Below, one piece after another: positions 1 to 64,000 of a stretch of 64,000 bases of DNA. The notes below the pieces were generated by a model, which saw nothing but the letters and a program-made list of their open reading frames with translations, was not told the origin of the DNA and did not search any database. Source of the DNA: Eledone cirrhosa (lineage: Eukaryota); assembly GCA_964016885.1 (NCBI GenBank), contig OZ024742.1:378262001-378326000 (forward strand), in the 5' to 3' direction. The translations under genes were made by a program, and so were the position numbers. The stretch's first letter is position 1, and each line of letters begins with the position of its first letter.

Positions 1-3000
1 CAATCCACCACCCTAACATGGTGTCCAACCCTCAACCAATACTGCCAAAGCACCACCCTAGCATGGTGTCCAACCCTCTAACAATACTGCCAATCCACCA
101 CCTTCGCATGGTGATCTACCCTCTACCAATACTGCCAATCCACCACCCTAGCATGGTGTCAGACCCTCTACCAATACTGCCAATCCACCGCCCTAACATG
201 GTGTCAGACCCTCTATCGATACTGCCAATCCACCACCCTAACATAGTGTCCTATTCTCTACGAATACTGCCAATCTACCACCCTAGCATGGTGTCCAACC
301 CTCTACCAATACTAGCAATCCAGCGCCCTAGCATGGTGTCCGACCCTCTACCGACACTGCCAAACCACCGTCCTGAAATGGTGTCCAACCCTCCTCGAAT
401 ACTGCCAATCCACCACCATTCCATAGTGCCCTACTCTCTACCGATATTAGCAATCCACTACCCTAACATGATGTCAGACCCTCTACCAATACTGCCAATC
501 CACCACCCTAGCATGCTGTCCGACCCTCTACCAATACTGCCAATCCACCACCCTAGCATGGTGTCCAACCCTCTACCAATACTAGCAATCCACCACCCTA
601 AGATGGTGTCCAACCCTCTACCAATACTGCCAATCCACCACCTTAGCATGGTCTCCGACCCTCTACCGACACTGCCAAACCACCGTCCTAAAATAGTGTC
701 CAAACCTCTACGTATACTGCCAATCCACCACCATAGCATGGTGTCCAGTCCTCTACCAATACTGCCAATCTACCACCCTAGCATGGTGTCCTACTCTCTA
801 ACAATACTGCCAATCCTCCACCCTAACATGGTGTCCTACCCTCTACCAATACTGCCAATCCACCGCCCTAACATGGTGTCCAACCCTCTACCAATACTGC
901 CAATCCACCACCCTAGCATGGTGTCCTACCCTCTACCAATACTGCCAATCCACCACACTAGCATGGTGTCCAACCCTCTACCAATACTGCAAATCCACCA
1001 CCCTAGCATGGTGTCCTACCCTCTACCAATACTGCCAATCCACCACCCTACCATAGTGTCCATCCCTCTACCAATACTGCCAATCCACCGCCCTAGCATG
1101 GTGTCAGACCCTCTACCAATACTGCCAATCCACCGCCCTAACATTGTGTCCAACCCTCTACCAATACTGCCAATCCACCACCCTAGCATGGTGTCCTACC
1201 CTCTACCAATACTGCCAATCCACCACCCTAGCATGGTGTCCTACCCTCTACCAATACTGCCAATCCACCACCCTAGCATGGTGTCCTTCCCTCTGCCAAT
1301 ACTGTCAATCCACCACCCTAGCATGGTGTCCGACCTTCTACGAATACTACCAATCCACCACCCTAGCATGGTGTCCTACCCTCTACAAATACTGCCAATC
1401 CACCACTCTAGCATGGTGTCAGACCCTCTACCGATACTAGCAATCCACCACCCTAACATGGGTTTAGACCCTCTACCAATACTGCCAATCCACAACCCTA
1501 GCATGGAGTCCAACCCTCTACCAATACTGCCAATCCACCACCCTATCATGGTGTCCGACCCTCTACCAATACTGCCAATACACCACCCTAGCATAGTGTC
1601 AGACCCTGTACCAATACTCCCAATCCACCACCCTAGCATGGTGTCCGACCCTCTACCAATACTGCCAAGCCACCACCCTAGCATGGTGTCAACCCTCTAC
1701 CAATACTGCCAATCCACCACATAGCATGGTGTCAGACGCTCTACCGATACTATCAATCCACCACCCTAACATGGTGTCCTACCCTCTACCAATACTGCCA
1801 ATCCACCACCCTAGCATGGTGTCCAACCCTCTACAAATACTGCCAATCCACCACCCTAGAATGGTGTCCGACCCTCTACCAATACTGCCAATCCACCACC
1901 CTAGCATGGCGTCCAACCCTCTACCAATACTGCCAATCCACCACCCTAGCATGGTGTCCAACCCTCTACCAATACTGCCAATCGACCACCCTAGCATGGT
2001 GTCCAACTTTCTACCGTTTCTAGCAATCCAGCACCCTAGCTTGGTGTCAGACCCTCTACCAATACTGCCAATCCACCACCCTAGCATGGTGTCCGACCCT
2101 CTACCAATACTGCCAATCCGCCACCCTAGCATGGTGTCCAACCCTCTGCCAATGCTGCCAATCCCCCACCCTATCATGGTGTCAGACCATCTACCAATAC
2201 TGCCAAGCCACCACCCTAGCATGGTGTCCGACCCTCTAACAATACTACCAAACCACTAGCCTAGCATGGTGTCAAATCCTCTACCAATACTGCCAATCCA
2301 CCACCCTAGCATGGTGTCCTACCCTCTACCAATACTGCCAATCCACCACCCTAGCATGGTGTCCGACCCTCTACCGACACTGCCAAACCACCGCCCTAAA
2401 ATGGTGTCCAACCCTCTACCAATACTGCCAATCCACCACCATAGCATGGTGTCCGACCCTCTACGAATACTGACAATTCACCACCCTAGCATGGTTTCCA
2501 ACCCTCTACCAATACTGCCAATCCACAACCCTAGCATGGTGTCCAGTCCTCTACCAATACTGCCAATCTACCACCCTAGCATGGTGTCCTACTCTCTAAC
2601 AATACTGCCAATCCTCCACCCTAACATGGTGTCCTACCCTCTACCAATACTGCCAATCCACCGCCCTAACATGGTGTCCAACCCTCTACCAATACTGCCA
2701 ATCCACCACCCTAGCATGGTGTCCTACCCTCTACCAATACTGCAAATCCACCACCCTAGCATGGTGTCCTACCCTCTACCAATACTGCCAATCCACCACC
2801 CTACCATAGTGTCCATCCCTCTACCAATACTGCCAATCCACCGCCCTAGCATGGTGTCAGACCCTCTACCAATACTGCCAATCCACCGCCCTAACATTGT
2901 GTCCAACCCTCTACCAATACTGCCAATCCACCACCCTAGCATGGTGTCCTACCCTCTACCAATACTGCCAATCCACCACACTAGCATGGTGTCCAACCCT

Positions 3001-3388
3001 CTACCAATACTGCCAATCCACCACCCTAGCATGGTGTCCTACCCTCTACCAATACTGCCAATCCACCACCCTACCATAGTGTCCATCCCTCTACCAATAC
3101 TGCCAATCCACCGCCCTAGCATGGTGTCAGACCCTCTACCAATACTGCCAATCCACAACCCTAGCATGGTGTCAGACTCTCTACCAATACTGCCAATCCA
3201 CAACCCTAGCATGGTGTCAGACCCTCTACCAATACTGCCAATCCACCGCCCTAGCATGGTGTCCTACTCTCTACCGACACTGCCAATCCACCACTCTAGC
3301 ATGGTGTCCTACCTTCTACCAATACTGCCAATCCACCGCACTATCATGGTGTCAGACCCTCTACCGACACTGCCAATCCACCGCCCCT
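1..3388. repeat. 45-bp tandem satellite (~75 monomers, runs off the window start); consensus ATGGTGTCCAACCCTCTACCAATACTGCCAATCCACCACCCTAGC
   Basis: 45-nt periodicity seen directly (15-aa repeat MVSNPLPILPIHHPS in the ORF track); monomer matches the reverse complement of the SINE head at 3555-3600 and 62345-62388. Confidence 0.97.
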
Positions 3389-3410
3389 TTAATAATAACA
3401 ATAATAATAA

Positions 3411-3600
3411 TTGTTTCTACATTTGGCACAAGGCCAGCAGTTATCCGGTGTATTACTGGTACTTTATTTGATCACCCCGTAGGTATTAAAGGCAAAGTTA
3501 ACCTCGGCGGGATTTAAACTCAGAATGGCTATCGCCGTAACTCTTTGCTGCAAAGCATGGCGTCCGACCCTCTACCGATACTGCCAGTCCACCGCCCCTT
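3411..3600 (-). mobile_element. tRNA-derived SINE (family 1), full length, (ATT)n tail
   Basis: Minus strand has A-box-like TGGCAGTATCGG and B-box-like GAGTTTAAATCCC; homologous copies at 54324, 55345, 55844, 56655, 59176, 62345; flanked by similar TTTAATAAT(A/T)ACAATAATAAT tracts. Confidence 0.88.
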
Positions 3601-4312
3601 TAATAATTACAATAATAATAATGCTTTCTTTATTAACCACAAGGGTTTACATAAAGTAGACATTAAGTACAGTGCAGGGCAATACAGGACGGTACAAATG
3701 GGCATTTCTGCGTGTTAAAAAAACAAAAACAGAGGATGTAACAAAAAAATAACAATGAAAAATTCCCCAATAGGGGGAGACTTCCGAGGGACATTTGTGG
3801 AGAAAGCCCATTAAAAGGCCACTGTCACCCTGACCACCAGGGCAAGTGCCCCCTCCCAGTTTTCCACCTTTAATTTACAGACAGATACTCAGAGTAGGCC
3901 CATTCACACTGGCCATACTTGCTTCTTTCACCCATCTTTCAGCAAAATGCTGGGAAGAGAGCACTTCCCTCTCTACCCTGATTTTCCTTTTCAAATGAAA
4001 TTTGAAAAAGTTAATCAGGGCATCACCGAAGAGGTAAGTGCTCGTCTTCAGCCCTTTCAGACGTGTCCACTATACTATCTCTTTCGCCATGGCCACCAGA
4101 CAGATAAAAACTGCCTGCCCTTCCCGGCTAAAGGAAGAGGGTGGGGAAATTGTCCATAGGCCCCGGCCCGAAAGTCATTCCGAAGAGATTAGCTAGTTGA
4201 TTTTCGTCTTTTCGTCGACGCTTAGAATTTCTCCAAGTACGTCGTCGCTCTTCCCATCCACTAATCCTCTATAGAACGCCAAGGTGGATTTTCCACCGAT
4301 CACATTGCTCGA

Positions 4313-6995
4313 TTAGTCGAGGGCAGTTAGCGCCTGAAGACATTCCAGTCTCCAAGCGCTCCCACTCCGTCTTCGCTTGACCCAGGACTGCAGCTCCGTC
4401 AAGGAGACGAGCTGGGGAAAGACGCGTCTAACAAACGGTGACCACACCTGATCACCGTCGAGGAAGAGGTGGAGATGTCGTAGCCTGAGCGCGTGTCTGC
4501 GCATCATCAGCAACGGCATGCCCATCCCTCCACGTAGCGGGTGTTGACAGCAGATGGACCGCCTGACCATCGGAGTGCGTTCCTTCCACAAAAAGCGAAA
4601 GAGCCAACGCTCCAACGCAGTCAGGCGGGGATTAGGACAAGGTACGACGGTCAGGCGGTAGTAGATGACGGACGCGATGTACGCGTTAGCCACCTCCGCT
4701 CGACCTTTCAGGGATAGCTTCCTCTCCGCCCATTTCTGGGTGAGAGAAGTCACCCTGCTCGTCACCTCGTCGCAGTCTTTGTCCGTCTGGAGGTCTGGAC
4801 CGAACCAGACCCCTAGCAATTTAACCGGTCCGTCCGTCTAGCGCCCGACGACGCTGTTGGACGGCATGGACCTGACTTTTCCTGGTTGATCATTGCTCCT
4901 GTCACCGCTTCGTATTCTCTTAGTGTAGTGCCGATCGCCTCGATGTGTTTGGCGTTCGACACCACTACGGTGACATCGTCCGCATATGCTGACACGGATC
5001 TTCCGCATCCTAGTTCGCGCGGGACCCCCTCAACGTCTCCAGTTTGTGCAGTAATGGCTCGAGAGTCAATACGTACAAGAGGGACGAGAGGGGACATCCT
5101 TGGCGTACCGAGCGCATGATGTTGAACGGTTCCGAAAGGGGACCGTTCACTCTCACCACAGAGCAGATATCGCTGTGCATGGCACCGATCCAGCCTCTAA
5201 AGGCGGGCCCAAAGCCAGCCGCCCTCAGGACTGCCTCTAGGTAACGATGGTCGACCCTATCGAAAGCTTTCGACTGATCTAAATTGATCAAGGACCAACC
5301 CGTGCCAGGTTCCCTAGATATCCTCTCTACGATGTATCGCATGAGGTGGAGGTTGTCGTGGATGGATCTGTCGGGAATGGCGCACGTCTGCGCCTCTCCC
5401 TCCAGACAACCAACGACAAGCGCCAACCTCTTTGCTAGCACGTTGGCCAAAATCTTGAACTCTGTGTTTAGCAGGGTTATGGGCCTGAAATTATCTATGT
5501 TATCCCCCTTGTTCGGATCCTTTCTCAGCAGTGCCACAGCTCCTCGGCTCACAGAGCTGGGAATTCTCCCGTTCTGTTGCCAGTTGCAGTAGACGTCCGC
5601 CAAGAGGCCTCCGAACAAGTCTGGCATCTGTGCGTAAAGTTCATAGGGCAGACCATCTAAACCAGGCGATTTACCCCTTGTGCAGCCAGTCATTGCCTCC
5701 CTTACTTCAGCGGCTGTTATCGGCTTTTCGCAACACTCCGCCTCAGTGGCCGAGAGCCGCGGCAGTCCGTCGAGGTAGACACTAAAGTCCATCCCTCGAC
5801 CCGGCCCGCCGCTGCCCCGAACAGCTGTGCGAAGTGTCGCTGAAAAGCTTCACACATTTGCCCGGGATCGAGTAGCATGCGCCCGTCGTGGTCTACCAAA
5901 GGCCGGATCGTGGCTTTGTTGCCACGACGCGCCTCCGCCACTCGGGCCCATTGAACGGCTTTCTTCCCCTCGTGTCTGAGAGCACGCAACCTAGCTCTGA
6001 CAACGCAGCCTTCGTCCTTTGCATTGAAGAATTGGTCAAGGGCCAATTTCGCCGCAAGCACATCGGTCGCGTTGCCTTTGCTAAGCGCCTCGTCTAATTT
6101 TCTAACTAATTCTCCCTCTGCTCTATTTTTCTCTATTGCTAAAGCCTTACCAAACCTAATGGATTCTATTCTAATCGATATTTTCAGAGCAAACCACCAC
6201 TTGTTGTTAACTAGTTCGCTAATCCGGTCTCTGTAGGCCTTGCGCTATGGTAAGGACGCGTTTAGTTTCCAGTAGCAGGGTCCTCGTCTATGAAGCCTAT
6301 CTAAGTCAAGCACACAGATCACGAATTTGTAGTCCGTGTAACTGACTATCTTGAATTGTGGACAGCCTATGCTAGACCTATCTATTTCCCTACAAAATAC
6401 TCTATCTAGATATGATCTGGATGACCTTATGCGATTTGTCCAAGTCCACATTGGCACATTCGGGAAATCCAATCGGTACCTGTCAGACAGTTCAAAACGC
6501 CTGAGCAGGTTGGTGAGACTTTTGCACCCTCCTCCCCTATCCACTAATCCCACACAGTCGCAGCGTGCATCTAAGATCCCGTTCCAGTCGCCCACTAACA
6601 CTAAAGAGCGGGACGTTCCAAGAAAGGTCTCCAGACGCCGGAAGAAATCAGGCCGCCCTGCTCCTGTCGGGGCATAGACGGCCACTAACCTGAAAGCTTG
6701 CCCGTCTCCGCTGGTCACGTCCAGCACCACCAACTTACCTTCTGGGTCCAGGAAGATGGCCCGTATGGCAAGATCCAAACCTCTCCGAAAAAGCACAGCA
6801 ACTCCTCCCCCCGATCCCGGACGGCTGGGAGATGCGTACACATCGTATCCTCCGAAGATCGGTGCGAAAGCCTGTGCTTCGGAGATTCTGGTCTCGCTGA
6901 TGGCCACTACATCTATGTTTAGTGACCTGAGGTCGTTGAGCAGGTGGCCCTGCTTCCATGACGACCCCAAGCCACGCGCATTTATGCTGCCTATT
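4313..6995 (-). pseudogene. T1 ORF2 (APE-RT), broken by TAG at 6245, frameshifts and deletions
   Basis: ORF pieces 6245-6970, 5717-6061, 5010-5792, 4313-4819 colinear with other copies. Confidence 0.9.
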
Positions 6996-7043
6996 CTGAG
7001 TTAGGTCATGTTGAAATGGAGTGGAAAATATGGGAAAGACCAC

Positions 7044-9192
7044 TTACGTTACTTCTCGTAGATGAAGGACGGTTTCTCCATCCTTTTCACTGCTTGTGGC
7101 CTCCTCAGGAAGGATGTCCTTATAAATCCTCCCGGAGAGTGCTTGTCGGAAGTCTCCGATGTCTTTGGGGAATTTTTGTTTTAGTGTCATGTACGTTTTC
7201 TGTGTGATGCGAGTGATTTGCATGTGTGGAGGTGGTGTGAAATTTTGGGTTGTTGTGTAGTCTTTTTCTGTGATGCTGGTGTTGTGTTGGATGTAGTGTA
7301 ATAATTGGTTGATGTTCAAATGTAATGCTGTGTAGTGTGTATCGTTTTGGTTGTTTTGTTTTGTTTGCGTTTGTTGTGGGTTTGTTTCTGTTTCGCATTT
7401 TGGTGACTTTTGTGGTGTAGGTGATGGTGGTGTTGGGGTTAATGATGGTGATGGTGTTGGTGTTTGGGGTGATGGGGTTGGTGTGGATGGTGGAGAGTTA
7501 GGTCATGTTGAAATGGAGTGGAAAATATGGGAAAGACCACTTACCTTACTTCTCATAGATGAAGGACGGTTTCTCCATCCTTTTCACTGCTTGTGGCCTC
7601 CTCAGGAAGGATGTCCTTATAAATCCTCCTGGAGAGTGCTTGTCGGAAGTCTCCGGTGTCTTTGGGGAATTTTTGTTTTAGTGTCATGTACGTTTTCTGT
7701 GTGATGCGAGTGATTTGCATGTGTGGAGGTGGTGTGAAATTTTGTTTGATAGTTTATTTGTTTCCCTCTGTATTTTATTTTTGGAGGGGGAAGGAAGAGA
7801 ATTTTTTCTTTTTTGGTTTCTTTTTTTCTTTTTTCCTGATACCGTTTCCCATTCCTCTTCGTCACAATCTGTCTCCAGTTGTGATAGGCCGGGGAGTGGA
7901 AAATACTCCACAGGCGTTAGTTTTGGTTGTGGCGTGGTGGATGGTGTAGGCGCTGGTGCTAGTTCTGGCGCGTTGGGTGGTGGTGGTGTTGGTTTTGCTA
8001 CTGTTGTTGGGGTTGTTGCTGTTACAGTTGCTTCTGTTGTTGCTGCTACAGTTGTTGCTGCCATCTTTGCTGCTGGTAGTGTTGATGGTTGAGTCACTGG
8101 GGTGGGTAGGAGAGGTGGCCTTAACCTTTTATCCTGAGGGCAGAAAGCCCTTAGGTGGGTTCCTTCACCACAATCGACACACCTAGGCCTTCTGCCCTCG
8201 GCGATTACGGTGAGGTGGCTGCCGTCAGTGAGGTCTATTACCTCTGGGATCTCCTCAATGCTTTTCTGGTCCTGCTTTTCTTTCGCTATTTCTATTATCT
8301 TGGTGTTGGCTTCGATGCCGGCGAGAACGGCAGCTATTAGCCAGGGAATTTCGATGGCCGGTGGAACGTGGGTCACCCTGATCTTTACGAGTCTCTGGTC
8401 ACAATAGCTTGGGACGAGTGTGAAGTTGTCACTTCTTAATGGGGCCATGGAGTGTTCTCTAGCCTCCACTGGTGTTTCAAAGAACACGTCCACGGTTCCA
8501 TGCTTTTGCCCACGGCTGATGTGGGTTTTTCTTGCCCACACACATGTCCCAAAGCTTTTTGGATTTGGGACTCGGATGCCCGTTCCACTCGGCGCGACTT
8601 TACATTAATTGTTCGATAAGACACGGTGCATAGGCGCCGATGCTCCATTTTATTAGGTGTGTGTGGGGGGGGGGGCTGATTCTGTACCCATCTTTCTTTA
8701 CCATTTTTTTGTCTTCTTCTAATTCCTCCTGAGTTACCTGAAATGCTTCGCACTGTTTTGCTACTCTGGCAAAACTCAGGGTGGTTTTCTTAATGTCATT
8801 GTTGCTGTTGTTGTTATCGTTATTTTTGTTATTATTAATTTTAGTTTCAGTTGTGGTGGTGGTGGCGTCAGTGGTGTTGGTGTGGAAGAGTTCATTTTGG
8901 TTGAATTCATTTCGACATGACGAGTTTATTTATTTTTTTCTTTTGTTTCTGTTGTCGCGGTGGTGGTGGGGGTGGTGGTTGTCGCGGTGGTGGTGGTGGT
9001 GGCGGCTTTAACACCTGCAGTCATTGGTAATGGCGGGAAATGACTGTCTGTCTGAGACAAATTTAAAATATTGCTACTGCTTAAATTTTTAGTGTTGGCA
9101 AACGTAGTAATATTTACAATGGTGGTGTCGGTGTGAGGTGTTAGTTTGTGAGGAAGGCTCTCAGTTGCTTGGTGCAGAGGTGAATCAGCCAT
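7044..9192 (-). pseudogene. T1 ORF1 (gag-like, RRM-like region + CCHC knuckle + Pro/Thr-rich tract), frameshifted, with a 250-bp internal insertion
   Basis: Pieces 8926-9192, 8436-8753, 7684-8541, 7044-7319; homologous to 37469-39072. Confidence 0.85.
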
Positions 9193-9402
9193 GATTTCTT
9201 CAAAGAAATTTTTTGATAATCATAAAAGTTTAAATTTTGGGCACAAGGCCCCAATCTTTTTGGGTGTCCTTTTGGGAAAACAATGTATGTGCGCTTATAT
9301 ACAGTTAACAATAAAAATTTTCCATAAATGGCAATTTTTAACAAACGAAAACAACAAACCTTTGCGGAGCTCACGATGATACGATTTACTACGTAGGTCG
9401 CC

Positions 9403-9456
<54 letters not shown>
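9403..9456. repeat. (AAT)n tract at a head-to-head Tx1/R4 junction
   Basis: Pure AAT run seen directly. Confidence 0.98.
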
Positions 9457-9457
9457 T

Positions 9458-12400
9458 AAGAAGACGCACGAGGTGACGGAGGTCATGAAATCGCTCCCGT
9501 AAGTTTTGAATTTTTAACATATTTAAATCATTTGTGAAATAACAACTCTTAGTACAAATGCTACGTAAAGCACCCGGCTTGAGCCCCAAAAAATTCGGAC
9601 CCAAAATATATTGTTATAAGGCTCAAATATTCAAATATTCAACTTTGTATTGTACACTGTATATCCAAAAAAGAAAATGGCTATAAATGGAAGAAGAACC
9701 CCCCCCCCCTCTCCTCCTCTGTCTACACTATATAGAACAGCCAAACTCACCAACACCAGAAACTAGATACACCACCCACCCCATCACCTGTGTACACTAA
9801 ACCACCACCGCTCACTACGGCCATCATTACAACCATTATCCCATCACCGCCGCCACCACCCCTTCACTCCTTCACTGCTACCACCGCTACAGCACCATCA
9901 CTACAGTAATACGGTCACATCACCGCCACCACTGCCTCGGTATCGACATCACCACCACCACTCTCTCAGTATCGCTACCGCCGCCAGTCTCCCACTTCTT
10001 CCAGCTGGCTGCTACCACCACATTATAGAATCCCTACTACTAAAAAAGAGGAAGGCATCAAAATATATAGATAGACTCAAAAGAAAAAACAAACAACAAA
10101 ACCAAAGCAGCACAGCAACAACAGCAAAAAACGAGAAAAACAAACAGAGAAAAACAAAAACAAAAACAAAAAAAAACCCCCAAAAACGTAAAGAAAATAA
10201 GAATGAAGAGAGAAGCAGGCGGACGGACAGAGAAGAGGGGGGAAAAACTAAAACTTAAAAAACAAAAACTAAGTCAGACATTCGAACACTACATTACAAT
10301 GAAACTTATGCTTATTCATTTTTGGGGCCCTTTCTGCCTGTGTGTTTGTTTGTTTATGTGTGTTCGTATACAGCGTGGTGATAATGCCACACAAGGGCCA
10401 AGTGGAATGGCGGATCCACAGATGGATATGTAACCATACATTCGCCAATCCTCGATAAGAGTATTTAAATATCGAACATAAACAGTTCGAATAACGGTGA
10501 AATGGAGACTAGAACGTCATGTGACAGACTCTCACGCAACAGGTGCCCCCTGGCTCAGCAGCAGGAACCTGACTGTCAACCAAATACTGCTGATATTGGA
10601 GGAAGGAGAAGAAGGAAAGGGGCCAGAACCAACTGGACGAAAGAATTGAATAGAACTGTTATGCAATGTTACCTGAAAAGTAACCCCAAGGAGAGGGGCT
10701 ACAGGAGACGGATGCATAACATCTGGAACGAGATTGGTTTATTTAAATTAGATGAACAAAAATTGGCCGGGCAGGCCCGGGTAATAAGAACTAATGGATG
10801 GATAAGCGAGCTGGAACTGGAGGAAATGAGCAGAGAGAATGGCTTGGAGATGGCGGGTGTAGTATGCCAGACAAGCGAGCCAGTGGGAAATGAAGGTGAA
10901 GAGGTCCTGAGAACGGAGGAACCACCCGAAGCAGACAATGATCTGAATACTGAGATAAATAATACCTGGAACAGAGATACGGCCACTGAGGAGATGAATG
11001 CTGACGGGCTAGGACAAGATTCGGTTGACATCCTAAATTTAGTGGTAGATGAATTGAACAATGATAGTGGGAGACCTATGAACCTAAGATTTGTAGACAG
11101 GAAAAAGTTAAAAGAAACAACAGCTAAGGTAAACAAAGTCATCCCATACCTTGAGGCGAGGAGCCTTCACCAGTGCAACAATATCCTCAAAGCAACAGCA
11201 AATACGGTGAGGAAACTACTTGGTATAAAAGCGAGAGGAAACAACAGACAAGAAAGAGCAGAGCCCTGGTGGAAGAAGCGACTGAGTGGGCAAATCGGGG
11301 AAATGAGAAATGACATAGGAAAGCTTGAGTCACTACTGAATGGGACACTAAAAAACATAGGCACTAAAAATAGACTGGAAATAAAATACAAAACTAGGAG
11401 GAAAAAGCTAAATATTATCATAGAGGAACTGAAGCAACGCATTGTAGCAAAGAGTGCAAAAATCAGGCGATACGAGAACAGAGTCAGTCAGTATAAACAG
11501 AACCGCATGTTCGACAACAACCAGAAGATGCTGTTTGGGCAGCTTGAGGGGAAAGAAAGAGGCAACATCTTGATCCCTGGGGCGGAGCAAACTAAAACAT
11601 TCTGGAGAGGAATATGGGAGCAGGATGTTAGACACAATGCCCAGGCAGGGTGGATTGAGACAGTACAGAGGGAGATCGGTGAGCAGGCACAACAACAAAC
11701 TGATTTGAGTATCACAGTTGAAACTCTTAAGGGGCAGGCCAAAATATTAACCAACTGGAAATCACCAGGCCCAGATGGTGTGCAGGGGTATTGGATTAAA
11801 AATATAACATCCCTCCACCCGAAGCTGACGGCCATGTTCAATGACTGCTTGGTGTCGGGTGAGGTGCCAGAGTGGTTGACAAAAGGTACCACAGCTCTGA
11901 TAATGAAAGACCGAATCAAGGGTAATGATGTTACCAACTGTAGACCTATCACATGTCTGTCCGTAATGTGGAAACTGTTGACGAGCATTGTGTCTGAGGA
12001 AATCTACCATCACCTCCACACAAACAACTTGTTACCGGACGAACAGAAAGGATGCCGAAAGAAGTCACGTGGTACAAAGGACCAGTTACTTATTGATAAG
12101 ATGGTAATGGGGAATTGCAGGAGGAGACACACTGATCTTGCCATGGGATGGATAGACTACAGAAAGGCATTTGACATGGTGCCTCATTCCTGGATCACCA
12201 AAAGCCTGGAGATCTTCAGGGTGGCAGATAACATCAGACAGTTGCTAGGCAGGAGTATGGGGTCCTGGGAGACAGAGTTGACATCAACTGGAGTATCCTT
12301 GGGAAACGTGAAGATCAAGAGAGGTATCTTCCAGGGAGATAGCCTGTCCCCTCTGTTGTTTGTCCTTGCCCTGATGCCCTTGACCATTATGCTGCGAAAA

Positions 12401-13968
12401 GTGAGAGCAGGATACAAGTTGGGAAGGGGAGAGCTTACCATCAATCACCTCCTTTTCATGGACGATCTTAAGCTCTTCGGGAAAAGTGAGAAGGAGTTGG
12501 ATGTGCTTGTTGACACTGTCCGTATTTTCAGCAGTGATATATGTATGCAGTTTGGTATTGGTAAATGTGGAGTCATTGTGATGAAGACGGGTAGGTTGAG
12601 CAGAAGTAACGGGATCCAGATACCAACAGGTGAGATGATAAAGGAAATTGACTCTGAGGAAGGATACAAGTATTTGGGCGTTCTGGAGGCTGATGGCATA
12701 AAGAACAAAAAAATGAAGGAATTGTTAAGAACTGAATACATTCGGAGAGTAAGGAGCGTATTGAAGTCACATCTGAACAGCAGAAATGCCATAAGCGCAG
12801 TAAATTCCCGAGCTGTGTCTATTATTAGGTACAGTGCGGGAATTCTGAGATGGAATGTTGCTGAACAAAAAGAAATGGATAGGAAGACTAGGAAGCTATT
12901 GACTATCTACAACATGTTCCACAAGAGGAGTGATGTCGATAGACGCTATCTAAGGAGATCTGAGGGTGGAAGAGGTCTTATCAGCATAGAGGACTGTGTT
13001 CACATGGAGAAAAACAAACTATACAAATACGTGACCTATAGTAAGGAGCCAATGCTCAGAACTGTACTGAAGGAGGGGACAGTAGGCCAGGGGATGTCCA
13101 AGGAGGAAATAACATCAAGGAGGAAGAGCAGACTTAAGGGAAAATCCCTTCATAGTACCTTCTTTGAGAAAACTGAATTTAGAGATCCACAGACATGGAA
13201 CTGGTTGAGAAGAGGAGACCTCAAAAAGGCTACAGAAGGAATGCTAATGGCTGCGCAGGAGCAGGCCCTCAAAACGAAGTGGTTGAAACACCATATCTAC
13301 AAGGAGGAGGCTAGCCCACTGTGCAGGATCTGTGGAGAGAGAGAGGAGACTGTGGCTCACATTGTGTCCGAGTGTAAACACCTAGCCCAGACCCACTATA
13401 AGGGCTGGAGACACGATGTGATGGGCAGGGTGATCCACTGGCACCTGTGCAAAGTAAACAATTTACCACATTCTGAGAAATAGTATGAGTATAGGCCAGA
13501 GGCGGTGATGGAGAACAATCAGGTGAAGGTGCTGTGGGATTTTAGGATACAGACGGACAAAAAACTGGAACACAATAGACCTGACCTGGTGGTTGTGGAC
13601 AAAGAAAAAAGATCGTGTCTGATTGTGGATGTGGCCTGCCCGTTCGACACGAGAGTGCAAGAGAAGGAGAGGGAGAAAATTAACCGATACCAGGACCTAA
13701 AGTGGGAGGTGAAAAGGATTTGGAACTGCCATGAAGTCAAAGTGATCCCGATTGTCATAGGCGCACTGGGGACTATCTCCAAAAGTTTCCAGGGATGGTT
13801 AAAGAAAATCGGCCCCTTCACGCTTTTTGGAACGCTTCAAAAGGCATGCTTGCTTGGAACAGCAAGAACCCTCCGATACGTCCTGAATATCTGAGGCTGC
13901 AGGTAGTGGCTTGATATTCAATCCAACGGACTTTCCAGTTAACCAACATCAATGACTGAGATTCAAGG
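9458..13968 (+). mobile_element. R4/Dong-clade RLE retrotransposon copy D1 (subfamily a), full length
   Basis: Shared 5' terminus AAGAAGACGCACG; ORF with RT ([26 protein letters not shown]), CCHC, RLE (RPD..IVDVACPFD..EK..Y); (TAA)n tail 13969-14040. Confidence 0.93.
10502..13894 (+). pseudogene. D1 ORF, single nonsense change TGG>TAG at 13481 before the RLE domain
   Basis: 10502-13483 and 13505-13894 are in one frame; compare with intact 32013-35405. Confidence 0.92.
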
Positions 13969-14044
13969 AATAACAACAATAATAATTATAATAATAATAA
14001 TAATAATTATAATAATAATAATTATAATAATAATAATTATTATT

Positions 14045-14768
14045 ATTTCATTTATTAGCCACAAGGGCCGACATGTAGGGGACAATACAAAGACAGGGAC
14101 AGTGGGGGTTTACAATAAGGTCGAGTAAAAGTGCGCAATGGCAAGACTAATTTAACAATGAAAATATAAAATATAAAATAAACTATGCAAAATATAACAA
14201 AATAAATTCCCCGATAGGGGGTGGACGACCCTGGGGTGATTCGGGTACCCCACCAATCCTGAACCACCCTGCGCTTCTAGGGCACCCAGGAGAGCACCCC
14301 TCTCCTCAAGTTAGCTAGCCTATAGGCGCATGGTCAGAGTAGGCCCATTCACACGAGCCATTCTCGCCACATTCACCCACCTTTTAGCAAATGTACTGGG
14401 GGGCAGCACTTCTCTCTCCACCCTCACCCTCCTTTCCAGGTGAAACTTGAAGAAGTTGATGAGGGATTGGCCGAAGAGAAAAGTGTCTGTCTTTAGTCCT
14501 TTCAACCTGGTCCACCATATAATCTCTTTCGCAACTGCCACCAGACAGAGGAAAATGTCCTGCTCTTCCTGACCTAAGGAAGGTGGCGGCTCGATCTTCA
14601 CTATGGACTCGGCCGATAACTGGATTCGTTCCACACGCGACAGTAGCTGTTCGACATAACTCCACAAGTCAGTAATGCACGGACATTGGACAAGTGCGTG
14701 CAGAACGGTTTCGTCGTTCTGTGCGCATCTTGGGCAGGTCCGTCTGACAGCACTTCCGTGCCTGTAGA

Positions 14769-14770
<2 letters not shown>
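14045..14770 (-). mobile_element. 5'-truncated Tx1 element T2 (third subfamily): ORF2 C-terminus + 3' UTR
   Basis: CPRCAQNDETVLHALVQC knuckle, KEIIWWTRLKG; distinct 3' UTR; (AAT)n on both sides. Confidence 0.88.
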
Positions 14771-14820
<50 letters not shown>

Positions 14821-14822
<2 letters not shown>

Positions 14823-17800
14823 GGGAAGAAGACGCACGTGGTGGATAGAAGGTCATGAAATCGCTCCCGTAAGTTTTTGATTTCTAACATATTTAAATCA
14901 ATTGTGAAATAACAATTCTTAGTACAAATGATACATAAAGCACCAGACTCAAGTCTCAGAAAAATTTGGATCCATAATATATTGTTATATCGCTCAAATA
15001 TTCAATTTTGTATTATACATTTTATATTCAAAAAAGAAAATGGTTATAAATGGAAGAAAACGCCCTCTGTCTACACTATATAGAACGGCCAAATAACAGC
15101 GATTTCACCAACACCACAAACTAGATACACCACCTATCCCATCACTCCTCTGTGTACACTAAATATAACAGCCAGATAACGGCAATTTCACCACCACCAC
15201 CACCAATCCCAGCATAATAATTATAATTGCTATTATTATTGTCTCAAGTTTTCACAAAATGTTTAATTCCAATATTAAGAAAATATGTCAACACATATAT
15301 TAAACATACGCGACTAACCGCATAGATTCACCGATCAAACAAACTACAGTCTATTCAACAAAACTCAGTAACGACAACGCCATCACTATAGTCACCGCCG
15401 CCACCACTCCTTCATTGCTACCACCGCTATTCCCCCATTACCTTCTGTTAACTTACGAAAGGGGAAGGTGGCGGTATCACTAGACAATATTAATAAACAA
15501 TATTAATATTAAATTTTGGATCAGGAATGTTGGAGTCGAAAAGGAGGAAAATGGCAAAATGACTAAATAGCTAAATAGCTAAAGATAATTTCACCACCAA
15601 CACCACCACCACTACCACACTAAAAACTCTGGTCAAGTTGCCTCAACCTCTATTTCTACTTCAACTTCAACACCATCACTACAGTACTACGATCACATCA
15701 CCACCATCACTGCCTCATTATCACTATCTCCGCTATTCTCTCCCACTACCTCCTGCTAGGTACTACTAGCACAGGACCACCACCACCACTGGCTCATTAT
15801 CACTACCGCCGCTATTCTCTCCCACTACATCCTGCTACATCGTAGTGTCCCCACTAAAAGAGGAAGGCATCAAAATATATAAATAGACTGAATTGATGAC
15901 ACGTTCAAAATCAAAAAACCAAAATCAAAATCAAAGCAGCACAGCAACAACGAAAAACGTAAAGAAAAGAAAAATGAAGAGAAGAACAAACAGACGGACA
16001 GAGAAGGGAGGGGAAAAACTAAGTCAGACATTCAAACATTACATTACAATGAAACTTATGCTTATTCATTTTTGTTTTTGTTTTTGCCTGTTTGTTTGTT
16101 TGTTTATTTACGTTCGTCTACAGCGTGATAATACCACACAAAAATCACCGGGAGTGACTAAATCACCGGTGGTTATGTAACCATACATTCGCCAATCCTC
16201 GATAAGAGTGTTTAAATGTCGAACCTAAACAGTTGGAATAACGGTGAAGTGGAGACTAGAATGTCATGTGACAGACTCTCACCCAACAGGTGCTCCCTGG
16301 CTCAGCAGCAGGGACCTGGCTGTCAACCAAATACTGCTGGTGTCGGAGGAAGAAGAAGAAGGAAAGGGACCAGAACCAACTGGACGAAAGAATTGAATAG
16401 AACTATTATGCAATGTTACCTGAAGAGTAACCCCAAGGAGAAAGGCTATAGGAAACGGATGCATAACATCTGGAACGAGATTGGTCTATTTAAATTAGAT
16501 GAACAAAAATTGGCCGGGCAGGCTCGGGTAATAAGAGCTAATGGGTGGATAAGCGAGCTGGAACTGGAGGAACTGAGCAGAGAGATTAGCTTGGAGATGG
16601 AGAGTGGAGTATGCCAGGCAAACGAGCCAGTGGGAAATGAAGGTGAAGAGGTCGAGAGAACGGAGGAACCACCCGAAGCAGACAATGATCTGAATGCTGA
16701 GATAAATAATACCTGGAACAGAGATACGGCCATTGAGCAGATGAAAGCTGACGGGCTAGGACAAGATTTGGTTGATATCCGAAACTTAGTGGTAGATGAA
16801 TTGAACAATGATAGTGGGAAACCTATGAACCTAAGATTTGTAGACGGGAAAAAGTTAAAAGAAACAACAGCTAAGGTAAACAAAGTCATCCCATACTTTG
16901 AGGCGAGGAGCCTTCACCAGTGCAACAATATCCTCAAAGCAACAGCAATTACGGTGAGGAAATTACTTGGTATAAAAGCGAGAGGAAATAACAAACAAGA
17001 AAGATCAGAGCCTTGGTGGAAGAAACGACTGAGTGGTCAAATCAGGGAAATGAGAAATGACATTGGAAAGCTTGAGTCCCTACTGAATGGGACACTAAAA
17101 AACATAGACACTAAAAATAGACTGGAAATAAAGTACAAAACTAGGAGGAAAAAGCTAAATATTATCATAGTGGAACTGAAGCAACACATTGTAGCAAAGA
17201 GTGCAAAAATCAGGCGATACGAGAACAGAGTCAGTCAGTATAGACAGAACCGCATGTTTGACAACAACCAGAAGATGCTGTTTGGACAGCTTGAAGGGAA
17301 ACAAAGAGGCAACGACTTGATCCCTGAGGCGGAACAAACTAAAACATTCTGGAGAGGAATATGGGAGCAGGATGTTAAACATAATGACCAGGCAGTGTGG
17401 ATTGAGACAGTACAGAAGGAGATTAGTGAACAGGCACACCAACAAACTGATTTGCGTATCACAGTTGAAACTCTTAAGCGGCGGCCAAAAAACTAACCAT
17501 CTGGAAATCACCAGGCCCAGATGGTGTGCAGGGGTATTGGATTAAACATTTAACATCCCTCCATCCGAAACTGACAAACATGTTCAATGACTGCTTGATG
17601 TCAGGTGAGGTACCAGAGTGGTTGACAAAAGGTACCACAGTTCTGATAATGAAAGACCGAATCAAGGGTAATGATGTTACCAACTATAGACCTATCACAT
17701 GTCTGTCCGTAATGTGGAAACTGTTGACAAGCATTATGTCTGAGGAAATCTACCATCACCTCCACACAAACAACTTGTTACCGGACGAACAGAAAGGATG

Positions 17801-19718
17801 CCGAAAGAAGTCACGTGGTACAAAGGATCAGTTACTTATTGATAAAATGGTAATGAGGAATTGCAAGAGGAGACACAGTGGTCTTGCCATAGGATGGATA
17901 GACTACAAAAAGGCATTTGACATGGTGCCTCATTCTTGGATCACCAAAAGCCTGGAGATCTTCAAGGTGGCAGATAACATCAGACAGTTGTTGGGCAAAA
18001 GTATGAAGTCCTGGGAAACAGAGTTAACATCAACTGGAGAATCCTTGGGAAGCGTAAAGATCAAGGGAGGTATCTTCCAGGGAGATAGTCTGTCCCCTCT
18101 GTTGTTTGTCCTTGCCCTGATGCCATGACCAGGGTACTGCGAAAAGTGAGAGCAGGATACAGGTTGGGAAAGGGGGTGGGTGGGCTTACCATCAATCACC
18201 TCCTCTTCATGGACGATCTTAAGCTCTTCGGGAAGAGTGAGAAGGAGTTGGATGTGCCTGTTGACACTGTCCGTATTTTCAGCAATGATATATGTATGCA
18301 ATTTGGTATTAGTAAGTGTGGATTCCTTGTGATAAAGAGGGGTAAATTGAGCAGAAGTAACGGAATCCAGATACCAACAGGTGAGATGATAAAGGAAATT
18401 GACACTGAAGAAGGATACAAGTATTTGGGTGTTCTAGAGGCTGATGACATCAAGAACAAAAAAATGAAGGAATTGATAAGAACTGAATACATTCGGAGAA
18501 TAAGGAGTGTATTAAAGTCACATCTGAACAGTAGGAATGCCATAAGTGCAGTAAATTCCAGAGCTGTGTCTAGTATTAGGTGCAGTGCGGGAATTCTGAG
18601 ATGGAATGTTGCTGAACAAAAAGAAATGGATAGGAAGACTAGGAAGCTATTGACTATCTACAACATGTTCCACAAGAGGAGTGATGTCGATAGACTCTAC
18701 TTAAGGAGATCTGAAGGTGGAAGAGTTCTTATCAGCATAGAGGACTGTGTTCAGATGGAGAAAAACAACCTACACAAATACGTGACTGATAGTAAGGAGC
18801 CAATGCTCAGAACTGTACTGAAGGAGGGGACAATAGACCGGGGGATGTCCAAGGAGGAAATAACATCAAGGAGAAAGAGCAGCCTTCAGGAAAATTCCCT
18901 TCATAGTACCTTCTTTGAGAAAACTGAATTCAGAGATCCACAGACATGGAACTGGTTGAAAAGAGGAGACCTTAAAAAGGCTACAGAAGGAATGTTAATG
19001 GCTGCGCAAGAGCAGGCCTTCAAAACGAAATGGTTGAACACCACATTTACAAGGAGGAGGCTAGCCCACTGTGCAGGATCTGTGGAGAGAGAGAAGAGAA
19101 TGTGGCTCACATTGTATCCGAGTATAAACACCTAGCCCAGACTCACTATAAGGGCTGGAGACATGATGTGATGGGCAGGGTAATCCACTGGCACCACCTG
19201 TGCAAAGTAAACAATTTACCACATTCTGAGAAGTGGTATGAGCATAAGCCAGAGTCGGTGATAGAAAACGATCAGGTGAAGGTGCTGTGGGATTTTAGGA
19301 TACAGACGGACAAGAAACTGGAACACAATAGACCTGACCTGGTGGTGTTGGACAAGGAAAAAAGATCGTGCCTGATTGTGGATATGGCCTGCCCATTCGA
19401 CACGAGAGTGCAAGAGAATGAGAGGGAGAAAATGAACCGATACCAGGACTTAAAGTGGGAGGTAAAAAGGATTTGGAACTGCCATGAAGTCAAAGTGGTC
19501 CCGATTGTCATAGGCGCACTAGGTACTATCTCAAAAAGTTTGCAGGGATGGTTAAAGAAAATTGGCCCCTTCACGCTTTTTGGAACGCTTCAAAAGGCAT
19601 GCTTGCTGCGAACAGCAAGAACCCTCCGATACGTCCTGAATATCTGAGGCTGCAGGTAGTGGCTTGATATTCATTTCAACAAAATTTCCAGTTAACTAAC
19701 ATCAATGACTGAGACTCA
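14821..19718 (+). mobile_element. R4/Dong copy D2 (subfamily b), full length, longer divergent 5' UTR
   Basis: 5' AAGGGAAGAAGACGCAC; ORF pieces 16216-19647; (AAT)n tail 19719-19772. Confidence 0.93.
16216..19647 (+). pseudogene. D2 ORF, three frameshifts
   Basis: Pieces 16216-17496, 17526-18128, 18125-19135, 19030-19647. Confidence 0.92.
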
Positions 19719-19759
<41 letters not shown>

Positions 19760-20022
19760 TAATAACAATAATGTTTTCTTTATTAACCACAAGGGTTCAC
19801 ATAAAGTAGACATTAAGGACAGTACAGGACAATAGAGGACGGTACAAATGGGCATTTCTGCGTGTAAAAAAACAAAAAAAAACAGAGGGTGTAACAAAAA
19901 ATAACAATGAAAAATTCCCCAATAGGGGGGAGACTTCGGAGGGACATTTGTGGAGAAAGCCCAGTAAAAAGCCTCAATGACCCTGACCACCAAGGCAAGT
20001 GCCCTCTCCCAGTTTTCCACCT

Positions 20023-22961
20023 TTAATTTACAGATATAGTAGGCCCATTCACTCGGGCCATTCTTGCTTCTCTCACCCATCTTTCAACAAAATGCTGGGA
20101 AGAGAGCACTTCCCTCTCTACTTTGATTTTCCTTTTCAAATGAAATTTGAAAAAGTCAATCAGAGCATCACCGAAGAGGTAAGTGCTCGTCTTCAGCCCT
20201 TTCAAACGTGTCCACCATACTATCTCTTTCGCCATGGCCACCAGACAGATAAAAACTGCCTGCCCTTCCCGGCTAAAGGAGGAGGGCGGGGCAATCCTCA
20301 CGATGGACACAGATGATAGCCGGATCCGTCCTAAACGCGACAGCAGGTGTTCGACATAAACCCACAAGTCAGCAATTTTCGGACACTGGACGAGTGCGTG
20401 CAGGACGGTTTCATCGCCCCGCGCGCATCTCGGACATGCCCGACTGACGGCACCTCCATGCCTGTAGAGTTTATCCCGAACTGGCAAGGCTCCTCGGTAG
20501 CACTGCCAGGCCAGAGATTTCTGGAAGTTGTCCATAGGCCCTGGCCCGAAAGTTCTTCCGAAGAGATTGGCTAGTTGATTTTCGTCGACGCCTAGAGTTT
20601 CCCCAAGTACGTCGTCGCTCTTCCCCTCCACTAATCCTCTATAGAACGCCGAGGTGGAGTTTCCACCGATCACATTGCCCGATTGGTCGAGGGCTGTGAG
20701 CGCCTGAAGACATTCCAGTCTCCAGGCGCTCCCTCTCGGTCTTCGCTTGACCCAGGACTGCAGCTCCGTCAAGGAAACGAGCTGAGGAAATACGTGTCTA
20801 GCAAACGGTGACCACACCTGATCACCGTCAAGGAAGAGGTGGAGATATCGTAGCTTGAGCGCGTGCCTGCACATCATCAGCCACGGCATGCCAAGCCCTC
20901 CACGTAGCGGGTGTTGACAACAGATGAACCGCCTGACCATCAAAGCGCGTCCCTTCCACAAAAAGCGAAAGAGCAAACGCTCCAGCGCAGTCAGGCGGGG
21001 CTTAGGACAAGGTACGACGGTGAGGCGGTAGCAGATGACAGACGCGATGTACGCATGACGTTGAACTGTTCCGACAGGTGACCGTTCACTCTCACCACAG
21101 AGCAGATGTCGCTGTGCATGGCAGCGATCCAGCCTCTCAAGACGGGCCCAAAGCCAGCCGCCCTCAGGACTGCCACTAGGTAACGATGGTCGACTCTATC
21201 GAAAGCTTTCGACTGATCTAAATTGATCAAGGACCCACCCGTGCCAGGTTCCCTATCTACCCTCTCTACGATGTATCGCATGAGGTGGAGGTTGTCGTGG
21301 ATGGATCTGTCGGGAATGGCGCATGTCTGCGCCTCTCCCACCTGACCACCAACGACAAGTGCCAACCTCTTTGCTAGCACGTTGGCCAAAATCTTGAACT
21401 CTGTGTTTAGCAGAGTTATGGGCCTGAAATTATCTATGTTATCCCCCTTGTTCGGATCCTTTCTCAGCAGTGCCACCGCTCCTTGGCTCACAGAACTGGG
21501 AATTCTCCCGTTCTGTTGCCAGTTGCAGTAGACGTCCGCCAAGAGGCCTCCGAACAAGTCTGGCATCTGTACGTAAAGTTCATAGGGCAGACCATCCAAA
21601 CCAGGCGATTTACCCCTTGTGCAGCCAGTCATTGCCTCCCTTACTTCAGCGGCTGTTATCGGCTTTTCGCAACACTTCGCCTCAGTGGCCGAGAGCCGCG
21701 GCAGTCCGTCGAGGTAGACACTAAAGTCCATCCCAGAACCGGCCCACCGCTGCCCCCGAACAGCTGAGCGAAGTGTCGCTGAAAAGCTTCACACATTTTC
21801 CCGGGATCGAGTAGCATGCGCCCGTCGTGGTCCACCAAAGACCGGATCGTGGCTTTGTTGCCACGACGCGCCTCCGCCAATCGGGCCCATTGAACGGCTT
21901 TCGTCCCCTCGTGTCTGAGAGCACGCACCCTTGCTCTGACAACGCAGCCTTCGTGCTTTGCATTGAAGAATTGGTCAAGGGCCAATTTGTCCGCAAGCAC
22001 GTCTTTCGCAATGCCTTTGCTAAGCGCCTCGTTTAATTTCCTAACTAGTTCTCCCTCTGCTCTATTTTTCTCTATTGCTAAAGCCTTACTAAACCTAATA
22101 GATTCTATTCTAATCGCTCTTTTCAGAGCAAACCACCACTTGTTGTTGACAATGGCCCCCGTCAATGCCCGCTTAACTAGTTCGCTAATCCGGTCTCTGT
22201 AGGCCTTGCGCGCTGGTAAGGACGCGTTTAGCTTCCAGTAGCCGGGTCCTCGTCTATGAAGCCTATCTAAGTCAAGCACACAGATCACGAATTTGTGGTC
22301 CGTGTAGCTGACTATCTTGAATTGTGGACAGCCTATGCTAGACCTATCTATTTCCCTACAAAATACTCTATCTAGATATGATCTGGATGACCCTATGCGA
22401 TTTGTCCAAGTCCACATTGGCACATTCGGGAAATCCAATCGGTACCTGTCAGACAGTTCAAAACGCCTGAGCAGGTTGGTGAGGCTCTTGCACCCTCCAC
22501 CTCTATCCGCTAATCCCACACAGTCCCAACGTGCATCTAAGATCCCGTTCCAGTCGCCCACTAACACTAAAGAGCGGGACGTTCCAAGAAAGGTCTCCAG
22601 ACGCCGGAAGAAATCAGGCCGCCCTGCTCCTGTCGGGGCATAGACGGCCACTAGCCTGAAAGCTTGCCCGTCTCCGCTGGTCACGTCCAGCACCACCAGC
22701 TTACCCTCTGGGTCCAGGAAGATGGCCCGTATGGCGAGATCCAAACCTCTCCGAAAAAGCACAGCAACTCCTCCCCCCGATCCAGGACGGCTGGGAGATG
22801 CGTACACATCGTAGCCGCCAAAGATCGGTGCGAAGGCCCGTGCTTCGGAGATTCTGGTCTTGCTGATGGCCACTACATCTATGTTTAGTGACGTGAGGTC
22901 GTTGAGCAGGTGACCCTGCTTCCATGACGACCCCAAGCCACGCGCATTTATGCTGCCTATT
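20023..22961 (-). pseudogene. T3 ORF2 (APE-RT-CCHC), frameshift near 21735 and ~430-bp RT deletion
   Basis: Motif colinearity with T1, T4, T6. Confidence 0.9.
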
Positions 22962-23010
22962 CTGAGTTAGGTCATGTTTAAAATGGAGTGGAAAAGATGG
23001 GAATGACCAC

Positions 23011-25131
23011 TTACCGTACTTTTCGTAGAGGAGGGATGGTTTTTACATCCCATTTCACTTGATCGTCTGGTGAAGGGACCGTTGAATCGTCCCTTCGGCT
23101 GGTCGTCGGCTCTGCTAAGAGAATGTCTGAATATACTCTTCGATTGATAGTTCCTCCTAGGTCCCTGAAATCACCAACTGCGTTGGGGAATTTCGTTTTA
23201 ATGTTTGTGTATTGTTTCTGTGCTATTTTTAGCAGTCTTATGTTAGTTGGCGTTTTGATTGGTGCTGGTATTGTGTTGTGAAATGTCTGTGTGTTCAATT
23301 ATGTAAGTCTCTTGTTGTGTGTATTTATTGCTGTGCATTTGTTTTTCTGGGGGTGGGGTGTGGTTCTGCTATTTTCTTGTCGTTGTTGCTGGGTGTGTGT
23401 GTTTTGTTGTTGTGTTTGCGATGTTGGTGCTTGTGGTGGTGGTGTTGAAGGTGTTGTTGGCGGTGGGGTTGTCGCCGGTGGTGATGGTGGTACTAGTGTG
23501 GGTGGTGATGGTGTTGGTGGTGTTGCTGCTGCGGGTCTCTTTGCAGTAGACTTTACCCTTTTCTCATTTCTTTCCTCCCTTTTCAAAGGCGACGATGCGC
23601 TGCTTCTGCGTTTGTGCCTTCTTACGACCTTTTGCCATCCCTCTCCCACCTCACACTCCATGTCTGATTCTGTGAGGTCGGGGAGGGGTACCAGCTCCAC
23701 TCTTTCACTTGTTGTTGTTGGTGATGTTTGCACTGGAGTCTCTGTTGCAGCTGCATTTGGTATTGCTGTTGTTGTTGTTAATATTTCCACTGCTGCTGCT
23801 GTTTTTGATTTCCGTGGCGTGGGTATGGATGCCACGGACCTCTCGGTCCTGGTTGCCGCTTGTCCTGTTGCTGGTAGCCGTGGAGTCGGTTTCGGAAGGA
23901 GGGGGGTTTTCTCCTTTCTCAGGGTCTTCTCGTTGCAGAAGGCTCTGAGGTGAGTCTTCGATCCACAGCGAAAGCATTTCGGGCGTTTTCCCTCAACACT
24001 TATGGGCAGTTGAGTGCCGTTATCGAAGTCTATCACATCCGGGATAGCTTCGATGCACTCCTGGTTGGTTTGGATTAGCATCTCAATGGAGGCGCCGACC
24101 CAATCTTCTCTTACTTTTTTCTGTACTTGCAGTACAGTTGTTTTGTCCTCGATTCCGACGAGGACAGACGCGGCCAGCCAAGAAGGGGCCATTCCGGGGG
24201 GGACGTGGGTCAGTTTCACCCTCACAATTTTTTGCCCGCAGTAGGAGGGCACCAACACCATTTCCTCGCTCCTTAGAGTCACTACGGATTGAGCCTTTGC
24301 CTCCTGGGGTGTGGCAAAAAGTACGTCTACGGTGGCATATTTTTTGCCTCGGGTGATGTGCGTTTTCCGCTGCCACACAGACCCCAAGGCTTTTTGTATT
24401 TGAGCCTCTGTGGCTCTTTCAACCCTACGGGATTTTGTACTTATTGTACGGTACGTGACCGTACAGTGCTGTTGGGTTTCGAAAAAATTTTCCGCTGCCT
24501 TGCAGATTGCTCGGTGTCCGGTCTTTGTCACCATCTTCTTCGCTTCCTCTAATTCCTCATTTGTTATGAGGATTGTTTCCAAGTTTTTCGCGATACCTGC
24601 AAATGAGATTGGTTTTTCTTTGCTGCTGTTGTTGTTGTTGTCGTCAGAGCTGCTGTTACTTTTGTTGTTGCTGCAGGTACTACGACTACTGCCTCCGCCG
24701 CTGTTGCTGTGGTTGTTGTTGGTGTTGCTGCTGCTGCTAATGCTGTTGTTGTTTATGCTGCTGGAGATGCTGTTGCGGCTGCTACTGTTGTTTTCATTGT
24801 CGCTGTTGCTGTTGTTATTACGGCTGCTACTGCTATTATTCCTGACGTCAGACGAATGAACTGGGTTTTCGTATTTCCCGCACACCTGTTTCGTCGCTGT
24901 CGTCGTGGAGAAACCTTGCACGCTTTGCACGAGACTTTTCTTTTCTTTCGTCGCTTGCGAAAGAGAAGGGAGGGAGATAGACACATTTAAAGAAGGGAGG
25001 GAGAGAGACAATCTTCTCTCTGCTGTAGTGACGATTGAGGAAGAAGAAGACGGAATGGGTGGGAGTGACCTATGCAAATTCTTTTTCGTAGCCATGTTGT
25101 TTTTTTTGTTTAAAATAAATATTGGGTACAA
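23011..25131 (-). pseudogene. T3 ORF1 beta (Ser/Asn tract, RRM-like region, CCHC, Pro/Thr tract); one internal stop at 23299 from compensating indels
   Basis: 610-aa ORF plus same-frame 23011-23298; likely start MATKK at about 25095 by comparison with 46374. Confidence 0.85.
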
Positions 25132-25336
25132 AACCCAATAAGCAGTTATTTAACCCCGAAGGGCCAAATAACGGGCAGAAAGATCCCTCTCACGAGGAGG
25201 AGGGTGTTTTTGTCTACAAGTTGGTCTAAGTTTTAAACAATTTACAATTGTTATAGCGTTCAAAATTTACAGTACCTTACAGAGCCGAGCCTCCGTCAAC
25301 CATAGCATTCAATAATAATAATAATAATAATAATAA

Positions 25337-26973
25337 CCACTGTGGAGCAGTTCAGTGATGACATTAAAATGGAGTTTGGACTAGATAAATGCGCCAAAGC
25401 AACGTTCACCAGAGGAAAGCTGCTGAAAATGTCAGACATTAATCTTGATCGAGGGAACGTGATAAGAGAACTTGATCAAGAGGAAACTTACAAATATCTA
25501 GCTGTTTGTGAAGGAGACGGAATCAAGCACTCGACAATGAGGGAAAGGATAAGGAAGGAATGTTACCGCAAAGTAAGAGCAATCTTAAGAACGGAATTGA
25601 ATGCAAGGAATAGGATCGATGCCATAAACACGCTTGCCATACCAGTAGTAACCTACAGTTACAATGTCATCAACTGGTCAAGCACGGAGATCCGTAGGCT
25701 CGATACAAAAATTCGAAAATTCTTTACCATGCACAGAATGCATCACCCTAAAGCAGATACAGATAGAATATATCTCCCTAGGAAAGAAGGAGGACGTGGG
25801 TTAATCCAGTTAGACATTGCGTTGAAAACTGCAACAATTGGATTATCTACATATCTAAGGGAATCACATGATTGGATGATCAAACTCGTTTTGAAACACG
25901 AAAGCATCAGAAGATCATACTCCATTACAAAAGATGCACAAAGATACAGTAATGGACTACACATTTCAGAAGTCCCATTTACTGCTAAAATGGAAAACAC
26001 AGAAAAAGCAAAGCAGGTAAAAGTAACTGCAAAGAAAGAACTGCTACAGAAACTGGCTAAGAAATAGCAAGAAAAGCCTCTGTATGGAAAATACCCAGAA
26101 CGCGCTAACAATCCTGATGTTGACAAAACTTTAACCCATCAGTGGTTGGCATCCTCTGGACTGAAATCGGAGACTGAAGGACTGATTATATCAGCACAAG
26201 ATCAGTGTCTGCCAACAAAAAATTACCAAGCCAACATAATAAAAAATGGATGCAGCCCATTATGCCGTGTATGTAAAAAAACAACCAGAGACCATTGACC
26301 ATATAATTTCAATGTGCAGTCCTATAGCTCCAACCGAATACCTAAACAGGCATGACAGAGCTGCACAATACATACATTGGATAATGTGTAAGCATTTTGA
26401 CCTGCCCCATCAAAAGAATTGGTGGGAGCATCAACCACCACCCATACTTGAAAAAGATCACATCTCAATCTTGTGGAACTTTAGCATCCAAACAGACCGA
26501 AAAATAGATGCAAATAGACCTGATATAATATTGTAGGACTTTAAAAAGAGGGTATGCCTGCTAATTGATATGTCCGTTCCAATAGACAAGAACGTATCTA
26601 TAAAAACATTTGAAAAATTGAGCAAGTATAAGGACCTGGAGATAGAAATTGGAAAAATGTGGAAATTGAGAACTAAAACAATACCAGTGGTTGTAGGCGC
26701 TCTAGGAATGATACCTAAGGGGTATAATGATTACTTATCGCAAATCCCAGGAAACCCGCGTATAGGAGAAATACAAAAGATAGTACTAATGGGAACTGCC
26801 CATATACTAAGGAAGATTCTGTCAATATAAGTACATCACAAGTCTAAACACTAAAGATGCATGTGTGAGTATGTATGTTCTTTCTTGAACATGGCGGACC
26901 TTGTTGTCTCTTGAGGTCACTGGTTGTGACTTGGTGATAACTCGTATGAACATAAAGCAAGATAAATGCAGCT

Positions 26974-26974
<1 letters not shown>
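25337..26974 (+). mobile_element. 5'-truncated R4-clade element, second family (E1), degenerate
   Basis: FSDDIKMEFGLDKC, YKYL, LPRKEGGRGL, RPD..DMSVP.D..EKLSKYKDL; (TAA)n tail 26975-27020. Confidence 0.9.
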
Positions 26975-27021
<47 letters not shown>

Positions 27022-27022
<1 letters not shown>

Positions 27023-30000
27023 GTGATAATGCCACACAAAAATCACCGGGAGTGACTAAATCACCGGTGGTTATGTAACCATACATTCGCCAAACCTCGA
27101 TAAGAGTGTTTAAATGTCGAACCTAAACAGTTCGAATAACGGTGAAGTGGAGACTAGAATGTCATGTGACAGATTCTCACCCAACAGGTGCTCCCTGGCT
27201 CAGCAGCAGGGACCTGGCTGTCAACCAAATACTGCTGGTGTCGGAGGAAGAAGAAGAAGGAAAGGGACCAGAACCAACTGGACGAAAGAATTGAATAGAA
27301 CTGTTATGCAATGTTACCTGAAGAGTAACCCCAAGGAGAAAGGCTATAGGAAACGGATGCATAACATCTGGAACGAGATTGGTCTATTTAAATTAGATGA
27401 ACAAAATTGGCCGAGCAGGCTCCGGTAATAAGAGCTAATGGGTGGATAAGCGAGCTGGAACTGGAGGAACTGAGCAGAGAGAATGGCTTGGAGATGGCGG
27501 GTGTAGTATGCCAGGCAAACGAGCCAGTGGGAAATAAAGGTGAAGAGGTCGAGAGAACGGAGGAGCCACCCGAAGCAGACAATGATCTGAATGCTGAGAT
27601 AAATAATACCTGGAACAGAGATACGGCCATTGAGGAGATGAATGCTGACGGGCTAGGACAAGATTTGGTTGACATCCTAAACTTAGTGGTAGATGAATTG
27701 AACAATGATAGTGGGAAACCTATGAACCTAAGATTTGTAAATAGGAAAAAGTTAAAAGAAACAACAGCTAAGGTAAACAAAGTCATCCCATACCTTGAGG
27801 CGAGGAGCCTTCACCAGTGCAACAATATCCTCAAAGCAACAGCAAATACGGTGAGGAAATTACTTGGTATAAAAGCGAGAGGAAACAACAGACAAGAAAG
27901 ATCAGAGCCTTGGTGGAAGAAACGACTGAGTGGTCAAATCAGGGAAATGAGAAATGACATTGGAAAGCTTGAGTCCCTACTGAATGGGACACTAAAAATA
28001 GACGTGAAATAAAGTACAAAACTAGGAGGAAAAAGCTAAATACTATCATACAGGAACTGAAGCAACGCATTGTAGCAAAGAGTGCAAAAATCAGGCGATA
28101 CGAGAACAGAGTCAGTCAGTATAGACAGAACCGCATGTTCGACAACAACCAGAAGATGCTGTTTGGACAGCTTGAAGGGAAAGAAAGAGGCATCGACTTG
28201 ATCCCTGAGGCGGAACAAACTAAAACATTCTGGAGAGGAATATGGGAGTAGGATGTTAAACATAATGACCAGGCAGTGTGGATTGAGACAGTACAGAAGG
28301 AGATTAGTGAACAGGCACACCAACAAACTGATTTGAGTATCACAGTTGAGACTCTTAAGGGGCAGGCCAAAAAACTAACCATCTGGAAATCACCAGGCCC
28401 AGATGGTGTGCAGGGGTATTGGATTAAAAATATAACATCCCTCCACCCGAAACTGACAACCGTGTTCAATGACTGCTTGATGTCAGGGGAGGTACCATAG
28501 TGGTTGACAAAAGGTACCACAGTTCTGATAATGAAGGACCGAATCAAGGGTAATGATGTTACCAACTATAGACCTATCACATGTCTGTCCGTAATGTGGA
28601 AACTGTTGACAAGCATTATGTCTGAGGAAATCTACCATCACCTCCACACAAACAACTTGTTACCGGACGAACAGAAAGGATGCCGAAAGAAGTCACGTGG
28701 TACAAAGGACCAGTTACTTATTGATAAGATGGTAATGAGGAATTGCAAGAGGAGACACACTGGTCTTGCCATGGGATGGATAGACTACAAAAAGGCATTT
28801 GAAATGGTGACTCATTCTTGGATCACCAAAAGCCTGGAGATCTTCAAGTTGGCAGATAACATCAGACAGTTGTTGGGCAAAAGTATGAAGTCCTGGGAAA
28901 CAGAGCTAACATCAACTGGAGAATCCTTGGGAAGCGTGAAGATCAAGAGAGCTATCTTCCAGGGAGATAGTCTGTCCCCTCTGTTGTTTGTACTTGCCCT
29001 GATGCCCCTGACCAGTGTACTGCGAAAAGTGAGAGCAGGATACAGGTTGGGAAAGGGGTGGGTGGGCTTACCATCAATCACCTCCTCTTCATGGACGATC
29101 TTAAGCTCTTCGGGAAGAGTGAGAAGGAGTTGGATGTGCCTGTTGACACTGTCCGTATTTTCAGCAATGATATATGTATGCAATTTGGTATTAGTAAGTG
29201 TGGAGTCCTTGTGATGAAGAGGGGGTAAATTGAGCAGAAGTAACGGAATCCAGGTACCAACAGGTGAGATGATAAAGGAAATTGACACTGAAGAAGGATA
29301 CAAGTATTTGGGTGTTCTGGAGGCTGATGACATCAAGAACAAAAAAATGAAGGAATTGATAAGAACTGAATACATTCGGAGAGTAAGGAGCGTATTAAAG
29401 TCACATCTGAACAGGAGGAATGCCATAAGTGCAGTAAATTCCAGAGCTGTGTCTATTATTAGGTACAGTGCGGGAATTCTGAGATGGAATGTTGCTGAAC
29501 AAAAAGAAATGGATAGGAAGACTAGGAAGCTATTGACTATCTACAATATGTTCCACAAGAGGAGTGATGTCGATAGATTCTACGTAAGGAGATCTGAGGG
29601 TGGAAGAGGTCTTATCAGCATAGAGGACTGTGTTCAGATGGAGAAAAACAACCTACACAAATACGTGACTGATAGTAAGGAGCCAATGCTCAGAACTGTA
29701 CTGAAGGAGGGGACAATAGACCAGGGGATGTCCAAGGAGGAAATAACATCAAGGAGAAAGAGCAGCCTTCAGGAAAATTCCCTTCATAGTACCTTCTTTG
29801 AGAAAACTGAATTTAGAGATCCACAGACATGGAACTGGTTGAAAAGAGGAGACCTTAAAAAGGCTACAGAAGGAATGTTAATGGCTGCGCAGGAGCAGGC
29901 TCTCAAAACGAAGTGCTTGAAACACCACATTTACAAGGAGGAGGCTAGCCCACCGTGCAGGATCTGTGGAGAGAGAGAGGTGACTGTGGCTCACATTGTA

Positions 30001-30604
30001 TCCGAGTATAAACACCTAGCCCAGACTCACTATAAGGGCTGGAGACATGATGTGATGGGCAGGGTAATCCACTGGCACCTATGCAAAGTAAACAATTAAC
30101 CACATTCTGAGAAGTGGTATGAGCATAAGCCAGAGTCGGTGATAGAAAACGATCAGGTGAAGGTGCTGTGGGATTTTAGGATACAGACGGACAAGAAACT
30201 GGAACACAATAGACCTGACCTGGTGGTTTTGGACAAAGGAAAAAGATCGTGCCTGATTGTGGATGTGGCCTGCCCATTCGACACGAGAGTGCAAGAGAAG
30301 GAGAGGGAGAAAATTAACCGATACCAGGACTTAAAGTGGGAGGTAAAAAGGATTTGGAACTGCCATGAAGTCAAAGTGATCCCGATTGTCATAGGCGCAC
30401 TAGGGACTATCTCAAAAAGTTTCCAGGGATGGTTATAGAAAATTGGCCCTTTCACGCTTTTTGGAACGCTTCAAAAGGCATGCTTGCTGGGAACAGCAAG
30501 AACCCTCCGATACGTCCTGAATATCTGAGGCTGCAGGTAGTGGCTTGATATTCATTTCAACAAACTTTCCAGTTAACTAACATCAATGACTGAGACTCAA
30601 AGAG
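27022..30604 (+). mobile_element. R4/Dong copy D3 (subfamily b), lacks most of the 5' UTR, multiple stops and frameshifts
   Basis: Begins CGTGATAATGCC directly after (AAT)n; ORF pieces 27114-30528; 3' UTR like D2. Confidence 0.92.
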
Positions 30605-30629
30605 TAATAACAATAATAATAATAACAAT

Positions 30630-33600
30630 AAGGGAAGAAGACGCACGAGGTGACGGAGGTCATGAAATCGCTCCCGTAAGTTTTGAATTTTTAACATATT
30701 TAAATCATTTGTGAAATAACAACTCTTAGTACAAATGCTACGTAAAGCACCCGGCTTGAGCCCCCAAAAAATTCGGACCCAAAATATATTGTTATAAGGC
30801 TCAAATATTCAAATATTCAACTTTGTATTGTACACTGTATATCCAAAAAAAAATGGCTATAAATGGAAGAAGAAGAACCCCCCCCCCCTCCTCTCCTCTG
30901 GCTACACTATATAGGACAGCTAAACTCACCAACACCAGAAACTAGATACACCACCCACCCCATCATCTGTGTACACTAAACACAACAGCATTTTCACCTT
31001 CACCGCCACCGCTCACTACGGCCATCATTACCACCACTATCCCATCACCGCCGCCACCACCCCTTGACTCCTTCACTGCTGCTGCCACCGCTACAGCACC
31101 ATCACTACAGTAATACGGCTCAAATATTCAAATATTCAACTTTGTATTGTACACTGTATATCCAAAAAAAAATAAAATGGCTATAAATGGAAGAAGAAGA
31201 ACCCCCCCCCCCCTCCTCTCCTCTGGCTACACTATATAGGACAGCGAAACTCACCAACACCAGAAACTAGATACACCACCCACCCCATCATCTGTGTACA
31301 CTAAACACAACAGCATTTTCACCTTCACCGCCACCGCTCACTACGGCCATCATTACCACCACTATCCCATCACCGCCGCCACCACCCCCTGACTCCTTCA
31401 CTGCTGCTGCCACCGCTACAGCACCATCACTACAGTAATACGGTCGCATCACCGCCACCACTGCCTCGGTATCGACATCACCACCACCACTGTCTCAGTA
31501 TCGCCAACGCCGCCAGTCTCTGCTGGCTACCACTTCCACATTATAGAATTCCTACTACTAACAAAGAGGAAGGCATCAAAATATATAGATAGACTCAAAA
31601 GAAAAAAGAAAAAACAAACAACAAAAGCAGCACAGCAACAACAGTAAAAAACGAGAAAAACAGAGAAAAACAAAAACAAAAAAAGAAACCCCAAAAACGT
31701 AAAGAAAATAAGAATGAAGAGAGAAGCAGGCGGACGGACAGAGAAGAGGGGGGAAAAAGTAAAACTTAAAAAACAAAAACTAAGTCAGACATTCGAATAC
31801 TACATTACAATGAAACTTATGCTTATTCATTTTTGGGGCCCTTTCTGCCCGTGTGTTTGTTTGTTTATGTGTGTCCGTATACAGCGTGGTGATAATGCCA
31901 CACAAGGGCCAAGTGGGATGGCGGATCCACAGATGGCTATGTAAACATACATTCGCCAATCCTCGATAAGAGTGTTTAAATATCGAACATAAACAGTTGG
32001 AATAACGGTGAAATGGAGACTAGAACGTCATGTGACAGACTCTCACCCAACAGGTGCCCCCTGGCTCAGCAGCAGGAACCTGACTGTCAACCAAATACTG
32101 CTGATGTTGGAGGAAGAAGAAGAAGGAAAGGGGCCAGAACCAACTGGACGAAAGAATTAAATAGAACTGTTATGCAATGCTACCTGAAAAGTAACCCCAA
32201 GGAGAGGGGCTACAGGAGACGGATGCATAACATCTGGAACGAGATTGGTTTATTTAAATTAGATGAACAAAAATTGGCCGGGCAGGCTCGGGTAATAAGA
32301 ACTAATGGGTGGATAAGCGAGCTGGAACTGGAGGAACTGAGCAGAGAGAATGGCTTGGAGATGGCGGGTGTAGTATGCCAGACAAGCGAGCCGGCGGGAA
32401 ATGAAGGTGAGGAGGTCCTGAGAACGGAGGAACCACCCGAAGCAGACAATGATCTGAATACTGAGATAAATAATACCTGGAACAGAGATACGGCCACTGA
32501 GGAGATGAATGCTGACGGGCTAGGACAAGATTCGGTTGACATCCTAAATTTAGTGGTAGATGAGTTGAACAATGATAGTGGGAGACCTATGAACCTAAGA
32601 TTTGTAGACAGGAAAAAGTTAAAAGAAACAACAGCTAAGGTAAACAAAGTCATCCCATACCTTGAGGCGAGGAGTCTTCACCAGTGCAACAATATCCTCA
32701 AAGCAACAGCAAATACGGTGAGGAAACTACTTGGTATAAAAGCGAGAGGAAACAACAGACAAGAAAGAGCAGAGCCGTGGTGGAAGAAGCGACTGAGTGG
32801 GCAAATCGGGGAAATGAGAAATGACATAGGAAAGCTTGAGTCACTACTGAATGGGACACTAAAAAACATAGGCACTAAAAATAGACTGGAAATAAAATAC
32901 AAAACTAGGAGTAAAAAGCTAAATATTATCATAGAGGAATTGAAGCAACGCATTGTAGCAAAGAGTGCCAAAATCAGGCGATACGAGAACAGAGTCAGTC
33001 AGTATAAACAGAACCGCATGTTCGACAACAACCAGAAGATGCTGTTTGGACAGCTTGAGGGGAAAGAAAGAGGCAACGACTTGATCCCTGGGGCGGAACA
33101 AGCTAAAACATTCTGGAGAGGAATATGGGAGCAGGATGTTAGACACAATGCCCAGGCAGGGTGGATTGAGACAGTACAGAGGGAGATCGGTGAGCAGGCA
33201 CAGCAACAGACTGATTTGAGTATCACAGTTGAAACTCTTAAGGGGCAAGCCAAAAAACTAACCAACTGGAAATCACCAGGCCCAGATGGTGTGCAGGGGT
33301 ATTGGATTAAACATTTAACATCCCTCCACCCGAAGCTGACGGCCATGTTCAATGACTGCTTGGTGTCGGGTGAGGTGCCAGAGTGGTTGACAAAAGGTAC
33401 CACAGTTCTGATAATGAAAGACCGAATCAAGGGTAATGATGTTACCAACTATAGACCTATCACATGTCTGCCCGTAATGTGGAAACTGTTGACGAGCATT
33501 GTGTCTGAGGAAATCTACCATCACCTCCACACAAACAACTTGTTGCCGGACGAACAGAAAGGATGCCGAAAGAAGTCACGTGGTACAAAGGACCAGTTGC

Positions 33601-35479
33601 TTATTGATAAGATGGTAATGGGGAATTGCAGGAGGAGACACACTGATCTTGCCATGGGATGGATAGACTACAGAAAGGCATTTGACATGGTGCCTCATTC
33701 CTGGATCACCAAAAGCCTGGAGATCTTCAGGGTGGCAGATAACATCAGACAGTTGCTGGGCAGGAGTATGGGGTCCTGGGAGACAGAGTTGACATCAACT
33801 GGAGTATCCTTGGGAAGCGTGAAGATCAAGAGAGGTATCTTCCAGGGAGATAGCCTGTCCCCTCTGTTGTTTGTCCTTGCCCTGATGCCCTTGACCATTA
33901 TGCTGCGAAAAGTGAGAGCAGGATACAAGTTGGGAAGGGGAGAGCTTACCATCAATCACCTCCTCTTCATGGACGATCTTAAGCTCTTCGGGAAAAGTGA
34001 GAAGGAGTTGGATGTGCTTGTTGACACTGTCCGTATTTTCAGCAGTGATATATGTATGCAGTTTGGTATTGGTAAATGTGGAGTCATTGTGATGAGGAGG
34101 GGTAGGTTGAGCAGAAGTAACGGGATCCAGATACCAACAGGTGAGATGATAAAGGAAATTGACTCTGAGGAAGGATACAAGTATTTGGGCGTTCTGGAGG
34201 CTGATGGCATAAAGAACAAAAAAATGAAGGAATTGTTAAGAACTGAATACATTCGGAGAGTAAGGAGCGTATTGAAGTCACATCTGAACAGCAGAAATGC
34301 CATAAGCGCAGTAAATTCCCGAGCTGTGTCTATTATTAGGTACAGTGCGGGAATTCTGAGATGGAATGTTGCTGAACAAAAAGAAATGGATAGGAAGACT
34401 AGGAAGCTATTGACTATCTACAACATGTTCCACAAGAGGAGTGATGTCGATAGACTCTACCTAAGGAGATCTGAGGGTGGAAGAGGTCTTATCAGCATAG
34501 AGGACTGTGTTCAGATGGAGAAAAACAACCTATACAAATACGTGACCTATAGTAAGGAGCCAATGCTCAGAGCTGTACTGAAGGAGGGGACAGTAGGCCA
34601 GGGGATACCCAAGGAGGAAATAACATCAAGGAGGAAGAGCAGCCTTAAGGGAAAATCCCTTCATAGTACCTTCTTTGAGAAAACTGAATTTAGAGATCCA
34701 CAGACATGGAACTGGTTGAGAAGAGGAGACCTCAAAAAGGCTACAGAAGGAATGCTAATGGCAGCGCAGGAGCAGGCCCTCAAAACGAAGTGGTTGAAGC
34801 ACCATATCTACAAGGAGGAGGCTAGCCCACTGTGCAGGATCTGTGGAGAAAGAGAGGAGACTGTGGCTCACATTGTGTCCGAGTGTAAACACCTAGCCCA
34901 GACCCACTATAAGGGCTGGATACACGATGTGATGGGCAGGGTGATCCACTGGCACCTGTGCAAAGTAAACAATCTACCACATTCTGAGAAATGGTATGAG
35001 CATAGGCCAGAGGCGGTGATGGAGAACAGTCAGGTGAAGGTGCTGTGGGATTTTAGGATACAGACGGACAAAAAACTGGAACACAATAGACCTGACCTGG
35101 TGGTTGTGGACAAAGAAAAAAGATCGTGCCTGATTGTGGATGTGGCCTGCCCGTTCGACACGAGAGTGCAAGAGAAGGAGAGGGAGAAAATTAACCGATA
35201 CCAGGACCTAAAGTGGGAGGTGAAAAGGATTTGGAACTGCCATGAAGTCAAAGTGATCCCGATTGTCATAGGCGCACTGGGGACTATCTCCAAAGGTTTC
35301 CAGGGATGGTTAAAGAAAGTCGGCCCCTTCACGCTTTTTGGAACGCTTCAAAAGGCATGCTTGCTTGGAACGGCAAGAACCCTCCGATACGTCCTGAATA
35401 TCTGAGGCTGCAGGTAGTGGCTTGATATTCAATCCAACGGACTTTCCAGTTAACCAACATCAATGACTGAGATTCAAGG
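30630..35479 (+). mobile_element. R4/Dong copy D4 (subfamily a), full length, ORF intact
   Basis: Both termini present, (AAT/AAC)n on both sides, ~320-bp tandem duplication in the 5' UTR. Confidence 0.95.
32013..35405 (+). CDS. R4/Dong polyprotein 1130 aa: N-terminal Myb-like region, reverse transcriptase, CCHC finger, PD-(D/E)xK restriction-like endonuclease
   Basis: Uninterrupted ORF; KSPGPDG, YRPITCL, DYRKAFD, QGDSLSP, FMDD, CRICGEREETVAHIVSEC, RPD/VDVACPFD/EKINRY. The Myb-like call is family knowledge, not verified here. Confidence 0.95.
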   Translation: METRTSCDRLSPNRCPLAQQQEPDCQPNTADVGGRRRRKGARTNWTKELNRTVMQCYLKSNPKERGYRRRMHNIWNEIGLFKLDEQKLAGQARVIRTNGWISELELEELSRENGLEMAGVVCQTSEPAGNEGEEVLRTEEPPEADNDLNTEINNTWNRDTATEEMNADGLGQDSVDILNLVVDELNNDSGRPMNLRFVDRKKLKETTAKVNKVIPYLEARSLHQCNNILKATANTVRKLLGIKARGNNRQERAEPWWKKRLSGQIGEMRNDIGKLESLLNGTLKNIGTKNRLEIKYKTRSKKLNIIIEELKQRIVAKSAKIRRYENRVSQYKQNRMFDNNQKMLFGQLEGKERGNDLIPGAEQAKTFWRGIWEQDVRHNAQAGWIETVQREIGEQAQQQTDLSITVETLKGQAKKLTNWKSPGPDGVQGYWIKHLTSLHPKLTAMFNDCLVSGEVPEWLTKGTTVLIMKDRIKGNDVTNYRPITCLPVMWKLLTSIVSEEIYHHLHTNNLLPDEQKGCRKKSRGTKDQLLIDKMVMGNCRRRHTDLAMGWIDYRKAFDMVPHSWITKSLEIFRVADNIRQLLGRSMGSWETELTSTGVSLGSVKIKRGIFQGDSLSPLLFVLALMPLTIMLRKVRAGYKLGRGELTINHLLFMDDLKLFGKSEKELDVLVDTVRIFSSDICMQFGIGKCGVIVMRRGRLSRSNGIQIPTGEMIKEIDSEEGYKYLGVLEADGIKNKKMKELLRTEYIRRVRSVLKSHLNSRNAISAVNSRAVSIIRYSAGILRWNVAEQKEMDRKTRKLLTIYNMFHKRSDVDRLYLRRSEGGRGLISIEDCVQMEKNNLYKYVTYSKEPMLRAVLKEGTVGQGIPKEEITSRRKSSLKGKSLHSTFFEKTEFRDPQTWNWLRRGDLKKATEGMLMAAQEQALKTKWLKHHIYKEEASPLCRICGEREETVAHIVSECKHLAQTHYKGWIHDVMGRVIHWHLCKVNNLPHSEKWYEHRPEAVMENSQVKVLWDFRIQTDKKLEHNRPDLVVVDKEKRSCLIVDVACPFDTRVQEKEREKINRYQDLKWEVKRIWNCHEVKVIPIVIGALGTISKGFQGWLKKVGPFTLFGTLQKACLLGTARTLRYVLNI

Positions 35480-35515
35480 AATAACAATAACAATAATAAT
35501 AACAATAATAATAAT

Positions 35516-38500
35516 GTTTTCTTTATTAACCACAAGGGTTTACATAAAGTAGACATTAAGGACAGTACAGGACAATACAGGACGGTACAAATGGGCATTT
35601 CTGCGTGTAAAAAAAACAGAGGATGAAATAAAATAACAAAGAAAAATTCCCCAATAGGGGGGAGACTTCCGAGAGACATTTGTGGAGAAAGCCCATTAAA
35701 AGACCACAGTGGCCCTGACCAGCAGGGCAAGTGCCCTCTCCCAGTTTTCCACCTTTAATTTACAGACACATACTCAGAGAAGGCCCATTCATTCGGGCCA
35801 TACTTGCTTCTCTCACCCATCTTTCAACAAAATGCTGGGAAGAGAGCAGTTCCCTCTCTACCCTGATTTTCCTTTTCAGATGAAATTTGAAAAAGTTAAT
35901 CAGGGCATCACCGAAGAGGTAAGTGCTCGTCTTCAGCCCTTTCAAACCTGTCCACCATACTATCTCTTTCGCCATGGCCACCAGACAGATAAAAACTGCC
36001 TGCCCTTATCGGCTAAAGGAAGAGGGCGGGGCAATCCTCACGATGGACTCAGCTGATAGCTGGATCCGTCCTACACGTGACAGCAGGTGTTCGACATAAA
36101 CCCACAAGTCAGCAATGCTCGGACACTGGACGAGTGCGTGCAGGACGGTTTCGTCGCCCTGTGCGCATCTCGGACATGCCCGACTGACGGCACCTCCATG
36201 CCTGTAAAGTTTATCCCGAACTGGCAAAGCACCCCGGTAGCACTGCCAGGCCAGGGATTTCTGGAAGTTGTCCATAGGCCCCGGCCCGAAAGTCCTTCCG
36301 AAGAGATTGGCTAGTTGATTTTTGTCGACGTCTAGAGTTTCTCCAAGTACGTCGTCGCTCCTCCCCTCCACTAATCCCCTATAGAACGCCAAGGTGGAGT
36401 TTCCGCCGATCACATTGCCCGATTGGTCGAGGGCTGTGACCGCCTGAAGACATTCCAGTCTCCAAGCGCTCCCTCTCGGTCTTCGCTTGACCCAGGACTG
36501 CAGCTCCGTCAAGGAGACGAGCTGGGGAAAAACGTGTCTAGCAAACGGCGACCACACCTGATCACCGTCGAGGAAGAGGTGGAGATTTCGTAGCCTGAGC
36601 GCGTGTCTGCGCATCATCAGCCACGGCATGCCCAGCCCTCCACGTAGCGGGTGTTGACAGCAGATGGACCGCCTGACCATCTGAGCGCGTCCCTACCACA
36701 AGAAGCGAAAGAGCAAACGCTCCAGCGCAGTCAGGTGGGGCTTAGGACAAGGTACGACGGTCAGGCGGTAGTAGATGACGGACGCGATGTACGCGTTAGC
36801 CACCTCCGCTCGACCTTTCAGGGATAGCTTCCTCTCCGCCCATTTCTGGGTGAGAGAAGCCACCCTGCTCGTCACCTCGTCCCAGTTTTTGTCCGTCTGG
36901 AGGTCTGGACCGAACCAGACCCCTAGCAATTTAACCGGTCCGTCCGTCCAGCGCCCGACGACGCTGTTGGACGGCATGGACCTGCCTCTCCAGGTGCCGA
37001 GCTGCAGGCCCACTGACTTTTCCTGGTTGATCATTGCTCCTGTCACCGCTTCGTATTCTCTTAGTGTAGTGCCGATCGCCTCGATGTGTTTGGCGTTCGA
37101 CACCACTACGGTGACATCGTCCGCATATGCTGACACGGATCTTCCGCATCCTAGTTCGCGCGGGACCCTCCTCAACGTCTCCAGTTTGTGCAGTAATGGC
37201 TCGAGAGTCAATACGTACAATAGGGACGAGAGGGGACATCCTTGGCGGACCGAGCGCATGCTGTTGAACGGTTCCGAAAGGTGACCGTTCACTCTCACTA
37301 CAGAGCAGATGTCGCTGTGCATGGCAGCGATCCAGCCTCTGAAGACGGGCCCAAAGCCAGCCGCCCTCAGGACTGCCGCTAGGTAACGATGGTCGACCCT
37401 ATCGAAGGCTTTCGACTGATCTAAATTGATCAAAGACCCACCCGTGCCAGGTTCCCTAGCTACCCTTTCTACGATGTATCGCATGAGGTGGAGGTTGTCG
37501 TTTTGGTATCGTTTTGGTTGTTTTGTTTTGTTTGCGTTTGTTGTGGGTTTGTTTCTGTTTCGCATTTTGGTGACTTTTGTGGTGTAGGTAATGGTGGTGT
37601 TGGGGTTAATGATGGTGGTGGTGTTGGTGTTTGGGTTGATGGGGTTGGTGATGCTGGTGTGGATGGTGGCATATCTGTCCTAACTTTTTTGTTTCTTAAT
37701 TTATTTGTTTCCCTCTGTATTTTGTTTTTGGAGGGGGAAGGAAGAGAATTTTTTCTTTTTTGGTTTCTTTTTTTTTTTCCGGATATCGTTTCCCACTCCT
37801 CGTCGTCACAATCTGTCTCCAGTTGTGATAGGCCGGGGAGTGGAAAATCCTCCACAGCCGTTAGTTTTGGTTGTGGCGTGGTGGATGGTGTAGGCGCTGG
37901 TGCTAGTTCTGAAGCGTTGGGTGGTGGTAGTGTTGGTTTTGCTGGTGGTGGTGTTGGTGTTGGTTTTGCTACTGTTGCCGGGGTTGTTGCTGTTATAGTT
38001 GCTTCTGTTGTTGCTGCCATCTCTGCTACTGGTGGTATTGATGGTTGTGTCACTGGGGTGGGTAGGAGAGGTGGCCTCAACCTTTTAGCCTGAGGGCAGA
38101 AAGCCCTTAGGTGGGTTCCTTCACCACAAACGACACACCTAGGTCTTCTGCCCTCGACAATTCCCGTGAGGTGGCTGCCGTTAGTGAGGTCTATTACCTC
38201 TGGGATCTCCTCAATGCTTTTTTGGTCCGCTTGGATCAGGAGCTCCATCCCAGATCCGGACCAGTTCTCCTGCTTTTCTTTTGCTATTGCTATTATTTTC
38301 GTGTTGGCTTCGATGCCGGCGAGGACAGCCGCTATTAGCCAGGGAATTTCGATGGCCGGTGGAACGTGGGTCACCCTGATCTTTACGAGTCTCTGACAAC
38401 AATAGCTTGGGACGAGTGTGAAGTCGTCACTTCTTAATGGGGCCATGGAGTGTTCTCTAGCCTCCTCTGGTGTTTCAAAGAACACGTCCACGGTTCCATA

Positions 38501-39371
38501 CTTTTGCCCACGTCTGGTGTGGGTTTTTCTTGCCAACACATGTCCCAAAGCTTTTTGGATTTGGGACTCGGATGCCCGTTCCACTCGGCGCGATTTTACA
38601 TTTATTGTTCTATACGACACGGTGCATAGGCGCCGATGCTCCATTTTATTAGGTGGGGGGGGGGGAGGCTGACCCTGTACCCATCTTTCTTTACCATTTG
38701 TTTGGCATTTTCTAAATCCTCCTGAGTTACCGTATATGCTTCGAACTGTTTTGCTACTATTGCAAAACTGAGGGGCGTTTTTATAATGTCATTGTTGTTG
38801 TTGTTGCTATCGTTATTTGTGTTAATATTAATTTTAGTTTCAGTTGTGGTGGTGGTGACGTCAGTCGTCTTTGGTGGGGAAGAGTCCATTTTGCTTGATT
38901 TCATTTCGACATTACGAGTTAATTTATTTTTTTCTTCTTTTGTTTCTGTTGTCGCGGTGGTGGTGGTGGAGGCTTTAACACCTGCAGTCATTGGTAATGG
39001 CGGGAAATGAATGTCTGCCTGAGACAAATTTAAAATATTGCTAGTGCTTATATTTTTTGTTTGTGTTGGCAAACGTAGTAACGTTTACAATGGTGGTGTC
39101 GGTGTGAGGTGTTAATTTGTGAGGAAGGCTTTCAGCTGCTTCGTGCAGAGGTGAATTACCCATTTTTTTCAAAGAAATATTTTTGATAATAATAAAAGTT
39201 TAAATTTTGGGCACAAGGTCCCAATCTTTTTGGGTGTCCTTTTCGGAAAACAATGTATGTGCGCTTATAAACAGTTAACAATAAAATTTTCCATAAATGA
39301 CAATTTTTAACAAACGGAAATAACAAACCTTTGCGGAGCTCACGATGATACGATTTACTACGTAGGTCGCC
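35516..39371 (-). mobile_element. Tx1 copy T4 (ORF1 alpha), both ends present, large internal deletion removing the ORF1 end, APE and RT N-terminus
   Basis: ORF1 37507-39072 joins RT DNLHLMRY at about 37500; YADD and CCHC retained; 5' end matches T1 (GGCGACCTACG). Confidence 0.92.
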
Positions 39372-39410
<39 letters not shown>

Positions 39411-39411
<1 letters not shown>

Positions 39412-39692
39412 TAGGCGCTCTGGGAATGATACCTAAGGGGTCTAATGATTACTTATCGCAAATCCCAGGAAACCCGCGTATAGGAGAAATACAAAAGATA
39501 GTACTAATGGGAACTGCCCATATACTAAGGAAGATTCTGTCAATATAAGTACATCACAAGTCTAAACACTAAAGATGTATGTGTGAATATGTATGTTCTT
39601 TCTTGAACATGGCGGACCTTGTTGTCTCTTGAGGTCACTGGTTGTGACTTGGTGATAACTCGTATGAACATAAAGCAAGATAAATGCAACTG
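39411..39692 (+). mobile_element. Heavily 5'-truncated copy E2 of the second R4 family
   Basis: Near-identical to 26693-26974; (TAA)n tail 39693-39744. Confidence 0.92.
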
Positions 39693-39712
39693 TAATAATA
39701 ATAATAATAATA

Positions 39713-39743
<31 letters not shown>

Positions 39744-39744
39744 T

Positions 39745-41364
39745 GATTTCTTTATTGGCCACAAGGGCTGACATCAAGAAAAACATTACAGACGGAACAG
39801 GACGGTAAGATGTGGGTTTTGTGCGTGTAAATATTTTTATTATTTATATAAGAAAAGAAAAAAGACATAAAACATATATATATATATAAACAATAAAATG
39901 AAAATTGAAACAATGAAAAATTCCCCAATAGGGGGAAACCTCCGAGGGTTACTCGTGGCGAAAACCACACAAAAGACCACGGCCACCCTGACTACCAGGG
40001 CAAGCGCCCTCTCTCAATTTTTCCATCTCTCAAACTACAGACGTATATTCAGAGTGGTCCCGTTCACTCGGTCCATCCTCGCTACATTCACCCACCTTTC
40101 AACAAACTTGCTAGAAAGCAGCACTTGCCTCTCCACCCTGATTTTCCTATTCAAGTGAAACTTGAAAAAGTTAATCAGGGATTCGCCGAAGAGGAAAGTG
40201 TTTGTCTTTAATCCTTTTAACCTTGTCCACCACACAATCTCTTTCGCCATGGCCACCAGGCAGATGAAAACCGCCTGCCCTTCCTCCTCAAAGGAAGACG
40301 GTGAGACCATCTGCACAATGGACTCAGTCGACAACCGGATCAGACCCACACGTGACAGCAACTGTTTGACATGGTTCCACAAGTCAGCAATTCTCGGGCA
40401 CTGAACGAGTGCGTGCACGACGGTTTCGTCGCTCTGCGCACATCTCGGACAGGCTCGGCTGACGGCACTTCCGTGCCTGTAGAGCTTATCTCGAACCGGC
40501 AGCGCTCCCCGGTAGCACTGCCAGGCCAGGGATTTTTAGAAGTTATCCATAGGCTCCGGGCTGAAAATTCTCCGGAAGAGAGCAAGCAGCTGATCTTCTT
40601 CGACGCCCAGGATCTCTCCGAGAACGTCGTCGCTCTTCCCCTCCACTAGTCCTCTATAGAACGCCGAGGTGGATGTTCCACCGATACTGGTGCCCAACTG
40701 GGAGAGGGCAGTGAGCGCCTGGAGACATTCCAGTTTCCAAGCGCTATCCCTCGGTCTTTTTCTGACCCAGGACTGCAGCTTCGTCAAGGAGACGAGCTGT
40801 GGGAAAATGTGCCTGGCGAACGGCGACCACACCCGTTCACCATCAAGGAAGCACCAGAGATGTCGCAGCCTCAGCGCATGTTTGCGCATCATCAGCCATG
40901 GCATGCCCAGTCCTCCACGCAACGGGTGCTGACAGCAGATGGATCGTCTGGCCAATGGAGCGCGTCCCTTCCACAAAAAGCGGAAGAGGAGGCGCTCCAT
41001 TTTGGTGAGAGTTGGGCTGGATCAAGGGACGACGGTGAGGCGGTAGCAGATGACGGTGGCGATGTACGCATTCGCCACTTCCGCCCGGCCTTTCAGGGAC
41101 AGCTTCCTCTCAGCCCATTTCTGGGTGAGGGAGGCCACCCTGCTCGTCACCTCGTTCCAGATTTTCTCCATCTGGAGGTCCGGTCCGAACCAGACCCCGA
41201 GCAATTTAACCGGTCCGTCCGTCCAACGCCCCACGACGCTGTCGGACGGCATGGACTTGCCTCTCCAGGTGCCTAGCTGAAAGCCCACCGACTTTTCCTG
41301 GTTTATCTTTGCTCCTGTCACCGTTTCGTATTCCTTGAGAGTGGTGCCGAGCATCTGGACGTGT
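39745..41364 (-). mobile_element. 5'-truncated Tx1 element T5 (fourth, diverged subfamily)
   Basis: GAKINQEKS, LSLKGRA, GGLGMP, CCHC region; own 3' UTR. Confidence 0.9.
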
Positions 41365-44300
41365 CTTTATTAACCACAAGGGTTTACATAAAGTAGACAT
41401 TAAGGAGAGTGCAGGACAATACAGGACGGTACAAATGGGCATTTCTGCGTGTAAAAAACAAAAACAGAGGATGTAACAAAAAATAACAATGAAAAATTCC
41501 CCAATAGGGGGGAGACTTCGGAGGGACATTTGTGGAGAAAGCCCAGTAAAAGGCCACAGTGACCCTGACCACCAAGTCAAGTGTCCTCTCCCAGTTTTCC
41601 ACCTTTAATTTACAGATACGTACTCAGAGTAGGCCCATTCACTCGGGCCATTCTTGCTTCTCTCACCCATCTTTCAACAAAATGCTGGGAAGAGAGCACT
41701 TCCCTCTCTACTCTGATTTTCCTTTTCAAATGAAATTTGAAAAAGTCAATCAGGGCATCACCGAAGAGGTAAGTGCTCGTCTTCAGCCCTTTCAAACGTG
41801 TCCACCACACTATCTCTTTCGCCATGGCCACCAGACAGATAAAAACTGCCTGCCCTTCCCGGCTAAAGGAAGAGGGCGGGGCAATCCTCACGATGGACTC
41901 AGATGATAGCCGGATCCGTCCTACACGTGACAGCAGGTGTTCGACATAAACCCACAAGTCAGCAATTTTAGGACACTGTCCATAGGTCCCGGCCCGAAAG
42001 TTCTTCCGAAGAGATTGGCTAGTTGATTTTCGTCAAAGCCTAGAGTTTCCCCAAGTACGTCGTCGCTATTCCCCTCCACTAATCCTCTATAGAACGCCGA
42101 TGTGGAGTTTCCACCGATCACATTGCCCGATTGGTCGAGGGCTGTGAGCGCCTGAAAACATTCCAGTGTCCAGGCGCTCCCTCTCGGTCTTCGCTTGACC
42201 CAGGACTGCAGCTCCGTCAAGGAGCAAGGAAACGAGCTGGGAAATACGTGTCTAGCAAACGGTGACCACACCTGATCACCGTCGAGGAAGAGGTGGAGAT
42301 GTCGTAGCCTGAGCGCGTGTCTGCGCATCATCAGCTATGGCATTCCCATCCCTCCACGTAGCGGGTGTTGACAGCAGATGGACCGCCTGACCATCGGAGC
42401 GCGTCCCTTCCACAAAAAGCGAAAGAGCAAACGCTCCAGCGCAGTCAGGCGGGGCTTAGGACAAGGTACGACGGTCAGGCGGTAGCAGATGACAGACGCG
42501 ATATACGCGTTAGCCACCTCCACTCGACCTTTCAGGGATAGCTTCCTCTCCGCCCATTTCTGGGTGAGAGAAGCCACTCTGCTCGTCACCTCGTCCCAGT
42601 TTTTGTCCGTCTGGAGGTCCGGACCGAACCAGACCCCTAGAAATTAAACCGGTCCGTCCGTCCAGCGTCCGACGATGCTGTTGGACGGCATGGACCTGCC
42701 TCTCCAGGTGCCGAGCAGCAGGCCCACTGACTTTTCCTGGTTGATCATTGCTCCTGTCACCGCTTCGTATTCTCTTAGTGTAGTGCCGATCGCCTCGATG
42801 TGTTTGGCGTTCGACACCACTACGGTGACATCGTCCGCATATGCTGACATGGATCATCCGCATCCTAGTTCGCGCGGGACCCCCCTCAACGTCTCCAGTT
42901 TGTGCAGTAATGGCTCGAGAGTCAATACGTACAAGAGGGACGAGAGGGGACATCCTTGGCGGACCGAGCGCATGCTGTTGAACGGTTCCTAAAGGTGACC
43001 GTTCACTCTCACCACAGAGCAGATGTCGCTGTGCATGGCAGCGATCCAGCCTCTGAAGATGGGCCCAAAGCGACCCGCCCTCAGGACTGCCGATAGGTAA
43101 CGATGGTCGACCCTATCGAAGGCTTTCGACTGATCTAAATTGATCAAAGACCCACCCGTGCCAGGTTCCCTAGCTACCCTTTCTACGATGTATCGCATGA
43201 GGTGGAGGTTGTTGTGGATGGATCTGTCGGGAATGGCGCCTCTCCCACCAGACCACCAACAACAAACGCCAACCTCTTTGCTAGCACCTTGGCCAAAATC
43301 TTGAACTCTGTGTTTAGCAGAGTTATGGGCCGGAAATTATCTATGTTATCCCCCTTGTTCGGATCCTTTCTCAGCAGTGCCACCGCTCCTCGGCTCACAG
43401 AACTGGGAATTCTCCCGTTCTGTTGCCAGTTGCAGTAGACGTCCGCCAAGAGGCCTCCGAACAAGTCTGGCATCTGTACGTAAAGTTCATAGGGCAGACC
43501 ATCCAAACCAGGCGATTTACCCCTTGTGCAGCCAGTCATTGCCTCCCTTACTTCAGCGGCTGTTATCGACTTTTCGCAACACTCTGCCTCAGTGGCCGAG
43601 ACCGCGGCAGTCCGTCGAGGTAGACACTAAAGTCCATCCCTCGACAAGGCCCACCGCTGCCCCCGAACAGCTGAGTGAAGTGTCGCTGAAAAGCTTCACA
43701 CATTTTCCCGGGATCGAGTAGCGAGCGCTCGTCGTGGTCCACCAAAGACCGGATCGTGGCTTTGTTACCACGACGCGCATCTGCCACTCGGGCCCATTGA
43801 ACGGCTTTCGTCCCCTCGTGTCTGAGAGCACGCACCCTAGCTCTGACAACGCAGCCTTCGTGCTTTGCATTGAAGAATTGGTCAAGGGCCAATTTCGCCG
43901 CAAGCACGTCGGTCGCAATGCCTTTTCTAAGCGCCTCGTCTAATTTTCTAACTAGTTCTCCCTCTGCTCTATTTTTCTCTATTGCTAAAGCGTTACTAAA
44001 CCTAATGGATTCTATTCTAATCGCTCTTTTCAGTGCAAACCACCACTTGTTGTTGACGATGGCCCCCGTCAACGCCCGCTTAACTAGTTCGCTAATCCGG
44101 TCTCTGTAGGCCTTGCGCTATGGTAAGGACGCGTTTAGTTTCCAGTAGCAGGGTCCTCGTCTATGAAGCCTATCTAAGTCAAGCACACAGATCACGAATT
44201 TGTGGTCCGTGTAACTGACTATCTTGAATTGTGGACAGCCTATGCTAGACCTATCTATTTCCCTACAAATTACTCTATCTAGATATGATCTGGATGACCC

Positions 44301-46587
44301 TATGCGATTTGTCCAAGTCCACATTGGCACTTTCGGGAAATCCAATCGGTACCTGTCAGACAGTTCAAAACGCCTGAGCAGGTTGGTGAGGCTCTTGCAC
44401 CCTCCACCCCTATCCGCTAATCCCACACAGTCCCAACGTGCATCTAAGATCCCGTTCCAGTCGCCCACTAACACTAAAGAGCGGGACGTTCCAAGAAAGG
44501 TCTCCATAAGCAGTCTTATGTTAGTTGGCGTTTTGATTGGTGCTGGTATTATGTAGTCGTGTTGTGAAATGTCTGTGTGTTCAATTATGTAAGTCATTAG
44601 TTTCTTGTTGTGTGTATTTATTGCCGTGCATTTGTTTTTCTGGGGGTGTGGTGTGGTTCTGCTATTTTCTTGTCGTTGTTGCTGGGTGTGTGTGTTTTGT
44701 TGTTGTGTTTGCGATGTTGGTGCTTGTGGTGGTGGTGTTGAAGGTGTTGTTGGCGGTGGGGTTGTTGCCGGTGGTGATGGTGGTGCTAGTGTTGGTGGTG
44801 ATGGCGTTGGTGGTGTTGCTGCTGTGAGTCTCTTTGCAGTAGCCTTTACCCTTTTTCCTTCCTTTCCTCCCTTTTCAAAGGCGACGATGCGCTGCTTCTG
44901 CGTTTGTGCCTTCTTACGACCTTTTGCCACCCCTCTCCCACCTCACACTCCATGTCTGATTCTGTGAGGTCGGGGAGGGGTACCAGCTCCACTCTTTCAC
45001 TTGTTGTTGTTGGTGATGTTTGCACTGGAGTCTCTGTTGCAGCTGCATTTGGTATTGCCGTTGTTGTTGTTAATACTTCCACTGCTGCTGCTGTTTTTGA
45101 TTTCCGTGGCGTGGGTAAGGGTGCCACGGACCTATCGGTCCTGGTTGCCGCTTGTCCTGTTGCTGGTAGCCGTGGAGCTGGTTTCAGAAGGAGGGGGGTT
45201 TTCTCCTTTCTCAGGGTCTTCTCGTTGCAGAAGGCCCTGAGGTGAGTCTTCGATCCACAGCGAAAGCATTTCGGGCGTTTGCCCTCAACACTTATGGGCA
45301 GTTGAGTGCCGTTATCGAAGTCTATCACATCCGGGATAGCTTCGATGCACTCCTGGTTGGTTTGGATTAACATCTCAATGGAGGTGCCGACCCAATCTTC
45401 TCTTACTTTTTTCTGTACTTGCAGTACACAGTTGTTTTGTCCTCGATTCCGACGAGGACAGACGCAGCCAGCCAAGAAGGGTCATCCCGGGGAGGGGGGG
45501 GGGCGTGGGTCAGTTTGACCCTCACAATTTTTTGCCCGCAGTAGGAGGGCACCAACACCATTTCCTCGCTCCTTAAGGCGACTAAGGATTGAGCCTTTGC
45601 CTCCTGGGGTGTGGCAAAAAGTACGTCTACGGTGGCATATTTCTTGCCTCGGGTGATGTGCGTTTTCCGCTGCCACACAGACCCCAAGGCTTTTTGTTTT
45701 TGAGCCTCTGTGGCTCTTTCAACCCTATGGGATTTTGTACTTACTGTACGGTACGTGACCGTACAGTGCTGTTGGGTTTCGAAAAAATTTTCTGCTGCCT
45801 TGCAGATTGCTCGGTGTCCAGTCTTTGTCACCATCTTCTTCGCTTCCTCTAATTCCTCATTTGTTATGAGGATGGTTTCCAGGTTCTTTGCGATACCTGC
45901 AAATGAGATTGGTTTTTCTTTGCTGCTGTTGTTGTTGTTGTCGTCAGAGCTGCTGTTACTTTTGTTGTTGCTGCAGGTACTACGACTACTGCTGCCACCG
46001 ATGTTGCTGTGGTTGTTGTTGGTGTTGCTGCTGCTGCTAATGCTGTTGTTGTTTATGCTGCTGGTGATGCTGTTGCGGCTGCTACTGTTGTTTTCATTTT
46101 CACTGTTGCTGTTGTTATTACGGCTGCTACTGCTATTATTCCTGACGTCAGACGAATGAAATGGGTTTTCGTATTTCCCGCACACCTGTTTCGTCGGTGT
46201 CGTCGTCGTTGTGGAGAAATCTTGCACGCTTTGTACGAGACTTTTCTTTTCTGTCGTCGTTTGCGAAAGAGAAGGGAGGGAGAGAGAAAATCTTCTCTCT
46301 GCTGTAGTGACGATTGAGGAAGAAGAAGACGGAATGAGTGGGAGTGACCTATGAACATTCTTTTTCGTAGCCATGTTGTTTTTTGTTTAAAATAAATATT
46401 GGGCACAAAACCCCAATAAGCAGTTATTTAACCCCGAAGGGCCAAATAACGGACAGAAAGACCCCTCTCACGAGGAGGAGGGTGTTTTGTCTACAAGTTG
46501 CTTAAAGTTTTAAACAATTTACAATTGTTATAGCGGTCAAAATTTACAATACCTTACAGAGCCGAGCCTCCGTCAACCATAGCATTC
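41365..46587 (-). mobile_element. Tx1 copy T6 (ORF1 beta), tail-less, several deletions and frameshifts
   Basis: 5' end matches T3 (GAATGCTATGGTTGACGG); ORF1 44508-46374; ORF2 pieces 41610-44507. Confidence 0.92.
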
Positions 46588-46601
46588 AATAATAATAATA
46601 A

Positions 46602-46632
<31 letters not shown>

Positions 46633-46636
46633 AATA

Positions 46637-49600
46637 AAGGGAAGAAGACGCACGAGGTGACGGAGGTCATGAAATCGCTCCCGTAAGTTTTGAATTTTTA
46701 ACATATTTAAATCATTTGTGAAATAACAACTCTTAGTACAAATGCTACGTAAAGCACCCGGCTTGAGCCCCAAAAAAATTCGGACCCAAAATATATTGTT
46801 ATAAGGCTCAAATATTCAAATATTCAACTTTGTATTGTACACTGTATATCCAAAAAAAAATGGCTATAAATGGAAGAAGAAGAACCCCCCCCCCCCCTCC
46901 TCTCCTCTGGCTACACTATATAGGACAGCTAAACTCACCAACACCAGAAACTAGATACACCACCCACCCCATCATCTGTGTACACTAAACACAACAGCAT
47001 TTTCACCTTCACCGCCACCGCTCACTACGGCCATCATTACCACCACTATCCCATCACCGCCGCCACCACCCCTTGACTCCTTCACTGCTGCTGCCACCGC
47101 TACAGCACCATCACTACAGTAATACGGTCGCATCACCGCCACCACTGCCTCGGTATCGACACCACCACCACCACTGTCTCAGTATCGCCAACGCCGCCAG
47201 TCTCTGCTGGCTGCCACTTCCACATTATGGAATTCCTACTACTAACAAAGAGGAAGGCATCAAAATATATAGATAGACTCAAAAGAAAAAAGAAAAAACA
47301 AACAACAAAAGCAGCACAGCAACAACAGCAAAAAACGAGAAAAACAAACAGAGAAAAACAAAAACAAAAAAAGACACCCCAAAAACGTAAAGAAAATAAG
47401 AATGAAGAGAGAAGCAGGCGGACGGACAGAGAAGAGGGGGGAAAAAGTAAAACTTAAAAAACAAAAACTAAGTCAGACATTCGAATACTACATTACAATG
47501 AAACTTATGCTTATTCATTTTTGGGGCCCTTTCTGCCCGTGTGTTTGTTTGTTTATGTGTGTCCGTATACAGCGTGGTGATAATGCCACACAAGGGCCAA
47601 GGATGGCGGATCCACAGATGGCTATGTAAACATACATTCGCCAATCCTCGATAAGAGTGTTTAAATATCGAACATAAACAGTTCGAATAACGGTGAAATG
47701 GAGACTAGAACGTCATGTGACAGACTCTCACCCAACAGGTGCCCCCTGGCTCAGCAGCAGGAACCTGACTGTCAACCAAATACTGCTGATGTTGGAGGAA
47801 GAAGAAGAAGGAAAGGGGCCAGAACCAACTGGACGAAAGAATTGAATAGAACTGTTATGCAATGCTACCTGAAAAGTAACACCAAGGAGAGGGGCTACAG
47901 GAGACGGATGCATAACATCTGGAACGAGATTGGTTTATTTAAATTAGATGAACAAAAATTGGCCGGGCAGGCTCGGGTAATAAGAACTAATGGGTGGATA
48001 AGCGAGCTGGAACTGGAGGAACTGAGCAGAGAGAATGGCTTGGAGATGGCGGGTGTAGTATGCCAGACAAGCGAGCCGGCGGGAAATGAAGGTGAGGAGG
48101 TCCTGAGAACGGAGGAACCACCCGAAGCAGACAATGATCTGAATACTGAGATAAATAATACCTGGAACAGAGATACGGCCACTGAGGAGATGAATGCTGA
48201 CGGGCTAGGACAAGATTCGGTTGACATCCTAAATTTAGTGGTAGATGAGTTGAACAATGATAGTGGGAGACCTATGAACCTAAGATTTGTAGACAGGAAA
48301 AAGTTAAAAGAAACAACAGCTAAGGTAAACAAAGTCATCCCATACCTTGAGGCGAGGAGTCTTCACCAGTGCAACAATATCCTCAAAGCAACAGCAAATA
48401 CGGTGAGGAAACTACTTGGTATAAAAGCGAGAGGAAACAACAGACAAGAAAGAGCAGAGCCGTGGTGGAAGAAGCGACTGAGTGGGCAAATCGAGGAAAT
48501 GAGAAATGACATAGGAAAGCTTGAGTCACTATGAATGGGACACTAAAAAACATAGGCACTAAAAATAGACTGGAAATAAAATACAAAACTAGGAGTAAAA
48601 AGCTAAATATTATCATAGAGGAATTGAAGCAACGCATTGTAGCAAAGAGTGCCAAAATCAGGCGATACGAGAACAGAGTCAGTCAGTATAAACAGAACCG
48701 CATGTTCGACAACAACCAGAAGATGCTGTTTGGACAGCTTGAGGGGAAAGAAAGAGGCAACGACTTGATCCCTGGGGCGGAACAAGCTAAAACATTCTGG
48801 AGAGGAATATGGGAGCAGGATGTTAGACACAATGCCCAGGCAGGGTGGATTGAGACAGTACAGAGGGAGATCGGTGAGCAGGCACAGCAACAGACTGATT
48901 TGAGTATCACAGTTGAAACTCTTAAGGGGCAAGCCAAAAAACTAACCAACTGGAAATCACCAGGCCCAGATGGTGTGCAGGGGTATTGGATTAAACATTT
49001 AACATCCCTCCACCCGAAGCTGACGGCCATGTTCAATGACTGCTTGGTGTCGGGTGAGGTGCCAGAGTGGTTGACAAAAGGTACCACAGTTCTGATAATG
49101 AAAGACCGAATCAAGGGTAATGATGTTACCAACTATAGACCTATCACATGTCTGCCCGTAATGTGGAAACTGTTGACGAGCATTGTGTCTGAGGAAATCT
49201 ACCATCACCTCCACACAAACAACTTGTTGCCGGACGAACAGAAAGGATGCCGAAAGAAGTCACGTGGTACAAAGGACCAGTTGCTTATTGATAAGATGGT
49301 AATGGGGAATTGCAGGAGGAGACACACTGATCTTGCCATGGGATGGATAGACTACAGAAAGGCATTTGACATGGTGCCTCATTCCTGGATCACCAAAAGC
49401 CTGGAGATCTTCAGGGTGGCAGATAACATCAGACAGTTGCTGGGCAGGAGTATGGGGTCCTGGGAGACAGAGTTGACATCAACTGGAGTATCCTTGGGAA
49501 GCGTGAAGATCAAGAGAGGTATCTTCCAGGGAGATAGCCTGTCCCCTCTGTTGTTTGTCCTTGCCCTGATGCCCTTGACCATTATGCTGCGAAAAGTGAG

Positions 49601-51163
49601 AGCAGGATACAAGTTGGGAAGGGGAGAGCTTACCATCAATCACCTCCTCTTCATGGACGATCTTAAGCTCTTCGGGAAAAGTGAGAAGGAGTTGGATGTG
49701 CTTGTTGACACTGTCCGTATTTTCAGCAGTGATATATGTATGCAGTTTGGTATTGGTAAATGTGGAGTCATTGTGATGAGGAGGGGTAGGTTGAGCAGAA
49801 GTAACGGGATCCAGATACCAACAGGTGAGATGATAAAGGAAATTGACTCTGAGGAAGGATACAAGTATTTGGGCGTTCTGGAGGCTGATGGCATAAAGAA
49901 CAAAAAAATGAAGGAATTGTTAAGAACTGAATACATTCGGAGAGTAAGGAGCGTATTGAAGTCACATCTGAACAGCAGAAATGCCATAAGCGCAGTAAAT
50001 TCCCGAGCTGTGTCTATTATTAGGTACAGTGCGGGAATTCTGAGATGGAATGTTGCTGAACAAAAAGAAATGGATAGGAAGACTAGGAAGCTATTGACTA
50101 TCTACAACATGTTCCACAAGAGGAGTGATGTCGATAGACTCTACCTAAGGAGATCTGAGGGTGGAAGAGGTCTTATCAGCATAGAGGACTGTGTTCAGAT
50201 GGAGAAAAACAACCTATACAAATACGTGACCTATAGTAAGGAGCCAATGCTCAGAACTGTACTGAAGGAGGGGACAGTAGGCCAGGGGATATCCAAGGAG
50301 GAAATAACATCAAGGAGGAAGAGCAGCCTTAAGGGAAAATCCCTTCATAGTACCTTCTTTGAGAAAACTGAATTTAGAGATCCACAGACATGGAACTGGT
50401 TGAGAAGAGGAGACCTCAAAAAGGCTACAGAAGGAATGCTAATGGCTGCGCAGGAGCAGGCTCTCAAAACGAAGTGGTTGAAGCACCATATCTACAAGGA
50501 GGAGGCTAGCCCACTGTGCAGGATCTGTGGAGAGAGAGAGGAGACTGTGGCTCACATTGTGTCCGAGTGTAAACACCTAGCCCAGACCCACTATAAGGGC
50601 TGGAGACACGATGTGATGGGCAGGGTGATCCACTGGCACCTGTGCAAAGTAAACAATCTACCACATTCTGAGAAATGGTATGAGCATAGGCCAGAGGCGG
50701 TGATGGAGAACAGTCAGGTGAAGGTGCTGTGGGATTTTAGGATACAGACGGACAAAAAACTGGAACACAATAGACCTGACCTGGTGGTTGTGGACAAAGA
50801 AAAAAGATCGTGCCTGATTGTGGATGTGGCCTGCCCGTTCGACACGAGAGTGCAAGAGAAGGAGAGGGAGAAAATTAACCGATACCAGGACCTAAAGTGG
50901 GAGGTGAAAAGGATTTGGAACTGCCATGAAGTCAAAGTGATCCCGATTGTAATAGGCGCACTGGGGACTATCTCCAAAGGTTTCCAGGGATGGTTAAAGA
51001 AAATCGGCCCCTTCACGCTTTTTGGAACGCTTCAAAAGGCATGCTTGCTTGGAACGGCAAGAACCCTCCGATACGTCCTGAATATCTGAGGCTGCAGGTA
51101 GTGGCTTGATATTCAATCCAACGGACTTTCCAGTTAACCAACATCAATGACTGAGATTCAAGG
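46637..51163 (+). mobile_element. R4/Dong copy D5 (subfamily a), full length, nearly identical to D4
   Basis: Both termini present; one 1-nt deletion at about 48531 (CACTATGA vs CACTACTGA). Confidence 0.95.
47698..51089 (+). pseudogene. D5 ORF with a single frameshift (could be a sequencing error)
   Basis: 47698-48534 plus 48531-51089. Confidence 0.85.
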
Positions 51164-51313
<150 letters not shown>

Positions 51314-51400
51314 GATTTCATTTATCGGCCACTGGGGCCGACATATAGGGGACAATACAAAGACAGGGTGTGTGGGTGTTTACAATAAAATTGAGTGAAG
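51314..51400 (-). mobile_element. Short 3'-terminal fragment T7 of the T2-type Tx1 subfamily
   Basis: ATTTCATTTATCGGCCAC...GGGGACAATACAAAGACAGGG matches 14045-14100. Confidence 0.8.
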
Positions 51401-52600
51401 GGTACTGCAAAAGCTCATGTGGCTGCAAAGAATAATTATTAATAACCAAAGCTGCAAGAAAGGAAAAGCAAATCTCAGTATGGCAAGGTTATCAGAAGTC
51501 TTTTAACAGTATTCCCCATACGTGGGTGCTGAACATACAGACGATAAAATAGCGCTAGATATAAAAACATCCATCAAACATGCCACGAGTAAATGGAAAA
51601 CAGTTCTACAGATATAAACAAAAGATGATTGTATAAAAACTGACCCCCTCCCAAGTAACAGAGGAATATTTCAAGGGGACTCCATTTCACCATTCTTCTT
51701 CTACCTAACATTGGCACTATTACCTGACATACTAAACAGGACTGGACTTGGATATAAATGCTGTACGCTGCAAATGAGAGTACATGGATTCACAAAAAAA
51801 ATAAACATTAAATATAGATTAGAAAATTATGCCAAGGCAACACTGAAGGGGTGAAAACTAGTGAAAACTTTAATATCACACTAGATAAAAAAACTGAGAT
51901 GAGAGAATTATATCAAACACTGACATAGAAATACTTAGGAACCAATGAACTAGGTAGGTTTCTACACTGGTTAAAGAAAAGTTTAGAACAAATACTATAG
52001 CCGTACTATATCACTACTTAAGGCGGAACTGAATGCAAATAATAAGATAATAGACATCAATACTCTAGCGGTCCCAGGAATAAGCTGTAGTTTTTAACAT
52101 TCTGAACTAGAGACTAAAATAACTAACATGACTAGACAGAAAAACAATAAAAATAACTATTGCGTTTAGAATACACCACCCAAAATCAGATGTAGAAAGA
52201 TTATACCTACCACAAACCTTATGCAACTAAAAATCTATTATTAAATAACAACTGTTAGACAATAAAAATATCTGATGAAAAATATAAAAAAAGTTATCAG
52301 AGAATGACGAAGTAACATTACTTTGGGATATGTCAATACACACAGACAGGGAGATCGAAACCAACAGACTAGATATTATAGTCAAAGACTTATAATTGAT
52401 GTATCTATTCCCACAGACGACAATATATCCCTCAAGGAAATGGAGAAATTATTTAAATATAAAGATCTGGAGATAGAAATAACCCGACCATGGAGGATGA
52501 AAACCAAAACAATCCATATAATAATAGGTGCTATGGGAATGATAAAAATAAACACACAGACAGATATATAATCAAAACCTCAGGACTTACCTCTAATGAA
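51400..52600 (+). pseudogene. Old, decayed R4-clade element remnant
   Basis: RGIFQGDSISP at about 51660; HHPKSDVERLYLP at about 52175; LIIDVSIPTDDNISLKEMEKLFKYKDLEIEI in 52323-52571. Confidence 0.8.
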
Positions 52601-52663
52601 TTCGTTAAATATTACGTTCTTGTGATTTAAACTCGGTGTTTGGTTATAAAACCTATTTGAGGT

Positions 52664-53087
52664 ACTCTCGGGTCCCAAATAATGGGGCTTGGGGTTAGAA
52701 TATGTGGGGGTGAGTAGTGGTTGAAAATCAGTAATTTTTCTAGTTTGTCTCAGTTGCTTTTTAAAAACCAGAATTAGTCGTTTAGTTTACATATTGAGAC
52801 CACCAACACATCCTATTTATTTTGTAACATATGGGATTTCTAGTAATGTACTTTTTTGTCATGTTTAATGTTTTTTAATGTATAAAGAAAATTAATTGTC
52901 GCAGGAATTCTACCACTTAAAATAAAATTTCGCCCATTTATTAAATAAATGAAATTTAATAAAATTTAAATAAAAATTAATAAATGTAGGGTGGGAAAAA
53001 TCTAAAAAATTAATAAGCGGGGTGTGGTGGGGGTAAACGAAACATTAATGTGTTGGGAGGAGGGGTGATTATTCGAGACCCGAGAGT
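52664..53087. mobile_element. MITE-like element with 20-bp terminal inverted repeats
   Basis: ACTCTCGGGTCCCAAATAAT (52664-52683) vs ATTATTCGAGACCCGAGAGT (53068-53087), 2 mismatches; AT-rich interior; TSD unclear. Confidence 0.65.
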
Positions 53088-53280
53088 TCGTTATTTCTTA
53101 TCATGAAATTGTCGTGATGTTTGAACTTTATATTTTATACATTTTTCTGTTGAAACATGTGTAAAACAAATAAAATGTTTTAAATTTCTTCATCTTCAAC
53201 AAACAACCTTGTCCAGACTTGTACTTTGGAGAGGGAACTTTCTAGGTGCAGGAACAAGGGTTATTCGTGACTGAAGGGTC

Positions 53281-53520
53281 GCTCTCTCTCCCTCTCACTC
53301 TTTCCATCTCTCTTTCACTCCACTCCTCTCTCTCTCCTGTTCTCTCTCCATTTCTCTCTCCATTTCTCACTCCCTCTCCCCCATCTCTCTCTCTGTCTCT
53401 GTCTCTGTCTGTCTCTCTTCCTCACCATATCTCCCTCTCACTTTCTTCCCTTCTCACCCCCCTCCCTCCCCCTATCTTACCCCCTCTCGCATTCCCCTCT
53501 CTCTCACCTCCCCCTCTCAT
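53281..53520. repeat. Degenerate CT-rich microsatellite
   Basis: Seen directly. Confidence 0.9.
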
Positions 53521-54323
53521 ATTTTAACTCACAATATGAGCTACATCATTTAACACTACAGAACATTTTCCGTTACTACCAATTCGCACTCAATTAACAT
53601 TACTAAATATTTTACTTTATAACTGAATCTTCTTGTCATTGTTAGAATTATATATCTCGAGTATATTTAGATCATTAAACAATATCATTGTATATCAAAC
53701 AATGCTGCGTCGCGTAAACAAAAAATATAATATAATATAATATATAATATATAAAACCAGAAATAATCCATTTTCTGATCTCAGACAATTTCTACTGTAA
53801 AGCCTTCCGATATAATCCAAAATTTCCTTTTCTCCCTTAAATAAATAAATTGATTTGGAAAGCTAACATTTAAACAATGCAGAATAAAATATTTACCTTC
53901 GAAAGAAAAGGAAAATAATAAAAGAAAGCCACAACAAAGTCCAGATATCACTCTAGGGTCAAATCTCTTTATTAGAGTGTAATATGATTTTTGACTCCAA
54001 ATATATCTCACGATATTTTTTATATATTCTGAACAATTTACTTTTTATTCCTTTTTATTTGTTTCTTAGTTTTATTTGTATTGTTAGTTTCTCGTATTTG
54101 TTTGTTATCGATCTTATCGAATTATCTTTGCCAACAAAGGTTTCACTCTTTCCCTGTTCCTTCAGTGACTATCATATTTCATTTCAATTATTCAATCTGT
54201 GATATATATTAGACAGAATCATAAAGTAATTATTGTCAGGTGGGAAACAGCAAAATAAAACAAAATCAATAAATCTATAAGTAGACAAATCTATAATTAT
54301 TACATACTTAACAATAATAATAA

Positions 54324-54460
54324 TTGTTTCTACTTTTGGGACAAGGCCAGCAATTATCCCTGTGAATTACTGGTACTTTATTTTATCGACCCCCGTAAGG
54401 ATGAAAGGCAAAGCTGACCTCGGCGGGATTTGAACTTAGACCGTAAAGGGCCGTAACTTA
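54324..54460 (-). mobile_element. SINE family 1, 5'-truncated
   Basis: Homologous to 3411-3545; (AAT)n at the tail. Confidence 0.85.
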
Positions 54461-54897
54461 GCAATAATAAATGATCGAGACGAAGCGAAGTGTGTATCTG
54501 AATCTAAACTATAATACAGTAAGGAGTGCGGGACTGCGTACGGTTTATAATATCTTTTTATTCCATTAGTAAAATAAGTTGGATTACTTTGAATAAATAA
54601 TGAATGAATATTACATAATTTATCTACTAAATTTCGTGGCTGTTGATGAAATATATTTTGTTTATTTAAAGATTCACTTCTTTAAAATTTCTGAAATATC
54701 AACACTTCCGGTTGGCCATTGCTTAAATAAACATACTCATTTTCTGTCACTAATTTTCTCCTAATGCAGTTTATATATAATATCGTCTTTTTTAATGTAT
54801 CATGGATTACTTTACTGATTACATAAGACAGTGTAACGCAGTCTTCATTCAATTTCTATGTATTATATATTGTCAATTACGATGTTATTTGATATCA

Positions 54898-55024
54898 TAT
54901 CTACATGTATATATACCTGCCTATAATATCAAAATACACACTACACATGCTAGCAGATATATAATATCTACATGTATATATACCTGCGTATAATATCAAT
55001 ATACACACTACACATGCTAGCAGA
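54898..55024. repeat. Tandem duplication with ~67-bp period
   Basis: TATCTACATGTATATATACCTGC...CACATGCTAGCAGA occurs twice. Confidence 0.85.
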
Positions 55025-55051
55025 AACACCACCTGAAGGTTTTTCTGCTAG

Positions 55052-55337
55052 TACATATAAAAATGAGAAAACTGTTCGCTAGAACAACCGTTAAAACAGA
55101 TAAATTCTGTCAAAGATAGTGATGGGCAAACATGCCTCAGAGGGCAGAGACCAACGACCACAAGGTGGGTGAATCTTTTCTATAGTTCATCTACCTGTCA
55201 ACTACCTTGTGGATTGTCTTTCTGTTGACCACTGGCCACTAGTCTCTGTCCTCTGAGGCAGTTTTTCCCATCACTGTCTTTGACAGCAACTGTTTTAACG
55301 GTTGTTCTGGCGATCAGTTTTCTCATTTTTATATGTA
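55052..55337. mobile_element. Foldback/MITE-like element with ~100-bp imperfect inverted arms
   Basis: TACATATAAAAATGAGAAAACTG...CTCAGAGGGCAGAGAC vs GTCTCTGTCCTCTGAGG...CAGTTTTCTCATTTTTATATGTA; TA at both ends. Confidence 0.75.
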
Positions 55338-55344
55338 TAATAAT

Positions 55345-55529
55345 GGTTTCTTATATAGGCACAAGGCCAGCAATTACCCAGTGCATTACTGGTACTTTAT
55401 TTTATCGACCCCGTAAGGATGAAAAGCAAAGTTAACCTCGACAGGATTTGAACTCAGACCGTAAAGGGACGTAACTATGCTGGAAAGCATGGCGTTCGAC
55501 CCCCTACCGATACTGCCAATTCACCGCCC
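55345..55529 (-). mobile_element. SINE family 1, full length, 18-bp TSD TTTTATATGTATAATAAT
   Basis: TSD at 55327-55344 and 55530-55547. Confidence 0.92.
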
Positions 55530-55843
55530 TTTTATATGTATAATAATAATAACAACTCGGTATAATTCGTATGCAATCACCGACAAAGTACAAAACCTTC
55601 ACCTGAACTCAATCACATGATCCTAACATTGCTATTCAATACTTAGTTTTACTAAAACACCTTCTCATAATTCTTATCTCACAGCTATCCTGCTAACAAA
55701 ATAATTACACTGTAATATTCTGTTTTATTTAGTCCATAACAAATACCTCTTTTAATAAACCTAACATTTCTTCACAATTCCTTATATACTTTAACTAGTA
55801 TTTCGCCATTTTCTTTTCTTTTTTAGTCCCTCTACAATATAAT

Positions 55844-55936
55844 TGTTTCTACTTTAGGCACAAGACCAGCAATTACCCAGTGCATTACTGGTACTTTATT
55901 TTATCGACCTCGTAAGGATGAAAGGCAAAGTCAACT
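55844..55936 (-). mobile_element. SINE family 1, 5'-truncated, 13-bp TSD TCTACAATATAAT
   Basis: TSD at 55831-55843 and 55937-55949. Confidence 0.9.
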
Positions 55937-56654
55937 TCTACAATATAATGTTTATAGGACTCTTCGTAGGCCTCCTTTGATCAAGAATGACCATACGTTT
56001 GCACCTAAAAAGCTCCCATCCAAAGCAATTATCCAGGTAAGTTGCTTTATAAAAAAAACTAGTAGTCGTCCATGCATTCTAGTCTCCCATCTACCCGTCC
56101 CTGAATGACATTGCCTTTCTTTATAAATTGTGCTTGGGTGATTATGACTAGGTAAGAATCCATGTTTTCTTTTACCGCTCAGTAAAGGAAATACGAGCAG
56201 GGCCTATCATGCTTGCAACAGAGTCAACCTCATCTAAGGGTACTCAAGGGTACTCAGATATCATGTGGTGGTGTTACAAATGGTCAACTACCCAGGAATT
56301 TAAAAGTCAAAAGTCCGAACATATGAGCGTCCGATCCGATGCTCTGACACTTCCGCCAATCCACTGCTATTAACTGGTACGTAGTTTTTTTCATTTCCAG
56401 TGCTATGAAACCCAAGCAGGATTTAAATGAGAAGTTTAATGAAACAATGGTCAAGTTGATACTATTTCTTACAGCTATTAGTTAACATGTTACCTTAGGT
56501 CATCTTTACATCTGAGTGGACTGACTTAAAGAAAATGGTGTTTCTACAGCACCAAATTGTCTCAATGTTGAGATTTGAACTAACATTGTAAGATTACTAA
56601 ATAAACTGGAACCCTATCACGACATTCAGCTGTAAATACGTGTATTATATATAA

Positions 56655-56842
56655 TTGTTTCTACTTTTGGCACAAGGCCAGCAATTATTCCGTGTATTAC
56701 TGGTACTTTATTTTATCGACCCCGTAAGGATGAAAGGCAAAGTTAACCTCGGCAGGATTTGAACTCAGATCATAAAGGGCTGTAACTCTATGCTGCAAAG
56801 CATGGTGTCTGACGCTCTATCGATACTGCCAACCCACCGCCC
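56655..56842 (-). mobile_element. SINE family 1, full length
   Basis: Homology with the other copies; B box GAGTTCAAATCC on minus strand. Confidence 0.9.
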
Positions 56843-57934
56843 GTTTATAAAGGTGGCTAATGTAAATTTAGATATTTTTCCTGATTTCCCGAGGAAAGAA
56901 TCCTAACCAACAAACGCTGTCTGGGAAATATTTTATTTCAAAGGTATAAATATTTACACAATGAACACAATACAAAAATAAATAATAAAGAAAGAGCAAA
57001 GAGTGATCATGTTTTATTTTATGTTTAGTAGTTTTATATAACAAATTCTATAATAAAACAGAAGCCTGCTGCTTGAAATATGACCTTTCTTAGATATGTT
57101 CTGAAATAGTTTAATATTTACACTATATGTGGTAATTGTAATGTGGTAAGTTCCGTAATTCTCAGACTGGAACATAACTAAATATTGAATATTCTTGTAA
57201 TATGTCAAATGTAGGTCAGCCAAATTGAGACAATAGTTCTCTGAACTATACCCCAAAAGTCAGAGATGCATAGACACTGGACGACTGTGTACTGAATAGT
57301 TTCGTAACCTTGCACATATACTTGTGTATCTCCAGCACGGTCATGTAGCCATGTTGGTACAAGGTAGAACATTTGGTAACTGTCCAGAGTATCTGACCTA
57401 AATATACTTCAAAAGAGACTTTTCATCGACCATATGGTCCAGCTAGTAGAGTGCTTTGAGTGTCTGTCAACATCCCAGATCCTTGTTCAGGTCATACTTC
57501 ATGAACATCACAACATCTCGGCTCCGACTACTTGGAATATTCGCATTCTGCTAAGACAATAGACAATAGACAACTACCAACACAGACGTAACAAAAATTT
57601 AATGCATTCGATATAAAACCGAACACAGACTATATAATAAGTAGGAGAGGTTAAGTAGACAATATTTCAATGTTTAGCAGTCAAGTTCTTGCAAAGTCCA
57701 AATATATCCACAGTGATGTGCCAATAAGAATCGGAGAACTAGTTATGATGAAAGAAATATGAACAGGAACATGGAAGTCATGTCAGGGTTGCCAGTACTA
57801 CACACTATACAAACAATGGCTGTTAGGAACACCCCACATCTTGTGTAAGACATTATCGAGTCAATAACACATCTCACATAGAAATGTCTTCACACACACA
57901 CCATACAATAAAAAAGTCTAAAGTCTGTCAGGCC

Positions 57935-58160
57935 GGTACTTATCTCGGTTTCGTGGCGTGACGTGACTGAGAATGCAAGACTCCCCCTGGACAGGACACA
58001 AGTGCATCGCAGGGTTACTCCCTCAGCTATTGCTGGTACTCATTTTCTGTTGAATATACTGGAGCAACAGGAAATGAAGTGTTCTGCTCAAGAAGACAAC
58101 ACGCAACCCAGCCCAGGAATCGAACCCTCGACATTATTATTGTAAGTCCACTGGGCTGCA
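57935..58160 (-). mobile_element. Probable second tRNA-derived SINE family
   Basis: Minus strand GGGTTCGATTCCTGG B box followed by CTTGAGCAGAACACTT core-like segment; single copy in the window. Confidence 0.55.
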
Positions 58161-59175
58161 CGAATTCACTCCTTACAATAAGCATGTAATACAATAAAAC
58201 AACACAATACACAACATACACGCTACAAGATTAATAGCCAATAAAAAACACAATTTTTATTACACACGACAGAAAACCCACCAAAATAACTCAAGAAACT
58301 TTAAGTTTAAACCCGTAACAAAATAAATCTGATGTAGTCAGGCTTGTGTCCAGGAGGCCCTACCTCAAACAGTTTTGCTCCGTTCATGGCTCACCTAGTT
58401 TGAGCCACAGCTACCTTGAAACAGGTTATGCAGCCTCGGTGTCTAATTTAATTGTGATTCACCTATGGCTCCTGTAGCTCCTGTAGGTTATGCTGAGAGA
58501 CTGACGTGCAAATCATTTGCTATCTGTTGCTCCGATATACTTCTACTAACTCTGTTTAAATCATTCTCTTCATATTGGTCTCGCCAGTGCGGCCCTCCCA
58601 AGAAATGAAGATTTCTAAGAGAACTACCAACTTGGAAGATTCTGAGATCAACACCATATCGGCACTTATAGATGTGGCAACAATTTCCATGAACTTCAGT
58701 CGCCTGCACAGATCAACTTTCAGTTCCCAGGATTGAGCCGCTCTTAACAGACCAGAGCATGAATCTGGCAGTTTGTCGTAGCTTCTTTCCCGCTCTGACT
58801 AAAGTCTTCGTCGCTACGCGGAGGAGCTGACAATGACATATCCCACTCCATATGGGGTCTGCTACGAACTTCAAGGCATGGTCATGTCTCCAGGTGTAAC
58901 ACCTTTCGAGTTATATTGTTACAAATAAAAGAAATCCCAAATTTTTGATGTGTAGGTTTTGTTTTAGAGTTTAATTAGAAAGTAGTACTGCACCCACGAT
59001 ATCTGCAGGCTCTCCAAGATATTGAAACCCCATACTAACCAACTATGTCATTTAATTCTTATTTCCAAATCCTTTAAACAACATTTCAGATCAAACTTTC
59101 CATCAAAATAGCCCAAAATATCAAATATATCTCTCAAACTGAAAGAATTGTGTCCAACATTATTTAATAAGTCTT

Positions 59176-59394
59176 GGGCGGGGAATAGGCATTTTCGTTA
59201 GAGCGTCGGACAGCACGCTTCGCGGCATAGTGTTACGGCCTTTTACGTTCTGAGTCCAAATCCCGCCGAGGTTAGCTTTGCCTTTCATCCTTACGGCGTC
59301 GATGAAATGAAATACCAGTAATGCACTGGAGTCGATTTAATCGACTTTCCCCTCCCCCGAAATTGTTGGCATTGTGCCTAAATCAGAAATGATT
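59176..59394 (+). mobile_element. SINE family 1 variant with extra GTCGATTTAATCGAC segment
   Basis: Homology with the other copies. Confidence 0.85.
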
Positions 59395-59839
59395 GGGGGG
59401 GGGGGGGGCAAATAAAGTACTTACATTTATTAGCCAAACAAATTTCAGTTTTCAATGAGAAATTGTTGCACATGCGTAATGTCCTATATTTAAAGCCATA
59501 TCCTCTTATCCTTTATTTTTATCGGATTTTGATTTTCTAGTTTGTATTCGAATTTTCTCACCTTACAAGTGTTTGGAAAAGTTTGAATTAATCTCATAAA
59601 AGATTATAATGTGAACTAAATTTAAACAAAATCCTTCAATAGCGAACATATGAAGTATTTTAAATATCATTTTACTGAAATAAAATGTAAGAAATTGGTT
59701 CTATGCCTGCTTTTTGTATTTTTGTTTTCGTTTTTAACTGGAGTTTTACTTTCTAGAATAGGAGGACATGTGATATGTACTTATAGGAATATAATGAAGT
59801 ATCAGGTGTAACTAAAAGGGAAAGGAAAGCACTTGCATG

Positions 59840-60220
59840 ACAAGATACAATGGCTGAACAACATTTAATGGCTGAACAAGATATAATGGCTGACCAAGAT
59901 ATAACAATATATAATGGCTGACCAAGATATAACAAGATATAACATGGCTGACCAAGATATAACAAGATATAACATGGCTGACCAAGTTATAACAAGATAT
60001 AACATGATATAACATGGCTGGCCAAGATATAACAAGATATAACATGATATAACATGGCTGGCCAAGATATAACAAGATATAACATGATATACCATGATAT
60101 AACATGGTTAACTAAGATATAACATGATATAACAAGATATAACACGGCTGGTCAAGATATAACAAGATATACATGATATACCATGATATAACATGGCTGA
60201 CCAAGATATAACATGACATA
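59840..60220. repeat. Minisatellite of 10-bp units (AACAAGATAT/AACATGATAT/AACATGGCTG/ACCAAGATAT) in 30-40-bp higher-order blocks
   Basis: Seen directly. Confidence 0.9.
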
Positions 60221-60806
60221 AATTATATTTATTTACGACAGTTGTGTATCTAAATAATGGAAGTTTACTATTTGACAATAGTTATACAACGAGGGAAATA
60301 TTTACAAAGGATCAAAACAAAATTAAGTAATGAAAAAGCAAGGGGGAAAGAGTAAAGAAGGGCAGATCTGGCTGTGTAGGGAAGTAAAGGAAAGGACTAT
60401 AAGTGTTATAAATGGGGAGAAAAGGAAGGAAAGAGCAAAGATTATTAGGTAGCGGAAGAATCCGTGCAAAGTCGAGGCGGTGTTTCTGCGGAAAAACACT
60501 TTAAAGGCATTTACGGAGACAATGGCCAGCGATACCTGCTGCAACAGCCACCCCACCTCACAGGGCTCCTTTATCAGACGGACTGCTGACGTCCAGATTT
60601 TACAGAGAAGCTCGGTTGTATTCTCACCTTTAATTAGATCCTCTCAGGTATATTTATTTCAGTCTGTTTTACTGTTCTTATACATCACTAGTAACATCGC
60701 TAATTAATCCTTCACCTTTATCTAGATTTCGAATGAAATAAAACATAGTTTCCTGTTTGTATGGAAATATAAAGAAGACTTTATTAACTGAGATATATCA
60801 GACACC

Positions 60807-60908
60807 GTATGTATGTATGTATGTATGTATGTATGTATGTATGTATGTATGTATGTATGTATGTATGTATGTATGTATGTATGTATGTATGTATGTATGT
60901 ATGTATGT
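60807..60908. repeat. (TATG)n microsatellite
   Basis: Seen directly. Confidence 0.98.
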
Positions 60909-61522
60909 CATGTCAGGTCACCCGTTGGTGCTACTGGTAACATGTATCCCAGTACAACCTGTCTCATGGTCGGGTCATTGGCGACTAAACTGGCAACCCC
61001 ACCAAGGTTTCTTGGTGAGGAGTGTGACTTTGGACATCCTGCAGGACTAAAAACAAAACCTGTCAAAGGGCAAAGGAGCTCTTAAGAGTCAATGGCCATC
61101 CAAAATCACCGGGAGAGATGACCCCTTAGCCTTTGTCAAGGCAGAATTCTAGGAGAAGGAAAACTCTGATATAACACCTGCAACCCTGATGGTATCCAAT
61201 GATGTTGACTTGTTCTTCTTTTTGGTAAATATCATCTTGGTTAAGAGAGTGGGACTGGCTTTGTGCAGTGCCTTTGCTCACTATAAAAGCTTCACGGCAC
61301 AGGCATTGCTTTATATCTGGAGATCTCTCTGCACTTGTCATCACATGGTACCATGGGCCCAGCAATATGTGTCAATAATTGTCACAAGTGCAGTGTTTGT
61401 ACCAGAGTTTTCAAGTCGCTGGCGGGACTAAAAAGTCACACTCGTTCAGCGCATCAGTAGGGGTTCTCCTACATGGATATGAAGTAGTGGCCGTACTCGA
61501 AAACGAGTTGGCAGCCACCACC
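60909..61522 (+). mobile_element. ~610-bp non-coding segment between two (TATG)n tracts, probable non-autonomous retroelement
   Basis: GC-richer segment with the same microsatellite on both sides; strand and family are guesses. Confidence 0.45.
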
Positions 61523-61695
61523 ATGTATGTATGTATGTATGTATGTATGTATGTATGTATGTATGTATGTATGTATGTATGTATGTATGTATTATGTATG
61601 ATTGCATGTATGTATGTATGTATGTAGGTATGTATGCATGCATGTATAGATATATGTATATTTATATATGTATATATACATATACATATGTAAAT
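61523..61695. repeat. (TATG)n/(TA)n microsatellite
   Basis: Seen directly. Confidence 0.95.
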
Positions 61696-61730
61696 ATGAT
61701 AATAAGGGCGCTGCGGAGTTGCAAATGGGT

Positions 61731-61860
61731 TACATATGAAAAAAGTTTGTCCTTCATCAGTGATCTTCCAACTATCATAGGCATTTCATCGCTTTAAAGC
61801 GATGAAATGCCTATGATAGTTGGAAGATCACTGATGAAGGACAAACTTTTTTCATATGTA
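61731..61860. repeat. Perfect 130-bp palindrome with no spacer
   Basis: Arms are exact reverse complements around GCTTT|AAAGC (centre 61795/61796). Confidence 0.95.
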
Positions 61861-61983
61861 TACATATATATATGTGTGTGTGTATATATGTGAGTGTGTA
61901 TGTATGTGTATATGTATATATATACATATATATAAATACATAATATGCACATATATACATACATATATATACACAATATACAC

Positions 61984-62039
<56 letters not shown>

Positions 62040-62055
62040 TGAAATATATATATCA
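61861..62055. repeat. (TA)n/(TG)n/(CATA)n low-complexity tract
   Basis: Seen directly. Confidence 0.95.
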
Positions 62056-62344
62056 TATTTCATCTTTAGTATAATAAATCACTATAATATATTGAGAAAT
62101 GACAGCAAAAACAATTTCAATATATTTCAACAAAGAAAAGCAATGACTTTTAAAATGTTCAATATGAGTTCTGTCAAATAAAACACACACAAATGACTTT
62201 TTAAAATGGATTAGTAGCTAATAAGACGCCAATGCAATATTAAGATAATTCCTATTTAAATATTATTTACCTACTTTTATATTCCCTGTTTGTTTTCAGA
62301 GATTTCTTCATCTGATTTTCTCAATTCTACACATTATATCAAAA

Positions 62345-62532
62345 GGGCGATGGATTGGCAGTATTGGTAGAGGGTCGGACGCATTGCTTTGCACCAGAGA
62401 GTAACGGCCCTTTATGGTCTGAGTTCAAATCCCGCCGAGGTTAACTTTGCCATTCATCCTTACGGGGTCGATAAAATAAGTAATGCACCAGTAATGCACT
62501 GGGTAATTGTTGGCTTTGTGCCGAAAGTAGAA
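62345..62532 (+). mobile_element. SINE family 1, full length, 16-bp TSD ACACATTATATCAAAA
   Basis: A box TGGCAGTATTGG, B box GAGTTCAAATCCC; TSD at 62329-62344 and 62533-62548. Confidence 0.93.
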
Positions 62533-62664
62533 ACACATTATATCAAAAATTAAATTCATCTTAAATTGACAACAGAAACAAACAAAACTATAGAAAACAT
62601 AATTGTTAGCGCAGACTATTTCGACATTGGTAACAAAGTTAACATTTTAAATTCAGCTCGTTAA

Positions 62665-62674
62665 TCATCACCAC

Positions 62675-62731
<57 letters not shown>

Positions 62732-62761
62732 CATCATCATCATCATATATCATCATCATAT

Positions 62762-62793
<32 letters not shown>

Positions 62794-62842
62794 ATATCAT
62801 CTTCATCATATATCATCATCATCATCATCATCATCATCATCG

Positions 62843-62882
<40 letters not shown>

Positions 62883-62913
62883 ATATCATCTTCATCATAT
62901 ATCATCATCATAT

Positions 62914-62989
<76 letters not shown>

Positions 62990-63110
62990 GCAGCATCAAT
63001 AGCATCAGCAGCAGCATCAACAGAAGCAGCAATATCAGCAACACCAGCATCATCATCAGCAGCAGCAGCAGTAGCATTAGCATCATCACCAGCAACAGCA
63101 ACAGCAGTAA
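62665..63110. repeat. (CAT)n grading into (CAG)n microsatellite
   Basis: Seen directly. Confidence 0.95.
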
Positions 63111-63465
63111 CATTAGTTTCTTCGAGAGTATTTAGAAAGAAATATTCATATTTTCCTTTCTTAAATATGGTGGATGGGCTGGACAAAACATCGTAACATC
63201 ATTTACTACCCTGCCTTTATGTCCAGAGTTCAAATGCAGCCCTACTTAGTGTTGCCTTTTGAGGGCATAAGCGACAGACAACACGTGTAAAATATATTCA
63301 ACACCAGCCAATATAAAATTGAAACCTTGAAAAGCAATACCGGTTAGTGCAAAACTTAATCAAATAATCACTATTTCAGCAAACTCATCCATATTAAAGA
63401 ACAAATTATAATTTAGTTTCTATGAACTGATTTCCTTTCGTTCTGTACTGTAACTTTGCATAACA

Positions 63466-64000
63466 GCCCCCACTTATGCCAACCTAGTCATGGGATACCT
63501 GGAAATCACCCTCTACACTAAAGTACTAAACAAATTTGGAAACACTATCCACCTACACATATAAAGGAACTGGAAGCGATATCTAGACGACTGCTTCATC
63601 CTTTGGTACGAAAACATCGAGAAACTTAAAGAATTTCACACCCTTATAAATGGGCTCAACACGAATATTAACTTCACGATGGAATACAGCCATCAACAAC
63701 TCCCCTTCCTCGACATCCTCATTAAGATCCATAACAAAAAAATAGAAACAGACATATACTACAAGCCCACAGACTCCAAGCAATATCTTCCTTTCAACTC
63801 TTGCCACCCTAGACACGTTAAAATTAATATTCCTTACAACTTAGCCAAGAGAATCTGTACTACAGTCTCCAATAAAAACACCTGCTACTTACGGCTACAA
63901 GAACTAAAGGACACACTCATAGGCAGGGACTACCCTGCATCACTAATTTACAATGGAATCCAACGTGCCCTAAAACTCAGTACCCAGGACCTTAGACACC
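63466..64000 (+). pseudogene. Penelope-like element reverse transcriptase fragment, runs off the window end
   Basis: Hand translation: APTYANLVMGYLE...I*RNWKRYLDDCFILW...FTMEYSHQQLPFLDI...DIYYKPTDSKQYLPFNSCHPRHVKINIP; one in-frame stop. Confidence 0.88.

Follow-up and report, generated by a model that had tools for sequence, protein, structure and literature searches.

Dong and R4 elements carry one open reading frame (ORF), with a reverse transcriptase (RT) and a C-terminal restriction-like endonuclease, and use (TAA)n as their target (PMC7998251). Bombyx Dong and R4 are reported to form their 5' end by self-cleavage of an HDV-like ribozyme (PMC3774820). Five recently active Dong-R4 families have been described in octopus, with 1129 insertions and 4.73 Mb of sequence, at ~4.2 kb each (PMC13282606; PMC9115989); splicing goes unmentioned in the main texts of these two papers. 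A literature search, with most subscription papers and the Repbase reports lying outside its coverage, returned no report of an intron in R4/Dong.

Introns and splice sites are documented in other retroelements. The 5' UTR of human L1 contains functional splice sites, namely a conserved donor (G98U99) close to the 5' end and acceptors downstream. L1 splicing occurs at a low rate, so that the RNA is mostly unspliced and most 5' UTRs with the conserved donor stay unspliced; the spliced insertions known as SpIREs make up ~2% of full-length insertions, have lost promoter activity and are dead ends, and the splice sites are described as rarely used and as retained for other reasons (PMC5860796). 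Penelope-like elements keep spliceosomal introns through retrotransposition, and copying from an antisense or an unspliced template has been proposed as the means of retention (PMC3846280; PMC4209133). The original prediction for the locus described here was of a retained intron in the 5' UTR of a Dong-type family, and it described intron retention as known for Penelope-like elements, which is correct, and as unusual for non-LTR elements, which needs a limit, since human L1 has both 5' UTR splice sites and spliced insertions (PMC5860796). Splicing within a 5' UTR is thus not new for non-LTR elements. The Dong leader differs in having what looks like the anatomy of one dedicated GT-AG intron.

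The Dong family and its surroundings

The window, by which is meant the whole 64-kb stretch of DNA that was analysed, is occupied from ~3,400 to ~51,300 by a retroelement train seated on (TAA)n tracts. Five copies of the Dong-type family are present in the window, all on the + strand, and the TAA tracts at the flanks of all five point to insertion into (TAA)n; the copies with the intron-like leader are 4.5-4.9 kb in size. The 1141-aa frame of copy 4 gives an RVT_1 match (Pfam, E 5.8e-23), and the closest solved relatives of its protein are R2 proteins (E 4e-30). A CCHC knuckle and PD..D motifs, common to the full-length homologues, were seen by eye at the C-terminal end of the alignment, and are named here from a motif pattern that we take to mark a knuckle and a restriction-like endonuclease; here Pfam gives a weak zf-RVT match only. 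Taken together, the single RT ORF, the C-terminal motifs and the TAA target fit a placement in the R4/Dong clade. Neither a GIY-YIG domain (Pfam) nor terminal repeats (self-comparison) were found in the family. Copies 1, 4 and 5 form subfamily a, with ORFs 98-99.6% alike, and copies 2 and 3 form subfamily b.

Other repeats share the window. A second Dong-like family is represented in the same TAA arrays by truncated pieces at 25337-26974 and 39411-39692, 98% alike over 330 bp. Two-ORF elements on the - strand have an exonuclease-endonuclease-phosphatase domain and an RT and are probably Tx1-like. In these, GTAAGT overlaps the ORF1 stop (23014, 7544 and 7047 on the - strand), CTAAC and CAG follow ~45 nt past it near the ORF2 start, and one copy has a 250-bp direct duplication (98%; 6998-7247 and 7495-7744) at the ORF1/ORF2 junction. 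A 45-bp minisatellite of 75 copies, with one frame open for more than 400 codons, fills positions 1-3386, and a dispersed ~200-bp repeat of SINE- or MITE-like appearance occurs on both strands at 3404-3621, 55337-55552, 56646-56849, 59176-59330 and 62337-62543 (78-86% alike).

Anatomy of the leader

The leaders of the four full-length copies are 1047-1391 nt long, and the features of the proposed intron are collected in Table 1. The GT and TACAG positions assigned to the four copies by the original prediction are all exact. In each leader GTAAGT lies 39-46 nt past the TAA tract or 5' end and is the sole GTRAG; the exon side of the putative donor, CCC, is weak. A 14-nt ATG motif occurs four times on the + strand of the window and never on the - strand. 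The putative introns measure 875, 1255, 1209 and 890 nt (copies 1, 2, 4 and 5) and hold 7-12 ATGs each.

Table 1. Coordinates of the Dong copies and of the putative splicing features in their leaders
Feature	Position	Strand	Remarks
Copy 1 putative exon 1	9460..9498	+	first bases lost; ATG at 9485
Copy 1 putative 5' splice site GTAAGT	9499..9504	+	within a 28-nt run invariant in 4/4 copies
Copy 1 putative intron	9499..10373	+	875 nt
TATAAA within copy 1 intron	9682..9687	+	in 4/4 copies (others at 15045, 30858/31182, 46865); putative role only
35-nt invariant block	10290..10324	+	two CTTAT branch-point-like motifs, A at 10308 and 10314
T/GT-rich, A-poor tract	10325..10368	+	~72% identity between subfamilies
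Copy 1 putative 3' splice site TACAG	10369..10373	+	ends a 94-nt AG-free zone
Copy 1 putative exon 2 leader	10374..10501	+	reaches subfamily-a ATG at 10502; contains rejected AAACAG (10480-10485)
Copy 1 main reading frame	10469..13483	+	1004 aa stop to stop, premature end
Copy 2 (subfamily b) exon 1 and intron	14823..16123	+	donor 14869, acceptor 16123, ATG 16216
Copy 3 (subfamily b)	27022..30600	+	TAA tract directly before; without exon 1 or intron
Copy 4 exon 1 and intron	30632..31884	+	donor 30676, acceptor 31884
Copy 4 intact ORF	31980..35405	+	1141 aa stop to stop, ATG 32013; RT, CCHC knuckle, restriction-like endonuclease motif
Copy 5 exon 1 and intron	46638..47572	+	donor 46683, acceptor 47572, ATG 47698

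At the 3' end of the putative intron, 94 AG-free nucleotides precede the terminal AG in all four copies, against 4.5-5.3 AG per 100 nt in the intron; T makes up 0.16-0.24 of the intron body and 0.49-0.65 of its final 57 nt. The pyrimidine share at the TACAG acceptor is 0.67-0.75 and its YAG is CAG. Branch-point-like motifs are found at -66 and -60 (CTTAT) and at -18 (TTTAT), the invariant block lying 49-83 nt before the AG. Branch points are usually nearer to the AG than the 56-66 nt that separate it from the CTTAT motifs. Two further features of the leaders can be mentioned here: a 325-bp tandem duplication (30794-31443) within the intron of copy 4, which doubles the TATAAA motif, and a weak downstream-promoter-like motif near +28, which fits copies 4 and 5 and is shifted in copy 2.

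The signals were set against chance expectation in two ways. In dinucleotide shuffles of the leaders, a qualifying acceptor arises in 0-1 of 2000 and a donor together with an acceptor in 0 of 2000, with thresholds that were set post hoc (copies 4 and 5, at 0.47, fall just below the 0.48 applied); GTAAGT appears anywhere in 230-369 of 2000 shuffled leaders (12-18%). In the real sequence of the window, the acceptor-like signature is also present at 14 of ~3,890 other YAGs, which corresponds to ~8-10% per leader. At a threshold of 0.45, 9 of 1800 YAGs pass on the + strand, four of them being the Dong acceptors, and 9 of 2093 on the - strand. GTAAGT occurs 15 times on the + strand and 10 times on the - strand, an expectation of ~1% per 60-nt stretch. 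The window background is less extreme than the shuffles suggest, so the acceptor alone is unremarkable and it is the ordered set of signals that stands out.

Conservation between the subfamilies

Because the ORFs of copies 1, 4 and 5 are so similar, only the comparison of subfamily a with subfamily b is informative, and it represents two lineages in all. Between copies 5 and 2, identity is 39/43 in exon 1, 165/192 in the first 200 nt of the intron, 362/491 in the mid-intron, 36/50 in the last 50 nt of the intron, 72/89 in the exon-2 leader and 3204/3422 in the ORF. Invariant runs in the leader are longest over the CTTAT motifs (35 nt), in exon 2 (28 nt) and over the donor (28 nt). By permutation, p is 5e-5 for the first of these, with the final 225 nt of the leader as background, and 0.017 for the donor run, with the initial 245 nt as background; in the ORF, 31 of 236 invariant runs reach 27 nt.

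The T-rich tract varies between the subfamilies yet avoids A. Its differences comprise one G/A and five G/T exchanges, where the remainder of the leader has 59 and 11, respectively (Fisher p 0.001); such an excess of G/T could also arise by slippage, the tract resembling a GTTT repeat. The earlier observation that the large indels all lie between the splice sites proves uninformative, since 21 of 24 leader indel rows fall in an intron that makes up 87% of the leader; for rows of at least 4 nt the count is 17 of 17 (p ~0.09). Both indels in exon 2 are of 3 nt, and two are not enough to demonstrate that an upstream frame is kept.

Translation starts

The subfamilies differ in their possible start codons, ATA..ATG in a and ATG..GTG in b, and AAACAG is present at 10485 and 31996, both as originally described. 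The proposal that splicing to this AAACAG joins the upstream ATG in frame to the main ORF finds no support: four to five AGs lie between the sites, the pyrimidine share is 0.37-0.41, compared with 0.63-0.70 at TACAG, and homologues begin at the subfamily-b ATG. In the homologue alignment, which holds 11 of 12 matches, seven of the 11 have their initial Met at this ATG or a few residues away from it; in subfamily a the corresponding codon has changed to ATA and the subfamily's own ATG lies 11 codons further on. Since the homologues place the main start at the downstream ATG, the ATG of exon 1 is not needed.

In unspliced RNA, the frame from the exon-1 ATG (9485) stops after five codons at a TAA inside GTAAGT. 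After a splice to the first AG, that of TACAG, the exon-1 ATG would head an upstream frame that runs for 15 codons in b or 31-32 in a and stops short of the main ATG. The leader preceding the main ORF would contain 12-14 ATGs if unspliced (1047-1391 nt) vs 2-5 if spliced (136-172 nt).

A copy that begins at the proposed acceptor

The first base of copy 3 (27022) is the base right after the acceptor AG of the other copies, and 47 nt of TAA repeat stand before it. Its exon-2 leader matches copy 2 at 87/89 positions and copy 5 at 72/89, and its ORF matches copy 2 at 3307/3404 positions, against 3204/3422 between copies 2 and 5, so that copy 3 is a sister of copy 2 in subfamily b. The long leader is present in copy 2, with which copy 3 nests, and in subfamily a as well, so copy 3 has lost it; an ancestral short form is unlikely on the same grouping. 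Nor does copy 3 look like one part of a full-length copy interrupted by the second Dong family, the DNA upstream of it being without exon 1 or intron.

A uniformly placed break point would fall on this exact base with a chance of ~1 in 4,500, and within 5 nt of it with a chance of ~1 in 400, figures that apply to one event, picked out post hoc. The DNA of copy 3 has no join of exon 1 to exon 2 such as marks a SpIRE, the TAA repeat abutting exon 2 directly, and copy 3 therefore does not belong with the spliced insertions known from L1. One of the five copies is without the intron, and none of the five lacks the intron and retains exon 1. Possible origins of copy 3 are a halt of the RT where factors occupy the acceptor, a spliced template that had lost exon 1 (44 nt), a splice from upstream read-through RNA, or chance. 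The first three of these would need recognition of the AG.

Read contigs over copy 5

Contigs from four (X1, X4, X5 and X6) of 24 sequencing runs were examined over copy 5; none of the 24 is recorded as RNA, which carries no information about expression. None of the eight joints listed for these contigs connects donor to acceptor. Contigs drop rare forms, and two X6 joints and 239 loose ends stand outside this count, so that copies like copy 3 go uncounted in it. Run X1 is deep, and the joints listed for it likewise include no form that has exon 1 and lacks the intron. In X5, whose kind is unrecorded, one contig crosses the donor uncut and another crosses the acceptor uncut (records 17 and 21), record 17 extending 24 letters into the TAA tract. 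Two variants in X5 (47777 and 48109) are absent from the other three runs, and X5 could be RNA from a few loci. The summed contig depth of X5 at 46808-47527, in mid-intron, is far above that of the ORF and falls near the branch block, unlike in X1, X4 and X6; such depth cannot rank the parts of a gene, and that of X5 is inflated by A-rich unrelated contigs. These results speak against spliced RNA being copied often, not against splicing itself.

Relatives and the ribozyme search

A metagenome scan gave 63 loci with relatives, for 18 of which the upstream DNA was inspected; no relatives were found among viral contigs. Ten relatives with the ORF start in view (the L002-L008 group, L011, L015, L020 and L027), at 36-49% identity, have leaders of ~150-250 nt, preceded by TAA-type tracts where the contig reaches, and no GTAAG donor was found in these ten leaders. 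As the relatives' leaders are short, the long leader is likely to be a gain of the window's Dong lineage. Long pyrimidine tracts without a GTAAG donor are seen in the leaders of L001 (470-640), L013 (170-330) and L027 (150-180), L001 and L013 being without the N-terminal part of the ORF. In L002, L004-L008, L011, L015 and L044 a conserved leader with a partly covarying structure lies ~150 nt before the ORF start, a covarying hairpin being followed by GCAGCTAAGG. This leader may be a ribozyme; it has no Rfam match, and it could not be fitted to the HDV fold.

In the window, an uncalibrated search for an HDV-like ribozyme gave no descriptor match at the four 5' ends or the five exon-2 starts. 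The strict descriptor gave no match anywhere, the loose one matched 2-22 of 30 shuffles, and nothing convincing was found in the relatives either. Rfam returned nothing real, and the fold z values are +0.85 and +0.97.

Discussion

The anatomy of the leader is better supported than had originally been claimed, through the branch-point block, the A-avoiding tract and the start of copy 3 at the acceptor. From the sequence of the copies, we give about an even chance that the leader contains a real GT-AG intron, recognised by the spliceosome, which is mostly retained and cut out part of the time. The spliceosome would recognise the donor, the branch-like block, the A-poor tract and the acceptor, with excision in only some of the RNAs. 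Spliced RNA, with its shorter leader and fewer upstream ATGs, would be the better message, its protein presumably starting at the exon-2 ATG, and the family would be sustained through unspliced RNA as template, since copies without the intron would be deprived of promoter sequence in the manner of L1 SpIREs. Reverse transcription that ended at a protein-bound or processed acceptor would account for copy 3. Weighing against a real intron are that no spliced molecule was seen, that X5 contigs cross both sites uncut, that no copy among the five drops the intron and keeps exon 1, the weak CCC on the exon side, the distant branch motifs, the restriction of the comparison to two lineages and the invariant runs of similar length in exon 2 and in the ORF.

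The signals may instead be kept for binding, of U1 at the donor and of U2AF/U2 at the acceptor, with cutting as rare as in human L1; the purpose could be nuclear retention of the RNA, the blocking of early polyadenylation, or a shield from the silencing of intron-less transcripts. The last of these recalls human cells, in which introns protect transgenes from HUSH even when unspliced (PMC8770142). That no donor-acceptor joint is listed and that X5 contigs cross both sites uncut is what binding alone would give, as with most L1 5' UTRs that have the conserved donor (PMC5860796), and a bound acceptor would explain copy 3 too. The GTAAGT at the ORF1 stop of the Tx1-like LINE raises the standing of such an explanation, since U1 sites are then kept by two LINEs that are unrelated and lie in the same arrays. 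Against this, the full set of donor, branch motifs, tract and AG, with its 94-nt AG-free zone, exceeds what binding needs, and a leader that always kept its 12-14 upstream ATGs would be a poor message, so that retention for binding alone seems unlikely. It is also quite unlikely that these are not splice signals at all, the leader being a promoter or translation-entry region with a chance GTAAGT and a U/GU-rich tract that binds other proteins or stalls the RT. The low-complexity window does hold the acceptor-like signature at 14 other YAGs, GTAAGT does turn up in 12-18% of shuffled leaders, L013/L001 and L027 have pyrimidine tracts with no GTAAG donor, and TATAAA is kept inside the intron. However, three coincidences would be required, namely a donor in the first 46 nt (~1%), the order of branch motif, tract and AG, and the start of copy 3 at the AG; moreover, the tract is preceded by no canonical polyadenylation hexamer, AATGAA being the only approach to one.

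A real acceptor might also be used mainly by read-through RNA from upstream elements or host exons, copy 3 being a product of such RNA. Read-through is expected of elements lined up in tandem on TAA tracts, as these are, record 17 of X5 does enter the TAA tract by 24 letters, and TAG variants in these tracts create weak GTAATA donors (39714-39720). Yet a donor in a TAA tract would be weak, the invariant donor of the family is left unexplained, and upstream of copy 3 there is nothing exon-like, just the truncated second Dong family and TAA; this makes the read-through origin very unlikely.

If the intron is real, a further step can be proposed, which we regard as improbable taken as a whole. 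The Dong lineage would have exchanged the ribozyme leader of its clade for a gene-like first exon and an intron; splicing would sort an exported message from a nuclear unspliced template, the intron, being needed, would be kept in every round, and stops of the RT at the spliceosome-bound acceptor would give rise recurrently to copies that start at exon 2. Non-LTR elements copy from their own RNA, so that one round should be enough to eliminate an intron that is spliced well. Where a family retains its intron, message and template must be kept apart, or the splice signals must serve as a shield. This bears on how site-specific proteins of the R2/R4 type choose their template RNA, a question also for gene-insertion tools. 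If splicing is rare, the family would be a second case of what human L1 shows.

Among known systems, Dong of Bombyx mori and R4 of Ascaris have the same ORF plan and TAA target as the window family, and the mean size of ~4.2 kb for octopus Dong-R4 is near that of the copies here. Compared with Bombyx Dong and R4, the window family has a 1.0-1.4 kb leader with splice signals, and the uncalibrated search found no ribozyme. Penelope-like elements, which also keep introns, belong to another class, with a GIY-YIG endonuclease and terminal repeats. The arrangement is like that of human L1 in having a donor near the 5' end and an acceptor further down the 5' UTR. In contrast to L1, the anatomy here looks like one dedicated intron, and whereas SpIREs retain exon 1, the intron-less copy 3 of the window begins directly with exon 2.
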